Origin: a virus
Strand: one strand, 5' to 3'
Length of the DNA: 64,000 nucleotides
Virus record (IMG/VR): IMGVR_UViG_3300035670_000065
Coordinates: 1 to 64,000 of that record
Positions 1 to 64,000 of the stretch are shown in pieces (position 1 is the stretch's first letter; every line of letters starts with the position of its first letter). The notes under the pieces were generated by a model that was not told where the DNA came from, did not search any database, and saw only the letters and a program-made list of their open reading frames with translations. Both the position numbers and the translations under genes were made by a program.

Positions 1-62
1 TATACTACATCATTACAGCAAGAAAACAGGGAACTTCTTAGAGAACTAAAAAGGACACAGTA

Positions 63-665
63 ATGGCTCGTAAACGCGCAGGTAGTGATGAGGAACGCCT
101 TGATGACGCTTCTATGGAGCGCGTTATTGGCTATCTAAAAGAAAAAAGTGCTACTAAGAAGGCCGCTTGCCAGATGCTCAACATTAGTTATAATACTGCG
201 CGTCTGGATAAGCTGATCGAAGTACATCTTAAGCGTAAAGAGGATGAGGCACGTCGGAGAGCAGAGAAACGTGGAAAACCCGCAACTAAAGAAGAAATCA
301 GTTACGTTATCACAGAGTACTTGTCAGGCAATACGCTTGAAAGTATTTCTAGGTCTATTTACCGTGGCACAACCTTTGTGCACAACATCCTACGTGAGTA
401 CGCGGTTCCTGAAAGAAATACCTCAGTGGATTACTTCCGCCCGCGTCTCATCCCCGATGACGCAGTTTGTTCAGAGTTCTCTCTCGGAGAGCTTGTCTAC
501 TCTGCGAGATATGATACACTGGCAAATATCGTGTCGGAAATTCCACACAGAGATGGTAAAGTATATCGCGTGTGGCTAAAGGGTGATTGGCAGCAGTACG
601 CTGCACAACCAGCCTGGGAGCTAGCATCTTTAGCTAAATTGAGGGAAGAAGGAATAACAGTATGA
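63..665 (+). CDS. Conserved T5-like protein, probably DNA-binding (D3-like position)
   Basis: 200-aa ORF with AGGA RBS; HTH-like segments (KKAACQMLNISYNT; TLESISRSIYRGTTFV); lies upstream of the PC4-like and ligase genes as in T5-like phages. Confidence 0.55.
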   Translation: MARKRAGSDEERLDDASMERVIGYLKEKSATKKAACQMLNISYNTARLDKLIEVHLKRKEDEARRRAEKRGKPATKEEISYVITEYLSGNTLESISRSIYRGTTFVHNILREYAVPERNTSVDYFRPRLIPDDAVCSEFSLGELVYSARYDTLANIVSEIPHRDGKVYRVWLKGDWQQYAAQPAWELASLAKLREEGITV

Positions 666-895
666 CCCTAAGGTGGATCGTTGAACGAATTGAAACAGAC
701 TATTTTGCGTACAACAAAGACCCTATCCTACAGTATGTAGATGTTAGCGGTAACTGGCATACTGTACCTACTAAGGTGATTAAAATTGACAAGACCACAC
801 GAACGATTGAACTTCCTGAAGAAGTACCTGGCGAGGTGTCCGATATGTCGGCATACCCACACACGACCGATCACTTGGACAAATGTGTTTGCTAA
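662..895 (+). CDS. Hypothetical protein
   Basis: 77-aa ORF, ATGA-coupled to the upstream gene, AAGGA RBS. Confidence 0.55.
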   Translation: MTLRWIVERIETDYFAYNKDPILQYVDVSGNWHTVPTKVIKIDKTTRTIELPEEVPGEVSDMSAYPHTTDHLDKCVC

Positions 896-962
896 GTGGG
901 CGTGTAACAACTGCCATAATAAGTTCATGTATGAACCAATAAAGGATATTACTAATGTTTGA
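786..962 (+). CDS. Small zinc-ribbon protein (not in ORF track)
   Basis: Manual translation MTRPHERLNFLKKYLARCPICRHTHTRPITWTNVFAKWACNNCHNKFMYEPIKDITNV; two CxxC pairs; TTG start after AAGGTG; stop overlaps the 5' end of thyX. Confidence 0.5.
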   Translation: MTRPHERLNFLKKYLARCPICRHTHTRPITWTNVFAKWACNNCHNKFMYEPIKDITNV

Positions 963-1608
963 AGTAGCACTAGAGGCAGTTACAGTACCCCGAGTCGAGG
1001 GTATTCATACTGCAGAAGAATTTATTGCCTACACAGCCCGTGTCAGCAATCCCGGAAACCAGATAAACAATGAATCTGCGCCGAAGCTCCTAAAATATTT
1101 GGCTAAACATAAGCACTGGTCACCTTTTGAAATGGTCGACGTAGTAATGAAGATTGTAACTACTAGGGACATTGGCAGGCAGATTTTGCGTCATCGTTCT
1201 TTTAGCTTCCAAGAGTTTAGTCAGCGTTATGCTGTGGCTGAAGATAGCTTTATGCTGCGAGAGGCTAGGCTTCAGGATACTAAGAATAGGCAGAATAGTA
1301 TTGAGACGGAAGATGAGAAGCTAAAGAAGGCTTTCGAAGATATGCAGTGGCATACCTATCAGCTGTGTCGCTCACACTACAATAACGCCTTAGGTCTTGG
1401 TATTGCCAAAGAACAGGCTCGCGCATTACTGCCAGAAGGTCTGACTAAAAGTACAATGTATATGAAGGGTAGCCTTCGTAGTTGGATTCATTACTGTGAC
1501 CTTCGCAGGACTAATGGTACTCAAAAGGAACACCAAAATATTGCTATTGAATGCTGGAGACTTATTCTAATTGAATTCCCTAGTCTTGCGGAGGTTTTGG
1601 ATGAGTAG
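955..1608 (+). CDS. thyX: FAD-dependent thymidylate synthase ThyX
   Basis: HWSPFE, RQILRHRSFSFQEFSQRY (RHRx7S motif), KEQARALLP, LRSWIHYCDLR. Confidence 0.96.
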   Translation: MFEVALEAVTVPRVEGIHTAEEFIAYTARVSNPGNQINNESAPKLLKYLAKHKHWSPFEMVDVVMKIVTTRDIGRQILRHRSFSFQEFSQRYAVAEDSFMLREARLQDTKNRQNSIETEDEKLKKAFEDMQWHTYQLCRSHYNNALGLGIAKEQARALLPEGLTKSTMYMKGSLRSWIHYCDLRRTNGTQKEHQNIAIECWRLILIEFPSLAEVLDE

Positions 1609-2221
1609 AGAACTTTTACAAAAAGCGCTTGCACAGCTGATCGAGATTGATAGTTTCTATATGCCTTTACCAAGGTCAGCTATCTCTCTAGAACGAGAGA
1701 TTAGAGAATACCTAGACAAGCCAGAAGAACCCACTGACTCTATGTACTTTATCAAAGCCTGCGAGTCCTATAGACAGGCGATGAATGTCTTGGAGCAGGA
1801 TCGTGATAGCTGGAAGAATGAAGCTATTAACGGTGGAAATGCTCCGTACTTGCGAGAGCAAGTAGAGATACTAAATAAGATGTTGGCTGAAGTAGTAGAA
1901 GAGCGAGATGACGCACAAGCTCAAGTACGTGGTTTAATGAATCTGCTAGACCATAGAGATAAGGAACGAGATGATTGGGAAGAAACCTCAAATATTTACG
2001 CAGCTAACGCAGAGTACTGGCGGAGTCAACTTGCAGAAGTAATTAAAGAACGCGATACATACCGCACTAGATGGCTAAAACTACAAACTGAACGAAACGA
2101 CAGAGTATGGAAGGAGATACGTGATGGACTCAGAGAGCCAACCACTTTACGAGAAGGTGATATATCAGAACGATCTGAAGTTCTATCAACTAAAGCTAGT
2201 CCTAAACGAGTTCCGCGATAA
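1601..2221 (+). CDS. Hypothetical coiled-coil protein
   Basis: ATG at 1601 after GGAGG; repeated ERDD/ERDT helical segments; 3' end overlaps the next gene by about 100 nt. Confidence 0.6.
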   Translation: MSRELLQKALAQLIEIDSFYMPLPRSAISLEREIREYLDKPEEPTDSMYFIKACESYRQAMNVLEQDRDSWKNEAINGGNAPYLREQVEILNKMLAEVVEERDDAQAQVRGLMNLLDHRDKERDDWEETSNIYAANAEYWRSQLAEVIKERDTYRTRWLKLQTERNDRVWKEIRDGLREPTTLREGDISERSEVLSTKASPKRVPR

Positions 2222-2426
2222 GCAGTACCTTCATCTTAGGAAGTACTTTTTATCTTTTGACGAAGGGTACATTGCTAGCCGTGAAGGTGCTAGTATGGAA
2301 GCTAGTATGGCTAACATCTTCGCGTTGTTAGACGGACTGCTAGAATTGGTATCGGGCGCTGAAGGTGACGAAGCTATCGAAAGATATTTTAAGGATAAAA
2401 TTTCAAACTTGAAGTCTAAGGCTTAA
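2124..2426 (+). CDS. PC4-like ssDNA-binding / transcriptional coactivator protein
   Basis: NEFRDKQYLHLRKYF...GYIASREGASM resembles the PC4 fold signature; AAGGAG RBS; T5-like position before the ligase. Confidence 0.8.
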   Translation: MDSESQPLYEKVIYQNDLKFYQLKLVLNEFRDKQYLHLRKYFLSFDEGYIASREGASMEASMANIFALLDGLLELVSGAEGDEAIERYFKDKISNLKSKA

Positions 2427-2437
2427 TGCTTTATAAT
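2409..2437 (+). promoter_or_regulatory. Sigma70-type promoter
   Basis: TTGAAG-17 nt-TATAAT upstream of the ORF at 2461. Confidence 0.65.
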
Positions 2438-2460
2438 ATATCTTTAAGTGAGGGAATTCA

Positions 2461-2646
2461 ATGAAAGACGAAACGAACTTTATGTTGTGGGCAGTAGCCA
2501 CTATGCTGGTATTCATCGGAAGTCTTATCTTTATGATACACACCATTGAACGAAATAAAACGGAAAAATATGTTGCTTGCCTTACTGCATATAAAGAAGT
2601 TGTAAAAGCCGGAATAACTCCAACCCTTAACTGCGAGCTAAAATGA
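2461..2646 (+). CDS. Small membrane protein
   Basis: 61 aa with an N-terminal hydrophobic helix; GAGGG RBS. Confidence 0.6.
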   Translation: MKDETNFMLWAVATMLVFIGSLIFMIHTIERNKTEKYVACLTAYKEVVKAGITPTLNCELK

Positions 2647-2945
2647 AAACCATTAACTGTTTTGAAGTTATGGGACATACCGATACAACGGAAGGTCGTG
2701 GCCCAATGAAGGTCGTTGCTAGGTTCTCTACTAGAGTAGAAGCAATTAGGTATACCAAGTCTAATTCTTACGCGTCTCGGTGTGTTATGGGGTACTTGTC
2801 TGCAAGTGATGTAAATAACATTCGTGAAACTACTATTAATATTTTTGATAGTTTTGACGAAATTGAACCAATGGAAACGGCCGCACTAAAAGCAGCTGCA
2901 CTAGCGAAGCTAACCGCAGCAGAAAAACGAGCATTAGGAGTATAA
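2643..2945 (+). CDS. Hypothetical protein
   Basis: 100 aa ending in the common phage motif ALAKLTAAEKRALG. Confidence 0.7.
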   Translation: MKTINCFEVMGHTDTTEGRGPMKVVARFSTRVEAIRYTKSNSYASRCVMGYLSASDVNNIRETTINIFDSFDEIEPMETAALKAAALAKLTAAEKRALGV

Positions 2946-2946
2946 A

Positions 2947-3162
2947 ATGAAAACACGATTTGATCTAGAACAACAAATTCTTGATTGCTGGGGAATCTGC
3001 GATGACATTAATACAGTATTTGAACATTTTTATGAGCAAGGACAGCCTGTTGATATTGATAAGCTGGCTAACATCCTTTTAGGTCTTAAAGAACTGTACC
3101 ACATCAAGTTTGAGCAAACTTTCGAGACTTTTGAGCATCTAATCCATACGCGAGAAATCTAA
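2947..3162 (+). CDS. Hypothetical protein
   Basis: 71 aa, AGGAG RBS; RFDLEQQILDCW motif. Confidence 0.7.
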   Translation: MKTRFDLEQQILDCWGICDDINTVFEHFYEQGQPVDIDKLANILLGLKELYHIKFEQTFETFEHLIHTREI

Positions 3163-3165
3163 AAT

Positions 3166-4116
3166 ATGACTACGCTAAACGAGTATCTAACCGAGTGCGC
3201 ACGACACTATTACCAAGGTAATCCCGTCATTAGCGACGAGGTATTTGATCGTCTAGCGGAGTCCATTGGTTTTAATTCTGTAGGGGCTAAGCAGCATGAG
3301 CATATTCAACGACACTATTACCCAATGTATAGCCTCCAGAAATTCTATGAGGATGAGGGAAAGGCTAATCCCCTTAGTGGTGAGAGCGACGTATCCTTCT
3401 CAGTCAAACTTGATGGAGCTGCGCTGTCCCTTCTATATATCGACGGAAAATTCACCCGTGCCCTTACTAGAGGGGATGGAATCGAAGGCACTGATATCAC
3501 TAATAAGTTTACCGGCTCCAAACTTATTCCTCAGGAACTGCATTACAACGGGGTACTCCAAGTTACTGGAGAGATTGCAGCCCCCAGTCATGTTCCTAAC
3601 GCACGGAACTATGCGGCGGGTGCTCTAAATCTAAAAGATCCTAGTGAATTTGCAACACGAGCAGTAGAGTTCTTCGCTTATGGTATGCAGCCTTTCCATA
3701 ACGATACTTTTGACAAAGACATGGAGATGCTAAAGCGTCTCGGATTCAATACTGTAAAGGATGCTGAACTTGACAAAGTTTACCCTACTGATGGGATTGT
3801 GTTTAGGGTCAATTCTAATCGTAGATTTGAAGAACTTGGATATACCAGTAGTTTTCCTAGAGGTGCTTATGCTAGGAAGGTCCGTAGCGCTACTGTGGAA
3901 TCAGAAATAGTAGATGTTGAATGGAATACTTCTAAGTCAGGTAAGATAACTCCGGTTGCTATCCTTAGACCTATTTATATAGGAGATAAATTAGTTTCCA
4001 GGGCAACCTTGAATAATATTGGCTTTATAGAATCCCTGGATATTCAGATAGGCAGTAGAGTAGCAGTTGGTCTCGGCGGAGAAGTAATTCCAGTTATCTT
4101 TCATAAAATTGAATAA
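3166..4116 (+). CDS. ligA: NAD-dependent DNA ligase, subunit A (adenylation and OB domains)
   Basis: YYQGNPVISDEVFD, MYSLQK, catalytic KLDG, TRGDG, RNYAAG, TDGIV, SRATLNN. Confidence 0.95.
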   Translation: MTTLNEYLTECARHYYQGNPVISDEVFDRLAESIGFNSVGAKQHEHIQRHYYPMYSLQKFYEDEGKANPLSGESDVSFSVKLDGAALSLLYIDGKFTRALTRGDGIEGTDITNKFTGSKLIPQELHYNGVLQVTGEIAAPSHVPNARNYAAGALNLKDPSEFATRAVEFFAYGMQPFHNDTFDKDMEMLKRLGFNTVKDAELDKVYPTDGIVFRVNSNRRFEELGYTSSFPRGAYARKVRSATVESEIVDVEWNTSKSGKITPVAILRPIYIGDKLVSRATLNNIGFIESLDIQIGSRVAVGLGGEVIPVIFHKIE

Positions 4117-4135
4117 GCAATATTAAAAAATATCC

Positions 4136-4164
4136 TTGACATTCGCCATCAATTAGCGTATAAT
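4136..4164 (+). promoter_or_regulatory. Consensus sigma70 promoter for the homing endonuclease
   Basis: TTGACA-17 nt-TATAAT with an A-rich upstream element. Confidence 0.85.
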
Positions 4165-4199
4165 TAATTTATACACTAAAAAAGGGTTTAATTAAAAAG

Positions 4200-5009
4200 A
4201 TGTTAACTGGGATATATAAACTATACTGGGATGGAGAACCTTATGTCTATGTAGGTCTCTCACAGGATATTGAAGCTAGATACACATCACATTTACATAA
4301 GTTACGTACAAATTCTCATTCTAATAAGAAATTAACTGATAAATTCATTGAAAAAGGACAGTTACCTTATTTAGAAGTTTTAGAAGAGTGTTCAGTGGAG
4401 TTGCTAAACAGCCGAGAAATATTCTGGATTGATAAGTTAGACTCTATAGATAAGGGCCTTAATATTAATAATGGGGGAGCAGTAGGTTTTGGCCCTTTTT
4501 CGGCATATTCTAAGTACTCTAAATTACAAATTTTATGTGCATTCAGATACCTTACTAATACTAAGCTAACATATAGTGATATAGAGAAGATAACTAAGGT
4601 GTCCTATTCTACCATAAGATCTATATCTTTGAGTAATTCTCATATATGGCTTAAAGATGAGTACCCCTATCATTATGGTAAGCTAATCTCCAGAGATATA
4701 AGGAAAGAGTATACCATTGTATCCCCCAAGGGCACGGTATACAAGACAAAAAATCTTAAGGAATTCTGCACTCAGCATAACCTAGAGCCTGTGAATATTA
4801 GAGCAGTTATTTCAGGCAGTAGAAGAAGTCACAAAGGGTGGACTGCATTAAATGCTGATGTTAGTGTATTTGTAAACGGGAGTACGCAAATAATAGTAAC
4901 AAACTTAAAAAAATTTGCAGAGGAGAATGGGCTAGATCCCCGAGCCTTATCAAAAATACGAAATGGTAGTCAAAAAAAGCATAAAGGTTGGTCCTTATTA
5001 AGGGATTGA
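4200..5009 (+). mobile_element. Free-standing GIY-YIG homing endonuclease (copy 1)
   Basis: TGIYKL...YVYVGLS, REIFWI, GLNIN; two C-terminal NUMOD/HTH repeats ending HKGW; AT-rich. Confidence 0.9.
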
Positions 5010-5019
5010 AATTTTGAAC

Positions 5020-5048
5020 TTGACTTTTTTTAACCGATAGCGTATAAT
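5020..5048 (+). promoter_or_regulatory. Sigma70-type promoter for ligase B and D5
   Basis: TTGACT-17 nt-TATAAT preceded by AAATTTTGAAC. Confidence 0.8.
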
Positions 5049-5073
5049 ATTACTTATAGACTGATAGATCAAG

Positions 5074-5835
5074 ATGAAAATACAATTTCCAACTACCTGT
5101 CCTTGCTGTGACTACCCTCTTGAGAGGGTCAACGATCAGTTGTTCTGCCGCAATACTGCGTGCTCAGCACAACTAAATAAAAAGATTGAACACTTTGCAA
5201 AGACCCTAGGTATTAAAGGATTCGGCCCTAAGACCGTTGAGAAACTTGAGCTGTCAGACCTAACAGAGTTGTTTTATTTGGATCGAGATGCAGCTATCTC
5301 GGCCCTAGGTAGTGAAAAGGTGGTTGATAAACTTTTAGACGAGGTAAACCGTGCTAAATCGGCTCCACTGGCCACAGTATTACACTCTTTCTCTATACCT
5401 CTAATTGGAGGAACGGCAGGCACAAAGATAGCCTCTGTAGTAAGCAACATAGACGAAATTACTCCTGAAGTATGCAAGGAAGCTGGTTTGGGGGAAAAAG
5501 CAACAGCCAATCTTATGGATTGGATCGAAACCGAGTATTTAGAACTAAAAGACTTCTTGCCTTTCAAGTTTGAGAAAAAGGTTTCTGTAGTAAGTAGCGA
5601 TTCAGGTACAGTATGTATTACTGGAAAGCTGTCATCGTTTAAGACTAAAGCCGAGGCAACAACTATACTAACAAGCCTCGGTTTTAGAGTTTCGGAATCC
5701 GTAACAAAGACAACAAACTATCTCGTAGACGAAGAAAACAAAAGCAGTTCTAAGCGAAAAAAAGCTGAAGAATACGGTATCACAATCATAACAAATCTAA
5801 ATGATTTTATTACTAAGGTAAAAACAAATGACTGA
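5074..5835 (+). CDS. ligB: NAD-dependent DNA ligase, subunit B (zinc finger, HhH, BRCT)
   Basis: PTTCPCC...FCRNTAC zinc finger, IKGFGPKTV HhH, VCITGKL...SVTKTTNYLV...SSKRKKAEEYGI BRCT; T5-type split ligase. Confidence 0.93.
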   Translation: MKIQFPTTCPCCDYPLERVNDQLFCRNTACSAQLNKKIEHFAKTLGIKGFGPKTVEKLELSDLTELFYLDRDAAISALGSEKVVDKLLDEVNRAKSAPLATVLHSFSIPLIGGTAGTKIASVVSNIDEITPEVCKEAGLGEKATANLMDWIETEYLELKDFLPFKFEKKVSVVSSDSGTVCITGKLSSFKTKAEATTILTSLGFRVSESVTKTTNYLVDEENKSSSKRKKAEEYGITIITNLNDFITKVKTND

Positions 5836-6574
5836 AAAAGCAAAAAAGTGGAATGACGAAGCAGTTGAGAAACTCCTGGGTGTCGTTGGTTCCGAATCTC
5901 CTGTATCTGCCGGTGCTGTAGAGAAGGCCGCAGAAGTTCTAGGTTTTACTACTCGTTCAGTTGCCGCAAAGCTGCGCAGCTTGGATAAAGAAGTAGCTTC
6001 CCTAGCGAAGGAAAAAGTTAGCGCGTTTAGTGCAGAAGATGGCGAGCAACTTGCTGCTTTCGTTACTCAAAACGCAGGGCAGTACACATATAAAGAAATC
6101 GCTGAGCTGTTCAAGAATGGCGAGTTCTCTGCTAAGCAAGTTCAGGGTAAGATCCTTGCATTGGAACTTACTGGTTCTGTTAAGCCAGCCGAGAAGGTTG
6201 AAGTACAGCGTACTTACACCGAGGCTGAAGAAGTTAAGTTCGTTGCTCTTGTTAAGCAGGGCAAGTTCATTGAAGAAATTGCTGCAGCTCTTGGCAAGTC
6301 CCTCCCTAGCGTTCGTGGTAAGTCACTTAGCTTGCTTCGTTCTGGCGAAATCGACAAGATTCCCGCACAGAAAGAAAGCCACACCAAGGAAGGTAGCGAC
6401 CCAGTTGATGCACTAGGCGATTCTATCGTTAACATGACCGTGGCTGATATTGCTAAGGCTGTTGATAAGACCGAGCGTGGTGTTCGCACACTTCTAACTC
6501 GTCGTGGTATTGATGTTAAGGACTATGCAGGGGCACAGAAGAAAGCAAAAGCCGAAGGTAAAGCTAAGGCTTAA
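5828..6574 (+). CDS. D5: T5 D5-like DNA-binding regulator
   Basis: Tandem HTH repeats (TTRSVAAKLR, KSLPSVRGK, KTERGVRTLLTRRG); follows ligB as in T5. Confidence 0.85.
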   Translation: MTEKAKKWNDEAVEKLLGVVGSESPVSAGAVEKAAEVLGFTTRSVAAKLRSLDKEVASLAKEKVSAFSAEDGEQLAAFVTQNAGQYTYKEIAELFKNGEFSAKQVQGKILALELTGSVKPAEKVEVQRTYTEAEEVKFVALVKQGKFIEEIAAALGKSLPSVRGKSLSLLRSGEIDKIPAQKESHTKEGSDPVDALGDSIVNMTVADIAKAVDKTERGVRTLLTRRGIDVKDYAGAQKKAKAEGKAKA

Positions 6575-6585
6575 GTTTTACAAGG

Positions 6586-6618
6586 AAACAGAGGCAGACT
6601 AATCTGCCTCTGTTTTTT
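6586..6618 (+). terminator. Rho-independent terminator
   Basis: AAACAGAGGCAGA-ctaa-TCTGCCTCTGTTT followed by a T run. Confidence 0.9.
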
Positions 6619-6629
6619 ATTAAATAAAG

Positions 6630-6941
6630 GTGATAACGATGAAGGTAAATGTCCAGTATCATGATACAGAATCTTTCTTAATAGAAGAAGTAGTACGTAG
6701 AGCTAAACAGAACTATGGAGATAATGTTAGTATATCAATATCTCCCGAGTCAGACTCACCCTTAGATCTTATTTATTTTGGCATTCAAAGATATATAACC
6801 GGCAAACACTTAAGCCTGATATTTGATAGTGGGCCTACGTACTCTCAGGAATTAAAGACTTTAAGGGCCGAAACCCTCTATAAGCTGGGAGAAATATTAG
6901 ACGAAGTATTAATGGATAATGAGTCTAAGGTGGCGGAATGA
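6630..6941 (+). CDS. Hypothetical protein
   Basis: 103-aa ORF (ATG at 6639 is an alternative start), ATGA-coupled to the endonuclease gene. Confidence 0.7.
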   Translation: MITMKVNVQYHDTESFLIEEVVRRAKQNYGDNVSISISPESDSPLDLIYFGIQRYITGKHLSLIFDSGPTYSQELKTLRAETLYKLGEILDEVLMDNESKVAE

Positions 6942-7669
6942 CTATTGGAGTGTACAAATTAATATTATCTGATGGGTCATTCTACATAGGAAGATCTTGT
7001 AATATAGAAAAAAGGTTCTCTACCCATCTTTATGATATTAAGCACGGCAAGTCTAACAAAAAACTATTAGCTAAAGCAAATGAGGGTGTGCTTCCAATAG
7101 CATATGAAGTACTAGAAAAATGTAACACTATTGAAGATAGTAAGTTACGAGAAGTACATTGGATAAATGAACTTCGTGCAATACAGGAGGGATTGAATGT
7201 ATCACTTGGTGGAGAAGACATTCTGTACGGTGAGTCTAATGCCTCTTCTAAGTATAGTAATGCTCAGATACTAGAAGTTTTGATGTTGCTAGCTGAAGGT
7301 TCCTATACTCTAAAAGAAATTGAGGAGGAGACCGGAGTAGCAAAAGGTACTCTTACAGATATTACTACAGGTTCTAAGCACTTATGGCTTCAATCTGAAT
7401 CTCCCGAGCTGTATCAAAAAATGCAGGACAATGCATCTATCCGTAAAGCCAATAGTTTAGCAAATTTAGAAAAAGCTGTCAGATTTAAGCCCCTACAAGA
7501 GACCTACCCTGCATTAAAGAACCCTTCAGGTGAAAAAATAGAGATAGAGGGTACACTAACTAGCTTTGCTCAAAAGTACAATCTGCAGATAGGCAACTTA
7601 AGTAGTGTAATAAATGGCCGAAGAAAGTCCCACAAAGGCTGGACTTTATATAGGGAGAATGCATCATAG
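6938..7669 (+). mobile_element. Free-standing GIY-YIG homing endonuclease (copy 2)
   Basis: IGVYKL...FYIGRS, REVHWI, GLNVS, C-terminal GRRKSHKGW. Confidence 0.9.
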
Positions 7670-9039
7670 ATATATCTGCCGTAGTTCTACATAAGATCCT
7701 AACAGAAGGATCTTTGGATCTATGGGCTAAACTAAAGCTATCATTTCTTGACCCTGCCTATAGTTCGGTGTATAGTGCCTTATCTAGGCACTATAATCGT
7801 TACAATACGCTACCTACCTTTGAAGATCTAGAAGTATCCTTGCGAGAGGGTGCTACTCTTAAAGCTGTAGCGTCCCTAAAGTTGTTAGAAGCAGAGGACA
7901 TTAGTGCAGAAGTCGCTTTAGACGCTCTAATAGACCAATACACACAAAACGAGACAATTAAACTTCTAGATCGCTTCATTGATAAATTACCCCTTTACGA
8001 TACAACAGAAATTAAAGATAACCTAGCAAATATCGTTCTGACCCTAGATGAGAAAACTTTAACAACTGAAGGCGTTTTCTCCATGAACGACATTATGCTA
8101 TTTCAACAGGACGATGAACGTGCTAGAAATCGTGTTTTTCTTGGCCTTAATAATACATTTGATGCTGTTCTCAATGGCGTGGCACGTCAAGAGCTTATCC
8201 TCATTGGAGGTAAGAGGGGTTCTGGCAAATCTCTTACTGTTAATAATCTTATGGTTAATCAGTACGAAATGGGCAATTCCTGTCTCTACTTTTCTATAGA
8301 GATGACAGGCTACGAGACCCTAGAGCGGACCATGTCGATCCTAGCCGGAGTAAATCATCAGAACCTAAAGCAAAATAAGTTATCAGATGATGAGTTGCTT
8401 CGCCTAGTAAAAGCTAGAGCAGGTATGTTCCAGGATACAGACGATCTAGTATTGGACTTCATGAAGAAGAAAGATCGTTTCGAATTCGAACGTCGTCTAG
8501 TACGCGAGAAGCAGCTGAAACCTGATAACCAGATGGTGATTATTGATGACCGTGCGCTATCACTTACCAGTGTGGACTTACACATTGGTAAGATGAAAGC
8601 CAAGTTCGGAGATAAGTTATCTCTAGTCATTGTTGACTACTTGAACCAGATCGTTATTGAGGGTGGCTTCTCACAGTTTGACTGGCAGCCCCAGGTTGTA
8701 GTATCTAAGAAGCTAAAAGAAATCGCTCGCAAATACGATATTGTTATGGTATCTCCGTACCAGATCGACGCTAGTGGTGAGGCTAGATTCGCTAAAGGTA
8801 TTCTAGATGCGGCTGATATTGCTTTGACTATGGAAGCACATGATAAAGACCACGGTGCAGTAACTTTCGAAACTAGTAAGATTCGTGGGGGACGTGAAAT
8901 GAAATTCACTAGCCCCATTGATTGGGAAACACTTAAGATTAGTTCAACCGCTATCGACGCTCCAATTAAAAAAGAACCCGTAAAGAAGGCAGGCAAGAAG
9001 GCTGCTGAAGATGCTACGGATTTACCATGGGATGCTTAA
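7666..9039 (+). CDS. Replicative DnaB-like helicase (start probably ATA at 7666; ORF track uses TTG at 7714)
   Basis: Walker A GGKRGSGKS, YFSIEM, VIVDYLNQ, SPYQ, RFAKGILDAAD; the frame is open from 7654, with GGGAG 8 nt before the ATA. Confidence 0.9.
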   Translation: MDISAVVLHKILTEGSLDLWAKLKLSFLDPAYSSVYSALSRHYNRYNTLPTFEDLEVSLREGATLKAVASLKLLEAEDISAEVALDALIDQYTQNETIKLLDRFIDKLPLYDTTEIKDNLANIVLTLDEKTLTTEGVFSMNDIMLFQQDDERARNRVFLGLNNTFDAVLNGVARQELILIGGKRGSGKSLTVNNLMVNQYEMGNSCLYFSIEMTGYETLERTMSILAGVNHQNLKQNKLSDDELLRLVKARAGMFQDTDDLVLDFMKKKDRFEFERRLVREKQLKPDNQMVIIDDRALSLTSVDLHIGKMKAKFGDKLSLVIVDYLNQIVIEGGFSQFDWQPQVVVSKKLKEIARKYDIVMVSPYQIDASGEARFAKGILDAADIALTMEAHDKDHGAVTFETSKIRGGREMKFTSPIDWETLKISSTAIDAPIKKEPVKKAGKKAAEDATDLPWDA

Positions 9040-9273
9040 ATGACCGAAGAACACAAACTACAGAAACTCGTTAATAACTTAAAGCGTAGAGATGAAGAAT
9101 CCTATAATAGTATCAATAGGTATAGTGCTTGGGATGGAGTTCTAAGTATAGAGCAGCGTTTAGCCCTTACAGAGGGCAGAGCTATGGATGCGCTAATGGC
9201 TATAACTATTCTATCTAAATACATAATAGAGAAAGAAGATGAGCGACTACGTAGAAACCCTACTGAAGGATAA
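9040..9273 (+). CDS. Hypothetical protein
   Basis: 77-aa ORF filling the gap between helicase and primase. Confidence 0.55.
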   Translation: MTEEHKLQKLVNNLKRRDEESYNSINRYSAWDGVLSIEQRLALTEGRAMDALMAITILSKYIIEKEDERLRRNPTEG

Positions 9274-10123
9274 AGGCGTATACTATAACTACTCAGGTGC
9301 TGACGTAGTTGTTAAGTGCCTGAATCCCGATCACGATGATTCCAACCCGTCACTTCGTATTGACAAAGTGACGGGTGCTTTCCATTGCTTCGCTTGTGGT
9401 TTCAAAGGAAACATCTTTAGGTACTTTGGTGTTCTTACTAATCAGTCCTTCCTCAAAGTAGCAAAGCTAAAAGAGAAGATCAAGCAATTACGAATTGACA
9501 GAGAAGGGCTTGAAATCCCTCCGGTCGCAGTCCCATTTACACGCAGTTATCGCGGAATTAGCGCCCACACACTAGTGCATTTTAATGCCTTTTATCTTCC
9601 GGGTGAATCGAAAGAGTTAAGAGGTATGGAAGATAGAATCATATTCCCTATTAGGGATATTACTGATAAAGTAGTAATGTTTTTAGGAAGGCATACATTA
9701 AGCGATGGGAACCCTCGATACCTTAATTATCCTAGTGGTGTTAGTATTCCTCTTTTCCCTAGTCGACTCTCCGTAAGACGGCACAGTATTGTTCTAGTAG
9801 AAGGTATAATGGATATGATGAATTGCTACGACAAGGGACTAGATAATGTAGTATGTACCTTTGGTACTAATACACTACAGAAGAATACAAAAGAGAAACT
9901 GCTGCCATTTAGAACTCAGGGAGTTACTAAAGTATACATAATGTTTGATGGGGATGAGGCTGGACGCAAAGCAGCAGCTACGATTAAGCCTCTAATTGAA
10001 GAACTTGAATACGAAGTAGAAATTATTAAGTTACAAGACGATCAAGACCCTGGTGAACTAAGTCAAGACTATATTGATAGCATAAAGGAATATGTGAATG
10101 AAACCTTGTCCGTTCTGCGGTAA
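9239..10123 (+). CDS. DNA primase (CHC2 zinc finger and TOPRIM)
   Basis: CLNPDHDDSNPS...FHCFACG, RIIFPI, VLVEGIMD, MFDGDEAG, DPG. Confidence 0.93.
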   Translation: MSDYVETLLKDKGVYYNYSGADVVVKCLNPDHDDSNPSLRIDKVTGAFHCFACGFKGNIFRYFGVLTNQSFLKVAKLKEKIKQLRIDREGLEIPPVAVPFTRSYRGISAHTLVHFNAFYLPGESKELRGMEDRIIFPIRDITDKVVMFLGRHTLSDGNPRYLNYPSGVSIPLFPSRLSVRRHSIVLVEGIMDMMNCYDKGLDNVVCTFGTNTLQKNTKEKLLPFRTQGVTKVYIMFDGDEAGRKAAATIKPLIEELEYEVEIIKLQDDQDPGELSQDYIDSIKEYVNETLSVLR

Positions 10124-10346
10124 AGAAGTTGATATGGAAGAACCTGATACTCTATACCCAAGTGGGGTTGGTTGGGCATATAGTGAGCGAAGTGGTCTTA
10201 GACATTTTGTCAGTTTTCGTGATGTGCCAAAAGAACAGTGGTGCTACAGTATGAATTGCCCCGAAACTACAGGTGGATGTGGCGCAGAAATGGTTGGTAA
10301 TTCTAAGCAAGAAGCGATTGACAAGTGGAACAGGAGAGTTCAATAA
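10098..10346 (+). CDS. Lar-family (restriction alleviation-like) zinc-finger protein
   Basis: MKPCPFCG...C...CGA...AIDKWNRR pattern. Confidence 0.7.
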   Translation: MKPCPFCGKEVDMEEPDTLYPSGVGWAYSERSGLRHFVSFRDVPKEQWCYSMNCPETTGGCGAEMVGNSKQEAIDKWNRRVQ

Positions 10347-12631
10347 TGAGAATAGCACTAATAGACAAAACACCTAACCGCACAAGATACGACCAATACT
10401 TTAAGTTCGATTTCGAGCACTTCCATCTATGTTCAGAACCTAAGCAAAAGGTTCTGAAGGCAGATGTTGATATTATTATAGATACGAATGAATTTGATTA
10501 CATCGTTCTAGTGGGGGCTGAAGCGTCCAAGCATTTTGCTAAAGTGAGCGTTACTAATAGTGCCGGATTGCTTGTGGATGACAAGTACCTTCCTATTAGC
10601 AACCCCGCTATGCTTGCATTCCGCCCTGAGGGTAAGCCAGATTTCGAACGTGCAGTAGATAAGATACATAAATACATTAGTGGAGATTTGAAAGTAGGAT
10701 CTCTAATGGGCGACTTTAAAGGAATTGAAGATGAGCAGGAAGCGTTTGACTTCTTACAAGAAATACTCGATAGCGGCGCAACATACGTCGCAATGGATAC
10801 AGAAACGACGGCGCTTTATCCGCGCGATGGCTACGTACTCGGGATCTCATTATCCTATAAACCTAAGCATGGCAGATATATATCAACTGATGTATTCAGC
10901 GAGCGTTGTGTCGATCAACTCCAGAGCATTTGTGACACTAAAAAAATAGTATTCCACAATCGCAAGTTTGACGAAAAGATGCTTAGGTATCATTTCGACC
11001 TTAAGTTTCAAGCAGACTGCGACGACACTATGGTGGAGCACTACGTGCTCGATGAGACTGAAGGAACACACGGTCTAAAAGCACTGGCCATCAAGTACAC
11101 AGACTACGCTGACTACGATACTGAACTGGATGAGTTTAGGGAGAACTACTGCAAGCAGCACGGTATGCTAAAGGAGAACTTCACTTATGATCTTATTCCT
11201 TTTGATATTATCTCTACCTATGCTGCGATTGATACCGCAGTTACCCTAGAGCTGCACAATAAGTTCCGTCCTCTAATTGCGAAAAACCCTAAATTGGAGA
11301 ATCTGTACAAGACTCTCATGATTCCAGGAGTTAAGTTCCTGATGGAAATGGAAGAAGTAGGAATTCCAATGTCCATAGAGCGACTGAAAGGTGCTGAGAA
11401 GTACCTAGACGAAGAGATTGCTAAGGCTAAAGAAGCCGTTTATACATTTGAGGAGGTAAAGCGCTTTGAACAGGATAAAGGTAGTATCTTCAACCCAAAC
11501 TCAGTACCCCAACTCAGAACTGTGTTATTTGACTATGTCGGCCTCACTCCTACAGGAAAGCTTACAAAAGCGGGGGCGTTGTCAACAGACGCAGAAGTTC
11601 TCGAAGAATTATCAGAAGAACATCCCCTCCCTGCTGCAATCCTCAAAGTACGTCAACTAGGAAAAATCCGTAGTTCGTATATTAGTAAAATCCTACCGGA
11701 ACTAGACAAAGATGGACGAATTCGTACTAATTTTAACCTTACTTTCACCACTTCTGGCCGTTTATCTAGCAGCGGTAAATTTAATGCACAACAAATTCCG
11801 CGCGATGACCCAATCATTAAAGGATGCATTGTCGCACCAGCAGGATATAAGATCGTAAGCCAAGACTTAACAACTGCTGAAATGTTTTATGCAGCGGTTC
11901 TTAGTAAAGACAAGGCACTACAATCTGTATTCTCTCAAGGTGGTGACTTCCACTCAACCATTGCTAGAATGGTATTTAACCTGCCCTGTCCAGTAGAGGA
12001 TGTTAAGAAGTTATTTCCTTTAGATCGTCAGGCAGCTAAAGCAGTATCCTTCGGTATTCTATACGGTTCTGGCCCACAAAAAGTGGCAGATACCGTGAAT
12101 AAAGAAGGTGGTAACATGGATATTTCTGATGCACAGGAAGTTATTAAGCAGTACTTTAATACCTTCCACAAATTGAAAGATTGGTTAAATGAGCGTAAGC
12201 AGTTTATTTCAGCAAACGGATATACGTACAGCTTCTTTGGAAGAAAACGTCGCCTCCCTAATGTCTTCAGCACAGATAAAGGAATTGCAAGTCACGAAGT
12301 GCGAAGCGGGATCAATATGGAAGTCCAATCCCTCGCTTCTGACATTAACTTACTCGGAGCTATTGAAACAGCACAAGAACTTAGAGAACGAGGGGTGGAC
12401 GGTAAGATATTTATGCTTGTACACGACTCCATCGTTGGCCTCGTCAGGGACGATCATGTTGAACTTTACTGTGAGATACTCAAACGAAACACTCAGAAAG
12501 ACAGAGGATGTAACATACCGGGCTTCCCAATCGGTGTAGACCAAGAAGTCGGACAAGACTACAGCTTCGGAAAGTTTGAAAAGACATATGAACTTAAATC
12601 AGATATCCTTTCCCGTATACTGCCTAAGTAA
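10346..12631 (+). CDS. pol: Family A DNA polymerase with 3'-5' exonuclease
   Basis: ExoI DTETT, ExoII FHNRKFD, ExoIII YAAID, TSGRLSS, motif A QDLTTAE, motif B RQAAKAVSFGILYG, motif C VHDS; ATG at 10346 overlaps the upstream TAA. Confidence 0.97.
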   Translation: MRIALIDKTPNRTRYDQYFKFDFEHFHLCSEPKQKVLKADVDIIIDTNEFDYIVLVGAEASKHFAKVSVTNSAGLLVDDKYLPISNPAMLAFRPEGKPDFERAVDKIHKYISGDLKVGSLMGDFKGIEDEQEAFDFLQEILDSGATYVAMDTETTALYPRDGYVLGISLSYKPKHGRYISTDVFSERCVDQLQSICDTKKIVFHNRKFDEKMLRYHFDLKFQADCDDTMVEHYVLDETEGTHGLKALAIKYTDYADYDTELDEFRENYCKQHGMLKENFTYDLIPFDIISTYAAIDTAVTLELHNKFRPLIAKNPKLENLYKTLMIPGVKFLMEMEEVGIPMSIERLKGAEKYLDEEIAKAKEAVYTFEEVKRFEQDKGSIFNPNSVPQLRTVLFDYVGLTPTGKLTKAGALSTDAEVLEELSEEHPLPAAILKVRQLGKIRSSYISKILPELDKDGRIRTNFNLTFTTSGRLSSSGKFNAQQIPRDDPIIKGCIVAPAGYKIVSQDLTTAEMFYAAVLSKDKALQSVFSQGGDFHSTIARMVFNLPCPVEDVKKLFPLDRQAAKAVSFGILYGSGPQKVADTVNKEGGNMDISDAQEVIKQYFNTFHKLKDWLNERKQFISANGYTYSFFGRKRRLPNVFSTDKGIASHEVRSGINMEVQSLASDINLLGAIETAQELRERGVDGKIFMLVHDSIVGLVRDDHVELYCEILKRNTQKDRGCNIPGFPIGVDQEVGQDYSFGKFEKTYELKSDILSRILPK

Positions 12632-13091
12632 GTTCCCTCCGTCCCAAGTGGACGGAGTGAGTTTCTACATATCAGGTGACAAAGTATCCGTCATTGATGA
12701 TAAGAACGTAGAGGGGGGTAGTTTAGCTCGACGCAGACTACATTTACATATGAATGACGTAAAGCTGTATAAGCTAAAGTACGCGATCTTCTTTTTAGCA
12801 GACCTAATCAAACTGGCTAATCCTAAGCAGTGGTTTGTGGACTCTAATGGTAAGTGCTTTATCTATACTAAAACACATAATGTACCTCTACAGTTCTATG
12901 AGATTTCTAGCGTTGAGAGGCTTCCGTCCTGCACTATCATACAAGCTAAGGGAGTACATGGGAAACACAAAGTGCTGTACCCTCCGACACCAGAACAGAA
13001 GTATGTAGGCTTTCTAAAGATGAGTGCACATAGCTACGTAATCTACGGATTTTATGAAACCAAAGAAAAAGACACTAGGAGAAAAATATGA
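12588..13091 (+). CDS. Conserved T5-like hypothetical protein
   Basis: ISFPVY, IDDKNVEG.SL..RRL, FVDSNGKCF, KDTRRKI; follows the polymerase as in T5. Confidence 0.75.
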   Translation: MNLNQISFPVYCLSKFPPSQVDGVSFYISGDKVSVIDDKNVEGGSLARRRLHLHMNDVKLYKLKYAIFFLADLIKLANPKQWFVDSNGKCFIYTKTHNVPLQFYEISSVERLPSCTIIQAKGVHGKHKVLYPPTPEQKYVGFLKMSAHSYVIYGFYETKEKDTRRKI

Positions 13092-13342
13092 ATACTGATG
13101 ACTTTTTTAACTTGCCAGAAGAAGACCAAGAACGCTTAGCCAGGAACTGGGATAAACGTAGAGCTATTAAGCATCGTATGGACATGTATAGGGAACGGGA
13201 AGCTGAACTACTACAGGAACTTAGGGATATTCAAAATAAGTGCCAACACTGGATAGCTACTAAAGATTACGAAGGGGCAGATAGTAGTCAATATCTAGTT
13301 ACCTGCCCAGACTGCGGTTCAGCGTGGTACGAGGATGCCTAA
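13088..13342 (+). CDS. Hypothetical zinc-binding protein
   Basis: 84 aa, CQH...CPDCG, AGGAG RBS. Confidence 0.65.
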   Translation: MNTDDFFNLPEEDQERLARNWDKRRAIKHRMDMYREREAELLQELRDIQNKCQHWIATKDYEGADSSQYLVTCPDCGSAWYEDA

Positions 13343-14621
13343 AGCCGTCATATCAAATCGTATCTACATGGATCTGCCTGAAGACAAGCACGCATTATTT
13401 CAAGCACTCACATATAAGATAGAGATATCAGGTCACCTAGTACACGGTGCCAAACAGCGTGCAGAGATTATCAGAAACTATCGGATGGTAACACCTAAGA
13501 TAGTTTCCATTCCGCAAGGTAGGTTAGACTTAATACCTCCAGGATACGAAATCATAGATAAACGAGTCATAGAGTTCGAAGATTTTCCTGCGCCGAAGTT
13601 CGATTTATTTCCAGAACAAACTATTATCTACGATGAAGTAAATGACTCCTGCTTCATTAACGCACTACCTGGCTGGGGTAAGACCTTTACAGCCTTGCAT
13701 ATAGCCCACAAGCTAGGGCAAAAGACTCTGGTGGTAACACATACATCTGCCCTAAGAGACCAATGGATTGGGGAAGTGGAGAAGCTGTATGGATTCAAAC
13801 CTGGTATTATTGGCGGTGGGGATTACAATACTGGTAGCCCTATTGTGGTTGGAAATGTTCAAAGTCTTGTCAATAATATGGGACACGTTGCTAAGTCGTA
13901 CGGAACTCTTATCATGGACGAAGCGCACCATACTCCTGCTACTACTTTTACTAATCTCATCAACGAGTGTCATGCTAGGTATAGGATTGCACTTAGTGGG
14001 ACTATGACTCGTAAGGACGGTAAGCATATTTTATTCCCAGACTACTTTGGACCTAAAGTGTATAAACCGCCCCAAAATAATACGATGAATCCCACGATTC
14101 ACTGCATTAAGTTGGGAACTCAGTTACCTTATGGCAAGACGTGGGCAGACAAAGTAACTGCTCTACTAGAAGATCCTGAGTACATTCAGCTAATAGCGTC
14201 ACTGGCTGCAATTAAGGCTAATGAAGGACATAAAGTACTAATCATCGCTGATAGAGTACAATTTATGCATAAGCTCAAGAAGACCTTAGGTGAACGCGCA
14301 GTCGTGGTAATTGGGGAAACTAAGGATAGAGACGCCGAAATGCAGAAGATCAAGGATGGATCGGCAGAGATTATCTGTGGCTCTAGGCAAATCTTTAGTG
14401 AAGGTATCTCCCTTAACATTCTTAGCTGCCTAATAATGGCTGTACCTATTGTAAATCCTGCAACTTTGGAACAGGTCATCGGACGTATCATGCGTCTAGC
14501 AGATGGCAAGTTAGATCCAGTAGTAGTAGACCTACATTTTAAAGGTAAGGCCGAGAACAATCAGGCAAGCGCAAGATTAGGCTTCTATCTCGAAAAGGGA
14601 TGGGAAGTAAAGATACTCTAG
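13335..14621 (+). CDS. D10: SF2 helicase, T5 D10 / UvsW-like
   Basis: PGWGKT, DEAHH, LSGT, SEGIS, EQVIGRIMR. Confidence 0.93.
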   Translation: MPKAVISNRIYMDLPEDKHALFQALTYKIEISGHLVHGAKQRAEIIRNYRMVTPKIVSIPQGRLDLIPPGYEIIDKRVIEFEDFPAPKFDLFPEQTIIYDEVNDSCFINALPGWGKTFTALHIAHKLGQKTLVVTHTSALRDQWIGEVEKLYGFKPGIIGGGDYNTGSPIVVGNVQSLVNNMGHVAKSYGTLIMDEAHHTPATTFTNLINECHARYRIALSGTMTRKDGKHILFPDYFGPKVYKPPQNNTMNPTIHCIKLGTQLPYGKTWADKVTALLEDPEYIQLIASLAAIKANEGHKVLIIADRVQFMHKLKKTLGERAVVVIGETKDRDAEMQKIKDGSAEIICGSRQIFSEGISLNILSCLIMAVPIVNPATLEQVIGRIMRLADGKLDPVVVDLHFKGKAENNQASARLGFYLEKGWEVKIL

Positions 14622-14639
14622 GGGATTAAAATTTTGAAC

Positions 14640-14668
14640 TTGCAAAATCTAGTCAAACATAGTATAAT
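14640..14668 (+). promoter_or_regulatory. Sigma70-type promoter
   Basis: TTGCAA-17 nt-TATAAT preceded by AAAATTTTGAAC. Confidence 0.75.
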
Positions 14669-14686
14669 ATTATTTGTGAGTGGGAA

Positions 14687-15058
14687 ATGTCAACATTATT
14701 TTACAACTGGAAAACTGTAGAAACAGAATCCAAAGGCAACCCATTCAGTGCCGTAGAAATACTGACGAAACTACTCAATGGTAGAATTCTGAAGTATGGT
14801 CTACTTAGAAGATTAAAGGGTAGTAGTTTCTTATTGAATCCTATAAAAATCCTTTCTGAAAAGAGCGTAGATATTTTATATGTCTACCAATATCTTATCC
14901 TGGCATCTCAGAGAGATTACTCCCTTTATCATTTATATGGAATTAAATCTTTACCGCTTTCATACTATCCTGAACTACGATTAGATAGCATAAAGACTAA
15001 CCCATTACTTGAAGTAACTAAAACCGATATACTCTTTAAATACGAGGAATTAAATTAA
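14687..15058 (+). CDS. Conserved T5-like hypothetical protein
   Basis: 123 aa, GSSFLLNP...YLILASQRDY...NPLL; lies between D10 and D11 as in T5. Confidence 0.7.
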   Translation: MSTLFYNWKTVETESKGNPFSAVEILTKLLNGRILKYGLLRRLKGSSFLLNPIKILSEKSVDILYVYQYLILASQRDYSLYHLYGIKSLPLSYYPELRLDSIKTNPLLEVTKTDILFKYEELN

Positions 15059-16869
15059 ATGTCATTAAACTTTTCACAAACAAAGGGCAAGGCCCAAAGT
15101 AAGAAACTTGATAGTTTTGAATATAAAGACGGAGAAAATACTGTTCGTCTTATTGGTGGAGTTCTTCCACGCTATGTATACTGGCTTAAAGGCACAAATG
15201 GTAAAGATATTCCTGTTGAGTGCCTTGCTTTCGACCGTCAGGCAGAGAAATTCAACAACTTAGAGACGGATCACGTTCCTGCGTACTTCCCGGATAAGAA
15301 GTGTTCATGGGCATATAGCATTAATTGTATTGATCCTAGCGACGGTAAGATTAAGGTACTTAATCTTAAAAAGAAGCTATTTGAGCAGATCCTTAGTGCA
15401 GCCGACGATCTAGGCGATCCTACTGATTATGACACTGGGTTGACTTTCGCTTAATACAGCATCCTGCCCAGTATAAATTCTTCTAACTGCTGGAATCTCA
15501 CTTAGTATACACGGCAACAACGTAATCGGAAACGGTAAGCGTGATGGCAAGAAAACGGTGTATATGTGACAATCAGCAACCAAGCATCTAAGTCCTACAT
15601 TAGGATATGATGAAGGCTCAACGACTATCCCGGAAGGGAGTAGGGCTATAGCCCGAAACGGAGAAATAGTGATTATAGAGAAAGAGAAGCTGCTAGAGCT
15701 TCTAAACCAAGGATATACTAATGAGCAGCTGTCCGCTTATTTTGAGTGTGGAATTACCACAGTTAAAAGAGCAAAAAGCAAATATTCATTAGTAGGGTAT
15801 AAAACAAATAGTAAGCCCTTAACACCCAAACAAATTCAAGCAATAACTGAACTTGTTAATAACGGGAAATCCCTACAACAAATATGTAGAATTTTGGGAT
15901 TATCAGAATATCTCCTTAAAAAATATGTGGATAAGGATTTATACGCGAGAATTCTAACCTGTAGCAAGGAAGTATTCGTATCTAATCTAATAAAGGCGGA
16001 TATATCTCCTGTATTTAATCCTACCGTGGAATCTGCATACATGTGCGGAGTACTACAGAGTGACGGATTTATTACTTCTGATAACTACATTGGTATTACT
16101 ACAAAAGATAGAGATTTCACGGCCCAATTTGCTCGATTCTTCTCTACCCCCATTAGGGAAGTAGAAAAAAACGGTAACAAATACTTCGCTTGTAGGTTTA
16201 AAGATATTCGTAATGTCGAGAAGTTTAAACGAATAACTAATATTTATCCTAATAAAACCTATTCGCCTTATAGGATACCTAATTGGATAAAATCTAGTGA
16301 GGTTTTTATGTATGCGTTTATGGTAGGAGTATTTAATGGGGATGGCTGGGTGTACAAAATAAAGGGTAGAAATGCTTGTGAGATAGGTATTGAACAACAT
16401 ATTCTATCTAAGCCCTTTTTACTAGAACTAAATCAGTACTTAGGGTGGAATACTTATGAAAGTGACTCAACTTTTCGTATTCACACTAAGAAGACTGAGG
16501 CAGTGCAAGAGTTTTATACTTGGTACTCAAACTCTGAGTTTGCCCTTCTACGTAAAGTAGAAGTACTAGACTCTATAATGCTATAAGATATAGTCTGACC
16601 ATTCCTTCGGGGATGTTGTATTCAAGCGTGCCAAGACCGGCCCGTTGCCTTTCAATGTTGAGTATACTCTATCGGTTCTCCGCTGTAAAAAGCGTGCTCT
16701 ATCAGCAACTGAGCGCGCAGCAGCAGATGCAGCCGAGGATATTGATACTAAGTACGTTCGTCCTACTGACGAAGAAGTAAAAAAGACCCTAGAAAAAATC
16801 ATTGGGGGAGGTACAGACGAGGGCGATGTTACCGAGTCTGAAAAAGAAGCAGTAGCTGATCTTACTTAA
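15059..16869 (+). CDS. D11: D11-like ssDNA-binding protein, spliced: join(15059..15440,16610..16869), 213 aa
   Basis: Splicing restores DPTDYDTG-W-DVVFKRAKTGPLPFNVEY in frame (T|GG = Trp); acidic C-terminal tail; T5 synteny. Confidence 0.9.
15441..16609 (+). ncRNA. Group I self-splicing intron (IA2-like) in the SSB gene
   Basis: 5' splice site after U15440; P1 ACUGGGU/GCCCAGU with a U.G pair; P10 AGCAUCCU/GGGAUGUU; P AACUGCUGGAAU, Q AAUCAGCAAC, R CUCAACGACUAU, S AAGAUAUAGUCU; P7.1 and P7.2 hairpins; terminal G16609. Confidence 0.95.
15669..16586 (+). CDS. Intron-encoded double-motif LAGLIDADG homing endonuclease with N-terminal HTH repeats
   Basis: AYMCGVLQSDG and AFMVGVFNGDG motifs; the two ends of the ORF pair to form P8 (15666-15680 with 16571-16584). 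Confidence 0.9.
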   Translation: MIIEKEKLLELLNQGYTNEQLSAYFECGITTVKRAKSKYSLVGYKTNSKPLTPKQIQAITELVNNGKSLQQICRILGLSEYLLKKYVDKDLYARILTCSKEVFVSNLIKADISPVFNPTVESAYMCGVLQSDGFITSDNYIGITTKDRDFTAQFARFFSTPIREVEKNGNKYFACRFKDIRNVEKFKRITNIYPNKTYSPYRIPNWIKSSEVFMYAFMVGVFNGDGWVYKIKGRNACEIGIEQHILSKPFLLELNQYLGWNTYESDSTFRIHTKKTEAVQEFYTWYSNSEFALLRKVEVLDSIML

Positions 16870-16872
16870 CAG

Positions 16873-16898
16873 AGAGGCCCCGTAATGGGGCCTTTTTT
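16873..16898 (+). terminator. Rho-independent terminator
   Basis: AGGCCCC-gtaat-GGGGCCT followed by a T run. Confidence 0.88.
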
Positions 16899-16915
16899 GC
16901 CTGGAGAAATAACCA

Positions 16916-17044
16916 ATGGGATTTAGTCTTGAAAGATTTTTTGAGGAACTTGAGTACATGGTGTCTCATGGAGTCAGCCACCTGGAAGTTCTAAACTATA
17001 TTGAACACATGAAGCAGTATGCGAAGGACTGTAATCAACTATGA
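16916..17044 (+). CDS. Small hypothetical protein (42 aa, not in ORF track)
   Basis: GGAG RBS; MGFSLERFFEELEYMVSHG...; ATGA overlap with D12. Confidence 0.6.
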   Translation: MGFSLERFFEELEYMVSHGVSHLEVLNYIEHMKQYAKDCNQL

Positions 17045-18009
17045 AACTTCTTGTTTCGGCGGATTACCATATCAAGCTGAAAACAAAGAACATACCTGAT
17101 ACATGGGCACGTAACCGCTTTATATCTCTATTCCAGAAGTTGAGAGAACTAGAAGATACAGTGGAGCTGCACATAGTAGCGGGGGACTTCTTTGACAAAG
17201 TTCCCAGCTTAGAAGAATTGGAACTATACTACGAGTTCGTAGCAACGCGCAGCAGAATGTGTACCACCCTTATTATCCCAGGAAATCATGAGGCTATAAA
17301 GAAGGGTACTACATTCTTTTCGTTTTTGAAAAACATTACAGAACGCATTAACCCTTGCGTTCATGTGGTAGATCAAGTCTATAACCACGTTGGTATCGAC
17401 TTCCTACCATACAACAAACTAAAGGATTTTGAAAAAGATCCTGACTTATTTGAGTTCGAAGGTAACATTCTAGTAACTCACGTTCGCGGAGAGATTCCTC
17501 CCCATGTTAAACCGGAAGTAAATCTTGAAATTTTTGACAGATGGAAAGTGGTATTGGCGGGTGATCTTCATAGCTATGATAATTGCCAGCGTAATATCCT
17601 TTATCCTGGATCCCCAGTTACTACTTCTTTTCATAGGAGTCCTACTAGTACCGGGGTTATTATTCTCGATACCGATACTCTTAATCATGAGTTCGTAAAG
17701 TTAGATTTGCCTCAGTTAATCCGTAAGACAGTTAAAGTCGGGGAAGATATGGTAGCAGATCCATATCACCATGTTATCTATGAAGTAGAGGGTGACATGA
17801 CAGAGCTAGCCGCAGTAATGGATAGTGATCTGCTAGATAAGAAAGTTGTAAAGAGATCGGTGGATACGGCTCTTATACTTTCGCCAGAGATGAGCATAGA
17901 AGAAGAAATTACAGACTATCTCACATTTATTTTAGAACTGCCTGAAGAAACTATTGAAAAGGCACTAAAGGTATTCCATGATAACATTAAAAACACTGAA
18001 ATGGTCTAA
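17041..18009 (+). CDS. D12: SbcD/Mre11-like metallophosphoesterase nuclease (T5 D12)
   Basis: ADYH, AGDFFD, PGNHE, AGDLH, YPGS. Confidence 0.93.
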   Translation: MKLLVSADYHIKLKTKNIPDTWARNRFISLFQKLRELEDTVELHIVAGDFFDKVPSLEELELYYEFVATRSRMCTTLIIPGNHEAIKKGTTFFSFLKNITERINPCVHVVDQVYNHVGIDFLPYNKLKDFEKDPDLFEFEGNILVTHVRGEIPPHVKPEVNLEIFDRWKVVLAGDLHSYDNCQRNILYPGSPVTTSFHRSPTSTGVIILDTDTLNHEFVKLDLPQLIRKTVKVGEDMVADPYHHVIYEVEGDMTELAAVMDSDLLDKKVVKRSVDTALILSPEMSIEEEITDYLTFILELPEETIEKALKVFHDNIKNTEMV

Positions 18010-19777
18010 CCTATTTTCCTATGGCCGGGATAACGTAGTTGACTTTAATAATACCCCTATCGTACAGTTAGTAGGTAAGAATGGCCATGGAAAGAGTTCT
18101 ATTGCTCTAGTACTAGAAGAAGTCCTGTATAATAAGAACTCCAAGGGTATCAAGAAGGCGGATATTCTTAATAGAAATACTAAGGATAAATCCTATAGTA
18201 TAGAACTGGACTTTGAAAAAGATGGTGAAGAGTATAAGATACAGACGTCAAGGGGTTCCACGCAAACTGTTACTCTTTATAAAGGCACTGATAACATTAG
18301 TGCACATACTGCTACGGTTACTTTCAAACTCCTTGAAGACATTATTGGTTTCGACCATAAGACGTTTGCTCAATTAGTATACCAGAGTAGCGGGTCTAGT
18401 TTAGAGTTTCTAACTGCTACAGATACTAACCGTAAGAAGTTTCTGATTGATCTTCTGAACCTTACTAAATACGTTGAAGCACACGAAATCTTTAAAAAAG
18501 TAGGTAAAGAAGTAGAGCTAGAGCTGGCTGCCGTTACTGCTAAGATTGGGACTACGCAGGCATGGTTAGACAAGAACTCTAAGGTTGATCTAACTCCTAG
18601 AGCTACTGAAGGTGTTCCAGTACTAGATCAGAGTATTCCTAAGGAACTTGGAGCAGTTGAAGCTGAGTTGAGGAATATTGATGATACTAATAGACGTATT
18701 GCTAAGAACAATATCCACATTAAGCAGCTTAAAGCTATCGACCCTACGGAGCTAACTAAAGTAATTGATGAAGATACCGATACCACTAAGATTAGTGGAG
18801 ATAAAGGTGGGCATCAACAAACTATCAAGATTGCTAATGCCTTAATTAGTAAGATCGAGGGGCTTAACGGAACCTGTCCTACTTGTATGCAGCCAGTAGA
18901 TAGGGACAAGTTGCTAGAGATTATGGAAGAGCAGCAGATCCTAAAGCGCGACGCTGCACTAGCTATATCTAAAATTGACACGATAATATCGGAACGAAAT
19001 GCTCTTAGAGCAGAACGTGATCGCCTCGTAAAGATGAAACAAGAGTGGGAATACCTACACTCTCAGATTAGTAAGACTCTACCAGTAGATGCTATTGACG
19101 GTGCGCAGTTAGAGAAGCGTATAGCCGAATTAAAAGTTATTATATTTGATAACGAGCAAGAAGTTAATAGAATTCTAGCACTTAACGAGAAAACCCATAC
19201 GCACAACTCTAGGGTTGAAGTTATTAAATCCCAGATGGAGAGTATGCGTAAAGAGTTAGCTGAGTATAGTGAATCTTTAGCAATTCTGACTGAGAAGTTA
19301 AACATCATTCAGGTTCTGCAGAAAACATTTAGTACTAATGGTCTCATTGCATATAAGATTGAGTGCTTAGTCAAGGATCTTGAGGATTTAGCTAATCAGT
19401 ATCTAGCTGACCTAAGTGGTGGTAGATTCCAACTAATGTTTAAGGTAAGTTCTGGAGATAAACTAAATGTCATTATCAATGATAATGGTCGCGATATTGA
19501 TATTCTGGCTCTTAGTGGTGGGGAGCGTGCTCGGGTTAACACTGCTACTCTTCTCGCTATCCGAAAACTCATGCAGTCATTATCTAACGCGCGTATTAAC
19601 CTCCTCGTCCTTGATGAAACGGTGGACGCATTAGACGTTGACGGCAAGGAAAAGCTGGTAGAAGTTCTACTAAAGGAAGAACACCTTAATACGTTCCTAA
19701 TTTCACATGGATTTACACATCCTTTACTAGAGAAGATCCTAGTGATCAAAGAACATAATATATCGAGGCTAGAATGA
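17978..19777 (+). CDS. D13: SbcC/Rad50-like SMC ATPase (T5 D13)
   Basis: GKNGHGKSS, CPTC zinc hook, coiled coil, LSGGE, LVLDE, ISH. Confidence 0.95.
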   Translation: MITLKTLKWSNLFSYGRDNVVDFNNTPIVQLVGKNGHGKSSIALVLEEVLYNKNSKGIKKADILNRNTKDKSYSIELDFEKDGEEYKIQTSRGSTQTVTLYKGTDNISAHTATVTFKLLEDIIGFDHKTFAQLVYQSSGSSLEFLTATDTNRKKFLIDLLNLTKYVEAHEIFKKVGKEVELELAAVTAKIGTTQAWLDKNSKVDLTPRATEGVPVLDQSIPKELGAVEAELRNIDDTNRRIAKNNIHIKQLKAIDPTELTKVIDEDTDTTKISGDKGGHQQTIKIANALISKIEGLNGTCPTCMQPVDRDKLLEIMEEQQILKRDAALAISKIDTIISERNALRAERDRLVKMKQEWEYLHSQISKTLPVDAIDGAQLEKRIAELKVIIFDNEQEVNRILALNEKTHTHNSRVEVIKSQMESMRKELAEYSESLAILTEKLNIIQVLQKTFSTNGLIAYKIECLVKDLEDLANQYLADLSGGRFQLMFKVSSGDKLNVIINDNGRDIDILALSGGERARVNTATLLAIRKLMQSLSNARINLLVLDETVDALDVDGKEKLVEVLLKEEHLNTFLISHGFTHPLLEKILVIKEHNISRLE

Positions 19778-20475
19778 GCTGTCAAATATGTGGCAGTAAA
19801 CTCAAGTCTCTTGGTACTATCCCCTTTGATAAGAACGGCGCAAATGTGGAAATAGTTGACGATACTCCCTTCGAGTATCATCAATGCACCGAGTGTTCGG
19901 CTATATTCTGTTTAGAGATGCTTACATGGTCTAGTGAGAAATTTAGTGAGAAAGTGTATAATGCGGATTATGTAAAGATAGACCCCGCCTATCTAGATGA
20001 AAGACCTATTAACTATGCAGATTTTCTAAATAAACATTTGGGACCTCTGAAGAAGTATAAACACTTAGACTACGGTTGTGGTGCCGGAATTATGTGTAAA
20101 ATACTCAGGGAAAAGGGGTGGGATTCAGTAGGATATGATCCATTTTCTCACAATGTTCCGCCCAATGAGAAGTTTAAATTTATTACGGCTATTGAAGTGA
20201 TAGAGCATAGCCAAGACCTAGATAAGACTATTAAAGATGTGAAGCAGTATCTACATAGAGACGGAGTCTTTTTATTCTCCACTTTACTAGCAGATAGAAA
20301 AACTGATATAGACTGGTGGTACTTATGTGTTCGCGGAGGACATATAAATATTCAGTCAGAAAAATCCCTAAAAATAGTAGCTAAAAATAACGGGATGTCC
20401 TTTTCTAGTTTAGCTGACAATGTACATATTATGCAGAGAACTAGAAATAATTTGAAAGGACTGTTTCATGGTTGA
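19774..20475 (+). CDS. Class I SAM-dependent methyltransferase with N-terminal zinc site
   Basis: CQICG...CTEC, HLDYGCGAG, GYDPF, AIEVIEH, GHIN. Confidence 0.85.
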   Translation: MSCQICGSKLKSLGTIPFDKNGANVEIVDDTPFEYHQCTECSAIFCLEMLTWSSEKFSEKVYNADYVKIDPAYLDERPINYADFLNKHLGPLKKYKHLDYGCGAGIMCKILREKGWDSVGYDPFSHNVPPNEKFKFITAIEVIEHSQDLDKTIKDVKQYLHRDGVFLFSTLLADRKTDIDWWYLCVRGGHINIQSEKSLKIVAKNNGMSFSSLADNVHIMQRTRNNLKGLFHG

Positions 20476-20920
20476 CCCTAGGGCTAAGGGGGCTAGAGGG
20501 GAGCAGGACGCTTTAAAGGTTTTGAAGGCTTATGATGGTAATAACTGGCAGAGAATTCCCCTGTCAGGAGCACTTGATGCAGCGCACGGACTTAAAGGTG
20601 ATCTATATGTTCCCAATACCCTAAACATATACTGTGTAGAAGTTAAAAACTACGCAGACGATCACCTTACTTCCAAGGTGTTAACGGACAAGACACCACA
20701 GTTACAAACCTGGTGGGAACAAACTATCAGGGAAGCCGCCCAGGTTAGTAGAAAACCTCTCTTGATTTATAAGTTCAATCGGAGTAAAATGTTCTGTGCG
20801 TTTAAAGAAATGCCGAATTATTCAAACTATAATTGGATGTACTTAAATATGAACGGACACGAGTTATACACCTCTAAACTAGACGATTGGTTAAAATATG
20901 AAAATCCTCGCTTTGTGTAG
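20468..20920 (+). CDS. D14: D14-like Holliday junction resolvase (PD-(D/E)xK)
   Basis: RAKGARGE, RIPLSGA, KGDL, VEVK, WWEQT. Confidence 0.88.
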   Translation: MVDPRAKGARGEQDALKVLKAYDGNNWQRIPLSGALDAAHGLKGDLYVPNTLNIYCVEVKNYADDHLTSKVLTDKTPQLQTWWEQTIREAAQVSRKPLLIYKFNRSKMFCAFKEMPNYSNYNWMYLNMNGHELYTSKLDDWLKYENPRFV

Positions 20921-21089
20921 TGCTTTACTTCTATTAGGATGTAGTGATGCTATTGTACATGTTTATCCAGATAAATGTAGGTTAATAGCTTCAGAAGGTT
21001 CAGATACACGGGTTAGCATATCCCAATATAAGGGAAAAGAACCGGGAGAATATAAGTGTGAGATTACTATTCAAAAGGATACTAAGTGA
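20898..21089 (+). CDS. Putative lipoprotein
   Basis: Signal peptide with an LLLGC lipobox. Confidence 0.6.
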   Translation: MKILALCSALLLLGCSDAIVHVYPDKCRLIASEGSDTRVSISQYKGKEPGEYKCEITIQKDTK

Positions 21090-21340
21090 AACGACATTTA
21101 GGATGTTTTGCAATAAATATTAAACTGCTGGAGGACATGCCAGAGGTTTTAATGAAAGACCTATTCTCTAAGATGTTAATTATTAGGGCAGAACATATGT
21201 TGGATAGAAACGCTATTTTATACATAGCGTATTCTCCTGAACACTTTCCTGAATTAGTAGCTGAAGGATCGAAGGCCCCTCTATATATGGTGCAAATTAA
21301 TGAATTCGGAGATTTAAGTATGGTAAAGTTAGATGAGTAA
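21086..21340 (+). CDS. Hypothetical protein
   Basis: 84-aa ORF coupled to both neighbours. Confidence 0.6.
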   Translation: MKRHLGCFAINIKLLEDMPEVLMKDLFSKMLIIRAEHMLDRNAILYIAYSPEHFPELVAEGSKAPLYMVQINEFGDLSMVKLDE

Positions 21341-22181
21341 GTCATTTGATAGGATCGCAGAGTTAGATAGTGGCACACTAATGATAGTGGACGGGCTTAA
21401 CTTAGCCTTTAGATATAAGCACGCTAAGTCCGAGGAGTTTGTAGATGACTACATTAAAGTAGTAGAGAGCCTCAAACGCTCCTACAAGGCTAGTAAAGTA
21501 ATTATCGCGTGTGATAAAGGTAGCTCTAGTTATCGCAAAGCGATCTACCCTGAGTATAAGCAAAATCGCAAAGATAAGTTCGAGAATCAAACTGAGCAGG
21601 AAAAAGAAGAGTTCGAGAAGTTCTTCAAAGAGTTTGAAGCTACAATGTTGCAAATCAGTACTATTTATCCAGTATTTCGATATGAAGGTACAGAAGCTGA
21701 TGATATTGCAGCATATATTGTAAAAAGCATTAAGAAGTACCCCAATATAACTAACATCTGGTTAATAAGTTCTGACAAGGATTGGGATCTTTTAGTAAAT
21801 GAGTACACTTCTAGGTTCTCATACGTTACTAGAAAAGAGACTACACTAGATAACTGGAACACACATTATGATTGTGATATTGCGGACTATATCTCCATCA
21901 AGTGTCTAAATGGTGACTCCGGAGATAATGTTAAAGGAGTAGAAGGGGTAGGACCAAAACGTGCCTTAGACCTAGTTAAGGAATATGGGAGTGCGTTTGA
22001 TATTGCCGCAGCTATTCCGATTCAAAGTAAGTACAAATACATTCAGTCCCTAAATCAGTGCAAAGATCGCATTCTACTCAATTACGAGTTGATGGATCTT
22101 CTAACTTACTGTGATGATGCATTAGGCGACAACGTTTCTAAGATAGATCAAGTTTTGGAGAACTATATTGGCAATTCATAA
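21333..22181 (+). CDS. D15: 5'-3' exonuclease / flap endonuclease (T5 D15)
   Basis: IVDGLNLAFR, YRKAIYPEYKQNR, EADD, SSDKDW, GDSGDNVKGVEGVGPK. Confidence 0.96.
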   Translation: MSKSFDRIAELDSGTLMIVDGLNLAFRYKHAKSEEFVDDYIKVVESLKRSYKASKVIIACDKGSSSYRKAIYPEYKQNRKDKFENQTEQEKEEFEKFFKEFEATMLQISTIYPVFRYEGTEADDIAAYIVKSIKKYPNITNIWLISSDKDWDLLVNEYTSRFSYVTRKETTLDNWNTHYDCDIADYISIKCLNGDSGDNVKGVEGVGPKRALDLVKEYGSAFDIAAAIPIQSKYKYIQSLNQCKDRILLNYELMDLLTYCDDALGDNVSKIDQVLENYIGNS

Positions 22182-22323
22182 TTATCATTGTGGTAAATGC
22201 GGAACAACTCGTATGTTGGAACGCCTTCCTGGAACCGTAGCATCTAAAGTACTCTGCCCTAAGTGTAAAACTAATATGACAAGGATAAATAATGTCAGTA
22301 GAAATAAAGATACTAGACCCTAA
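22168..22323 (+). CDS. Small zinc-ribbon protein (FmdB-like, 51 aa, not in ORF track)
   Basis: GGAG RBS, TTG start, MAIHNYHCGKCG...CPKCKTNMTRI. Confidence 0.6.
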   Translation: MAIHNYHCGKCGTTRMLERLPGTVASKVLCPKCKTNMTRINNVSRNKDTRP

Positions 22324-22750
22324 ATTGGAGAGGGAGGACCTTCTTCCCAATTACGCAACTCCGGATTCTGCCGGATTTGACTTAGTTGCCGCAATTCAGG
22401 ATAAAGTGGAGATTGCGCCGTTTCAAGTTAAACTGATCCCTTGCGGAATTGCTATCAATATGCAGACACACCCACAGGATATGGTAGCTTTTCTGCTTCC
22501 TAGGTCTGGTAAGGGCCATAAAGAAGGTAAAGTCCTAGGTAACCTAGTAGGTGTAATCGACCAGGATTATCATGGGCAGCTAATGGTCTCTCTATGGAAC
22601 CGTAACTCTGAGGTCTACGTCACAATCGAGCCTTACGAGCGTTTTGCGCAGTTGGTATTCTTACCTATTATTAAGCCCCTAATGCGGGTTGTTGATGAAT
22701 TCTCCACTATTAGCATTAGGGGTGGTGGCGGTTTTGGGAGCACAGGATAA
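22292..22750 (+). CDS. dut: Trimeric dUTPase
   Basis: SAGFDL, PRSG, GVIDQDYHG, RFAQL, RGGGGFGSTG. Confidence 0.96.
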   Translation: MSVEIKILDPKLEREDLLPNYATPDSAGFDLVAAIQDKVEIAPFQVKLIPCGIAINMQTHPQDMVAFLLPRSGKGHKEGKVLGNLVGVIDQDYHGQLMVSLWNRNSEVYVTIEPYERFAQLVFLPIIKPLMRVVDEFSTISIRGGGGFGSTG

Positions 22751-22989
22751 TGAGTGTAGTTTTGACAGTTTACTCAACTAATAGCTGTACTTACTGTAGT
22801 CGGCTAAAGCAGGATATTCTAAATGTAGGCTTACAGTACATTGAGATCAACCTCGATAAGAATCCAGAAATTAAGAAGAAGATGGTAGATGCGGGTCATC
22901 GTAGTGTGCCCATTCTTTTCAAAGACGAAACACACATTGCTACGGGGTATGATAACGCTAAAGCGTATATCCGAACATGGCAAAAGTAA
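22750..22989 (+). CDS. Glutaredoxin / NrdH-like redoxin
   Basis: VYSTNSCTYC, RSVP, GY. Confidence 0.9.
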   Translation: MSVVLTVYSTNSCTYCSRLKQDILNVGLQYIEINLDKNPEIKKKMVDAGHRSVPILFKDETHIATGYDNAKAYIRTWQK

Positions 22990-23267
22990 TCTGCATACAT
23001 CTTAGCGGAGAAACTGAAGTCATTGGTGTTGTAGAAGAAGAGGGTGAAGATTATGTAGCTATTTCTTCAGTACGAAGAATAGTACAAACCATGGAAGGTA
23101 ATAACCTAATGGTTCACTTCGTACCTTTTAACACCGGTGATCTGGATGTACCTATAGATATTGACTACGGATACATCCTAGCCATGTACGTTCCAGATAC
23201 AGACTTCCTAGCAAACTATTACAAACAAACTGTAGGCGCAGACGTTGCCACAACTATTGGAGTATAA
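22977..23267 (+). CDS. Hypothetical protein (possibly Sm-like fold)
   Basis: 96 aa, LSGETEVIG...YYKQT pattern. Confidence 0.6.
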   Translation: MAKVICIHLSGETEVIGVVEEEGEDYVAISSVRRIVQTMEGNNLMVHFVPFNTGDLDVPIDIDYGYILAMYVPDTDFLANYYKQTVGADVATTIGV

Positions 23268-23480
23268 ATGCTAAAGTTATGTAGAGAGTGTAAGTACAGT
23301 GTAAAAGTTCCAAATGATTACGGACTACGTTGCGCGAGCCCGGAAGTAAACTCTAGCGATCCGTGGGCTCTGTCTTCAAGTAAGGAGTGGGCATTTACGG
23401 ACTGTAGGGCTGAAAGGGGGCGTAAGTGGTTTGCTGTTTGTGGTATAAAGGGAAAGAAATGGGAGAAAAAAGTTGACTAG
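23268..23480 (+). CDS. Cysteine-rich hypothetical protein
   Basis: CRECKY...C...CRAER...CGIKGKKWE; GGAG RBS. Confidence 0.65.
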   Translation: MLKLCRECKYSVKVPNDYGLRCASPEVNSSDPWALSSSKEWAFTDCRAERGRKWFAVCGIKGKKWEKKVD

Positions 23481-25494
23481 CACACGTGCACAGGTTGTAA
23501 CACGTAGAACGTACTGCCGACCTAAGAATGAGGAAGGCACAGAATTTGAAACATGGGATGAGGTAATAGAGCGAGTTATTCAGCATCAACGTTGGTTATG
23601 GGAACGTGCACTAACTCACAAGCTAATGCCTGAAATGCCTCTGAAAGATGTGACGGAGGATCTGAATGAGTGGCAATACTTGGACAAAGATCAAGAGCTG
23701 GAGCTCGAAAAACTTCGAACTCTCATGCTTAATAGAAAAGTGGCTCCCGCTGGCCGCACTCTTTGGCTCGGTGGGACTGATATTGGTAAGCGTGTTGAGC
23801 TATCACAATTTAATTGCTGCTTCGTCTCGGTTCGTACTGTATATGATGTTGTTGATTTTTTCTGGGGGCTTCTTAATGGGGCTGGTGTTACTGGTCTTAC
23901 TGAAGCCGGAACACTTACGGGATTTAGGCATAAAATCGAAGAACTAGAGATTATCCGTACAAAACGCGGACCCTACGAGAAGGGGCCAGAGGATAATAAT
24001 GAAAGCTGGAATTCTCATACCTCAACATGGGTTATAAAGGTAGGTGACAGTGCTAAAGCATGGGCTAAATCCATTGGTAAGCTATTAGCTGGTAAGTATC
24101 CAGCAAAGAAACTAGTACTAGACTTTAGTAATATTAGAGGGCCAGGTGCTAGACTAAAGAATTACGGTTGGCTATCTCAATCAGATACTGGTTTGAGCAA
24201 CGCGTATGAGAAAATATTTCACATACTAAATGCCAAAGCTGACTCAATACTAACAGAGATTGATATTGGAGATATTATCAATCTACTTGGAACAGTTCTT
24301 AGCACACGTCGCGCGGCTGAGGCACTTCTTATGCATAAGGAGAATCCTCGTTGGCGCGAATTTGCTAAACTTAAGCAAGGTATGTGGGAGGAAGGTAACT
24401 CTCACAGAGCTCAAAGTAACAACTCGCTCCTATTCTATAATAAGCCCACAAAAACCGAGTTAGCCGAGTTTTTTGAAATGATTAATAGAGGCGGAAATGG
24501 GGAGCCGGGGTTAGTAAATGCTAAGAATATGGTTAGTAGGGCTCCATGGGCTAAAGGTCTAAACCCCTGCTTCGAAATCTTACTAGCTGATGGTAATACA
24601 TGTAATTTGGTAACTATTGATCTAGCTAAGTTTAAGAATGATACTGAAGGTTTACTGGAGGCAGCAAAACTGATTGCTAGGGCTAATTATCGTCAAACTG
24701 TAGTAGATTTTCGTGATGACGTCCTGCAAGAGAAGTGGCATCTTAATAATGAGCATCTACATCTATGCGGGGTAAGCATGATGGGCGTAGCTGCTAGACC
24801 AGATATGCAGCCATATGACTTTGCTAAGCTAGAACGAATGATCGTGCATGCAGGATATAGCATGGCGGAAGAGTTGGGGACACCCTACCCTAAGAATTTA
24901 ACCTGTATGAAGCCAGAGGGTACAATTTCTAAATGTTACGATAGTACAGAGGGTATGCATAAGCCTCTTGGTAAGTATATATTTAATAATATAGCTTTTT
25001 CCGTATATGACCCCCTAGTTAAAGTATTACAGGAAGCTGGGTATAAGTATATAGTGCATCCATATGACCCTACTGCCATATTAATAACTATGCCTGTACA
25101 GTACAGTGATGTAGAATTTGATATTGTAGATGGTAAAGAGGTTAACCTAGAGTCGGCTTTGGATCAGTTAGAACGCTATAAGATGCTTATGCAGAACTAT
25201 TCTCAACAAAATGTAAGTTGCACTATCTCATATTCCTTAGAAGAAACAGAGGAAATTGTTGACTGGCTCTATACAAATTGGGACCAATATGTAGCGGTAG
25301 CTTTCCTATTTAGAAACGATCCAACTAAAACCGCTGCAGATTTAGGATACCCCTACCTCCCACAAGAAGTAGTTGATAAAGATACTTATTCAGCTTATGT
25401 TAAAGAGTTAAAAGAAGTAAATTTAGAGGGGGTTAGCATTGATGATACTATCCTAGAGTCAGACTGTTCGGGAGGTTCCTGTCCAATAAGGTAA
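23473..25494 (+). CDS. nrdJ: Class II (adenosylcobalamin) ribonucleotide reductase, monomeric RTPR-like
   Basis: RRTYCR...ETW, PAGRTLW, FNC, NPCFEI, TCNL, KPEGT, C-terminal CSGGSCPIR; no nrdB partner nearby. Confidence 0.92.
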   Translation: MTSTRAQVVTRRTYCRPKNEEGTEFETWDEVIERVIQHQRWLWERALTHKLMPEMPLKDVTEDLNEWQYLDKDQELELEKLRTLMLNRKVAPAGRTLWLGGTDIGKRVELSQFNCCFVSVRTVYDVVDFFWGLLNGAGVTGLTEAGTLTGFRHKIEELEIIRTKRGPYEKGPEDNNESWNSHTSTWVIKVGDSAKAWAKSIGKLLAGKYPAKKLVLDFSNIRGPGARLKNYGWLSQSDTGLSNAYEKIFHILNAKADSILTEIDIGDIINLLGTVLSTRRAAEALLMHKENPRWREFAKLKQGMWEEGNSHRAQSNNSLLFYNKPTKTELAEFFEMINRGGNGEPGLVNAKNMVSRAPWAKGLNPCFEILLADGNTCNLVTIDLAKFKNDTEGLLEAAKLIARANYRQTVVDFRDDVLQEKWHLNNEHLHLCGVSMMGVAARPDMQPYDFAKLERMIVHAGYSMAEELGTPYPKNLTCMKPEGTISKCYDSTEGMHKPLGKYIFNNIAFSVYDPLVKVLQEAGYKYIVHPYDPTAILITMPVQYSDVEFDIVDGKEVNLESALDQLERYKMLMQNYSQQNVSCTISYSLEETEEIVDWLYTNWDQYVAVAFLFRNDPTKTAADLGYPYLPQEVVDKDTYSAYVKELKEVNLEGVSIDDTILESDCSGGSCPIR

Positions 25495-25496
25495 AC

Positions 25497-25533
25497 AAAA
25501 AGCCCACACAGATTACTCTGTGTGGGCTTTTTT
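25497..25533. terminator. Rho-independent terminator, probably bidirectional
   Basis: AAAAAGCCCACACAGA-ttac-TCTGTGTGGGCTTTTTT, near the convergence of the + and - arms. Confidence 0.9.
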
Positions 25534-25555
25534 CATAGATATAAAATTTTTATAC

Positions 25556-25584
25556 TTGACAAGGATTCCTACCTGTGATATAAT
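25556..25584 (+). promoter_or_regulatory. Consensus sigma70 promoter for endonuclease copy 3
   Basis: TTGACA-17 nt-TATAAT with an AT-rich upstream element. Confidence 0.85.
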
Positions 25585-25609
25585 AGTACTTTAACTTGGA
25601 GAATATAAA

Positions 25610-26536
25610 ATGGAAGTAATAGAAGAATTGAAAACATCTGGTATATATGCTTTATTTTTTAATACTATTGATAATAAATACTATGTAGGCAGATCTATAC
25701 ATATTTGGGATAGATATGTAGATCATATACATCTATTAAAAACAGGTGGACACCATAACTATAAGTTAGTAAAAGCATATAAGGATTCACGAGAAAACCC
25801 GCAAATACATCTACTAGAAGAAATACTTCCAAATGACACAGAATATATTTCACAAAGAGAAATATATTGGATTAAAATACTTGAAGCATACACTAAGGGA
25901 TTTAATTTAACTGAAGGGGGGGAAGGTGCAGGATTTGGAGAAAACAGTCCTTCCGCCAAGTATGATAATGATACTTATGAAACTATATTTAAACTACTAG
26001 CGATAGGTGATTGGACATATAAAGAAATATCCGAAGAACTAGAAGTAGAACTTAGTATTGTAAATAGTATAGCCATAGGTACTAGTCATCGTTATTTACA
26101 GATAAAGTTTCCTGGGGAGTGGGAGAGCATACAGTATAGACACCTAAAAAGGTGGCATATTCATCCTGAAAATGTCTATGTAGACATTTTTAAAGAATTA
26201 GTTAATACTAATGTTAAATTTAATGTCCTAGCTCAAAAGTATGGGGTTAAGGACGGGGTTATCGAAGACATTGCTGCAGGTAACACCCATAAATACTTGT
26301 GTGACCTATTTCCGGAGGAATATGCAATTCTATTAAGTAAGAAGGGTAATAGAAGGGTGGGCCCGCAAAGTGGCCTCGAGTATCCTAAAGTTATATCCCC
26401 TGAGGGGGTAGTATACGATAGTATAAAGAATGCAGCTCAATTCTCAAGAGAACATGGGTTGCATCAAGGCCACTTCGGCGATTTACTTAGAGGAAAAGCT
26501 AAAAGTCATAAAGGTTGGAGAATTTATAAGGAGTAA
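25610..26536 (+). mobile_element. Free-standing GIY-YIG homing endonuclease (copy 3)
   Basis: SGIYAL...YYVGRS, REIYWI, GFNLTEGG, C-terminal KAKSHKGW; convergent 13-nt overlap with phoH. Confidence 0.9.
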
Positions 26537-27219
26537 GCCTGTAGTACCTTTTTACAAAGGCCAGATCTAACACAATCATTATCATGAAACTGAATTATAT
26601 CCACCTCAGGTAATCCCCCTAACCTATTAGAGGCATCCTCTAACCCATTAACATTTTTATCATCCCGTTGAGCTATATCGCCATTAATTACTAGCTTACT
26701 GTTCTCTCCTATACGGGTTAATAACAACTGCATTTGTATAGGAGTGGCGCTCTGCATTTCATCAGCCAGTATTAGGCAATTTTTAAAGCTTCTACCTCTC
26801 ATAAATGCTAAGGGTACAGGCTCTATGTACCCTACTTTTAGACAGTAGTCTAAAAAAGACTTACCAAGTAAGTCGCTAAACGTTTCTAAGTAGGGAGTCA
26901 TATAAGGTAGTAGTTTACCTTCAATTAGTTCCCCCGGTAGAAACCCCAGAGTCTCTCCGGCAGCTTCTACAGCAGGCCTAGTTAGTACCACCTTATCAAT
27001 GCGCTTATAGTACAGTTGCTCTGCTGCATAGGCCGTAGCTATATAGGTTTTACCTGTACCTGCGGATCCAATACCAAAAGTTATTTGGCATTTACGTATA
27101 GCTTCTAGATACTGCCCTTGGGCGTAGTTCTTAGCAACTATAGGTTCGAATCCGTTAATCTTAATTTGACTAGGAGTAACAGCAGGGGCCACTTTACGGG
27201 CCTTCTTAGAAGTTGACAT
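26524..27219 (-). CDS. phoH: PhoH-family ATPase
   Basis: GSAGTGKT, LTRPAVE, LGFLPG, PLAFMRGRSF, DEMQ, GDIAQ, VRSGL. Confidence 0.95.
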   Translation of the reverse strand: MSTSKKARKVAPAVTPSQIKINGFEPIVAKNYAQGQYLEAIRKCQITFGIGSAGTGKTYIATAYAAEQLYYKRIDKVVLTRPAVEAAGETLGFLPGELIEGKLLPYMTPYLETFSDLLGKSFLDYCLKVGYIEPVPLAFMRGRSFKNCLILADEMQSATPIQMQLLLTRIGENSKLVINGDIAQRDDKNVNGLEDASNRLGGLPEVDIIQFHDNDCVRSGLCKKVLQAYSL

Positions 27220-27220
27220 A

Positions 27221-27691
27221 TTATGCCTTTAGATACTCGGACTGGGAAAGCAGTCCTGACTTATACTTGAACCCTTGTGTATTCTTAAAGATAGTTAACG
27301 TCTGCTTTCGCCCACTAGGGTGAAAAGAGATATGCATCCAGCCTCCGTACTCGTGAATAATCTGATCAAAGCCAGTAGGGTGATAAAGTGCTTCTGCAAC
27401 CTTACATAGTTCTAAAACAGAACGGTGGGCACTTCTACAGTCTATAGCAAACCCAGTGGTATGGTGGGACGTATTACTCGAACCAGGTACTGCAGCATTA
27501 AGTCTCTGAGTACGTAACCAGCTAGTTACTATAATGGGTTCCTGTATATAGGCCCTAAGAGAGTCCAACTTAGCGGCAGCTATTTTCATATTCTCTAGCT
27601 GCTCAGGATTGGGGGTATTCTCAATACCTAGTCTAGCGGCGGTTTCTGAGAAAGTTGCTTCCTCTAAGGTAAAGTACTTGGAAATATTCAT
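27221..27691 (-). CDS. Endolysin, peptidase M15 family
   Basis: ISKYFTLEE, SWLR, SHHTTGFAID, FDQIIHE, WMHISF zinc ligands. Confidence 0.88.
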   Translation of the reverse strand: MNISKYFTLEEATFSETAARLGIENTPNPEQLENMKIAAAKLDSLRAYIQEPIIVTSWLRTQRLNAAVPGSSNTSHHTTGFAIDCRSAHRSVLELCKVAEALYHPTGFDQIIHEYGGWMHISFHPSGRKQTLTIFKNTQGFKYKSGLLSQSEYLKA

Positions 27692-27966
27692 TTAAGGTTT
27701 CCGAACTTTTTGATTAATCGGACATTGCCATTATGCATGTTACGACATTCTGCGTATATAATGGCATTATCTGCGGTTGTACTCATAATTGAATCAAACG
27801 TAACCTCTTGTTCGTCTGATAGCTTATGTAGAGGTTTGCAGTCCTCTAAATACCTAGGGTCAATAATCACTTCCTTCTCGGGTGGAGTTGTATCTTCACA
27901 TACTAATCTTTGTAGAGTAGTACATCCACTAAGAAAGACTAGAGCTATAATTATTAGATACTTCAT
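27688..27966 (-). CDS. O-spanin (Rz1-like lipoprotein)
   Basis: FLSGC lipobox, Pro/Cys content, YAECR..H; follows the i-spanin. Confidence 0.8.
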   Translation of the reverse strand: MKYLIIIALVFLSGCTTLQRLVCEDTTPPEKEVIIDPRYLEDCKPLHKLSDEQEVTFDSIMSTTADNAIIYAECRNMHNGNVRLIKKFGNLK

Positions 27967-28322
27967 TTGTTTGCTCTTTCAATGATTTGATTAAAGGTTT
28001 TAACGTAAGACTCTGAAGGATGACATTTGCCCTCAATTATAACAGTTGGAGGTTCCTGCTTCTTATTAAGGATCGCCTTAATATCCTTAGCCGTATTAAC
28101 ATTATTTAATACAGTTTGCTCTAGGTTAGCCTTAGCATATTCTTGTATATCCTTAATACGTTTATCCTTTAGCTCTTCTATAAGTTGAATACGTTCTGCA
28201 CATATAGTTTGAGCATCTTCATACCCTATATTATAGATATACCTATAACCCCCATAAGCTAAAGCAGCGACAGCTATAATTATAGCCAATTCTTTCCAAT
28301 ACTTAATCAGTAGGGCTGGCAT
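27963..28322 (-). CDS. I-spanin (Rz-like)
   Basis: N-terminal transmembrane helix followed by a coiled coil; lysis cassette context. Confidence 0.75.
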   Translation of the reverse strand: MPALLIKYWKELAIIIAVAALAYGGYRYIYNIGYEDAQTICAERIQLIEELKDKRIKDIQEYAKANLEQTVLNNVNTAKDIKAILNKKQEPPTVIIEGKCHPSESYVKTFNQIIERANK

Positions 28323-28578
28323 CTTTTTTACCTGTCTTTGTTTGTACTACAACATTAGCTATCTTATTACCTGTAATAATACCAGAAATAACCGCTGTCA
28401 GCCAAACTAGGGAGTCTATTAAAGAGGAAGGATTAGGACTAGTACCTAATAGTACAGAGACTTTATACCCAATTAATACATAAATACTAATTACTGCAAT
28501 ATTTACTAAATGGAACCAAAGCTGCGAGGAGCTAGGATTAGTGCTATCCCCTACAGTTAATAGTTGTTTTATATCCAT
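28303..28578 (-). CDS. Putative holin
   Basis: 91 aa, two transmembrane helices, basic C-terminus, upstream of spanins and endolysin. Confidence 0.65.
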   Translation of the reverse strand: MDIKQLLTVGDSTNPSSSQLWFHLVNIAVISIYVLIGYKVSVLLGTSPNPSSLIDSLVWLTAVISGIITGNKIANVVVQTKTGKKDASPTD

Positions 28579-28579
28579 A

Positions 28580-28942
28580 TTAAATCTCCGCGATATTAGT
28601 AGTCACCTGCCAGTAGTCTCCGTTCATAAGTACTAGAGTCGGAGGGCCTATAAAAATCGCTTTAGTAATAGAAGTCTCCGTAGGCCTAAAATGGAATTCG
28701 AACGCTCCATTCCTATTATTTAGATAAAAAGTTATCAGAGTCTCTTTATCTGTAGTTTTTAGTATATGCGCTACAGAGAATTCTCTTAGAAGTTTAGGCG
28801 TTTTTCTTCTAACCCTAACAGCACCATTCGAAGCATAGGTTGGTTCTACATCGTTAATAATAGTTTCTAAGGATTCTACCAACTGCGGAAATCGTCCCGC
28901 AGTTGCTGGGTCATTAGGATGCCCCGGGTAGTATGTTGGCAT
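28580..28942 (-). CDS. Hypothetical protein, weakly like minor tail protein gpM
   Basis: GAVRVRR...LITFY...AFEF...WQVTTNIAEI pattern. Confidence 0.45.
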   Translation of the reverse strand: MPTYYPGHPNDPATAGRFPQLVESLETIINDVEPTYASNGAVRVRRKTPKLLREFSVAHILKTTDKETLITFYLNNRNGAFEFHFRPTETSITKAIFIGPPTLVLMNGDYWQVTTNIAEI

Positions 28943-28945
28943 ATT

Positions 28946-29128
28946 TTACTTTCTAGCTTGAATACTCTGCACAACTACTTCAGAAGAGGTATCTCTAAGA
29001 AAATAGTTGTTAGTATATTCTGTTATTATATGAGCGGCTAACCAATCATAATATACTATGACTCCTTGAGACCCCCACACTTTAGGGTCCCATATATCTG
29101 CCCAAATGTCCTCCCATATAGTACTCAT
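28946..29128 (-). CDS. Trp-rich small protein
   Basis: IWEDIWADIWDPKVW repeat; ATGA-coupled to the 1243-aa gene. Confidence 0.6.
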   Translation of the reverse strand: MSTIWEDIWADIWDPKVWGSQGVIVYYDWLAAHIITEYTNNYFLRDTSSEVVVQSIQARK

Positions 29129-32100
29129 GGTAGGACACCAAACTTAGTACCTATGCCATCTCCTGTAACTACTTTACCATTAATCTTAGTAATGTTGGCT
29201 GAAACTTCCCCAGTGGGTTGCCTACTACTAATATTTGTGTCAATACGATTTAGCTCGGGGGTCAATTCAGCTCTAGTAGCTTCAGCATTATCTAGTGATG
29301 TAGGAGGTGCGGTGTAACCTGCCGTGGCGAGGCGTGTGCTGATGGCTACGTCGATTCGCGCAAGCTCGGTGGTCAGTTCGGTGCGGACGGCTGCGGCGTT
29401 GTCAGCAGCAGAAGGAGCCGATCCCGCAGTAAGGGTTCGCGTACCGTTTGCCCAGACTGCTGTTGCATTGTCCGTCGCCGCAGGGATCGCCGCAAGCACC
29501 GTACTGATGTCCCCCGTGATTGCGTATGTCCCGCTAACCGCATACGGAACCACATGGTCAGGAGCCAAGAAGATGTTTCCGGTGCTTCCCGCCGTGTCGA
29601 TAATGTCCTTGCTCAAGCCGCTGGTAGCCTCTCGACCGTAACCACTGATAACCATCAAATCGGTGGCCGAGGTGTTGCGAATCTTCATTCCGGAAAGCAG
29701 GTAGTTCGCCGTATCCGGTGCGCTGATGTAGGTGAAGTCGTTGGCAATGCCTGTCGAGGTGAAGTTCCAATACACAAACGTGGCATAGATCGTAGGCCAA
29801 GTCACCGAGCCACCTGCAATGTTGCAATTCACTCGGTCAGTCGCTGCGTCGGTGAAGGTGATTCCCGAGGTCGCATAGATTGCTGGCCCGTCAATCGCGT
29901 TGCTGTTGTAGGTCGTGTCGTTTGTCTGCGAGGCCAGATATGTAACGTCCTTGTTGTTCGATGCCGTCCCGCAAGTACCAATATTGGCCTCAATGAATGC
30001 CTTGGCACTGGTTCCTGAGACATAAGCAATCCGCACCCTAATTGCCCTATCCCCTACGGGGGCGCTTGGGTCTTCCCAGTAGTACGGGCTGGTTGTCGAG
30101 TTGAACAGTTCGACGTTGTTCGTCGTGTCATAAATCTGCACCCGACTTCCGGCAGTTGGGCCGGTGATAGTCACAGACTGGTTGAGCGCCACCACATTTT
30201 GATGCGTACCGCCAGCGTGGTCTGTCACGATGTAGTTCAACGAGTCTCCAGAAGGCACATTGTCAAGCCAAACACCCTGCGCTAATGTCCACACCCCACC
30301 AGCGTACGTCCCGAAAGGTGCGGCCTTGTTCGCTGTGTAAGCCGCATTCGCCTTCGCGTAAGTCTCGGCGGCAACACCATTCAGCGTACCGGAAGCACCT
30401 GCCCGACAGACATACTGCGCCCGTTGATAGACTTCAGACAGAGGACGGTTGTTGCAGTCTATGACGAGGTAGTAGGTCTGTGGACCATCACCATCTCCAA
30501 AGTCCTTGGATGTTGAGCCGAACGTGAATGTAACGTCAGACCAACCTCCGACAGTCACTTCGGTTTCAGTGATCGCTGCGTCTGCAAGCGTCGCCAACGG
30601 TAGGACGTTACGTCCTGCACCGGAGCAATCTGTTTGATAGTTGTCGTAGGTGTAGCCCCACTTGCGAGCGTAACCATCAACCAGCCCCGACGATACCAAC
30701 GACCCACCAGCATTCGCTGTTTTGACGAGGATGTCGATGTGTCCAGCAGACCAGAATGAGGTCAGCTTTGTCGTGCCTTGATAGACATAAACGTCAGGAG
30801 TACCGGATAGGCCACCGACTGAATACACGTTGGCATATATTGAGCCGTCCGTAAATTCAACTGATCCGCCGTAGAGGTCTTCCAAGTCTCCGGCAGTAAT
30901 CGACCCATCGTTAATCAGTGTGAAGATCGTCGGTGTCACCCCGTACATCTTCGGGGTGGCGTCGATGTTGGTGCTGCTGTCGGACTCGTTCTGATGGTGC
31001 GAGTACAGGTTCTGGACGCTGTAGCGTGTCGTGCCGCTGGTGTGCGTGATTGCCCCGGTTGCCCAGTTGATCGTCCAGTCGGTGGCGACGTTGCCGGTGA
31101 TGGTGGTGGCTGCGATGTCCTCGACTTGGAGGCCGGAGAATGAGTAGGTCAAGCCACCGTCAGCCAAGATCGTTGCGCCGACTTTGACCGGATGGTAGTA
31201 GTTTGCAGATGAGCCTTTGCGAAGGTAGAGATAAACGGGGACATCGACTGTCGTGTTGTAGCTGAAGCTGTCGGTAGTCTCGGAAGATAGTAGCTCGTTG
31301 CGGAGTTCTGTTCCGTCAGACTGCTTGTTGATCGAGATGCGCGAACCATCGACCATACCGGATGTTGAAACTGTTACGGTGTTCGGCCAAGTGCCGTAGC
31401 CAAGGTCGAACTCGTACGCCCCGATGTCGTACTTGGCGTTTAGCGTTGCGGTTCCTGTTTTTGTGTTGTCACCAACACCGGTAGCTTTGAATGTGATGCC
31501 GACAGTGTTCGCTGAAGCCCCGACAGTTGTAAAGTCCGACGTTCCTACCGTCGCAATGGTGTAAGACAATCCCGCGACTAAAGAACCATCTGCCACTGCA
31601 GTGTTGTAAGCACTTCCGGTATAAGCGGGGCGAAACGCATCACTAATATCTGACTCATTCACACCAAAATATGTAGTGGCGTTTTCAACTTGCACTGACG
31701 TTATTGCAGCCGGTGATAAGTCGGGCCATACCGTATATGCCGGAGGCGTCCCTGTGCCAGCTTGATCCACAAAGTCTGTGGTGGCAATAGTGAACCGAAC
31801 AGCACCCGTCCCCACCATCCACGCTTCACCAGACAATCCGGCGTTGTTAGTCGCTTTTTCCGTACCTGTAACAACGTGCCAATTAGTCGTATTCCCTACG
31901 GCAATATTGTTATAGTAATTTCCGAAAATATTTGTTGTTTGGTAAGCACCCGAGCCATTCAGTCCAGCAAATCCATACACGTTAGATGTTGAAATGCAGT
32001 TTGCTACGACCTGACCACCCGAAAACTGCAAGCACGCTATCCCGTCGCGCAAGCCAATAAACACGCAATTCCTGACAGTAGCCGCTCCTGCAACCTGTAC

Positions 32101-32856
32101 GCCTTGCCCGAAACTATTGAACCCACCAACCCCAATCATGTTCTCTACAGTTGCGAGGGCAACGCAATTCATCAGATAGCAAACTGCGTGTGATGATGTT
32201 GTAACTTGTACTGTGAATCCGTCAAGCCTTGAGTTATATCCTGTCGCAACAAGCGTTTGCACATTAGCCGTTGGTCGCTTGAATATGTATCCAGTACCAA
32301 GTATGCCGTTGTGGAATCCTGCTGATCTGACACCATCTACCGTTGTGGTAACAACCACCGACCCCGCAGGGACTGAAGACAAAGCAGCGTTGGCGGAGCC
32401 AATATCGTCCCACGCCATGCCAATCTCGCAGACTTCTGTATCAACTAATGACGCACCTGAACGGCCGGTAATGAATGCGTTTAGACCGTCATAAATTCGC
32501 TCTGTGCCACTCGTAGTCCAGCGGGTTTTGTCACTAAGTCCAGCGTAGTATGCCGATTTGATGTAGATCGTACCGCTGTCATTGTTGTTGAAAAGTATCT
32601 GGTTCGCTGGCGTCAATGCAGCGTCGGTGTATAGTTCAAACGTATTCGCAGCAGTTGATTTTGCGTAGTAGGTCGTATTCGCTGCAAGCGCCGTAGGCCC
32701 ACCGTTCTGAGTAGGAAGCGTACCACCGCTGAACTGCACCCCAGTGCCATCGCGCAAGCCGTGATTGGTAAGCGTGACCAGATTGGACGCGCCGAAGGTA
32801 ACGACCTTCGAATCACCCTTCCCGCCAAAGCAGATTAGGCTGTATACGGTAGCCAT
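29125..32856 (-). CDS. Large virion fibre/adhesin-like protein with a beta-helix region (mostly a GC-rich foreign allele)
   Basis: 1243 aa, Thr/Gly/Ala/Ser-rich, beta-helix-like stretch ending DIGAYEF; mid-region resembles the 643-aa protein. Confidence 0.7.
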   Translation of the reverse strand: MATVYSLICFGGKGDSKVVTFGASNLVTLTNHGLRDGTGVQFSGGTLPTQNGGPTALAANTTYYAKSTAANTFELYTDAALTPANQILFNNNDSGTIYIKSAYYAGLSDKTRWTTSGTERIYDGLNAFITGRSGASLVDTEVCEIGMAWDDIGSANAALSSVPAGSVVVTTTVDGVRSAGFHNGILGTGYIFKRPTANVQTLVATGYNSRLDGFTVQVTTSSHAVCYLMNCVALATVENMIGVGGFNSFGQGVQVAGAATVRNCVFIGLRDGIACLQFSGGQVVANCISTSNVYGFAGLNGSGAYQTTNIFGNYYNNIAVGNTTNWHVVTGTEKATNNAGLSGEAWMVGTGAVRFTIATTDFVDQAGTGTPPAYTVWPDLSPAAITSVQVENATTYFGVNESDISDAFRPAYTGSAYNTAVADGSLVAGLSYTIATVGTSDFTTVGASANTVGITFKATGVGDNTKTGTATLNAKYDIGAYEFDLGYGTWPNTVTVSTSGMVDGSRISINKQSDGTELRNELLSSETTDSFSYNTTVDVPVYLYLRKGSSANYYHPVKVGATILADGGLTYSFSGLQVEDIAATTITGNVATDWTINWATGAITHTSGTTRYSVQNLYSHHQNESDSSTNIDATPKMYGVTPTIFTLINDGSITAGDLEDLYGGSVEFTDGSIYANVYSVGGLSGTPDVYVYQGTTKLTSFWSAGHIDILVKTANAGGSLVSSGLVDGYARKWGYTYDNYQTDCSGAGRNVLPLATLADAAITETEVTVGGWSDVTFTFGSTSKDFGDGDGPQTYYLVIDCNNRPLSEVYQRAQYVCRAGASGTLNGVAAETYAKANAAYTANKAAPFGTYAGGVWTLAQGVWLDNVPSGDSLNYIVTDHAGGTHQNVVALNQSVTITGPTAGSRVQIYDTTNNVELFNSTTSPYYWEDPSAPVGDRAIRVRIAYVSGTSAKAFIEANIGTCGTASNNKDVTYLASQTNDTTYNSNAIDGPAIYATSGITFTDAATDRVNCNIAGGSVTWPTIYATFVYWNFTSTGIANDFTYISAPDTANYLLSGMKIRNTSATDLMVISGYGREATSGLSKDIIDTAGSTGNIFLAPDHVVPYAVSGTYAITGDISTVLAAIPAATDNATAVWANGTRTLTAGSAPSAADNAAAVRTELTTELARIDVAISTRLATAGYTAPPTSLDNAEATRAELTPELNRIDTNISSRQPTGEVSANITKINGKVVTGDGIGTKFGVLP
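29210..29480 (-). repeat. Imperfect protein-level repeats (DNAxAx/ELxxELxRID) spanning the GC transition
   Basis: AATDNATAVW / SAADNAAAVRTELTTELARIDVAISTR / TSLDNAEATRAELTPELNRIDTNISSR. Confidence 0.7.
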
Positions 32857-32990
32857 TATTTACTCGCCACGCCTTGCTGTTTTTCCCATGTCCTGAAGGC
32901 CCCAAGACCAAGCATACCCATCAGCACTTGCAACGTTAGCATCGTGTCAATCGGCGGGAAGGTGCCGGAATATTTAATTTCATTCATCAT
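32856..32990 (-). pseudogene. Chimeric 44-aa ORF carrying the C-terminal remnant of a 3TM (GTA-type) holin
   Basis: AT-rich MMNEIKY fused to GC-rich FPPIDTMLTLQVLMGMLGLGAFRTWEKQQGVASK, the characteristic end of that holin family. Confidence 0.7.
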
Positions 32991-35128
32991 TTCAATCCTA
33001 AGAATTTTGCAACAGTTAATATCTTCTTGGTAATATATTCGCCAATACTTCCAGTCACAGGAGCTCCTGTGTAATCCCAAGTACCTTTAGGTAGGGTAGC
33101 AGGCATAAAGTCAACTAAAGTTGTTGTAGCACTAGGGTCTACATATATTTCATTGGTGGGATCTAATGTACCGGTTGGGTAGGTCTTATTGCCTTGGATA
33201 AAGTTATCAAACATTATCATATTGCGCTGAGTATTAGATCCTACGTATACCCCATAATCACTATTATTTTGAATTCTAGAGCCAGTAATTACGTTTAAAC
33301 GTGTTGAATTACTGCTTGTGCCAGTAAACTTAACACCACAGCCGCGATTATAATAAATATTGCAATTATCAAATCGTACTTCTCTAGGGGATCCTTCGGA
33401 GGATATTGGTGCATCTGTAAACCGAACACCATCTGATCCAGCCTTCTCAATCTCGCAGTTAAATACTTTATGATAGTCGCCACCTTTAATATGTAAGCAA
33501 ACACCAGTACCAACTGGAGTTGTACCACCAGTATCGGCACCTACAACATATAGGTTTTCTAATCTACAGAACTTAGCATTTAGAACAATACCATCATCTG
33601 AAGAATTAGCTGTTGTTTTAAGAAGGAAATTTGATAGAGAGCAATTAGGTGCTTGTATCTGAATAACGGGGCCTAAATCGCCGACGCTGGGCTGAAATTG
33701 AATACCTCGACCAGGGCCGCGAATATGTACATCTTCCTTAGTAATAACTATACGTTCATCTATATTAGCTGTGCCAGTTCCCGGAGCTAGTAGATATATA
33801 ACATCTCCACGGCCTGATACGGCTTTACTTAATGCAGCAGTAACGGTCTTTAGTGGAGAAGCGGGAGATGTGCCAGGCGCTAGATCAGTTCCAGCTACTG
33901 GATCTACATACCAACGTGTTCCGAAACCTTGGTGCGATGCTCTTAAAGATTCAACGTCTAATTTAGCTTGAGCAGCAACTTCCGCGGCGAATCCACTAGC
34001 ATCTACTTCTGTACCTAGTGAATTATTTACTAGAGTTCCGAAACCTGTGATAGTTATCTTGCCTTTAGTACAAGTTGAATCAACTGTAACAGTTCCGCCA
34101 TTTAAGTGAATCCAAACTTGTCCAGATGAAGTAGCATGATTCTGGTTTATAATCTTCAAACGTCCATGGAATCCATCGAACGTAACATTTAAACGTGCGC
34201 CGTTTCGGTCAAGAATTGCTGTACCTTCATCTGAGTAGCACTCTTTAAAGTAAGAAGCGTGTCCAGAGGACACAGCAGAAGTCTGTCTAATAGTGTACCC
34301 TCTAGAGGTCCCATCTACTAGACCACAGCGTTCGTATATACAGTGTGCGTTATCTAACCCATCTATGATGCAGTCATGATAAAGAGATTCCCCACCTTGA
34401 TAGCCGGTAATCTTACAGTTGTACCATTGAGAGTTGGTGGTTACACAGCCCTGTGTTAGAGTGACTGTTGATCTGAATACATTAAGTGTAGCACCATCAC
34501 CTCTAAATACTAGGGCAGTTACATTATCTGTTGCACCTACAGTGAAGTTACCCTTCAGGTAGAACTCACCCAAACCTCTTAGTGTAGCGATAAAGGAAGC
34601 ATCAGCAAACGTGCTAGAAGGTGCCTTTAATGTACCTGCTGGATATGTAGTACCTGATACCCCATTAACTGTATCTATATAAACTTTACCGTTATAACTA
34701 GACTGCTGAATTTCCTGCATCTGTACAAGACCTGCGGAGTTATTCGAGCGTACAGCTACATTATTTAGATTAGTAACGTCTAGGATGTTATTATTAGATC
34801 CAATTAGAGATACTGAGTATGATCCGTTTTCAAAGGTAACGGTATACCCGTTAATCATTTCGATAACGCGAGCGTACTCAAGACCTCCAAGAGATACTGT
34901 TGTGTTGTGGCTGTGGGTATCGTCGTAGAACTGACCTTCTTCGCTATCTTCCCAATCTTTAAGCGCAAGTCTAAAAGCATTAGTATCAAGAGCATAACTA
35001 GAACCTCCTAGATACGTTAGGAAGAACTGGGGCACGAAGATCTCCTTCGTTACCCCATTCACTATTAGACCTGTTTGTACATAGTCTGCATCTGCGTAGT
35101 CATCTGGAGTGTAGTATAAAACTGCCAT
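32987..35128 (-). CDS. Right-handed beta-helix (pectin-lyase-like) structural or depolymerase protein
   Basis: 713 aa; VYIDTVNG..GT..P and WYVDPVAGTD..PGTSPASPLKTV..A, GDVIYL; repeated beta-helix rungs (NCNIYYNRGCGV, SRIQNNSDYGV). Confidence 0.75.
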   Translation of the reverse strand: MAVLYYTPDDYADADYVQTGLIVNGVTKEIFVPQFFLTYLGGSSYALDTNAFRLALKDWEDSEEGQFYDDTHSHNTTVSLGGLEYARVIEMINGYTVTFENGSYSVSLIGSNNNILDVTNLNNVAVRSNNSAGLVQMQEIQQSSYNGKVYIDTVNGVSGTTYPAGTLKAPSSTFADASFIATLRGLGEFYLKGNFTVGATDNVTALVFRGDGATLNVFRSTVTLTQGCVTTNSQWYNCKITGYQGGESLYHDCIIDGLDNAHCIYERCGLVDGTSRGYTIRQTSAVSSGHASYFKECYSDEGTAILDRNGARLNVTFDGFHGRLKIINQNHATSSGQVWIHLNGGTVTVDSTCTKGKITITGFGTLVNNSLGTEVDASGFAAEVAAQAKLDVESLRASHQGFGTRWYVDPVAGTDLAPGTSPASPLKTVTAALSKAVSGRGDVIYLLAPGTGTANIDERIVITKEDVHIRGPGRGIQFQPSVGDLGPVIQIQAPNCSLSNFLLKTTANSSDDGIVLNAKFCRLENLYVVGADTGGTTPVGTGVCLHIKGGDYHKVFNCEIEKAGSDGVRFTDAPISSEGSPREVRFDNCNIYYNRGCGVKFTGTSSNSTRLNVITGSRIQNNSDYGVYVGSNTQRNMIMFDNFIQGNKTYPTGTLDPTNEIYVDPSATTTLVDFMPATLPKGTWDYTGAPVTGSIGEYITKKILTVAKFLGLK

Positions 35129-35131
35129 ATA

Positions 35132-35836
35132 TTACCCCCAGAAGTTAGGTGCACGGTTCTTAGTCGCTACGTTAGTGGATTGATAGTGGATATCAACTGT
35201 ATGAAGGAAAACATCAGGGACTAGTCCTTGACTTACTGTTAAGTCGTTTGCTGAAAGATACACTCTTCCAAATAACATGCCATCTACCTCAATATCACTA
35301 GTATTTAGTAGGTTAGCTCCACCGCCTGGTGCAGAGGCTAATGCTTCACAAACCATATGCTGATACTGAGTAGTAGAAGCGTTCTGAAACTCTACAATAG
35401 TAATTGGAGAAGAAAAGGCGGCTTGATTATGGCCTTTGGCCCAGATCAATTCCCAACCCCAAGTAACTGAACCACCTGTTACATACGGGTTATTATGGCT
35501 CCAATGTGCATGAATGTATATATCAGTACCTGGAGCGTAATCATGTGGCATATGTGCTGTTATCTGTTGTGCGCTTCCAACTTGGTGGGCATGCTGTTTA
35601 ATACCTCCACGATATACTTGAACGGTAGGTGCATCTGCATCTCCCTCATGGTAGTGCATTTCACATTGTAGATCGTGCCAGCCCCATGTCTGAGAAGAAT
35701 TAGGCCCAATTTTAATACCAGATCCCTGAGTTTTAGGCACCTGAGCATTTAGCCCATCCCTAAGGTCCGTCCAATTTGTGTCCATCTCAGTATGGGTTAA
35801 GGCTGACCCTTTTCCTGCTCTTGTTGTAATTGCCAT
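35132..35836 (-). CDS. Putative virion structural protein
   Basis: N-terminal TRAGKGSALTHTEMDTNW motif seen in phage fibre proteins; C-terminal HMPHDY..GTDIYIHAHW beta domain. Confidence 0.6.
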   Translation of the reverse strand: MAITTRAGKGSALTHTEMDTNWTDLRDGLNAQVPKTQGSGIKIGPNSSQTWGWHDLQCEMHYHEGDADAPTVQVYRGGIKQHAHQVGSAQQITAHMPHDYAPGTDIYIHAHWSHNNPYVTGGSVTWGWELIWAKGHNQAAFSSPITIVEFQNASTTQYQHMVCEALASAPGGGANLLNTSDIEVDGMLFGRVYLSANDLTVSQGLVPDVFLHTVDIHYQSTNVATKNRAPNFWG

Positions 35837-35845
35837 CTATAATCC

Positions 35846-37651
35846 TTACTGATCTAAAATTAGAACCGCTGATAGAGAGGCTCCGGTTGCTGAATCTATA
35901 GTACCTACAATAGATCCTGTCTTGTAGTATGGTGCACCTGAAGACTTTCGGGCCCATCCAATTACAGGCTGATCTATAGAGTATACTTTAGACATAGTTA
36001 CCTGCCCTTGGGCATTCGTATTACCCTCTAGAGCTACCCATGTGGCCTTAATTGTGCCTGTAGGATTACTTCCAGGGGCTGATCCCATTGTATAAGTATA
36101 CGAGTTTGCATCCACCTTAGTAATAGTGAATACACCGTTATTTGCTAAGTGACTTGCACCTGAGATAACTACTTTATCGTTGGTTACCATTGCATGGCCA
36201 GTATGTGTAACTGTAGCAGTAGTACCTGAGTTACTTATTGTAACTGTATCATCAAAGGGTAGATCGCCTGTAGCATTTGATGCTCTTAAGAACACTCTAG
36301 CATCCTGAATAGGACTTCCAGTAGTATTAACCACTGTAACAGTAGTAGGTACCGCACCTGCTATAATAGTAGTAGTGGAGCCTCCAGAGTTTCTAACTGA
36401 GAAGGTAGAGTCTGCATTAATTGTTACTGAGCCACCAGAATTATTATATACTACCTCATTACCAGTAGATCCATCAGACCCTGCGTATCCTGTAAACGTA
36501 AAGTTGTCGAAGGTGTAACTGCCTGCAGCAGTTATTTCTATAGCATGATTAGAGCCATCTGATATAAATGTAAGTCCTGAAGCATTTGCTAGGTAGGTAG
36601 AATTAGGTACTAGCAATGTTGTGGTCGCTCTATTATTACTAAAAGTAGTATCAGCTATTGTGGCCGCACCATCTAGTGTAATCGTATCCGTACGTGTAAA
36701 AGTACAGTTAGTTACTGAAGTAGCTCCACGAAAGTTAAATGTACCTACATTAGTAAAAGAACATCCTGACCAGTTAACAGTAGCATTATCAGTAATAGTA
36801 AAGTTACCGCGTGCTGTAGTACCTAGTGCTAGAAAGGATATGGAGGTCCAATCTACTCTACTTGAAGCATTACGAATTTCGAATAAATTAAAGGTAGAAG
36901 TTACTTTTTCTGTATTATCAATTAGAATAGAGGTATTGGAGTCTCTAAAGTCTACAGCGGTACCTGAAGTCCCCATTAAGAACAGACCTTTTTGAAGGTA
37001 CCCCCCGGGAACGGCTTGGCACAGTCCCCAACGATTTGTATTAGAATCGTTTTGAGTTGCTGCACCAGAAAATGTAGCATACCCGTTTGCTAAGTCTCCA
37101 TCAACTGATTGCAATATACCTCTGCCCCATCTTATTACATCACATCCAGTTCCACCCTTCGCGTTTGCTAATTGCTTATACCCAATTCCGAAGTACTGTT
37201 TCGTACTTGTGGGGGATCCGACCGTTATACTGGGCGTTACTGTTGGGTCAACAACATAGTTCTTCCAGCCACCTAGTGCATCAGTATCCTTACCTGCTAC
37301 ATACCAGGCATAGAATGCTGCTAGGGATGAGCCAATAAGTACCGAGACACCTCCGGCGGATTGGTTATCCACGTTATTAGGGCACTGCTGGTTAATCCAT
37401 ACGAAAAAACAGTCCCCCGTGCCAAAAGTAATACCAGCACCATTATTATACATCATTCCAGTGTTACCAGTACCACCAGTTGTTTGATACTTCGCAATAC
37501 AGTTAGATCCTTGGATAAAGAAATCAGGTTCTAATATAGGATTAGTACCTGCAGTCCAACCCGTTGCAGAGGTTTCCGCCCAGTTGGTGACAGATTCTGC
37601 TGTGCTAATAGTTTGCGCTGTTAAATCTGACGTGTAAGCTGCGGCTGCCAT
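35846..37651 (-). CDS. Putative virion structural protein (beta-rich)
   Basis: 601 aa, Thr/Gly/Ser-rich; beta-helix-like segment and a small barrel domain (TATVTHTGH...NGVFTIT). Confidence 0.65.
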   Translation of the reverse strand: MAAAAYTSDLTAQTISTAESVTNWAETSATGWTAGTNPILEPDFFIQGSNCIAKYQTTGGTGNTGMMYNNGAGITFGTGDCFFVWINQQCPNNVDNQSAGGVSVLIGSSLAAFYAWYVAGKDTDALGGWKNYVVDPTVTPSITVGSPTSTKQYFGIGYKQLANAKGGTGCDVIRWGRGILQSVDGDLANGYATFSGAATQNDSNTNRWGLCQAVPGGYLQKGLFLMGTSGTAVDFRDSNTSILIDNTEKVTSTFNLFEIRNASSRVDWTSISFLALGTTARGNFTITDNATVNWSGCSFTNVGTFNFRGATSVTNCTFTRTDTITLDGAATIADTTFSNNRATTTLLVPNSTYLANASGLTFISDGSNHAIEITAAGSYTFDNFTFTGYAGSDGSTGNEVVYNNSGGSVTINADSTFSVRNSGGSTTTIIAGAVPTTVTVVNTTGSPIQDARVFLRASNATGDLPFDDTVTISNSGTTATVTHTGHAMVTNDKVVISGASHLANNGVFTITKVDANSYTYTMGSAPGSNPTGTIKATWVALEGNTNAQGQVTMSKVYSIDQPVIGWARKSSGAPYYKTGSIVGTIDSATGASLSAVLILDQ

Positions 37652-37989
37652 TATACTACCCTAACTTCAAATCCGCGATCCTGATTTATAATAAATGCAA
37701 TCGCTACTTCTATGCTCTGTAAAGCGGCTGCTAACGCGGTATTACCTTTGGCTACTTCCGCCATTGCGTGCGCTAGGAAATCCTCAATTTCTACTTCATT
37801 TGTTTCTGGATGGTAGTGCCTCTGATTGGCTCCATCTACTCCAAACATTTTGTATTCCACCATTACTTTATACTTAGGAGGTAACTCATCATTAGTAAAA
37901 GTTGGCTGTGTAATCTCAAGTCTAAGTAAGTGAACACGATTAAACTCAATCTGAGGCTGTACTAAATTGCTTTCAACTTGTATGCCCAT
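37651..37989 (-). CDS. Hypothetical protein
   Basis: 112 aa, AAGGAG RBS. Confidence 0.65.
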   Translation of the reverse strand: MGIQVESNLVQPQIEFNRVHLLRLEITQPTFTNDELPPKYKVMVEYKMFGVDGANQRHYHPETNEVEIEDFLAHAMAEVAKGNTALAAALQSIEVAIAFIINQDRGFEVRVV

Positions 37990-38000
37990 ATAATCTCCTT

Positions 38001-38025
38001 AAAAGAGGGAGGGATTACCTCCCTC
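38001..38025 (-). terminator. Rho-independent terminator after the 643-aa gene
   Basis: On the - strand: GAGGGAGG-taatc-CCTCCCTC-TTTT. Confidence 0.7.
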
Positions 38026-38031
38026 CTCTAA

Positions 38032-39963
38032 TTATTCGTCACTAATTCTAGACGCGTTAGCAGAACCGCCTGCAGTACCAAGAGAACCAGTACCTTCAGA
38101 AGTTTTAATCTTAGGTGTACCTCCACCGTTACGAACACGGAAGAATAGGTTTCTATCCTGTAAGTAAACACCTGTGAAGGTCATCGTAGCACCAGCGGAA
38201 GCATCATCAATGTAGCTAATAAATATATTAGCACCGTTTGCCGCAGTATTAGTACTGAAGTCCGTACTACCAATAGTAAACGTAGAACCTGAGTAAGAGG
38301 TATACGCATGACGGGTATATGCACCATTAGTACGCTTAATACGAATTGTACCTGTTGAAGGAGTATCTGTTGGGATTGCTCCTGAAACCACTACAGCTAC
38401 TACAGCCGTACCAGATAGTGCACCATTTAAAGTTAGCTGTCCTAGGTTAATATCATTAACCGGGGCACCATTAACTGTACCTGTAACTGTACCTGAAGTA
38501 ATAGTACTGTTATCAGCAGGTACTGTACCGGTAAGCATTGGACCAATCCACATTTGACCAGTTGTACCGTAGTCTAATAGTTTGTGCAACTTGGCCGTTC
38601 CGGCCGGACTGGCAAACGTTAGGGTACTTCCCTCTACGAACGGGCCATTGGTTTCCGCATCGTAGTTTAGTCTATATCCACGCTCAGCAACTAGAACACG
38701 GTCACCACTTACTAAGTTACCCATTGTAAAGGTAACGTTGTTAGGAGGTGTAATTGGGTTACCAGTGATAAGGTCAATAACCGAATCAGTATATGCTAGG
38801 TCTAGGTTATCAACACCGAAACCATATGCACCGATAAGAGCAGAACCCGTAGATTGACCGCAAGCTGGGAAGCTTAGTGCCTTTTCAGCAACTGCTGTGA
38901 AAGTAGCATTTGCGGCATCTGGAGAGGCTTGAACAATGGTTTTTGTGCCATCAGTCATAGCAGGTGCTGCACCTGTCAGCAACTGAACCCAGATCTTGTT
39001 AGAACCATTATCTGCTAGAACTTGTGCTGTAGCTCCGTTACCGAAGGTTACTGAAGTACCTTCGTCAAATGTGCCTGTTAAACTAGTGTATGTTAATTCG
39101 TGTGTGATACCACGGAAGAGTTCGCCGTTTAGACCATATAGTGTAGAACCAGACCCTTGGCGGGTTAGGTACTTAATACGTTCGTACAGGTCGTTAATAC
39201 CTGCTCCGTTTAGGTCCCAACGTGAGTAGTATGCTTCGTTAACAGTATCAATGTTAACGTCCATTGTATTGTAACCTTCAGCATCATTTGCAATATCGCT
39301 ATAAGGCGATGCTGTCATGTTACCTTCTGTCTCTTGATTGTTCAAGTCATCAGCATACGTTAACGCAGACACGTTATTACCACGTGAGGTCCCGTTAATC
39401 TTGAACTCAGAGAATGTCTTACCCCAAACACGAGTTTGAGTAATTAGACGACGTCCGTCAATATCTGCCCCTGCAGTACGCACTTTAAGCATAAAACGGT
39501 GTGAAATACCGTTGGCTTCATCACGGTTAATACCTTTGAAAGTATCTCCATCGGGAATACTGTTCCAGAAATCATTAGCAATAACTGCCCCGTTCTGGAT
39601 AACTTGCATGTCCATGCCTTTATTCGCATAGACTAAGATACCGTCATAAATTATGTTACCCTCATCCTGGATAATAGATCCGCCAAAGATGTATTCGGCT
39701 GTAGTATCATCAATGTTATAGCCATTGATAAGCGTAATAATGTTATCCGTTGAACGGTCAGAGGGGGTATCTCTAGAGATATCCATGTAATCATCTGCCG
39801 CTACTTGGGAAGCGTCATCAGCAAGACCTTGTAACCAACGGTGTAACTCAATAACAGTAACGTAATTTACGCCAGCTGTTCCATGAGCAAATGTCCCACC
39901 GCCGTCTAGGTAACGAATATCCTTATCGTTCTGAATCTCCCAACGGGCTGCATCTAGTGCCAT
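38032..39963 (-). CDS. Putative major structural subunit of the accessory cassette
   Basis: 643 aa; YVTVIELHRWLQGLADD...TPSDRSTDNIITLINGYNID; AAGGA RBS; followed by a terminator. Confidence 0.65.
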   Translation of the reverse strand: MALDAARWEIQNDKDIRYLDGGGTFAHGTAGVNYVTVIELHRWLQGLADDASQVAADDYMDISRDTPSDRSTDNIITLINGYNIDDTTAEYIFGGSIIQDEGNIIYDGILVYANKGMDMQVIQNGAVIANDFWNSIPDGDTFKGINRDEANGISHRFMLKVRTAGADIDGRRLITQTRVWGKTFSEFKINGTSRGNNVSALTYADDLNNQETEGNMTASPYSDIANDAEGYNTMDVNIDTVNEAYYSRWDLNGAGINDLYERIKYLTRQGSGSTLYGLNGELFRGITHELTYTSLTGTFDEGTSVTFGNGATAQVLADNGSNKIWVQLLTGAAPAMTDGTKTIVQASPDAANATFTAVAEKALSFPACGQSTGSALIGAYGFGVDNLDLAYTDSVIDLITGNPITPPNNVTFTMGNLVSGDRVLVAERGYRLNYDAETNGPFVEGSTLTFASPAGTAKLHKLLDYGTTGQMWIGPMLTGTVPADNSTITSGTVTGTVNGAPVNDINLGQLTLNGALSGTAVVAVVVSGAIPTDTPSTGTIRIKRTNGAYTRHAYTSYSGSTFTIGSTDFSTNTAANGANIFISYIDDASAGATMTFTGVYLQDRNLFFRVRNGGGTPKIKTSEGTGSLGTAGGSANASRISDE

Positions 39964-39975
39964 AGTAATCCTTTC

Positions 39976-40416
39976 TTAACTATAACTCAGGGATATTCTG
40001 TCATCCCATATATTATCAAAATTTGCGTCTCCATCAGCCCAAGTCTCTGATACATCACCATCAATCCCTAGAACAAGCTTTCTTATTCTCCAGGCTGCTG
40101 CCGATGTTAAAGAGCCTACAGCCGCTTCACCGCGGTAAATTAAACTATCTGTTACAAAATCTGTTTGCTTTGCGTAAGGCATTTCTTCCTCTCCACCGGG
40201 TGGACCTGCTGGACCTTGGGGCCCTTGTGCTCCTGATGCAACTAGTATCGTAGTGGAAGGTACTTCAACTACTACGTTGGTATTTTCTGTAGAAGTAATT
40301 ATGGAACTAGTATCTACTTCTACACATATAGTGGATACTTCAGACTCCGTAACAGTATATGTATTGTCTACAGTACTTACTATTATCTGAGTACTTTCAG
40401 TAACTAACGATTCCAT
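39976..40416 (-). CDS. Hypothetical protein with a short collagen-like motif
   Basis: GAQGPQGPAGPPG; YRGEAAVGS...AAWRI...WDDR; possible internal start at MPYAKQ. Confidence 0.6.
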   Translation of the reverse strand: MESLVTESTQIIVSTVDNTYTVTESEVSTICVEVDTSSIITSTENTNVVVEVPSTTILVASGAQGPQGPAGPPGGEEEMPYAKQTDFVTDSLIYRGEAAVGSLTSAAAWRIRKLVLGIDGDVSETWADGDANFDNIWDDRISLSYS

Positions 40417-41006
40417 TATCTAGTTACTTCTTTGACTAAAGTTATTGTGCCTGTAGCTAGAGGGGTTACTACTCCGCCTGCACTTACTAGTTCTAAACTG
40501 TATACAGCGCTATTAAAAGTGTATGCCGCAGTAGTAGTGGCCGACACGCCTAGTCCAACCGTAAAATCAGTAGTATTAATTACTAACTTTCCATTTTCTG
40601 TAGTATATTCATCCAGTGTAGTCGTATCATCTATTTTGGCACGTAACTGCATTCTTGCAGTATACCCCGTTAAGTTGATAGGCTCATTATACTCAATGAC
40701 TCCCCCGCTAATATAGGTCTTATACCCTAGGGAATTAACAGCATTTAATTCAATTGTATCGGAGGTTAATTTAGTAGCAATATGGTATGTTTCAGTATTA
40801 TTAATATCCGTCATACCTACCACGTTGGTAATTTTTATTCTCCAACCATTAGGTACACCGTGTGAAGCACACGTGATAACACAGGGAGCAGCATTGCTGA
40901 TCCCTGTGATAGATTTATATATTTTCTTACTAGATTCCCAGCGGAGTACCTCGTTGAACGTACTGCCTTGGTAAATCTTCAGGTTTAATTTAGCTGGCGA
41001 CGCCAT
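40416..41006 (-). CDS. Putative virion attachment protein (BppU-like frame with an E1-FCCH-like insert)
   Basis: LNLKIYQGSTF...INLTGYTARMQLR...AVYSLEL...GTITLVKEVTR with an inserted ITGISNAAPCVITCASHG. Confidence 0.6.
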   Translation of the reverse strand: MASPAKLNLKIYQGSTFNEVLRWESSKKIYKSITGISNAAPCVITCASHGVPNGWRIKITNVVGMTDINNTETYHIATKLTSDTIELNAVNSLGYKTYISGGVIEYNEPINLTGYTARMQLRAKIDDTTTLDEYTTENGKLVINTTDFTVGLGVSATTTAAYTFNSAVYSLELVSAGGVVTPLATGTITLVKEVTR

Positions 41007-41046
41007 CGGAACTCCTTATGAAGAGATTGTAGTTTCATTTTTCTAT

Positions 41047-41075
41047 ATTATACCATGGGAGGTACCATGTGTCAA
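41047..41075 (-). promoter_or_regulatory. Consensus sigma70 promoter driving the 28.6-41.0 kb cassette and lysis genes
   Basis: On the - strand: TTGACA-17 nt-TATAAT, 40 nt upstream of the start at 41006. Confidence 0.85.
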
Positions 41076-41093
41076 TGATAGAAATTTATCACC

Positions 41094-41459
41094 CTACTTA
41101 GTATCGTGCTTGTGCAATTCTATCATCTGGTCCTGCATTTGCTTCTGCCAGGTTACTAGAAACTCCTGTCTAGTATTCATAATATCTACTTGTTCCTTAA
41201 GACCTATAAATCTAGTATTATCAAGCTGCATATGATACCACATTATTGAGCCTCCGAACATTAGAGCTAGAAATACAAAGCATACTAGAACAAACATACC
41301 TTTAATAAAAGTTATATGCTGGTCTAATACTTTACTAATAGACTTGACAGTACCGAGGTCATAACTAGTGGCCTGCATACGCTCCAAGGAATGCTCAATT
41401 TCAGCCAGAACTTGTTTAGACTTAATTACATCTGGGTCTAATGATCTTGAATCATCCAT
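41094..41459 (-). CDS. Single-TM membrane protein
   Basis: Central hydrophobic helix flanked by coiled coils. Confidence 0.6.
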   Translation of the reverse strand: MDDSRSLDPDVIKSKQVLAEIEHSLERMQATSYDLGTVKSISKVLDQHITFIKGMFVLVCFVFLALMFGGSIMWYHMQLDNTRFIGLKEQVDIMNTRQEFLVTWQKQMQDQMIELHKHDTK

Positions 41460-41893
41460 CTTGCATCCTTTTCTAGCATCTCTACTTTAGTTAATAGTCG
41501 TGCATTCTCGGTATTGAGAATCTGCATATTTCCCTTACAGTCGTCTAAATTGTCTCCCAGCCTATCTACTAGCTCTTTAAGAATGCGTACTTGGCTAGTA
41601 AGGTGCTGAACCTCTAAAGTTAACTTTGCTACCTTAGATATGGCTTCCATACGCTCGGCTTCACTAACTTGTAACTTTACCTGTATCTTAGAAGACTCCT
41701 CGAATGCTTTATCCCGCTGTTTCTCTAGATGAGTAATTACGCTTTCCTCTGCTCTATCTTTAACGATTTCTACAGTATCTCTGCTAACCTTTCGTTTTAG
41801 AGCTAAAGCTATGCCACCCAGTGTAGTGGCTGCAGTTATTAATCCAGTTATAATCGTATTTAAATCTAATTGCAAAGCTATTGGATCACTCAT
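41438..41893 (-). CDS. N-terminal TM plus coiled-coil protein (lysis-accessory-like)
   Basis: IITGLITAATTLGGIALAL followed by a long heptad region. Confidence 0.6.
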   Translation of the reverse strand: MSDPIALQLDLNTIITGLITAATTLGGIALALKRKVSRDTVEIVKDRAEESVITHLEKQRDKAFEESSKIQVKLQVSEAERMEAISKVAKLTLEVQHLTSQVRILKELVDRLGDNLDDCKGNMQILNTENARLLTKVEMLEKDARWMIQDH

Positions 41894-42314
41894 TTTTCTT
41901 CTCCCAATCTATGGGATACCTAACAAGTATCCACCAACTCATTATAGCTGCTACGATTTCTGCACTAATTGCCGCAGGTGGGGGGTACACACTAAGTAGC
42001 ATTGCTACACATGACCCTGTCCATAGCATACATCCCAGTACTGCATCGGTTACTAATAATAGCTTATCTCTGGACTTATGTATAATAGAGTACAATCCAG
42101 CCAATCCTTGGAGCCCAAATAATATAGCCCAAGTAGTTTCATTTGCAAACTTACTCATGAGAGTATAAGTTGGCCGAGCGAATGTATCGCCCGGCCAAAA
42201 TAGTAGAAATGACCAAAATATAGAAGCTAAAGACACGAAGAATCTAGAAGCAATTAGGTCCGAGCCCCACATAATATCGTGGAGCCTCATTTTAAGAAAT
42301 TGATAGTAGCTCAT
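41886..42314 (-). CDS. Multi-pass membrane protein (about 4 TM)
   Basis: Four hydrophobic segments; ATGA coupling on the 5' side. Confidence 0.65.
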   Translation of the reverse strand: MSYYQFLKMRLHDIMWGSDLIASRFFVSLASIFWSFLLFWPGDTFARPTYTLMSKFANETTWAILFGLQGLAGLYSIIHKSRDKLLLVTDAVLGCMLWTGSCVAMLLSVYPPPAAISAEIVAAIMSWWILVRYPIDWEKKNE

Positions 42315-42586
42315 TTGAAGAAAGACCTAATAAAATACCATACGCTCTCATGGCTAGCCTTATGGTGCACTGGATCAGCTTTAGGGAACCCAACATCAAC
42401 TAGGTTTTGAAACCTTTCATTCTGATCTGCTACTACTTCAGTTAGTACCCCCATCTCTTCCCTAATGTGTGCCTCTAGTCTGGAGTCAATACGTTGTACA
42501 ATATCTAATAACTCTATAATTAGGTCATCTGAGTGTCTGTGATGTTGCGTTGGTTTAGGGTCTGTATCACGATTATGTTCTTCCAT
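42311..42586 (-). CDS. Hypothetical protein resembling the soluble part of some phage holins
   Basis: GFPKADPVHHKASHE motif; GAGGG RBS. Confidence 0.5.
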   Translation of the reverse strand: MEEHNRDTDPKPTQHHRHSDDLIIELLDIVQRIDSRLEAHIREEMGVLTEVVADQNERFQNLVDVGFPKADPVHHKASHESVWYFIRSFFK

Positions 42587-42594
42587 GTACCCTC

Positions 42595-43059
42595 CTATTC
42601 TAAATAAATCAGAGGTTTATTTATCTCCTTAATAAATTCAGACGGTATATTAGAGCCGGAATTAAGATTAAGTATTTTTCTTACATATTCTACGCACTGT
42701 ACTCCCGGCATCGCTTCTATATTAGATAGAGATAATACGGCGTCTAGTATTGAATAATCCGTAATCCCTATATCAGAGAAAGCTCTGTCTTCCATTTCCG
42801 CTGTGAAATCCATATCCATATGAATAACTGAGAAAGGTAGAAAGTTACTTAAAGGTACTACTCTAACTTTAGGAGGAACAGCTTCTAAAACAAGTAGTCT
42901 ACCCCTATAATTCCAAGCTACTCCTACATGAATATAATCGGAACTTGTAAAGGTTTTTACTAGTAGCCCTTTTAAATCATACAGGGAACTAAGTCCCCTG
43001 TATGACCAGACTAGAATATCACCAGATTTAATCTTATCGCGATATTCTACGTACTTCAT
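42595..43059 (-). CDS. Permuted papain-like NlpC/P60 (YiiX/YebB-type) hydrolase
   Basis: IKSGDILV, YIHVGVA (His), VLEA, QCVEYV (Cys after His). Confidence 0.75.
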   Translation of the reverse strand: MKYVEYRDKIKSGDILVWSYRGLSSLYDLKGLLVKTFTSSDYIHVGVAWNYRGRLLVLEAVPPKVRVVPLSNFLPFSVIHMDMDFTAEMEDRAFSDIGITDYSILDAVLSLSNIEAMPGVQCVEYVRKILNLNSGSNIPSEFIKEINKPLIYLE

Positions 43060-44168
43060 GATGCTCTATTCTCTTCGCTTTCAGAGAACTCACACAATGC
43101 ATCTACTCTAGTAATCTGAGGTAGAGGATTCAACCTTAGTTTCCAATACAACGCGCCAGCCGGCTCTGGATCACGTTTAAGTACGTTATTGTATAGTAGC
43201 TTTACATAGGTCTCATCATCTACATTAGAGCCAAATCTACTAATAAACTCTGGGCTATTGATAAACTCTTTAGCAAGTACCTGAAGAGGTATACCTCTTT
43301 TAAGTTCCCCTGTCCAGTATTCCAAACCCTTAGGCTCTGGTGCACGGTTAAGTGCTGCTTTGTAAAGCCTAATAACCATCTGCTCATGTGGATCCATAGT
43401 CATTCCTGCAAATTGTGTAAATACCCATAAGTCGTGAATATCTGCTTGAGCAAATCCGTAAGGTATAAAGGCGTATCCATTATTACCCCAACCTGTACCC
43501 CAAGAGTTTTCAACAATCCAACATTGTTTATTATCATCATAACCTACAATAAGCATAGCATGGCTACCAATAGCTGGTTTTGTATAATAACTATTAACTA
43601 TATACCACTGGTATATTTCGCCATCAGAGTTATCAGTCTTAGGAAAGTCTAAGAAAGGGGCTTTTAGAAACATACCTACAAGCACTGGACAACCTAATGC
43701 TAGAGCGGTTTTAACCCCTATCATATTGTAGTTCTCAATACGTTCGTATCTACCTACTTTCCATGCTTCTGCTTCTTTATATGCCTGTTCAGGCGGTTTA
43801 TCATTAACTGCCCAAGTTACAAAAGGCCACGTAGATTCTAGGCATACTCCTTGCTTATTGAGGCAACGACATATATCTCGCATATATGCTCCCCCATCTT
43901 GACCATGAAGATTAGGGTACTCAGCACGCTCGTTATAGTATAGGAACAATCTAGAGAAGTCTAGCTCTTTTCCGGCTCTCTTAGCCCAGATTTCGCAGGC
44001 ACTAACTCCCGCATTTGCGGTGCAGGAGTTAGTGTTCTGTTGGTTCTCTATATTACCAGCGTACTTTCTAAGGTCTACAACTGGGGGCAATCCAGTTGTA
44101 GTTCCTGTAAATACATAATCCCTAGGGTCGGGTAAATCTGGTTTTAGGTTAGTTAATTGATAGGTCAT
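43056..44168 (-). CDS. Papain-family (C1) cysteine protease fused to DUF4214 repeats
   Basis: PDLPDPRDY, VDLR, QQNTNSCTANA, SRLFLYY, HAMLIVGY, ENSWG; C-terminal RLYKAALNRAPEPKGLEYW...FINSPEF...LLYNNVLKRDPEPAGALYW...FSESEE. Confidence 0.9.
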   Translation of the reverse strand: MTYQLTNLKPDLPDPRDYVFTGTTTGLPPVVDLRKYAGNIENQQNTNSCTANAGVSACEIWAKRAGKELDFSRLFLYYNERAEYPNLHGQDGGAYMRDICRCLNKQGVCLESTWPFVTWAVNDKPPEQAYKEAEAWKVGRYERIENYNMIGVKTALALGCPVLVGMFLKAPFLDFPKTDNSDGEIYQWYIVNSYYTKPAIGSHAMLIVGYDDNKQCWIVENSWGTGWGNNGYAFIPYGFAQADIHDLWVFTQFAGMTMDPHEQMVIRLYKAALNRAPEPKGLEYWTGELKRGIPLQVLAKEFINSPEFISRFGSNVDDETYVKLLYNNVLKRDPEPAGALYWKLRLNPLPQITRVDALCEFSESEENRAS

Positions 44169-44182
44169 ATAGGTTCTCCAAT

Positions 44183-44545
44183 TTAGGGTGTTAATATTTC
44201 CAAGGATCTGCCAACTGTAAGTATTCCAGCAGTCTCAAGGGCTTCTACACCCTCTATTGTACGAATATCAGTTAAATCTACAATGCTTGCCGCGCTTAAA
44301 TCATCTAACCAGATTTTAATTAATAAATTGGTTGTTGCAGCAGTATATATCGCTACCTTTTCTTCATTAGTAAACCTACTACGAAAATCTAAAACACTTA
44401 ATTTACTTGTAGGAGATTCTAATATATTAAATTGCTTAAATGGATCTACAAATATAGTACTTTCTGTACGCCAGCCCTGTTCTTTTTCATCCCATTCTAT
44501 AGAATTTGATTCTATTAGTAATTGCTCACCATTCATTAGTTTCAT
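44183..44545 (-). CDS. Tail fibre-associated hypothetical protein
   Basis: LSVLDFRSRFTNEEK...VDLTD...GILTVGRSLEIL motif, usually found after fibre genes. Confidence 0.55.
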   Translation of the reverse strand: MKLMNGEQLLIESNSIEWDEKEQGWRTESTIFVDPFKQFNILESPTSKLSVLDFRSRFTNEEKVAIYTAATTNLLIKIWLDDLSAASIVDLTDIRTIEGVEALETAGILTVGRSLEILTP

Positions 44546-46149
44546 TTGGTACCTCTCAATGTAGCAGTGGTACCAATAACTGAGCCTTTACATCCTGGTA
44601 CTGTTGCAGTAGTAGAATCAAAAACTCCACCTGCACTAAATTGCTGATTAATAGTATATGTACCTTCTGTAGCAATTCGGATAGTTTGCCCAACAGTTTT
44701 AGATTCTAAAGCAACTCCTAAGATAGATTTACGAGCAGTATTATAATAAAAATCTGCTATATATAAAGCTCCTGGTTCCTTAAATGTGCCTACAATATTT
44801 CCGGAGGAGTGAAGTATTGCGCTTGAGGCTAAAATTGGATTCCCATTATCTCCTCTTAGTATAACAGCATTACCAACACTCCCACCTAAAGGTGTGCAAG
44901 TAAATATAGCTGCATCATAACTACCGTCACTATTGGCATAAGATATGCGATATATAACAAAACCTGAAGCACCTAAGTTAAATGCTTTGATTGCTGTGCC
45001 AGTAGTACTGGTAGTACCCCCATTCAAGCCACTGGCAGTTAAGGACCTTACTGGTAATACGTTTTTTCCGGTTGCATCATATGTGCTAAGATGAGAAGTA
45101 GTACTATATTGAGTTATAACTGCAAAATCTCCAGAATCTAGAGGGACTATAGCTGGTCGTAAGCTAGTAACTACACTAACACCCAAGTCAATTAAACTTC
45201 CTACTGTAGCATTACTAGAGTTATAGATTTGTAAGTCTGGATAACTAGAGCCCTCTCCAAATACAAAAACAAGATTACCATTAGATAGCTCAAAAATTGA
45301 TTTATCTCCATAAGGTATAGCATTTGCACTACTACTGCCTACAGTAGTTAAACTACCTATAATAACTCCACTAGAATTATATCTTGCAAACTTCATTCCT
45401 GCTGTAGCGGTGGACCTATAATAATATATAATAAAATCATTATTAGAACACCCCAATACTTCGAAGTGATAAGGATTACAATTTGATTCTACAATAGTTT
45501 CACTACCTTGAAGTACTCCTGATGGATCATATCTTCTAAAGGTTGCATTAAGAGTAGTTAATTCTGCATAAGCTATTATAAAGTTTCCATTAGGGGTAAC
45601 ATCTATGGCCCAGTAATTATAAGCTGTACTACTCATAGAGTCCACAGTAGTAGCTGCTACAGCTACTGTTCCATCGTTATTATATATAGCAAATTTAATA
45701 GTAGAAGAGGTATTCCACACTACTACAAATTTAGTGCTATTTAATTTATGAATACTGTATCCACCTATACTAGTATCACTAGTTACTGTTACTTTAGATA
45801 TTACGTCAGCCCCCAAAATATTCCGTATTCTAAATTGTAAGTTACTACTAGCTGAGGAACCATTTCCGGAATATAGAAAAACAATATTACCATTTTCTAA
45901 CTCACATACAAAATCATTCATTTTGATATCTATGGTGTAGTTTGCATTGGTTTCCATAGGTGCTGGTGCTTTAATCGCACTACATCCTGCGGTAGTAATA
46001 TTCTCATTAGCAATGCCTAATGCAGCATAAGATTTAAGTACTTTACCTTGTTCAGAGTTAGTAACTAAATCACCGGATGTAATTGTACCTCCAGCTAGTG
46101 CACGGATAACGGCTTGTTGATTAATATTACTTGTAGTATTAATGCCCAT
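44542..46149 (-). CDS. Putative receptor-binding / fibre tip protein (beta-propeller-like)
   Basis: 535 aa, very AT-rich; repeated LxNGN(F/I)V...Y blades. Confidence 0.6.
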   Translation of the reverse strand: MGINTTSNINQQAVIRALAGGTITSGDLVTNSEQGKVLKSYAALGIANENITTAGCSAIKAPAPMETNANYTIDIKMNDFVCELENGNIVFLYSGNGSSASSNLQFRIRNILGADVISKVTVTSDTSIGGYSIHKLNSTKFVVVWNTSSTIKFAIYNNDGTVAVAATTVDSMSSTAYNYWAIDVTPNGNFIIAYAELTTLNATFRRYDPSGVLQGSETIVESNCNPYHFEVLGCSNNDFIIYYYRSTATAGMKFARYNSSGVIIGSLTTVGSSSANAIPYGDKSIFELSNGNLVFVFGEGSSYPDLQIYNSSNATVGSLIDLGVSVVTSLRPAIVPLDSGDFAVITQYSTTSHLSTYDATGKNVLPVRSLTASGLNGGTTSTTGTAIKAFNLGASGFVIYRISYANSDGSYDAAIFTCTPLGGSVGNAVILRGDNGNPILASSAILHSSGNIVGTFKEPGALYIADFYYNTARKSILGVALESKTVGQTIRIATEGTYTINQQFSAGGVFDSTTATVPGCKGSVIGTTATLRGTK

Positions 46150-46152
46150 AGT

Positions 46153-46467
46153 TTACTCCTCAAATCCGTAAATATTAACAGATACATTTGCTAAACTGGA
46201 GTAAGTTACTACGTATTTACCAGTATCCGCAATGACTCCGGTTACTTCAAAAGTGCCATTAGCATCAACTACTGCATCATATACAAGATACTCAGAAGCC
46301 GCTGGTGTAGTAGTAGTAGTGCACACTGCTAGTCTTACTGTAGCTGGAGTAGTATTACGATTACAGAAGTTCACAGTGCATATCCAAGCTTTTGAAGCTG
46401 GCACAGCCGTAGAAGCAGTATTAGTTACAGCTACTAAATCTGCTTTATATAAATTCTTTGCAGGCAT
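46153..46467 (-). CDS. Small virion structural protein
   Basis: VNFCNRNTTPATVRLAV...YLVYD...VNIYGFEE. Confidence 0.6.
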   Translation of the reverse strand: MPAKNLYKADLVAVTNTASTAVPASKAWICTVNFCNRNTTPATVRLAVCTTTTTPAASEYLVYDAVVDANGTFEVTGVIADTGKYVVTYSSLANVSVNIYGFEE

Positions 46468-46821
46468 TTACATGCTCCCCATAAAATAGGCTTTTCCTAA
46501 TGAACTACCTGCCGATACATTGGCATCTAGCTTATTAATAGCCTGCAGGATTGTGTCGCTGGCTGATATAGTACCTGCTGCAGATGTAAAGCCTGTTAAT
46601 AACTGTCCTGTAACATCTGCAGCTGTAGCAGCCGCCACAGTACCGGATGAGGACTTCAGCAATCCGGAAGTGACTGCAGACATAGTAATAGAACCTACAT
46701 TAATCGCCTCACTGTTCTGGAATGCCATATTACCCACATCTGATACAGTTACTGCAGCTGTGGGTCCTGTGGCGGTAATTACCTTACCGCCCAGGTTAAT
46801 ACCTTCTTTTACTTTAAACAT
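46468..46821 (-). CDS. Short fibre-like protein
   Basis: LTGFTSAAGTISASDTILQAINKLD fibre repeat; C-terminal GKAYFMG. Confidence 0.6.
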   Translation of the reverse strand: MFKVKEGINLGGKVITATGPTAAVTVSDVGNMAFQNSEAINVGSITMSAVTSGLLKSSSGTVAAATAADVTGQLLTGFTSAAGTISASDTILQAINKLDANVSAGSSLGKAYFMGSM

Positions 46822-46856
46822 AACTCGTCCCTTTCTTTGAATCGGAGTTAATTACT

Positions 46857-49800
46857 TTATAAAATCCTATTTGCTTGGAATACATAGGCATATGTAGTTA
46901 ATGGAGCTGAGGCAGATAGCTGCACTTTAGGGGCTGCTGATGCAGTTCTAAATACTCTACAATAAACTGCAGTTGCCGTACCACCGTCACCTGCCTTCAT
47001 TAGAGGTATTTCAGTAAACTCGTCATTAAGAGTTGCTGCTCCATTACCAGAGAACCATGGGAGCACCCCATAGTAGAATTCATTAGTACCGGCCTGAATA
47101 CGAATATTATAAGAGCCAGATACAAAAGTAGTTCCTGAGATACCTGTGTCAGTCCATGAACCATTAGTTAGTACAATACTTGCAGTAGTATACCCATATC
47201 GTCCATCCGATATACTTGTATCATACGATGCACCTAGGGCTAATTTAATACCATTAGGAAAGTATACTATACTACTATCACCATTACGAGTACAGATATG
47301 TACCCATGATGATGGTATATCCAATGCTGAAGTATAGGTTACTACTCTAAAGTTAGCTGCTAAAGAAGTTGATGCTCCACCTATTGGTAGGATGTAGTAT
47401 AAAGAGGTCCAGGTGGCTAAAGGAATGCCTGCTGCGGTAGCTGTTACATTAGCTGCTCCCCCGGCCCCTGTAATGGTCCCCGTAGTGGGGCAATATATGT
47501 CAAAGTATCCAGTTGTACCATACTTGGCACCATTACCGTTATTAATAGAAATAAATCTAGCAGACCAGAGCACGTCACCTGCAGCACTTACAGTTATTGT
47601 GCCCCCACCGTTAATAGTTGCATTAGCTCTTAAATCTGCTAACCCTAGGGAAGCTTTGAAGCCTTGGGCAGTGTTTTTTCGTATAAATACATCTGTAGAA
47701 CTATAGAATATAGTATCAGTAGTAGCTTCTATTGCAGAATGGGAAGCACTTAAGTAAGCTGCTTGTACAAACTCTGCGGCAGATACTCGACCTGGTACTA
47801 CTAAGGATCCCGTTGTGTTACTTAAAGGCAGGCCTGATGAAGTTCCCGAAGCTGAAGGAGTTGTTTGAGTATAGCTATTTGTTGTGCTAGTGTAAAAATT
47901 GGCCTGGGCTCCGGTAGCCCCTACATATATTCTATAAGAAGTAGCTCCAGGTACTGCAGTCCAAGTCCAAGTAATAGAAGCTGTACTCCCTGTAGTTACT
48001 ACACCAGCAGATTCGACACCAGGTAAAGTAGATAGTCCATTGATATCAATCGCTACGATTCTGGCATACGTAGTAGTCGCCGCCATTGATCCGCCTGATG
48101 CGGATGGAGTTCCTGAAGGAGTTCCTGGGGTGGTTAGTGCAACTATTGTGACACCGTTGGTAATGGAAGTACCTGCTCCCAATAAAGAGGCTGACCCAGT
48201 AGTTCCAGATAGTGTAAATCTTGTAGTATTATTAGTTGATAAAGCTATTTGACCTGCTTGCTCTGTAGTAAGCACTAGGGTTCCAGTACCTTTATGGCGT
48301 ATTCCGGAGCCTGCATTAGTTCCGCCATTATCTCTTATTATACGTAAACCATAATCCGTATAAGTTGTATCTCCTATTAGATCTATATAGGAATTACCAC
48401 TACCAGTTCTACCATTTCCTAACTCAATTCTACAAGATCCTGTAGATACAGTAGTATCTCCTACAAATAACTGTCCGGAGCTTACAGTAACGGTGCCTGC
48501 CGAGTCAATCCGCATACGTTCAGTTAATGTATTTGTCGCGCCAGCGGTGTAGAACCGCATATTTGACAGGTAGGCACCTTCTACATAACTACGAATGGAG
48601 CCTAGGTAGTTTGCTCCTATAGCAACCATGTCCACGGCGGCGTAATCACTAACATCACCACCCATAACATCAATGGTTATAGCCGCGTTATCCGCTCCAG
48701 CCACTCCATCTCTTACATGAAGCTTAGATAGAGGAGCGCTGGCACCTCCTAAAGACATTCTCTGTGTTGAAGTAATTCTCATCGCTTCAGTCGGACTACT
48801 CGCACCGTCAGCCGTGGTGCTGAATGCAAGATACGTCGGCATCTCCGTAGTGGTTGGAGTGCTTTCGCAGTAGGCAGTGATGTATGCGCCATCGCGCATG
48901 ATTGGGGTACCACCATCAACACCTGAGAATGTTAGTCGTCCAAGAATGTCTCCCGTCTGGACTGTGCCGCCCGTGTAAGTATCGACCGTCGTTGCGCGGT
49001 TGCGGGCAAGAAACAACATTGGGTTATTCGTTGCACTGTTGGCGAAGATGCCAATAGATGATGAAGATGCACTAGAACTGGCTGAGTTGACTTGCAGTTG
49101 AGGAATAAGACCAGCACCGCCACCTTGCGACGATCCCGGTACAGTTGCGCCCACTACAGTTCTTCCGTTCGCATCAATCACAAACGGCGTACTATCCGGC
49201 GAAGCACTATCCTCCACCACAAACGCATTACCTGTGCCGGTGTTCGTCACCGTCAGCGCAGCACTGGCACTGTTGCTCAATATCGTCGTCGCGCCTTTGA
49301 TCGCGTGGGTGTCGGTGGCTTCAGCGTCACCTATAGTTGCATTTCCAGTTATTACTACATCATTAAATACATTACTACCAGATACTGAACCTAGAGATAC
49401 AGTCCATAAGGCATAGGTACCGGAACCTGCTATAATAGTTACATCTATAGTTAAGGATCCAGTACCACTATTATAAGCGGTTACTACGCCTGCCATCCTA
49501 GTGGAAGGTACTGTAGTATATGCAATAACTAGGTCCATACCTACTACTATTGCTTTACCTGTTTGAATAGTTAATGTTTTAGAACCTGTCCCTATAGTTA
49601 AACTAGTAGTACTAGTAGCATTAGTACCGGGGGCATTTAAAGCCGTTAGTGCAGAGGCTGCAGCATTAGTGGCGTGTGTACCTGCTGTAGTAGCTGAATT
49701 AGCTGCCGCAGTAGCGGAGTTAGAAGCATTAGTAGCGTGAGTAGAAGCAGTACTAGCCCAGTTAGAAGCTGTAGTTGCTGAGTTAGCTGCATTAGTAGCA

Positions 49801-50579
49801 TGAGTAGAAGCAGTACTAGCCCAATTAGAAGCTGTAGTTGCTGAGTTAGCTGCATTAGTTGCTTGGGTAGTAGCAGTACTAGCTTGATTTGTAGCTGTAG
49901 TAGCTGAATTAGCTGCATTAGTTGCTTGAGTGGATGCTGTCGTGGCTGAATTAGCTGCCGCAGTAGCGGAGTTAGAAGCATTAGTAGCGTGAGTAGAAGC
50001 AGTACTAGCCCAATTAGCTGCAGTAGTAGCTGAGTTAGCTGCATTAGTAGCGTGAGTAGAAGCAGTACTAGCCCAGTTAGAAGCTGTAGTTGCTGAGTTA
50101 GCTGCATTAGTTGCTTGGGTAGTAGCAGTACTAGCTTGATTTGTAGCTGTAGTAGCTGAGTTAGATGCCGCAGTAGCTGAATTAGAAGCATTAGTAGCAT
50201 GAGTAGAAGCAGTACTAGCCCAATTAGCTGCAGTAGTAGCCGAGTTGCTAGCACTGGTGGCATAGTTGGAAGCTGTTGTAGCCCAATTAGAAGCTGTTGT
50301 AACAGATGCTGCTGCAGAAGTTGCTGCAGAAGTAGACTGTACAGCTACCCATGCTGACCCGTTCCAAACTCTCATTTCTGGAGTTACAGTATTCCAATAA
50401 ATAGCTCCCGTAACTAAAGCAGCTCCTTCATTATCTAAAGTAGGGTTTGCCGCTTTACTACCTAAATATTTTTTATTAAAGTCTGTTAACCCAGTACTAA
50501 CTCCAGTAATTTCTGAAGTAGTGGCTAAGGTATTAAGTACATCTATGTAGTCCAGTTGTCCAGGATAAAAAGTGCTCAT
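46857..50579 (-). CDS. Long tail fibre protein
   Basis: 1240 aa; YLGSKAANPTLDNEG..GAIYWNT anchor, Ala/Thr/Ser heptad shaft, ERMRIDSAG-type fibre repeats. Confidence 0.85.
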   Translation of the reverse strand: MSTFYPGQLDYIDVLNTLATTSEITGVSTGLTDFNKKYLGSKAANPTLDNEGAALVTGAIYWNTVTPEMRVWNGSAWVAVQSTSAATSAAASVTTASNWATTASNYATSASNSATTAANWASTASTHATNASNSATAASNSATTATNQASTATTQATNAANSATTASNWASTASTHATNAANSATTAANWASTASTHATNASNSATAAANSATTASTQATNAANSATTATNQASTATTQATNAANSATTASNWASTASTHATNAANSATTASNWASTASTHATNASNSATAAANSATTAGTHATNAAASALTALNAPGTNATSTTSLTIGTGSKTLTIQTGKAIVVGMDLVIAYTTVPSTRMAGVVTAYNSGTGSLTIDVTIIAGSGTYALWTVSLGSVSGSNVFNDVVITGNATIGDAEATDTHAIKGATTILSNSASAALTVTNTGTGNAFVVEDSASPDSTPFVIDANGRTVVGATVPGSSQGGGAGLIPQLQVNSASSSASSSSIGIFANSATNNPMLFLARNRATTVDTYTGGTVQTGDILGRLTFSGVDGGTPIMRDGAYITAYCESTPTTTEMPTYLAFSTTADGASSPTEAMRITSTQRMSLGGASAPLSKLHVRDGVAGADNAAITIDVMGGDVSDYAAVDMVAIGANYLGSIRSYVEGAYLSNMRFYTAGATNTLTERMRIDSAGTVTVSSGQLFVGDTTVSTGSCRIELGNGRTGSGNSYIDLIGDTTYTDYGLRIIRDNGGTNAGSGIRHKGTGTLVLTTEQAGQIALSTNNTTRFTLSGTTGSASLLGAGTSITNGVTIVALTTPGTPSGTPSASGGSMAATTTYARIVAIDINGLSTLPGVESAGVVTTGSTASITWTWTAVPGATSYRIYVGATGAQANFYTSTTNSYTQTTPSASGTSSGLPLSNTTGSLVVPGRVSAAEFVQAAYLSASHSAIEATTDTIFYSSTDVFIRKNTAQGFKASLGLADLRANATINGGGTITVSAAGDVLWSARFISINNGNGAKYGTTGYFDIYCPTTGTITGAGGAANVTATAAGIPLATWTSLYYILPIGGASTSLAANFRVVTYTSALDIPSSWVHICTRNGDSSIVYFPNGIKLALGASYDTSISDGRYGYTTASIVLTNGSWTDTGISGTTFVSGSYNIRIQAGTNEFYYGVLPWFSGNGAATLNDEFTEIPLMKAGDGGTATAVYCRVFRTASAAPKVQLSASAPLTTYAYVFQANRIL
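49650..50300 (-). repeat. Tandem 21-nt (7-aa) repeat array in the fibre shaft
   Basis: About 30 heptads (ATTASNW, ASTASTH, ATNAANS, ATTATNQ) with near-identical higher-order DNA blocks. Confidence 0.9.
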
Positions 50580-50582
50580 CTT

Positions 50583-51503
50583 TTAAATCTCCTCAATATC
50601 TATCGTGGAACTATACATTTCGTATATAGGATGAGTTACTCCCGGCAACTGAGATAGCTTTCCATATATTTGGTGGGTTTGTTCCTTGGCCCAATCTGTG
50701 CTATTATCAGGAAATAGACTAATAAATAAAGGTTTAGACAACCCATTACCTTTTAATATTCTCATCATCTCTAACCTATCTGACGCATCTAGCCACTGTA
50801 GGTCGAAAGATAAACTATTATAACTAGTATTTCGGACGGTTACTAAATTACCAGACTCACTTCTAACGTGGGAGCTTAGATCTTTGATAGTATTAGATAG
50901 ACCGAAACTTGTATTAAATTTAGGTGACCAATGTCTGCCTATAATCAATCGGGAAGCTTCTATGTACTGTGCGGAGTTACTTGTATCTTCTATTTCAATT
51001 GATAGAGATGTAACTGCTAGTCCTACAGCTGTAGAGGGTAGCCAAACTCTAGCATACGTTCCACCTCCATAAGAATAACTATTGACCCCTAGTGGTACAG
51101 AACCCCAGTTCCATAAACCTAACTGCTGGTAAGGACAGGCATTTATAGCACCTGTATCAAAGACTGTGGTAGCGCCTGTAGTACTAATTGTAGGTACAGC
51201 CGTTGTTCCAGTATGTGTTGGCGTTGTTCCTGTGTATCCTCGAACTCTAATAGTAGCTACTGAAGATAGATTACAGAAGGGTATAATTATACCAGTTAGG
51301 GTCTGAGAAGGGAAACTCACTATTAAGTTCGCCTTCGCAGTGTCAGTAGTGCCAGTAGTTAGAGATCTCCACACCAGCGATTTAGCATCTAGCTTAAGAT
51401 TAGTTACTACTACCTGGGCCGATGCCGTGCTAGATGGTGTCATAGTGGTAGTGCTAGCATCTACCAGATTTTCGTATATAATTCTTAAGTTATTAGATGC
51501 CAT
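50583..51503 (-). CDS. Distal tail (Dit-like) protein
   Basis: YIEASRLIIGRHWSPKFN..FG...RSESG...LSFDL; position in the tail-tip cluster. Confidence 0.6.
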   Translation of the reverse strand: MASNNLRIIYENLVDASTTTMTPSSTASAQVVVTNLKLDAKSLVWRSLTTGTTDTAKANLIVSFPSQTLTGIIIPFCNLSSVATIRVRGYTGTTPTHTGTTAVPTISTTGATTVFDTGAINACPYQQLGLWNWGSVPLGVNSYSYGGGTYARVWLPSTAVGLAVTSLSIEIEDTSNSAQYIEASRLIIGRHWSPKFNTSFGLSNTIKDLSSHVRSESGNLVTVRNTSYNSLSFDLQWLDASDRLEMMRILKGNGLSKPLFISLFPDNSTDWAKEQTHQIYGKLSQLPGVTHPIYEMYSSTIDIEEI

Positions 51504-51512
51504 TTTTACTCC

Positions 51513-51836
51513 TTATTGTTGAGCTCTAAGCGCATCTCGTGCTGTGGCCGCTTGCATATACAGACTATATAAAATTACGTATAGTTCTGTATGTGTACAG
51601 GTTGTACCTAAAGGTGCTCCTGTTTCTGGATTGAGTAGGTCAATTGATCCATTTTCTGCATCAAAATCTAGTATGCAGGAATCGTTGCCTAATCTAGCTA
51701 GATTGCTATCAATTAGGGTCACTATTTCCTCTTCGAAAATAGCTACAGGCAATCTACCGTAGTTATTCTTTATAGTTACTGTCTTACATCTTTGCCACTT
51801 AGTACCAGATACTGCAGATTCGTTATAATTTGCCAT
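51513..51836 (-). CDS. Tail fibre-associated small protein
   Basis: 107 aa, NYNESAVSGTKWQRC...LYSLY...ARD; follows a fibre gene. Confidence 0.55.
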   Translation of the reverse strand: MANYNESAVSGTKWQRCKTVTIKNNYGRLPVAIFEEEIVTLIDSNLARLGNDSCILDFDAENGSIDLLNPETGAPLGTTCTHTELYVILYSLYMQAATARDALRAQQ

Positions 51837-51839
51837 AAT

Positions 51840-53702
51840 TTAACCACATAAATAAATACAACCTATCATCTTAACTTCAGTGGGAGAACTAAATACTAAG
51901 TTCTCTCGTGCTTTTGCCACTGTGTATCCTCGAACAATATCATCAGACTGTTTCATACCTTTTCCAGGTATTGAGGATGCAGTAATTAAATCACCTATTT
52001 CAATATTACCGTTTTCCCCACATACATTAACCTGTCCTTCTCCCAAAGCATTTATAGCCACTAAGCTATAGTTATTTTTAATAGTATCATATTCCGGAAT
52101 GGGGGTAGGTGCATCTGTGTAGTCTGACTTTATGATGTTAGTAAATACAGCAGGAGTGTACCCAGTAGCTAGTAACTTAGGTATGCTAGCAATAACTCCT
52201 ACGGTACCTTTCTGATTTGGGGATGTAGTTAGTGTTACGCGACATATAATATTTGAAACACCTTTTTTATACACTACTTCAGAGTCTACTACAATATCCC
52301 CTGTTTCTACAATATCAGATAATGCTAGTAGGGCATCGTGCGCTCCAGTAAATGGTCCATAGTTAGTACCACCACCCTCAGCATAAAAATCAAAACCATT
52401 AGCAGCACCTATTAGACCACCTGTAGACGTTCCACCGTACCTCGTACCTCTAATAGCATGTGCGCTTGCCCCTGCATTATTGGAGGTACCTAATATAGCT
52501 ACATCATTTCCATTATTATCCCCTTTGATGCCAATGGCTCCCGAGGAGTACCCATACACACCAAAAGAGCTGCCTGTGCCATATACACCGTAAGATCCTC
52601 CTGCCCCATAGAGCCCATAGGAGGAGGCGTAGCCGTAGACCCCATAAGTACCTGTAGCTACGTTAGCATAGCTACCGGATGAACCAGTAAAATTACCTGC
52701 AGTACTACTAGTATTATATCCAATTACTGGAGCTACTGAACCACTCCAGCCTAGCGCAGCGTATGCTCCAGCAAAGGAGAGACTTTCTACATACATTCCT
52801 TTTACGGTTGCCTGTAGATTAGTACCATCCCAACGTAGATAGTTAGTAGAACTTCCTATAGAGAACTTGTACGCTCCGCCACTATACCCTAGATAGTATC
52901 CCGTTCCAGTAGCATAATCTGTCTGGCCCCCCTTCATGTGTCCAGAAGTACCTACAGTTAGAGCACCTGAAACATTTAAAGCTCCAGTATCTACAGTAAG
53001 AGCGCTTAAAGCACCTACCTTAAAAGTTGCTAGGTAAGAGGGGCTTACCCAAGTATATGATCCGGAAAGTACAGTTCCATCAGCTATGAATAGCCATTCA
53101 CTGCTGGATAGGGCTCCTGAAGGTGGTAAAGTATACCAAGTTGTATACCCTGTAGCATTTCCTGCTGTAGGAGCACCTATAGGTACTGCTGGTGCGGCGG
53201 GTAAAGAACCACCACTTTGTATTTTGTAAGCTTTTACGGCTGTTGCACCTGTAGCTCCAGCGGTCCCTGTAGGGCCTGTGGGCCCTTGAACTCCTGTAGG
53301 ACCAGTATTACCAGTCTCGCTGTAAGGTACAAACATAGTACCGAATGAACTGAGTATACCTGTCTGTGCCGCAGTAGCTTTATAGTGAACTACAGCACCA
53401 CTACCCTTCTGAGTAAGATAAGTAGCCGAAGATATAACTGCGGTTGCTACAGCGGTCCCAGTGCTAGTAGATATCTGAGTATACGTTCCCTCGGACCCAG
53501 TAGGGCTATAGTAAAACGTAATCAGTGGTGAAGTCATACCAGTGACTGTAGCCGTAAGTGTAATGTTAGCTGGAGTATATCCACCACCATCAGCTAGCTT
53601 AGTCATAGTACCGGAACTAGATGTTAAGGCTACAGCGCTACTTGCTAACCTGTTAGCCGCTGCGTGCAACTTTAGGTCTCTATCGTTAACAATGGTTGCC
53701 AT
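51840..53702 (-). CDS. Central tail fibre/spike with collagen repeats and a C-terminal intramolecular chaperone-like domain
   Basis: GPTGVQGPTGPTG; G(V)YG repeats; FTGAHD...GEGQVNVCGENGNIEIGDLIT..PGKGMKQ. Confidence 0.7.
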   Translation of the reverse strand: MATIVNDRDLKLHAAANRLASSAVALTSSSGTMTKLADGGGYTPANITLTATVTGMTSPLITFYYSPTGSEGTYTQISTSTGTAVATAVISSATYLTQKGSGAVVHYKATAAQTGILSSFGTMFVPYSETGNTGPTGVQGPTGPTGTAGATGATAVKAYKIQSGGSLPAAPAVPIGAPTAGNATGYTTWYTLPPSGALSSSEWLFIADGTVLSGSYTWVSPSYLATFKVGALSALTVDTGALNVSGALTVGTSGHMKGGQTDYATGTGYYLGYSGGAYKFSIGSSTNYLRWDGTNLQATVKGMYVESLSFAGAYAALGWSGSVAPVIGYNTSSTAGNFTGSSGSYANVATGTYGVYGYASSYGLYGAGGSYGVYGTGSSFGVYGYSSGAIGIKGDNNGNDVAILGTSNNAGASAHAIRGTRYGGTSTGGLIGAANGFDFYAEGGGTNYGPFTGAHDALLALSDIVETGDIVVDSEVVYKKGVSNIICRVTLTTSPNQKGTVGVIASIPKLLATGYTPAVFTNIIKSDYTDAPTPIPEYDTIKNNYSLVAINALGEGQVNVCGENGNIEIGDLITASSIPGKGMKQSDDIVRGYTVAKARENLVFSSPTEVKMIGCIYLCG

Positions 53703-55279
53703 TATACAAGTACCTCTACGTCTATTGTGCTATCTAACCAACTAGGTGCTAAACTAATAACTTGCCCTGTAAGTCCATTGGTAAGTCCGAATCTAGGATA
53801 CTTCAAGCTAACTTGTTGACCTAATTTTAAGCCTAGTAACTTAGAAGTACCAGTTAGGGAGTATACGTTGTGCTGCTGCCTATAGTACGTCATTATTCTA
53901 TCAGCTTCTGCAGTAGCATCCGTACCTTTTACTAGCAAAGTATTCTTTTGCTCAGGGTCTATATTTAAGCCATATAGTGCTTTTACGCCTGTGCCATCCG
54001 TTGCAGTTTTTGTTAAGTATTCTGTTGCGTAATCTGTTTTGTGATCCTCAGGAATTGCTGTTAGTAGATCACTTTGCACTGTCCAGTTCTTACAGTACCC
54101 AATTGTGCATGTGGCACGAACTGGTACACGTTGGGATAAGTTAAAGGATCCTTGAATTATATCATTATCAGTTATTTCTGTAATATCTGAATTGACAAAC
54201 GGTACACCATACTTAAGAAGCTGTAACTTACCTTCCTTAGACATTACCAATTGCGCGCCTACGCTGGCCGCTAGTTCTGAACAGATTGAAAAGACTGATT
54301 CTGACCCAGTAACTTGAACGCCGGTTGGTTGAGTATTAGCCGTTGAAAATGCTAAAAGGTTTGGCAGATCTAAATCTGAGGCTGTAAACCTTTGGTAAGA
54401 GTTGCCGTACTCTTTAACTAATAACGCAATTATTTGTGCAATATTATTAGAGTATGTACTATCCGTAGCACCAGTAGTTAAGTTAATTGACTTCTGTACT
54501 CCTTGAACCGACATTGTAATAGTGCCTGCTGGAGTATATGCCAACTTAAACTTACCACTAGGGGCTGTATAAGTAATACCTGATAGTAGGTCTCCGGGCC
54601 CGTCTTTATCTGTATAAAGTGGAACTCCATTATCTCTAACTTCTATAATACGTTCTGAGTTATCTCTACAGAACATATACTCTAGCTGAGCTGGATCTAC
54701 GTATAGAGGTTCTATATTATGAACTTCTCCAAATACTAAAGGTTTAATAGTATCTTGATTAGTTTGTCCGTCTGCCCAGGTTCCATAAGTACCTAACTTA
54801 TCTTCAGTTATAGGGGAATTTAGTTTCTGTAGTTTATCAATAAAACGAATATTTAATAAGCTACGTTTCTTTGAGTCTATATCAGCAATAATACCGCTAA
54901 ATATTAGTTTGAACTTTGTTTTAAAATCTGCTAAATCTGTGGAGACCCAGAAAGGGTCTCCCAAATATATATTAATGGATTTATTAACCCATAGGTACTT
55001 TGTATTATCTAACCAATCATCCAATTCTCCATTAGGGTTTAGGATCTCTACATCTCCATAGGACAGCGACGAATCGCTGTCCGATATGGATTCTGAAAAC
55101 TTAATCCTATTTCCTAGAACTGGATTAAAACTAACTAGAGAGTCTTCCGTTAGGTAACCAGTGGATGAAAGATACAACGTTTCGCTAGCCCATCCGCCAC
55201 TGTACTTTGAGATAACTACCTCAATAAATAAAGCTTTTATTGCTTTAGGGTCTTCCAACCACGATTGTGAATAAGACAT
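53702..55279 (-). CDS. Tail tip / baseplate hub protein
   Basis: 525 aa directly after the tape measure gene; KPLVFGEVHNIEP, GYCKNWTVQ, LGQQVSLKYPRFGL. Confidence 0.65.
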   Translation of the reverse strand: MSYSQSWLEDPKAIKALFIEVVISKYSGGWASETLYLSSTGYLTEDSLVSFNPVLGNRIKFSESISDSDSSLSYGDVEILNPNGELDDWLDNTKYLWVNKSINIYLGDPFWVSTDLADFKTKFKLIFSGIIADIDSKKRSLLNIRFIDKLQKLNSPITEDKLGTYGTWADGQTNQDTIKPLVFGEVHNIEPLYVDPAQLEYMFCRDNSERIIEVRDNGVPLYTDKDGPGDLLSGITYTAPSGKFKLAYTPAGTITMSVQGVQKSINLTTGATDSTYSNNIAQIIALLVKEYGNSYQRFTASDLDLPNLLAFSTANTQPTGVQVTGSESVFSICSELAASVGAQLVMSKEGKLQLLKYGVPFVNSDITEITDNDIIQGSFNLSQRVPVRATCTIGYCKNWTVQSDLLTAIPEDHKTDYATEYLTKTATDGTGVKALYGLNIDPEQKNTLLVKGTDATAEADRIMTYYRQQHNVYSLTGTSKLLGLKLGQQVSLKYPRFGLTNGLTGQVISLAPSWLDSTIDVEVLV

Positions 55280-58200
55280 TAAACCATCCTAACTTTTGAT
55301 CTATCGGCCCAAACTACCTCTGAAACTGCAGTATCTACAGCCTCTGCGACAGCCTCTGCCATTCTATTAGACGAATCATACGTTGAAGTTATTAGGCTTC
55401 CAGTATGCTTAATCTGCTCTTCTCTCATTCTCTTAACTTCTTCACGAAGATACTTAAGTTCCTGCAACAGTTCGGTATTGTTAGTAGATAACATTCCCAT
55501 AGTCTGTCCAGCTGGATAAACTCGTGCAGGTGTCGCGAAGTCGACCAACTCAGGACCCTCTTCACCCACTAGAGACATACCACTAGCTAGACCACCTCTG
55601 GCGTACTGTCTAAATACTTCACCATTCTGTGAGGCTGAATGGGCAAACACACCCTTAATATTAGATAGACCTACTGCTCCTGTCTGCAACTGGGTTAACC
55701 AATAATCATACCCGGCCTGTTCTGGTGCTCTACCTAGACCCTTATAGTATAGGTCGTTTACTATTTCTTTATAGGCTTCGTTGTTAAACGCCTTAGTAAT
55801 AGTAGTAGTATCTAAGGCACCTGAAGACAGCTGACCCATCCAGTAATCCATACCAGTGGATTCACCTTTACGCCCTAAGGTATCTTTATATAAGCCGCTA
55901 ACTAGATCGTTATAGATATTGGGCTGAGTGTATGATCCTCCTGCTGCTCCTGATCCAGCAGCTATTGCAGCTCCTAGGGTATTTTTAACAGCATCCATTG
56001 CAATACCTAATTGAGCTGTTAATTGTGCTGTTGTCTGAGTATTAGTAGCAATGATACCTAGAGCATCTAACTGCAGTTGCTCTACGTCTGCCTGTGCACT
56101 TAGAGAAATTGCCGTACTGTCTAGCATCTGTAGTACACTATTGAAGTCTTGTGTATACTGTGCTGAACTAGCAAATAGACCTCTTGAAGCTTCTAAGAAC
56201 TTATCACTAACTTCTGGTAGCTTGTCGATTGCTGCTTGTTGGGCAGTTTTCTCTGCTTCCGTTGATCCTCTTGTAAGGGCTGCAATTACTGTAGCTTCGT
56301 ACTGAGACTTAGCTTCGCCGTACTTTTGGGTCGGAGTTAGTGTAGAACTATCACTTAGCAGTAATGACTTCTTGTAGTCTCTTAGAGCTTTTACGTTATC
56401 TCTTAGAACTTTAACTGATTCAGTGTAGGTATCGTTTAGCTTTTCTTGAATCTCTTTCGCATCTTCTAAAGCGTATATATACTCTAGGATAGGTTTGAAC
56501 TGTTCGCTGGTTCCTGACAGTTCTTGCTCTCTGGAAATAGCGTTAGCCTGACTCTCTCTGCCTGTTAAGTTATATATGCGTTGCTCTAGGGTCAACTTCT
56601 GATTGTTTAGTGCGAGCTGTTGTTGAGCTACCAGAGCTTTTCTGAACGTACCTATTAGCTTCTCTGTTTCTGAAGTTAGTTGGCCGATATCCTCAAAGAA
56701 CTTGGTAAACGCGGCGGTCTGCTTATCTATATCTACTAAAGCTTTCTGAGCTGCGGTACTAGTTATCTCAAATATTCTATCAGTAATCTCTGTAACTTTA
56801 TTATCAGCTGCGCGCTTATTTTGAGCTTTGTATAGAGCTAGTTGAGCAGCCGCATAAGTTGAAGTTGAAGAGGTAACTTGTTCTAGCGTTGCTCCTACTT
56901 CTAGTAACTTCGCTGTGTAGTCCTCTACCTTATCATTAACTTCGGCTTGTTGTCTCTCCCAAGTTGATAGTCCTAGACGGGCTAACTCTCTCTCAGCTTT
57001 CTTTGTATCTTCAGCCAGCTGCTTTAGTATGTCGGCCAGTTTCTTGGCTGAATCTTCTGCGTCTTTTTTGGAGTCTTTTTCTGCGTCCTTACGTAGCTGA
57101 ATATCTCGTACGCCAAAATCTGGCATATCTATATTAAATCCACTACTTAAGCTTGCTATAAGATTTTTCCACTCAGGGCTACTTAATAAGGTTTTAAATA
57201 CCGTAGATAGCTTAGTAATTTGCTCTTGTGCAGTTGTAATCATACCTGCCACCGATATATTGGAAGCCAGTTTTACAACGCCCTCACCAATTACTACATT
57301 CTTCATTAGAGGAGTTACAACGGTATTCATAATGATGGAACCTACTTGACTAGCAAAAGTATTGGCTAATCCAATACTTAAACTATCTGCTAGATAAGTG
57401 CCTAATTCCTTACCTACATTTTTTCCATCCTTAAAGGAATCCATTATGTTATCTTGCATTCCACTTATTGAGATTCCGAAAAGTTCGGCCTTCTTAGCGC
57501 CATCTTCTAGTTTCCACAGGCTTTCATATGCTGCAATATTCGCTGAACTTAAGTCTTCTGTCGCTAGTATGTTAGCTCTTGTGCTAGTAGTTAGAGCCTC
57601 CTGAGCCTGGAACTGATCTAACATTCCTCCAGATACTTCCTGTATCGCCACATTAGTGTCAAACAGTAATTGTGCTCTAGCCTCTTCAGCGGATGCTACT
57701 GCCTCAAATGCGGGCATTACATCAAGTAGGGAGTTTAGTAGATCTATTCCGGCTTGTCCCGTTGTAGAAAGTGACTCAGATACCGTAGTAAATGCGCTCT
57801 TAAATTCTGCTTTAGTTTTAGGTACTTGTAATCCAAAGTCCTTTAATTGTTTACCAAGTCCAGGTATTGCGTCACCTAGAGCATTATCCTTACCACTAGC
57901 TGCTCTAGTATCTTGGAAGGTATTGAAGAGTCTGAATCTTACAGGGTCAAGTTTTTCAGTCTCAGTCAAGAAGTTGTCTGTATAGAACTCCATCTTTTCA
58001 GTGAAGGATTCTAACCCACCTGCTCCTTTAACTAGAGAATCTTGTAGCTTGATTACTTGATAAACAAAAGCTTCTGCGTCATTTGCACCGGTTCTAGTAG
58101 CGTCGGCGAGTTCTTTTTCAGCATCCGCTAATTCTTTAGCGGCACTCTGAACCTCCTTACTAGAGGACGTTAACATGTTATTTGCTAGTACTTCCTTATA

Positions 58201-61200
58201 CGCTTCTTTTTCCTTAGTTGTAGCAGCTCGGGTATTATATACTGGGTCGGAATCTGCACTTCCTTGACTGACAAGGTCCTTTACCAGATAAGAATCTACT
58301 TTATCTTTTATTATCCCATCTAGCTTTGATTTGGCTGAGGCTACTTTATCTTGAGCTAATCCTATAGAAGCACTATTGACAACCGGATTTGCAATAGTGG
58401 GGCCAAACTGAGGAGTCTTAGGATTTAGAAATCCCAGTACTCTTTCCCCTCTATTATATTTATCCAGTAACTCTTGGGAATCTAGGAAATTAATACCTGC
58501 TTGCTCGAAGGATAGTGTTACAGTACGTAGTTGGCCAGCTAATCTTATGAATGTTTCTCCGAGCCCCTCACCTACTTGTTGGAAGGCTTCAATCCACGGA
58601 GTGGCTTTAGTTATTAAGCTATCAAATGCCTTACTAAATACACCTTGTAGAGCATCTGCAATTTCATCCCCTTTTAGTCCCTGTAAAGAGACTCTTAGAT
58701 CAATAGGTACATCCTCTAAAGATTTCATTATAGGGTCAATAGCTTGGATAGTGTATCCTAGGGTACTGAGCCCTTCAGATATTGAGGTATCCATTTCCTT
58801 GAATACTAGGGATAACTGTTTAGGGACTTCCCCAGTTACCTTCTTAATATTTTCAGAGATGCTAGTACCACTGTCTGCTCCAAAACCTAAAAATCCCGAA
58901 TCTTGCCAATGTGTGGCTACTGTCTCGTACTCATTAACTATTGCAGTTACATTCTTAATTGCGGAACTGGTACCTTTAATTATTAGACCTTTATCTACAA
59001 TTTCTGTAGAACTAGAAGAGCTTCCAAATATTAAGCTGGCTAATCCACCTCCGCCTCCGCCACTCTTTCCTTCTACAGTTCCGAATGATGAAGTTTTACT
59101 TAGGATATTAGTACTTCTAGCAATTCCTCCTGCCATCTCTGCAATATTAACATCGACGCTTCTTAAGGCGCGTAGCATAGACTGGTTGTAATCTAGCATT
59201 TCAAAGCTATGTTCTGCTAGAATTTCAATACCTGAACGGATTGAGTCAGACTTGGCTGTAGAGTCACCTAGTACAGATCCTGTGCCTTGTTTTTCTTGTC
59301 TTTCTTCGGCGGTAATTCCGGTTGGGATGGATACTGAAGCACTACTACCACCACCTAGGCTAGACATAATTGCTAACATAGCGGCTACGGCCGCAAATCC
59401 TAGGGGTCCCATAGTACTAAACATGGAGGCTGCTCCGGCGGCTGTTTTTACAGGTATACTAGCAGCATGCGCTGCTGTTACAGCCCCTTCTACAGCTACT
59501 TCTGCAGTTCCTCCGGCTATTATAGCAGAAATTTTAGATCCTAATAAACTTATCTCTTTAGTAAATTCTACCACCATCATGGCCATTTTAGCCATATGCA
59601 TAGTTTTCTCTATACCATCAAGTACTTTGTAAGCTACTGTCTTTTCAGAGAACATCTTCTTGAAAGCGCCAGCACCTGTACCTATTACATCTAATTGGTT
59701 CTTTAGAGAGTCTTTTTGATACTTCTTCTCTATTTTAGCGTCGGCCTCATAGAACTCTTTAGTATCAGCTCCATACTCCTTCAATGCTTTTAATTTTTGA
59801 TCTATAAGATTTTTATCTAGGCCTTCTTGCTTAGAAGTAAAGTCCGTTAAAGCCTTAACGCCTTTAGACAGTCCATCAGCAATTGAATCCCCTACGTCGC
59901 CAAATACTGCAGACAGAGATCTACCGAATTCCTCTGTATCTTTTAGGAGTGCGGAAATTCCTGCCATTTCTTCTTTATACTTGGCTGCTGCATCTGCTCC
60001 GGCGTTGGTTGCGTCATTAACAGCAATAGTACTATCTCTTACAGCATTTTGTTGTAGTACTAGTGCAACAAGTAGGTCTACCTGTTTCTGTCTTGAAGCA
60101 TTTAAGTCATCTATTAGTGCAGTATTTGGTTCTGAACTGTCTTTGGCAGCCTGTATACTAGCATCAATATTGGATATTTTTCCTTGTACCCCTGTCTGTG
60201 CTTCTTTATCTGCTAAGGCTTGTTTTTCTAGTTCTAAGGCTTGTTTTCTTTGTGAGGCTTCTGCTTCAATTCTATTTAAGCTCTTTACATGCTCAAGTTC
60301 TGTTATAGCCCCCAATTCTTTTAGCCTATCTAGCTGGGAGGTTGCATTAGACTCTTGTGCTTGTGTTAGGTTCTCTAAGTTAGTCTTATCTTTTAGGCTA
60401 TTCTGATCTTTAATACTGGCTATTTTTGCTTCGTTAGTAAATGCTACTTCTGCGGCAGCACCTGCTTTCTCTATGTATGCAAATCTAGCCTGTTCAATTT
60501 TCTCATCAAATCCCTTATTACTCTGGGCCTTTAAACCTTCCTGCTGAGCTATAAGCTTTTTATTTCCTTTAGAACGACTTATTAGCTCTTCAAATTTTGC
60601 AGCTTCAGCGACCTGTTCAGTAGCTAACTTGCTAATCTCTAGGTCTCGTTGTTGGGCGTCTATAGCTAGTTTAGCCGAAATAGATTTATTAGCGTAAATA
60701 CCCTCTTCCTTAATAAGGAAGTCTAGTCTTTTTGCCTCATTATCTAGTTCTTCTTTCTTTAACGCTAAAGATTTTTGGGTCTGCTTTAGGGCCTCTGCTC
60801 GTATTTCTCTCTGATTAGTTAGGGAGGCTTCTTGAGACTTAAGAGCTGCTGCATACTTTTGCTCATCTCGAGCCATTAAAGCCCCTTGCGCTCCAGATAA
60901 GTTGTCGTCACCTTTTAAGCTTTTTCCATCTGCAGTGCCTGCTTGTACTGCTTTAAGCTTACCTTCTGAAACCTTTAGACTATCAATTAGATCTACTAGT
61001 TTTTTGGCCGTTGGATCTTCTTGACCAGGTTTTAAGGCATCTGGATTATCTTTAAGTTTTAGAGCAAGTTGGTTAACTGCAATTAATCTTTCATTTGATA
61101 ACTTTAGACCCTCTTGGGATAGTAATAATTTAAATCTGCTATCTATAGCCTGCTGCTCAATACCTATTTCTTGCTGTGCAATGGCCCCTCTGGCTTTAAC

Positions 61201-64000
61201 AGCCTCAGTTCCTTCAGCACCTGATAGAATAGCTTTAGATAACCCTAAAGAAGCTTTAGCTTTAGCCCTCTCCATGCCTGCTTCCATTTCAACTAAGGAG
61301 GCTCTTATTCCTTCTAGCAGACTAGCTTTTAGGGATTCTTTTAACTTTTCTTGCTCAGTTTTTAAGTCCTTTATTCTGTTAGTAACTCCAATTATTGCAG
61401 TACCATATAAACTCATCTGACGGGATTGTTCCTCAGTTATGCCTTCGCCTGCTTGCATAGCGTAGTTAATTTCATCCCGTAGTTTAGCTTCTTCTTTCTG
61501 AAATTTAGCTTTATCTTCGGAGTACTTTTTCTCTAAATTAGCTATCTCCTCAATTGCCGGTCTCATGGCTAAGAGTTTCTGTTGCTCCCCTTCGGGCAGT
61601 AGCTTTAAGGTTCCCGTATCAGAGATAATTTTAGTTAAGGAGGCCATACCCTCTTCAGCGGTTGTTATACCAGTAACCAGTTCTTGGAAACCTTTAGCAG
61701 AAGTTTGAGCAATTTTAGCTACAGGATCTGACACGGCTAGAGAATTAACATACGTGTCATATTCTTTAGTGGCTGCGGTTAGACTCTCGAAACCTGATTT
61801 GATTTTAGAAATAGGGTTATTAATGTCATTACTAGCTTCTTGCCAAGCTTTGCCAATTTGTTTAGCAGCTTCCGGAGCTTTGTCCATTAAGTCATTTAAA
61901 GCAGCTTCTAGCAGCTTAGGGTCACCCAGCAACAATTTAGGGTCAAGGCCGGCTTTTGTTAGCTTGCTATTTAACCTATCTTTAACATCGGAACTATCAA
62001 TTAACTTAATACCTTCAGTTAAAGATTTTGATAAACTTTTCGCAATATCATTTTTAGCACTACCTCCAAATAGTCCCTTAACCCAGTCTTTAGCCTTATC
62101 CCACCCAGAAGCTTCGTCTAAGGTCTTAGCAAAAGATTTACCTGTTTTATTAATAGAGTCACTTAACTCATTAAAGGCCTGAGCTTTAGCAGATATGGAT
62201 TCTACTCCTATACGCTCTAAGGGGTCTTTTTCAGCTATAAAAGATAGGGTTCTCTGGGCTCCTTCTGCTGCGGAATCCAGGGTTTTTAAGTCCTCTGAAA
62301 ATTCTTCGGCAGCTTTTCCATTTTTAGAGAAAAGTTTATCAAGCCCTGCAAGTGCTATGGCTCCTATAGCTATCACCATAAATATCTGGTTAATAGCGGC
62401 ACTTAGTAGCTCTACCCCTACCATAGCCAATCTTGCCGCGGCACCTAGTCTAATATACGCCGCCCCTAGCATTCCTATTCTGGCTCCACCTTCTCCTACG
62501 GCGGCATTGTGTCTAGCAATGTCTGCTCCTATCTCTTTCCAGGCATATTTGATGCCACCAGTTTCCGCATTTTCTACTACGGAGTTACTAATACGGCGAG
62601 ATCCTGCACGTCTAGTTAGTCTATCAGCATTTCTCTGTCTTAAATCTAGTTCACGGTCTGGAGCATCACTTCTACCTTCTGCAGCTTCTGCAGCTTGTTG
62701 AGCCGCAGTTACGGCCCTTATTTCCCCCTGTAAAGCAATGTACGCTAATCTCTTGTCATTTAGGGACTTAAGGGCTGCCTCATTCGCCAGTTTTTCGGCT
62801 CCGCTACTTTGTTGTACTTTAGCAGACATATTTGTAATAGCAGTATCTATGGCAGATAGTTTTTTACCTGTCTCTGCCGCAGCTAGTCCAAGATCTTTGG
62901 CCCCTCCTGCTATTGCATAAAATGTGGCGCTTTTCTTACCAAATAATTTGTTCTCTTCCATTAGCTGTACGGCTTTAACTCTCGAAGCTTCTGCAACTTT
63001 GTCGTATTCCGCAGCTTCAACACCATACTTATTAGATTTAAACTCAGCTAAACTAGTATTAATGCGCTTTGCTCTGGCTTCTGCCTCGTCTGCTGCGGCT
63101 GCTAATCCCCCTCTCCATTGAGAGAGGGCAGGGATGGCCTTACTTAGAAGCATTCCAGCTATTCCAGCCATTGCAGCCCCTAAAGCTACTGGAGATTCAC
63201 CCAGTATTTTAGCAATGGGTCCTAAAACTTTATTTATTAACTGTCCACCAGCTATTGCTAAGTTGGTAAATGTTGCCAGCAATTTCTGATACGGGTTAGC
63301 GTCTATATTAATAGATCCAAACTTCTTCTCACCCTGTTCAAGTACTGCAATAGCAAAAGACTGGCGTTTTTCAAATTCTGTTAACTGTGTAGCTGTCTTT
63401 CCTAGGGTTATAGCATAGTCTCTGGCTGCGCGGTCTACCTTAACCATAATGCCTAGTTCGTCTAGTAATTCTGGCTCAATTTTAGTAATACCACGGGATA
63501 GGCGACTAAGAGCATCTCCCATATCACGACCTAGTGCCTGTGATGCAGTTTTTGCAATCTTAGTCATACGTTCCATCTGTTGACTTGTAAGACCTGCTGC
63601 GTTGCCCTGAGCTACCGCAGCCATACTTTCCTTCATATTTACTGCGCCATCACTGATCTCAGACATGCGTTTAGCAAGAGTACCAAGATTCTTTCCACTA
63701 GCTGCGCCTAGCTGATTTAAGCCCTCTACCATGTTTGTAACGTCTGCGGCTTTGCTAAGAGCATTGAACGCGGCACTAACGGCGAAGATATTGGCGGCGA
63801 ATGTAGCATAGACGTGCACAAGCCCGCCTAAGCCTTGGGCTTGGCGTGCGAAGTCTCGGGATCCTCCACGTTCCATACTACCAGCAGTTCCACGTCCTAA
63901 GCCTTCGGCTGTAGGACCATCTTGGGGCCTGGCTGCGCGTGCAGCGCTGGTTTGCGAAGCTGGTCGAATATTATTAGCAATATTCTGCGCTCTACTTAGT
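55279..64000 (-). CDS. Tape measure protein (5'-partial, more than 2900 aa) with C-terminal DUF4214-like repeats
   Basis: The frame stays open from 63999 to the ATG at 63876; T5 pb2-like N-terminus (GLVHVYATFAANIFA, GITKIEPELLDELGI); long coiled coils and TM segments; C-terminal YARGG...VGEEGPEL. Confidence 0.92.
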   Translation of the reverse strand, partial: LSRAQNIANNIRPASQTSAARAARPQDGPTAEGLGRGTAGSMERGGSRDFARQAQGLGGLVHVYATFAANIFAVSAAFNALSKAADVTNMVEGLNQLGAASGKNLGTLAKRMSEISDGAVNMKESMAAVAQGNAAGLTSQQMERMTKIAKTASQALGRDMGDALSRLSRGITKIEPELLDELGIMVKVDRAARDYAITLGKTATQLTEFEKRQSFAIAVLEQGEKKFGSINIDANPYQKLLATFTNLAIAGGQLINKVLGPIAKILGESPVALGAAMAGIAGMLLSKAIPALSQWRGGLAAAADEAEARAKRINTSLAEFKSNKYGVEAAEYDKVAEASRVKAVQLMEENKLFGKKSATFYAIAGGAKDLGLAAAETGKKLSAIDTAITNMSAKVQQSSGAEKLANEAALKSLNDKRLAYIALQGEIRAVTAAQQAAEAAEGRSDAPDRELDLRQRNADRLTRRAGSRRISNSVVENAETGGIKYAWKEIGADIARHNAAVGEGGARIGMLGAAYIRLGAAARLAMVGVELLSAAINQIFMVIAIGAIALAGLDKLFSKNGKAAEEFSEDLKTLDSAAEGAQRTLSFIAEKDPLERIGVESISAKAQAFNELSDSINKTGKSFAKTLDEASGWDKAKDWVKGLFGGSAKNDIAKSLSKSLTEGIKLIDSSDVKDRLNSKLTKAGLDPKLLLGDPKLLEAALNDLMDKAPEAAKQIGKAWQEASNDINNPISKIKSGFESLTAATKEYDTYVNSLAVSDPVAKIAQTSAKGFQELVTGITTAEEGMASLTKIISDTGTLKLLPEGEQQKLLAMRPAIEEIANLEKKYSEDKAKFQKEEAKLRDEINYAMQAGEGITEEQSRQMSLYGTAIIGVTNRIKDLKTEQEKLKESLKASLLEGIRASLVEMEAGMERAKAKASLGLSKAILSGAEGTEAVKARGAIAQQEIGIEQQAIDSRFKLLLSQEGLKLSNERLIAVNQLALKLKDNPDALKPGQEDPTAKKLVDLIDSLKVSEGKLKAVQAGTADGKSLKGDDNLSGAQGALMARDEQKYAAALKSQEASLTNQREIRAEALKQTQKSLALKKEELDNEAKRLDFLIKEEGIYANKSISAKLAIDAQQRDLEISKLATEQVAEAAKFEELISRSKGNKKLIAQQEGLKAQSNKGFDEKIEQARFAYIEKAGAAAEVAFTNEAKIASIKDQNSLKDKTNLENLTQAQESNATSQLDRLKELGAITELEHVKSLNRIEAEASQRKQALELEKQALADKEAQTGVQGKISNIDASIQAAKDSSEPNTALIDDLNASRQKQVDLLVALVLQQNAVRDSTIAVNDATNAGADAAAKYKEEMAGISALLKDTEEFGRSLSAVFGDVGDSIADGLSKGVKALTDFTSKQEGLDKNLIDQKLKALKEYGADTKEFYEADAKIEKKYQKDSLKNQLDVIGTGAGAFKKMFSEKTVAYKVLDGIEKTMHMAKMAMMVVEFTKEISLLGSKISAIIAGGTAEVAVEGAVTAAHAASIPVKTAAGAASMFSTMGPLGFAAVAAMLAIMSSLGGGSSASVSIPTGITAEERQEKQGTGSVLGDSTAKSDSIRSGIEILAEHSFEMLDYNQSMLRALRSVDVNIAEMAGGIARSTNILSKTSSFGTVEGKSGGGGGGLASLIFGSSSSSTEIVDKGLIIKGTSSAIKNVTAIVNEYETVATHWQDSGFLGFGADSGTSISENIKKVTGEVPKQLSLVFKEMDTSISEGLSTLGYTIQAIDPIMKSLEDVPIDLRVSLQGLKGDEIADALQGVFSKAFDSLITKATPWIEAFQQVGEGLGETFIRLAGQLRTVTLSFEQAGINFLDSQELLDKYNRGERVLGFLNPKTPQFGPTIANPVVNSASIGLAQDKVASAKSKLDGIIKDKVDSYLVKDLVSQGSADSDPVYNTRAATTKEKEAYKEVLANNMLTSSSKEVQSAAKELADAEKELADATRTGANDAEAFVYQVIKLQDSLVKGAGGLESFTEKMEFYTDNFLTETEKLDPVRFRLFNTFQDTRAASGKDNALGDAIPGLGKQLKDFGLQVPKTKAEFKSAFTTVSESLSTTGQAGIDLLNSLLDVMPAFEAVASAEEARAQLLFDTNVAIQEVSGGMLDQFQAQEALTTSTRANILATEDLSSANIAAYESLWKLEDGAKKAELFGISISGMQDNIMDSFKDGKNVGKELGTYLADSLSIGLANTFASQVGSIIMNTVVTPLMKNVVIGEGVVKLASNISVAGMITTAQEQITKLSTVFKTLLSSPEWKNLIASLSSGFNIDMPDFGVRDIQLRKDAEKDSKKDAEDSAKKLADILKQLAEDTKKAERELARLGLSTWERQQAEVNDKVEDYTAKLLEVGATLEQVTSSTSTYAAAQLALYKAQNKRAADNKVTEITDRIFEITSTAAQKALVDIDKQTAAFTKFFEDIGQLTSETEKLIGTFRKALVAQQQLALNNQKLTLEQRIYNLTGRESQANAISREQELSGTSEQFKPILEYIYALEDAKEIQEKLNDTYTESVKVLRDNVKALRDYKKSLLLSDSSTLTPTQKYGEAKSQYEATVIAALTRGSTEAEKTAQQAAIDKLPEVSDKFLEASRGLFASSAQYTQDFNSVLQMLDSTAISLSAQADVEQLQLDALGIIATNTQTTAQLTAQLGIAMDAVKNTLGAAIAAGSGAAGGSYTQPNIYNDLVSGLYKDTLGRKGESTGMDYWMGQLSSGALDTTTITKAFNNEAYKEIVNDLYYKGLGRAPEQAGYDYWLTQLQTGAVGLSNIKGVFAHSASQNGEVFRQYARGGLASGMSLVGEEGPELVDFATPARVYPAGQTMGMLSTNNTELLQELKYLREEVKRMREEQIKHTGSLITSTYDSSNRMAEAVAEAVDTAVSEVVWADRSKVRMV

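Follow-up and report, generated by a model that had tools for sequence, protein, structure and literature searches.

The bacteria that a phage can infect are determined by its host recognition hardware, which in the genomes of uncultured phages is harder to predict than any other part. Multi-tailspike or branched receptor-binding clusters are known from phages CBA120 (TSP1-4) and G7C (gp63.1/gp66) and from Klebsiella phage K64-1. T5 has L-shaped tail fibres (pb1, with collar p132), and lambda has side tail fibres (Stf/Tfa). Flagellotropic phages such as Agrobacterium phage 7-7-1 and Caulobacter phiCbK carry capsid fibres, a second appendage independent of the tail tip; the capsid fibre proteins of 7-7-1 are still unidentified (PMC12796354).

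Here we describe a ten-gene cassette in a window of 64,000 nt, the whole stretch of DNA analysed, from the 112-kb genome of an uncultured T5-like phage (G000). This phage is a distant relative of T5 (capsid and protease ~38% identical). Multi-tailspike clusters resemble the cassette in their co-transcribed spikes, conserved attachment parts, exchangeable beta-helix payloads and extra host-surface specificities. However, the cassette is related to none of them in sequence or fold, its core protein (g643, family F0, 560-730 aa) is conserved far beyond receptor-binding proteins, and the module to which it belongs usually lies amid head genes and is also present in bacteria. T5 pb1 and lambda Stf are similar to the cassette as accessory, dispensable fibres encoded beside siphovirus tail genes, but G000 already has a pb1-like, repeat-rich fibre of 1240 aa (46857-50579). 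The flagellotropic capsid fibres share with it the idea of a second appendage, but the module has no homologue in a deposited phage and no flagellar pointer, and a head site is suggested by synteny only. We propose, with a probability of roughly 0.5, that the product of the cassette is a self-contained complex of accessory adhesins or spikes, which would be assembled in the cytoplasm and carried on the virion, beyond the ordinary tail-tip fibres. A self-contained surface adhesion complex is the most likely product because the core of the cassette recurs in unrelated phages and, beside a Tat export gene, in Patescibacteria.

Organisation and expression signals of the cassette

A sequence-only reading of the window had described ten co-oriented, packed genes, and all ten are present on the minus strand of the ORF list, with products of 196, 146, 643, 112, 601, 234, 713, 1243, 60 and 120 aa (Table 1). 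Neighbouring genes overlap or are at most 12 bases apart, except for the gaps that follow g643 (42 bp) and precede g1243 (130 bp). The cassette comes directly after the tail genes, and holin-like genes precede its operon. Its supposed end at 28580 is not a boundary: beyond it, this packed operon continues with a gene for 91 aa, a spanin-like gene, an endolysin gene and PhoH.

Table 1. Features of the cassette and its operon (positions in the window)
Feature	Position	Strand	Basis
Sigma-70-type promoter, perfect (TTGACA, 17 nt, TG-TATAAT), heads cassette	41047..41075	-	consensus match
g196, small beta-barrel protein	40416..41006	-	PHROG 1084; near-threshold E1_FCCH-like domain
g146, small fibre protein, first core component	39976..40416	-	GXY triplets, homologues
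g643 (F0), multi-domain beta protein, highly conserved	38032..39963	-	homologues, AlphaFold model
14-bp stem-loop right after g643 stop codon, terminator-like or transcript-stabilising	37999..38031	-	folding energy
g112, small, non-Thr/Gly-rich, slot between F0 and F2	37651..37989	-	ORF, composition
g601 (F2), beta-helix-like spike protein, third core component	35846..37651	-	homologues, repeats
g234, small His-rich protein, accessory component	35132..35836	-	composition
g713 (F1 long form), fourth core component	32987..35128	-	Pfam Beta_helix, N-domain homologues
g1243, giant fibre-like protein	29125..32856	-	central copy of F0 N-domain
g60, small ORF, putative coding sequence	28946..29128	-	ORF list
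g120, small protein	28580..28942	-	PHROG 384 'virion structural protein', weak, E 6.6e-4
Operon continuation: 91-aa gene, Rz-like spanin, 92-aa lipoprotein-like gene, endolysin, PhoH	26524..28578	-	ORF list, annotation

The promoter reported at the head of the cassette was confirmed, matching the consensus at 12 of 12 positions, with 17 nt between the two hexamers and an extended -10 TG. The 112-kb genome has only ten such perfect sites in all. The cassette does have its own promoter, but it is not unique in this respect; since the other late-strand perfect promoters lie ahead of terS, portal and the tape measure gene, the cassette is the fourth late transcription unit. Similarly, the terminator that had been placed after g643 corresponds to a real hairpin (14-bp stem, -21.3 kcal/mol, z -3.4), but its U run is short and the Shine-Dalgarno sequence of g112 comes directly after it. 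Comparable hairpins are found directly 3' of the capsid and tail-tube genes. A gene-end hairpin like those of the two most abundant virion proteins, together with the strong promoter, fits g643 being a high-copy product.

The claims about the proteins themselves largely stand. Thr, Gly and Ser make up 25-36% of the large cassette proteins; domains are shared, with g643 residues 23-283 aligning to g1243 residues 601-833 (E 3e-10), and a marginal pairwise match links g601 to the N-terminal part of g1243 (E 0.046); and a distinct tail-tip and fibre block is present at 43-55 kb. We found no similarity between the cassette and the 44-55 kb fibre block, and rejected the idea that one is a duplicate of the other. 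A role for g643 as capsid or tail-tube protein was also rejected, both being encoded elsewhere in the genome.

The cassette proteins

Pfam and PHROGs, searched with nine of the ten proteins, gave nothing usable beyond the matches of g713, g196 and g120 listed in Table 1. In L012 and L020, jackhmmer and BLAST found relatives of g196 adjoining the module, and a PHROG-1084 member comes after the module in L008; g196 is a putative lineage-variable accessory component. Residues 62-76 of g146 are five collagen-type GXY triplets, a collagen-like fibre at a threshold of at least four, and the protein has a conserved C-terminal domain of ~70 aa. An iterated profile search found g146 homologues in 28 loci, mostly immediately upstream of the 643-type gene; GXY runs are present in those of L020, L097 and L013, and are very long in L013. 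Residues 427-504 of g643 are an optional inserted barrel, and the protein is likely to be the abundant, conserved body of the complex. No homologues of g112, possibly an assembly factor, were found in PHROGs, Pfam or a profile search of the fetched loci; the slot between F0 and F2 in other loci likewise holds a small, unrelated ORF.

The C-terminal end of g601 consists of two beta-barrel units (~70 aa), and its beta-helix-like repeats were seen by eye only, with no Pfam match. The N-terminus of g234 may be fibre-like, and its homologues in L071/L072 occupy the same slot. In g713, a conserved N-domain of ~115 aa (residues ~20-137) is followed by two beta-helix regions, a putative enzymatic or binding payload; as had been claimed, the protein exceeds the Pfam Beta_helix cut-off (PF13229, 35.8 bits against 25.9, E 7.5e-9). 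F1 proteins in general carry variable C-terminal payloads behind the conserved N-domain. Because its GC3 is 0.56, we regard g1243 as a recent foreign import. For g60 there were no relatives in PHROGs or the fetched loci, and for g120 none among the fetched loci.

Predicted structures

AlphaFold models g643 as a rigid beta protein of several domains (pLDDT 93, pTM 0.82), among them beta-sandwich and Ig-like domains. Foldseek matched the whole model to generic tandem Ig-like proteins alone (TM <= 0.16), and residues 1-285 had no structural match, a result that rests on the whole-model search only. One weak row of the Foldseek output was a Syn5 structural protein. Small domains of g643 weakly resemble a baseplate protein of Klebsiella phage KP1 (Z 7.7 over 71 residues) and tail-tip proteins of JBD30, Chi, lambda and T5 (Z 5-6), all below Z 8, a level that the tool rates as common. 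The C-terminal half has weak, single-domain matches to CnaB/pilin-type domains (Z 4.7-5.3), and there is a single-domain match to a tail-tube protein (Z 6.0 over 81 residues); no match spans the whole protein.

The g713-type N-domain was modelled with pLDDT 94-98 across most of residues 1-110. Its best match among solved structures has Z 3.0, Foldseek returned none at E <= 0.001, and profile searches of PDB sequences and Pfam were empty. The high-confidence models of g643 and of the g713-type N-domain thus match no related solved structure, which makes these two domains direct targets for structure determination.

A four-gene core recurs in uncultured phages

The core module consists of genes for a g146-like small fibre, a g643-like protein, a g601-like protein and the g713 N-domain, in that order, and is carried by at least 298 contigs in IMG/VR and 32 in MAGs. 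Its proteins number more than 4,200 at 90% clustering and form ~300 deep clusters at 50%. The order g146-like, F0, F2/F3, small ORF, F1 is kept across ~119 fetched loci, among which an iterated profile search detected F2 in 80, F1 in 74 and g146-like genes in 28. The synteny search in unrelated phages that the sequence-only reading had suggested as a check therefore gave a positive answer, the ordered core recurring in hundreds of uncultured phages. The g643-type protein retains 42-60% identity between phages that no longer have matching flanking genes, and F0 conservation exceeds that of portal or capsid proteins.

By contrast, the module has no counterpart among deposited phages. Searches with tblastn of g643, g713 and an L009 homologue against 50,697 deposited phage records gave zero matches, megablast against deposited phages gave none, and g1243 had a single 56-residue tblastn match, in a cyanophage; the G000 capsid gene matches 1029 deposited phage records. 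The reported absence of the cassette from T5 extends to more than 1000 T5-like records and every other deposited phage, and no cultured phage among the deposited genomes bears the module. A sequence search of all PDB chains with g643, g601, g713 and g1243, a profile search of PDB with F0 and F1 alignments, and a search for the T7-type nozzle family gave no match; the ESM Atlas gave sub-threshold leads at most, and no description of the module was found in the literature. The module is recurrent viral dark matter, common, well conserved and completely unannotated, and finding what it builds would put a label on this block.

In phages, the neighbours of the module are chiefly terminase, portal, capsid and adaptor genes. 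It lies ahead of terS, between the portal and capsid genes, between those for capsid and adaptor, beside internal virion proteins or, in G000, after the tail genes, and this varied placement implies no single docking site. G003, a siphovirus contig of 49 kb and 99% completeness, encodes its own distal tail protein, J-like central fibre and tailspike as well as the module; given that G000 and G003 each have their own fibre genes, the module is additional to the tail tip. Synteny in the relatives favours a location at the head or neck over one at the tail tip.

These positions bear on two other explanations. On the first, the cassette simply supplies this phage with side tail fibres or tailspikes, carried on the tail in the manner of T5 pb1 (on its collar) or lambda Stf; g643 would then be the branching adaptor. 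The site directly after the tail genes in G000, the beta-helix and collagen features, the likeness of small g643 domains to baseplate and tail-tip beta-barrels, and the internal virion protein gene beside the module on one podovirus-like contig are all in keeping with this. Nonetheless, most relatives have the module amid head genes and away from tail-tip genes, no known tail-fibre anchor domain was recognised and the g643 domain matches are of the common kind, so that we consider a tail-mounted set unlikely, if still a serious candidate. Alternatively, g643 could be a capsid decoration protein (Hoc or pb10 type) or cement protein on which the others are anchored as head fibres, as suggested by the adjoining capsid genes in L003, L004, L008, L009 and L059 (though not in G000), the high-copy expression signals and the beta-sandwich and Ig-like domains. 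However, the same protein occurs in Patescibacteria loci with no capsid genes nearby, and 42-60% identity despite capsids of different families is hard to square with a lattice-specific binder; decoration is very improbable.

A cellular counterpart in Patescibacteria

MAGs binned as Patescibacteria have these four genes in a cellular locus, in the order seen in phages and with glucosaminidase (after F1 in five MAG loci) and TatC genes downstream. Eighteen MAG g146-like proteins have a (K/R)R-x-FLK motif followed by a hydrophobic region and an Ala-x-Ala-like site, with this Tat motif in place of collagen, whereas none of the phage versions has a twin-arginine motif; G000 g146, encoded in a phage late operon, has collagen triplets and neither motif nor signal. 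No signal peptide was found on F0, F2/F3 or F1 in the 18 MAG loci. TatC lies in the module operon of four of the five genomes tested (Pfam matches downstream of the module in G006, G007, G009 and G011), and in three of these four it is the only TatC detected. The MAG homologues thus have the hallmarks of Tat hitch-hikers, namely a twin-arginine motif and hydrophobic region on one subunit and TatC in the operon. Together, the twin-arginine small fibre and downstream TatC imply folded-complex export in Patescibacteria, and the MAG set appears to leave the cell folded via Tat.

We rejected mis-binned phage DNA as the source of the MAG matches: the contigs also carry genes for Mur ligase, a LepA-like GTPase and TatC, and next to the module they keep a conserved, divergent pair of surface-protein genes. 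A ribosomal-protein test of chromosomal location was uninformative, L2 being on other contigs. The module and its TatC suggest that ultra-small episymbionts and phages hold other cells with the same device; if true, this device is a concrete, testable candidate for Patescibacteria attachment.

Tat export indicates a complex that works without a virion. This could be a soluble complex of glycan- and wall-degrading enzymes with adhesins that is released by lysis (or, in Patescibacteria, by Tat) and acts on envelopes or matrix in the vicinity of the producing cell. The G000 operon comes after holin-like genes and enters spanin-like and endolysin genes, and glucosaminidase genes are found in the MAG loci and, beside a pectate-lyase-like gene, before F0 in G003. 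However, a peptidoglycan hydrolase is linked to the module in only one viral locus besides G000, and particle components are typically encoded at positions such as those between portal and capsid or between capsid and adaptor, where several lineages have the module. We therefore regard a released complex as improbable.

Proposed assembly

In the virion-carried adhesion complex that we favour, g146 would be a small trimeric fibre with a collagen stretch and conserved C-terminal domain, g643 the body or hub, produced in high amounts, and g601 a spike protein. The g713 N-terminus would represent a small protein with an unprecedented N-domain, here bearing two beta-helix domains. The beta-helices, g234, g1243 and g196 would be variable parts that bind or cleave host surface polysaccharides, with the conserved parts holding the complex together. 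Our observations comprise the genes with their order and conservation, the expression signals, the absence of known relatives and the cellular counterpart with its Tat link; from them we infer one shared complex for the four proteins, its presence on the particle and its binding to the host surface. Besides the varied placement of the module, other observations count against a virion adhesin: F0 conservation is unusual for receptor-binding hardware and could reflect an enzymatic or other role, and the recurring peptidoglycan hydrolase and lysis neighbours fit a released non-virion complex too. A bolder version, which we hold only tentatively, is that one ancestral four-protein attachment machine has been exchanged repeatedly among many tailed-phage lineages and episymbiotic Patescibacteria, with phages mounting it on the particle, bacteria exporting it folded via a dedicated Tat system for their own surface, and its two most conserved parts having folds seen in no solved structure.

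The idea of a second appendage survives in part: the block is autonomous and separate from the tail-tip genes, with a conserved multi-gene core and a hairpin at g643 that fits a high-copy product, but the filament that the sequence-only reading envisaged finds no support. In that scheme, many 643-aa subunits would polymerise into a long, adhesin-tipped head or tail filament like those of flagellotropic phages. The layout is indeed like that of a major-subunit operon (promoter, small protein, 643-aa gene, hairpin), and the C-terminal half of g643 has its weak CnaB-type pilin likeness (Z about 5). However, the g643 model is rigid and multi-domain and matches neither a fibre nor a filament subunit, the apparent export of the folded homologues through Tat fits a finite complex better, and we found no link to a flagellum or pilus, which leaves the filament as the least probable of the readings considered here. 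As a separate observation, a module like that of the cassette is the sort of candidate to seek for the fibre of phage 7-7-1.

A conserved four-gene module with a variable periphery

Clustering covered the ORFs of about 119 loci bearing relatives of the cassette, with family membership assigned by iterated profile search. The conserved, ordered core comprises a g146-like gene, F0 (the g643 family), F2/F3 (g601-type) and F1 (the N-domain of g713). The g601 family is present in 80 of the about 119 loci (positions +1 to +4), the g713 family in 74 (+2 to +6) and the g146 family in 28 (mostly -1 or -2). Most likely, the four proteins form a single complex, which would be put together within the cytoplasm and would then work outside the cell.

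The conserved parts carry variable ones. Conservation of g713 is limited to its first ~115 residues; the family median is 202 aa, and long forms gain beta-helix payloads. Lengths of g601-type proteins span 117 to 2,993 aa, with one or more ~70-aa units at the C-terminus. A 60-aa C-terminal motif common to g643 and g601 also lies at an internal site of g1243, which contains a copy of the g643 N-domain (E 3e-10). GC3 of g1243 is 0.56, rising to 0.72 mid-gene, with only the last ~40 codons looking native, as against 0.18-0.41 for every other gene from 26 to 64 kb; for this reason, g1243 appears to be a fibre gene recently imported by recombination from a GC-richer genome. Two loci have a g234 relative in the corresponding position and g196-type proteins occur in three or four, while g112, g60 and g120 have no relatives among the fetched loci. 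The beta-helix and collagen traits, together with exchangeable distal parts and the imported g1243, make binding and cleavage of the host surface the likeliest activity.

Pfam and PHROGs are nearly blank on the cassette, the exceptions being Beta_helix in g713, PHROG 1084 and a near-threshold E1_FCCH-type barrel in g196, and a weak structural match for g120. Neither g643, its homologue in the phage locus L009, nor g713 matched any deposited phage genome searched, and g1243 shared only 56 residues with a cyanophage protein. By contrast, more than 4,200 relatives of g643 were found at E <= 0.001 among 8,000 candidates scored, many of them 50-67% identical and all unnamed, and when 1.84 billion 50%-cluster representatives were searched with a profile, 1,187 clusters matched, 302 of them below 1e-30. 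Relatives are found on 298 IMG/VR contigs (5 to 315 kb) and, among GTDB species genomes, on 32 contigs, all from MAGs and none from isolates.

The cassette is a late transcription unit of a distant T5 relative

The IMG/VR record (111,992 bp, the window being its first 64 kb) is rated complete by CheckV. Because its capsid/protease gene is ~38% identical to counterparts in T5-like phages of Serratia, Vibrio, Salmonella and Escherichia, the phage is, judged by sequence, a distant relative of T5, in line with the affinity assumed in the sequence-only reading. The late cluster runs on the minus strand from ~77.7 kb downwards. Outside the window, it consists of terS, a 406-aa ORF, terL, a homing endonuclease, portal, a protease-capsid fusion, adaptor, neck protein, endonuclease VII and tail-tube protein; within it, a 2865-aa protein in the tape-measure position is followed by proteins of 525, 620, 107 and 306 aa, a 1240-aa repeat-rich fibre, more fibre-like genes, a papain-type peptidase and three small holin-like genes. 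The homing endonuclease gene, between terL and the portal unit, and the endonuclease VII / HNH gene, between the neck and tail-tube genes, are selfish-element insertions into this structural cluster. DUF4214 repeats are found on the peptidase and at the C-terminus of the 2865-aa protein. Tail length is about 1.5 Å per tape-measure residue as a rule of thumb, by which the 2865-aa candidate would imply a tail at least about 400 nm long.

All ten cassette ORFs were recovered with the lengths first assigned to them, and the proposed cassette promoter is a 12/12 consensus match with an extended -10. There are only ten perfect TTGACA-17/18-TATAAT sites in the 112-kb genome; those on the late strand stand before terS, the portal unit, the tape-measure unit and the cassette, dividing the structural cluster into units. 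The cassette is therefore the fourth late transcription unit and not an oddity. It does not end at 28580, as the sequence-only reading had it: the operon runs without a gap into a 91-aa gene, an Rz-like gene, a 92-aa gene, endolysin and PhoH.

The terminator suggested after g643 is a 14-bp stem-loop (-21.3 kcal/mol) beginning directly after the g643 stop codon, with the g112 ribosome-binding site right behind it. Since comparable hairpins directly follow the capsid and tail-tube genes, where they may be differential-expression or transcript-stabilising elements, a gene-end hairpin marks the most abundant virion proteins within this genome.

Coordinates of features in the source genome, the g643 model and related loci (L010, source genome beyond the window)
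Feature	Location	Genome position	Detail
Cassette promoter	window 41075-41047		
Perfect promoter site	L010 130-158	64130-64158	
Perfect promoter site	L010 9810-9838	73810-73838	
Perfect promoter site	L010 13685-13713	77685-77713	
Perfect promoter site	window 4136-4164		
Perfect promoter site	window 25556-25584		
Hairpin 3' of capsid gene	L010 6137-6222	70137-70222	double, -36.7 kcal/mol
Hairpin 3' of tail-tube gene	L010 975-1042	64975-65042	-19.5 kcal/mol
Homing endonuclease gene	L010 9897-10448	73897-74448	
Endonuclease VII / HNH gene	L010 3013-3654	67013-67654	
Tape-measure-position gene	window 55279-63876		2865 aa
Papain-type peptidase gene	window 43056-44168		
g1243	window 29125-32856		
g643 N-domain	residues 1-285		modelled alpha/beta; part duplicated in g1243
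g643 barrel	residues 286-363		modelled small beta-barrel
g643 second barrel	residues 427-504		modelled; optional, missing from 560-aa forms
g643 C-terminal domain			modelled beta-sandwich
Enzyme genes before module	G003 16780-21392		494, 358 and 680 aa
IS-type transposase gene	L008 19080-20204		PHROG 506, E 2e-113
Module in chromosome	L114, about 2.30-2.33 Mb		OZ244991.1

Predicted structures

The g643 model (80-sequence alignment) has pLDDT 93 and pTM 0.82. Foldseek returned only generic tandem Ig-like proteins with TM below 0.2, and an exhaustive aligner gave single-domain matches only: EF-Tu domain-2-like barrels, a KP1 baseplate domain (Z 7.7 over 71 residues) and CnaB-type sandwiches (Z about 5), with no structural match to the N-domain in this search with the whole model. 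A short natural member of the g713 family was predicted at pLDDT 94-98 across the greater part of residues 1-110, with a long helix after them; nothing among 48,161 chains scored above Z 3.0 against this N-domain, and sequence and profile searches found no solved structure related to g643, g601, g713 or g1243. As modelled, the g643 and g713-family proteins look like neither a fibre nor a filament subunit. This bears on the earlier proposal of a second appendage built from many 643-aa subunits tipped with adhesins. The impression of a "major subunit" draws its best support from the likeness of the g643 hairpin to those of the capsid and tail-tube genes, but a filament of g643 is the least supported of the readings considered.

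Module position in other phages

Three phage loci (L003, L004 and L059) have the module between portal and capsid genes, and in two more (L008 and L009) it separates the capsid gene from that of the head-tail adaptor. In L007, which by head genes is nearest to the source genome, it lies immediately upstream of the portal unit, and in G003 upstream of terS/terL. One contig has it beside an internal virion protein gene. L008, a 155-kb phage contig, also has an IS-type transposase within its head-to-tail gene cluster. A scan of 84 large neighbour proteins, in which each family was represented once, was dominated by terminase (14) and major head protein (9) families, with portal, protease and adaptor families also found. 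This head-gene neighbourhood, together with the late-operon setting, makes carriage on the virion the likeliest arrangement for the phage complex. A released, non-virion complex is still a live rival, as peptidoglycan hydrolase or lysis neighbours recur.

In G003, as in the source phage, the module is additional to the tail tip, since this 99%-complete 49-kb siphovirus separately encodes a distal tail protein, a J-like central fibre and a tailspike. In the same genome (49,363 bp; L122-L124), the module is preceded by a pectate-lyase-like protein of 494 aa, a 358-aa protein and a 680-aa protein, the last related to the MAG glucosaminidase described below; the whole is a larger enzyme cluster upstream of terS/terL.

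F0 is 42-60% identical to g643 even in loci whose flanking genes give no BLAST match to the source genome, whereas detectable portal and capsid genes of related loci, L007 excepted, are 21-33% identical; the module is therefore unusually constrained, or mobile, or both.

A counterpart in Patescibacteria

All four genes also have a cellular setting, on MAG contigs assigned to Saccharibacteria, Paceibacteria, Zambryskibacteria and similar groups, although MAG bins can be chimeric. Neighbours include a Mur ligase, a dockerin/MG2 surface protein, an FG-GAP/thrombospondin-repeat protein and, 22 kb from the module on the same contig, a translational GTPase. In L091, L094, L100, L103, L108 and related MAG loci, the order is Tat-signal small fibre, F0, F2/F3 (reaching 2,993 aa), F1, glucosaminidase directly after F1, and TatC. 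Upstream, 11-14 MAG loci share a divergently transcribed gene pair for surface proteins with signal peptides (about 540 and 300 aa; dockerin/MG2).

The g146-like protein in 18 MAG loci has a (K/R)R-x-FLK motif, a hydrophobic stretch and an Ala-x-Ala-like site, the motif position being approximate because start codons follow a simple longest-ORF rule. The (K/R)R-x-FLK signal is absent from all phage versions examined, several of which have collagen triplets instead. MAG F0, F2/F3 and F1 have N-termini without a signal, like the phage proteins. A Pfam TatC match lies just downstream of the module in four of five genomes tested, and is the sole TatC found in three of those. Because only the g146-like protein bears the signal and TatC is just downstream, the simplest reading is that a folded complex would be exported via Tat, with the small fibre protein bearing the signal. 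When 93 F0 proteins were placed in a tree, the Tat-linked members were interspersed with phage sequences at no fewer than five distinct, well-supported positions, a scatter that indicates repeated exchange.

One further locus (L114) places F2, F0, a 133-aa ORF and F1 inside a complete 2.67-Mb Thermodesulfobacteriota chromosome, where the surrounding unannotated genes share one orientation; a prophage could account for this, as could a further cellular version lacking Tat.
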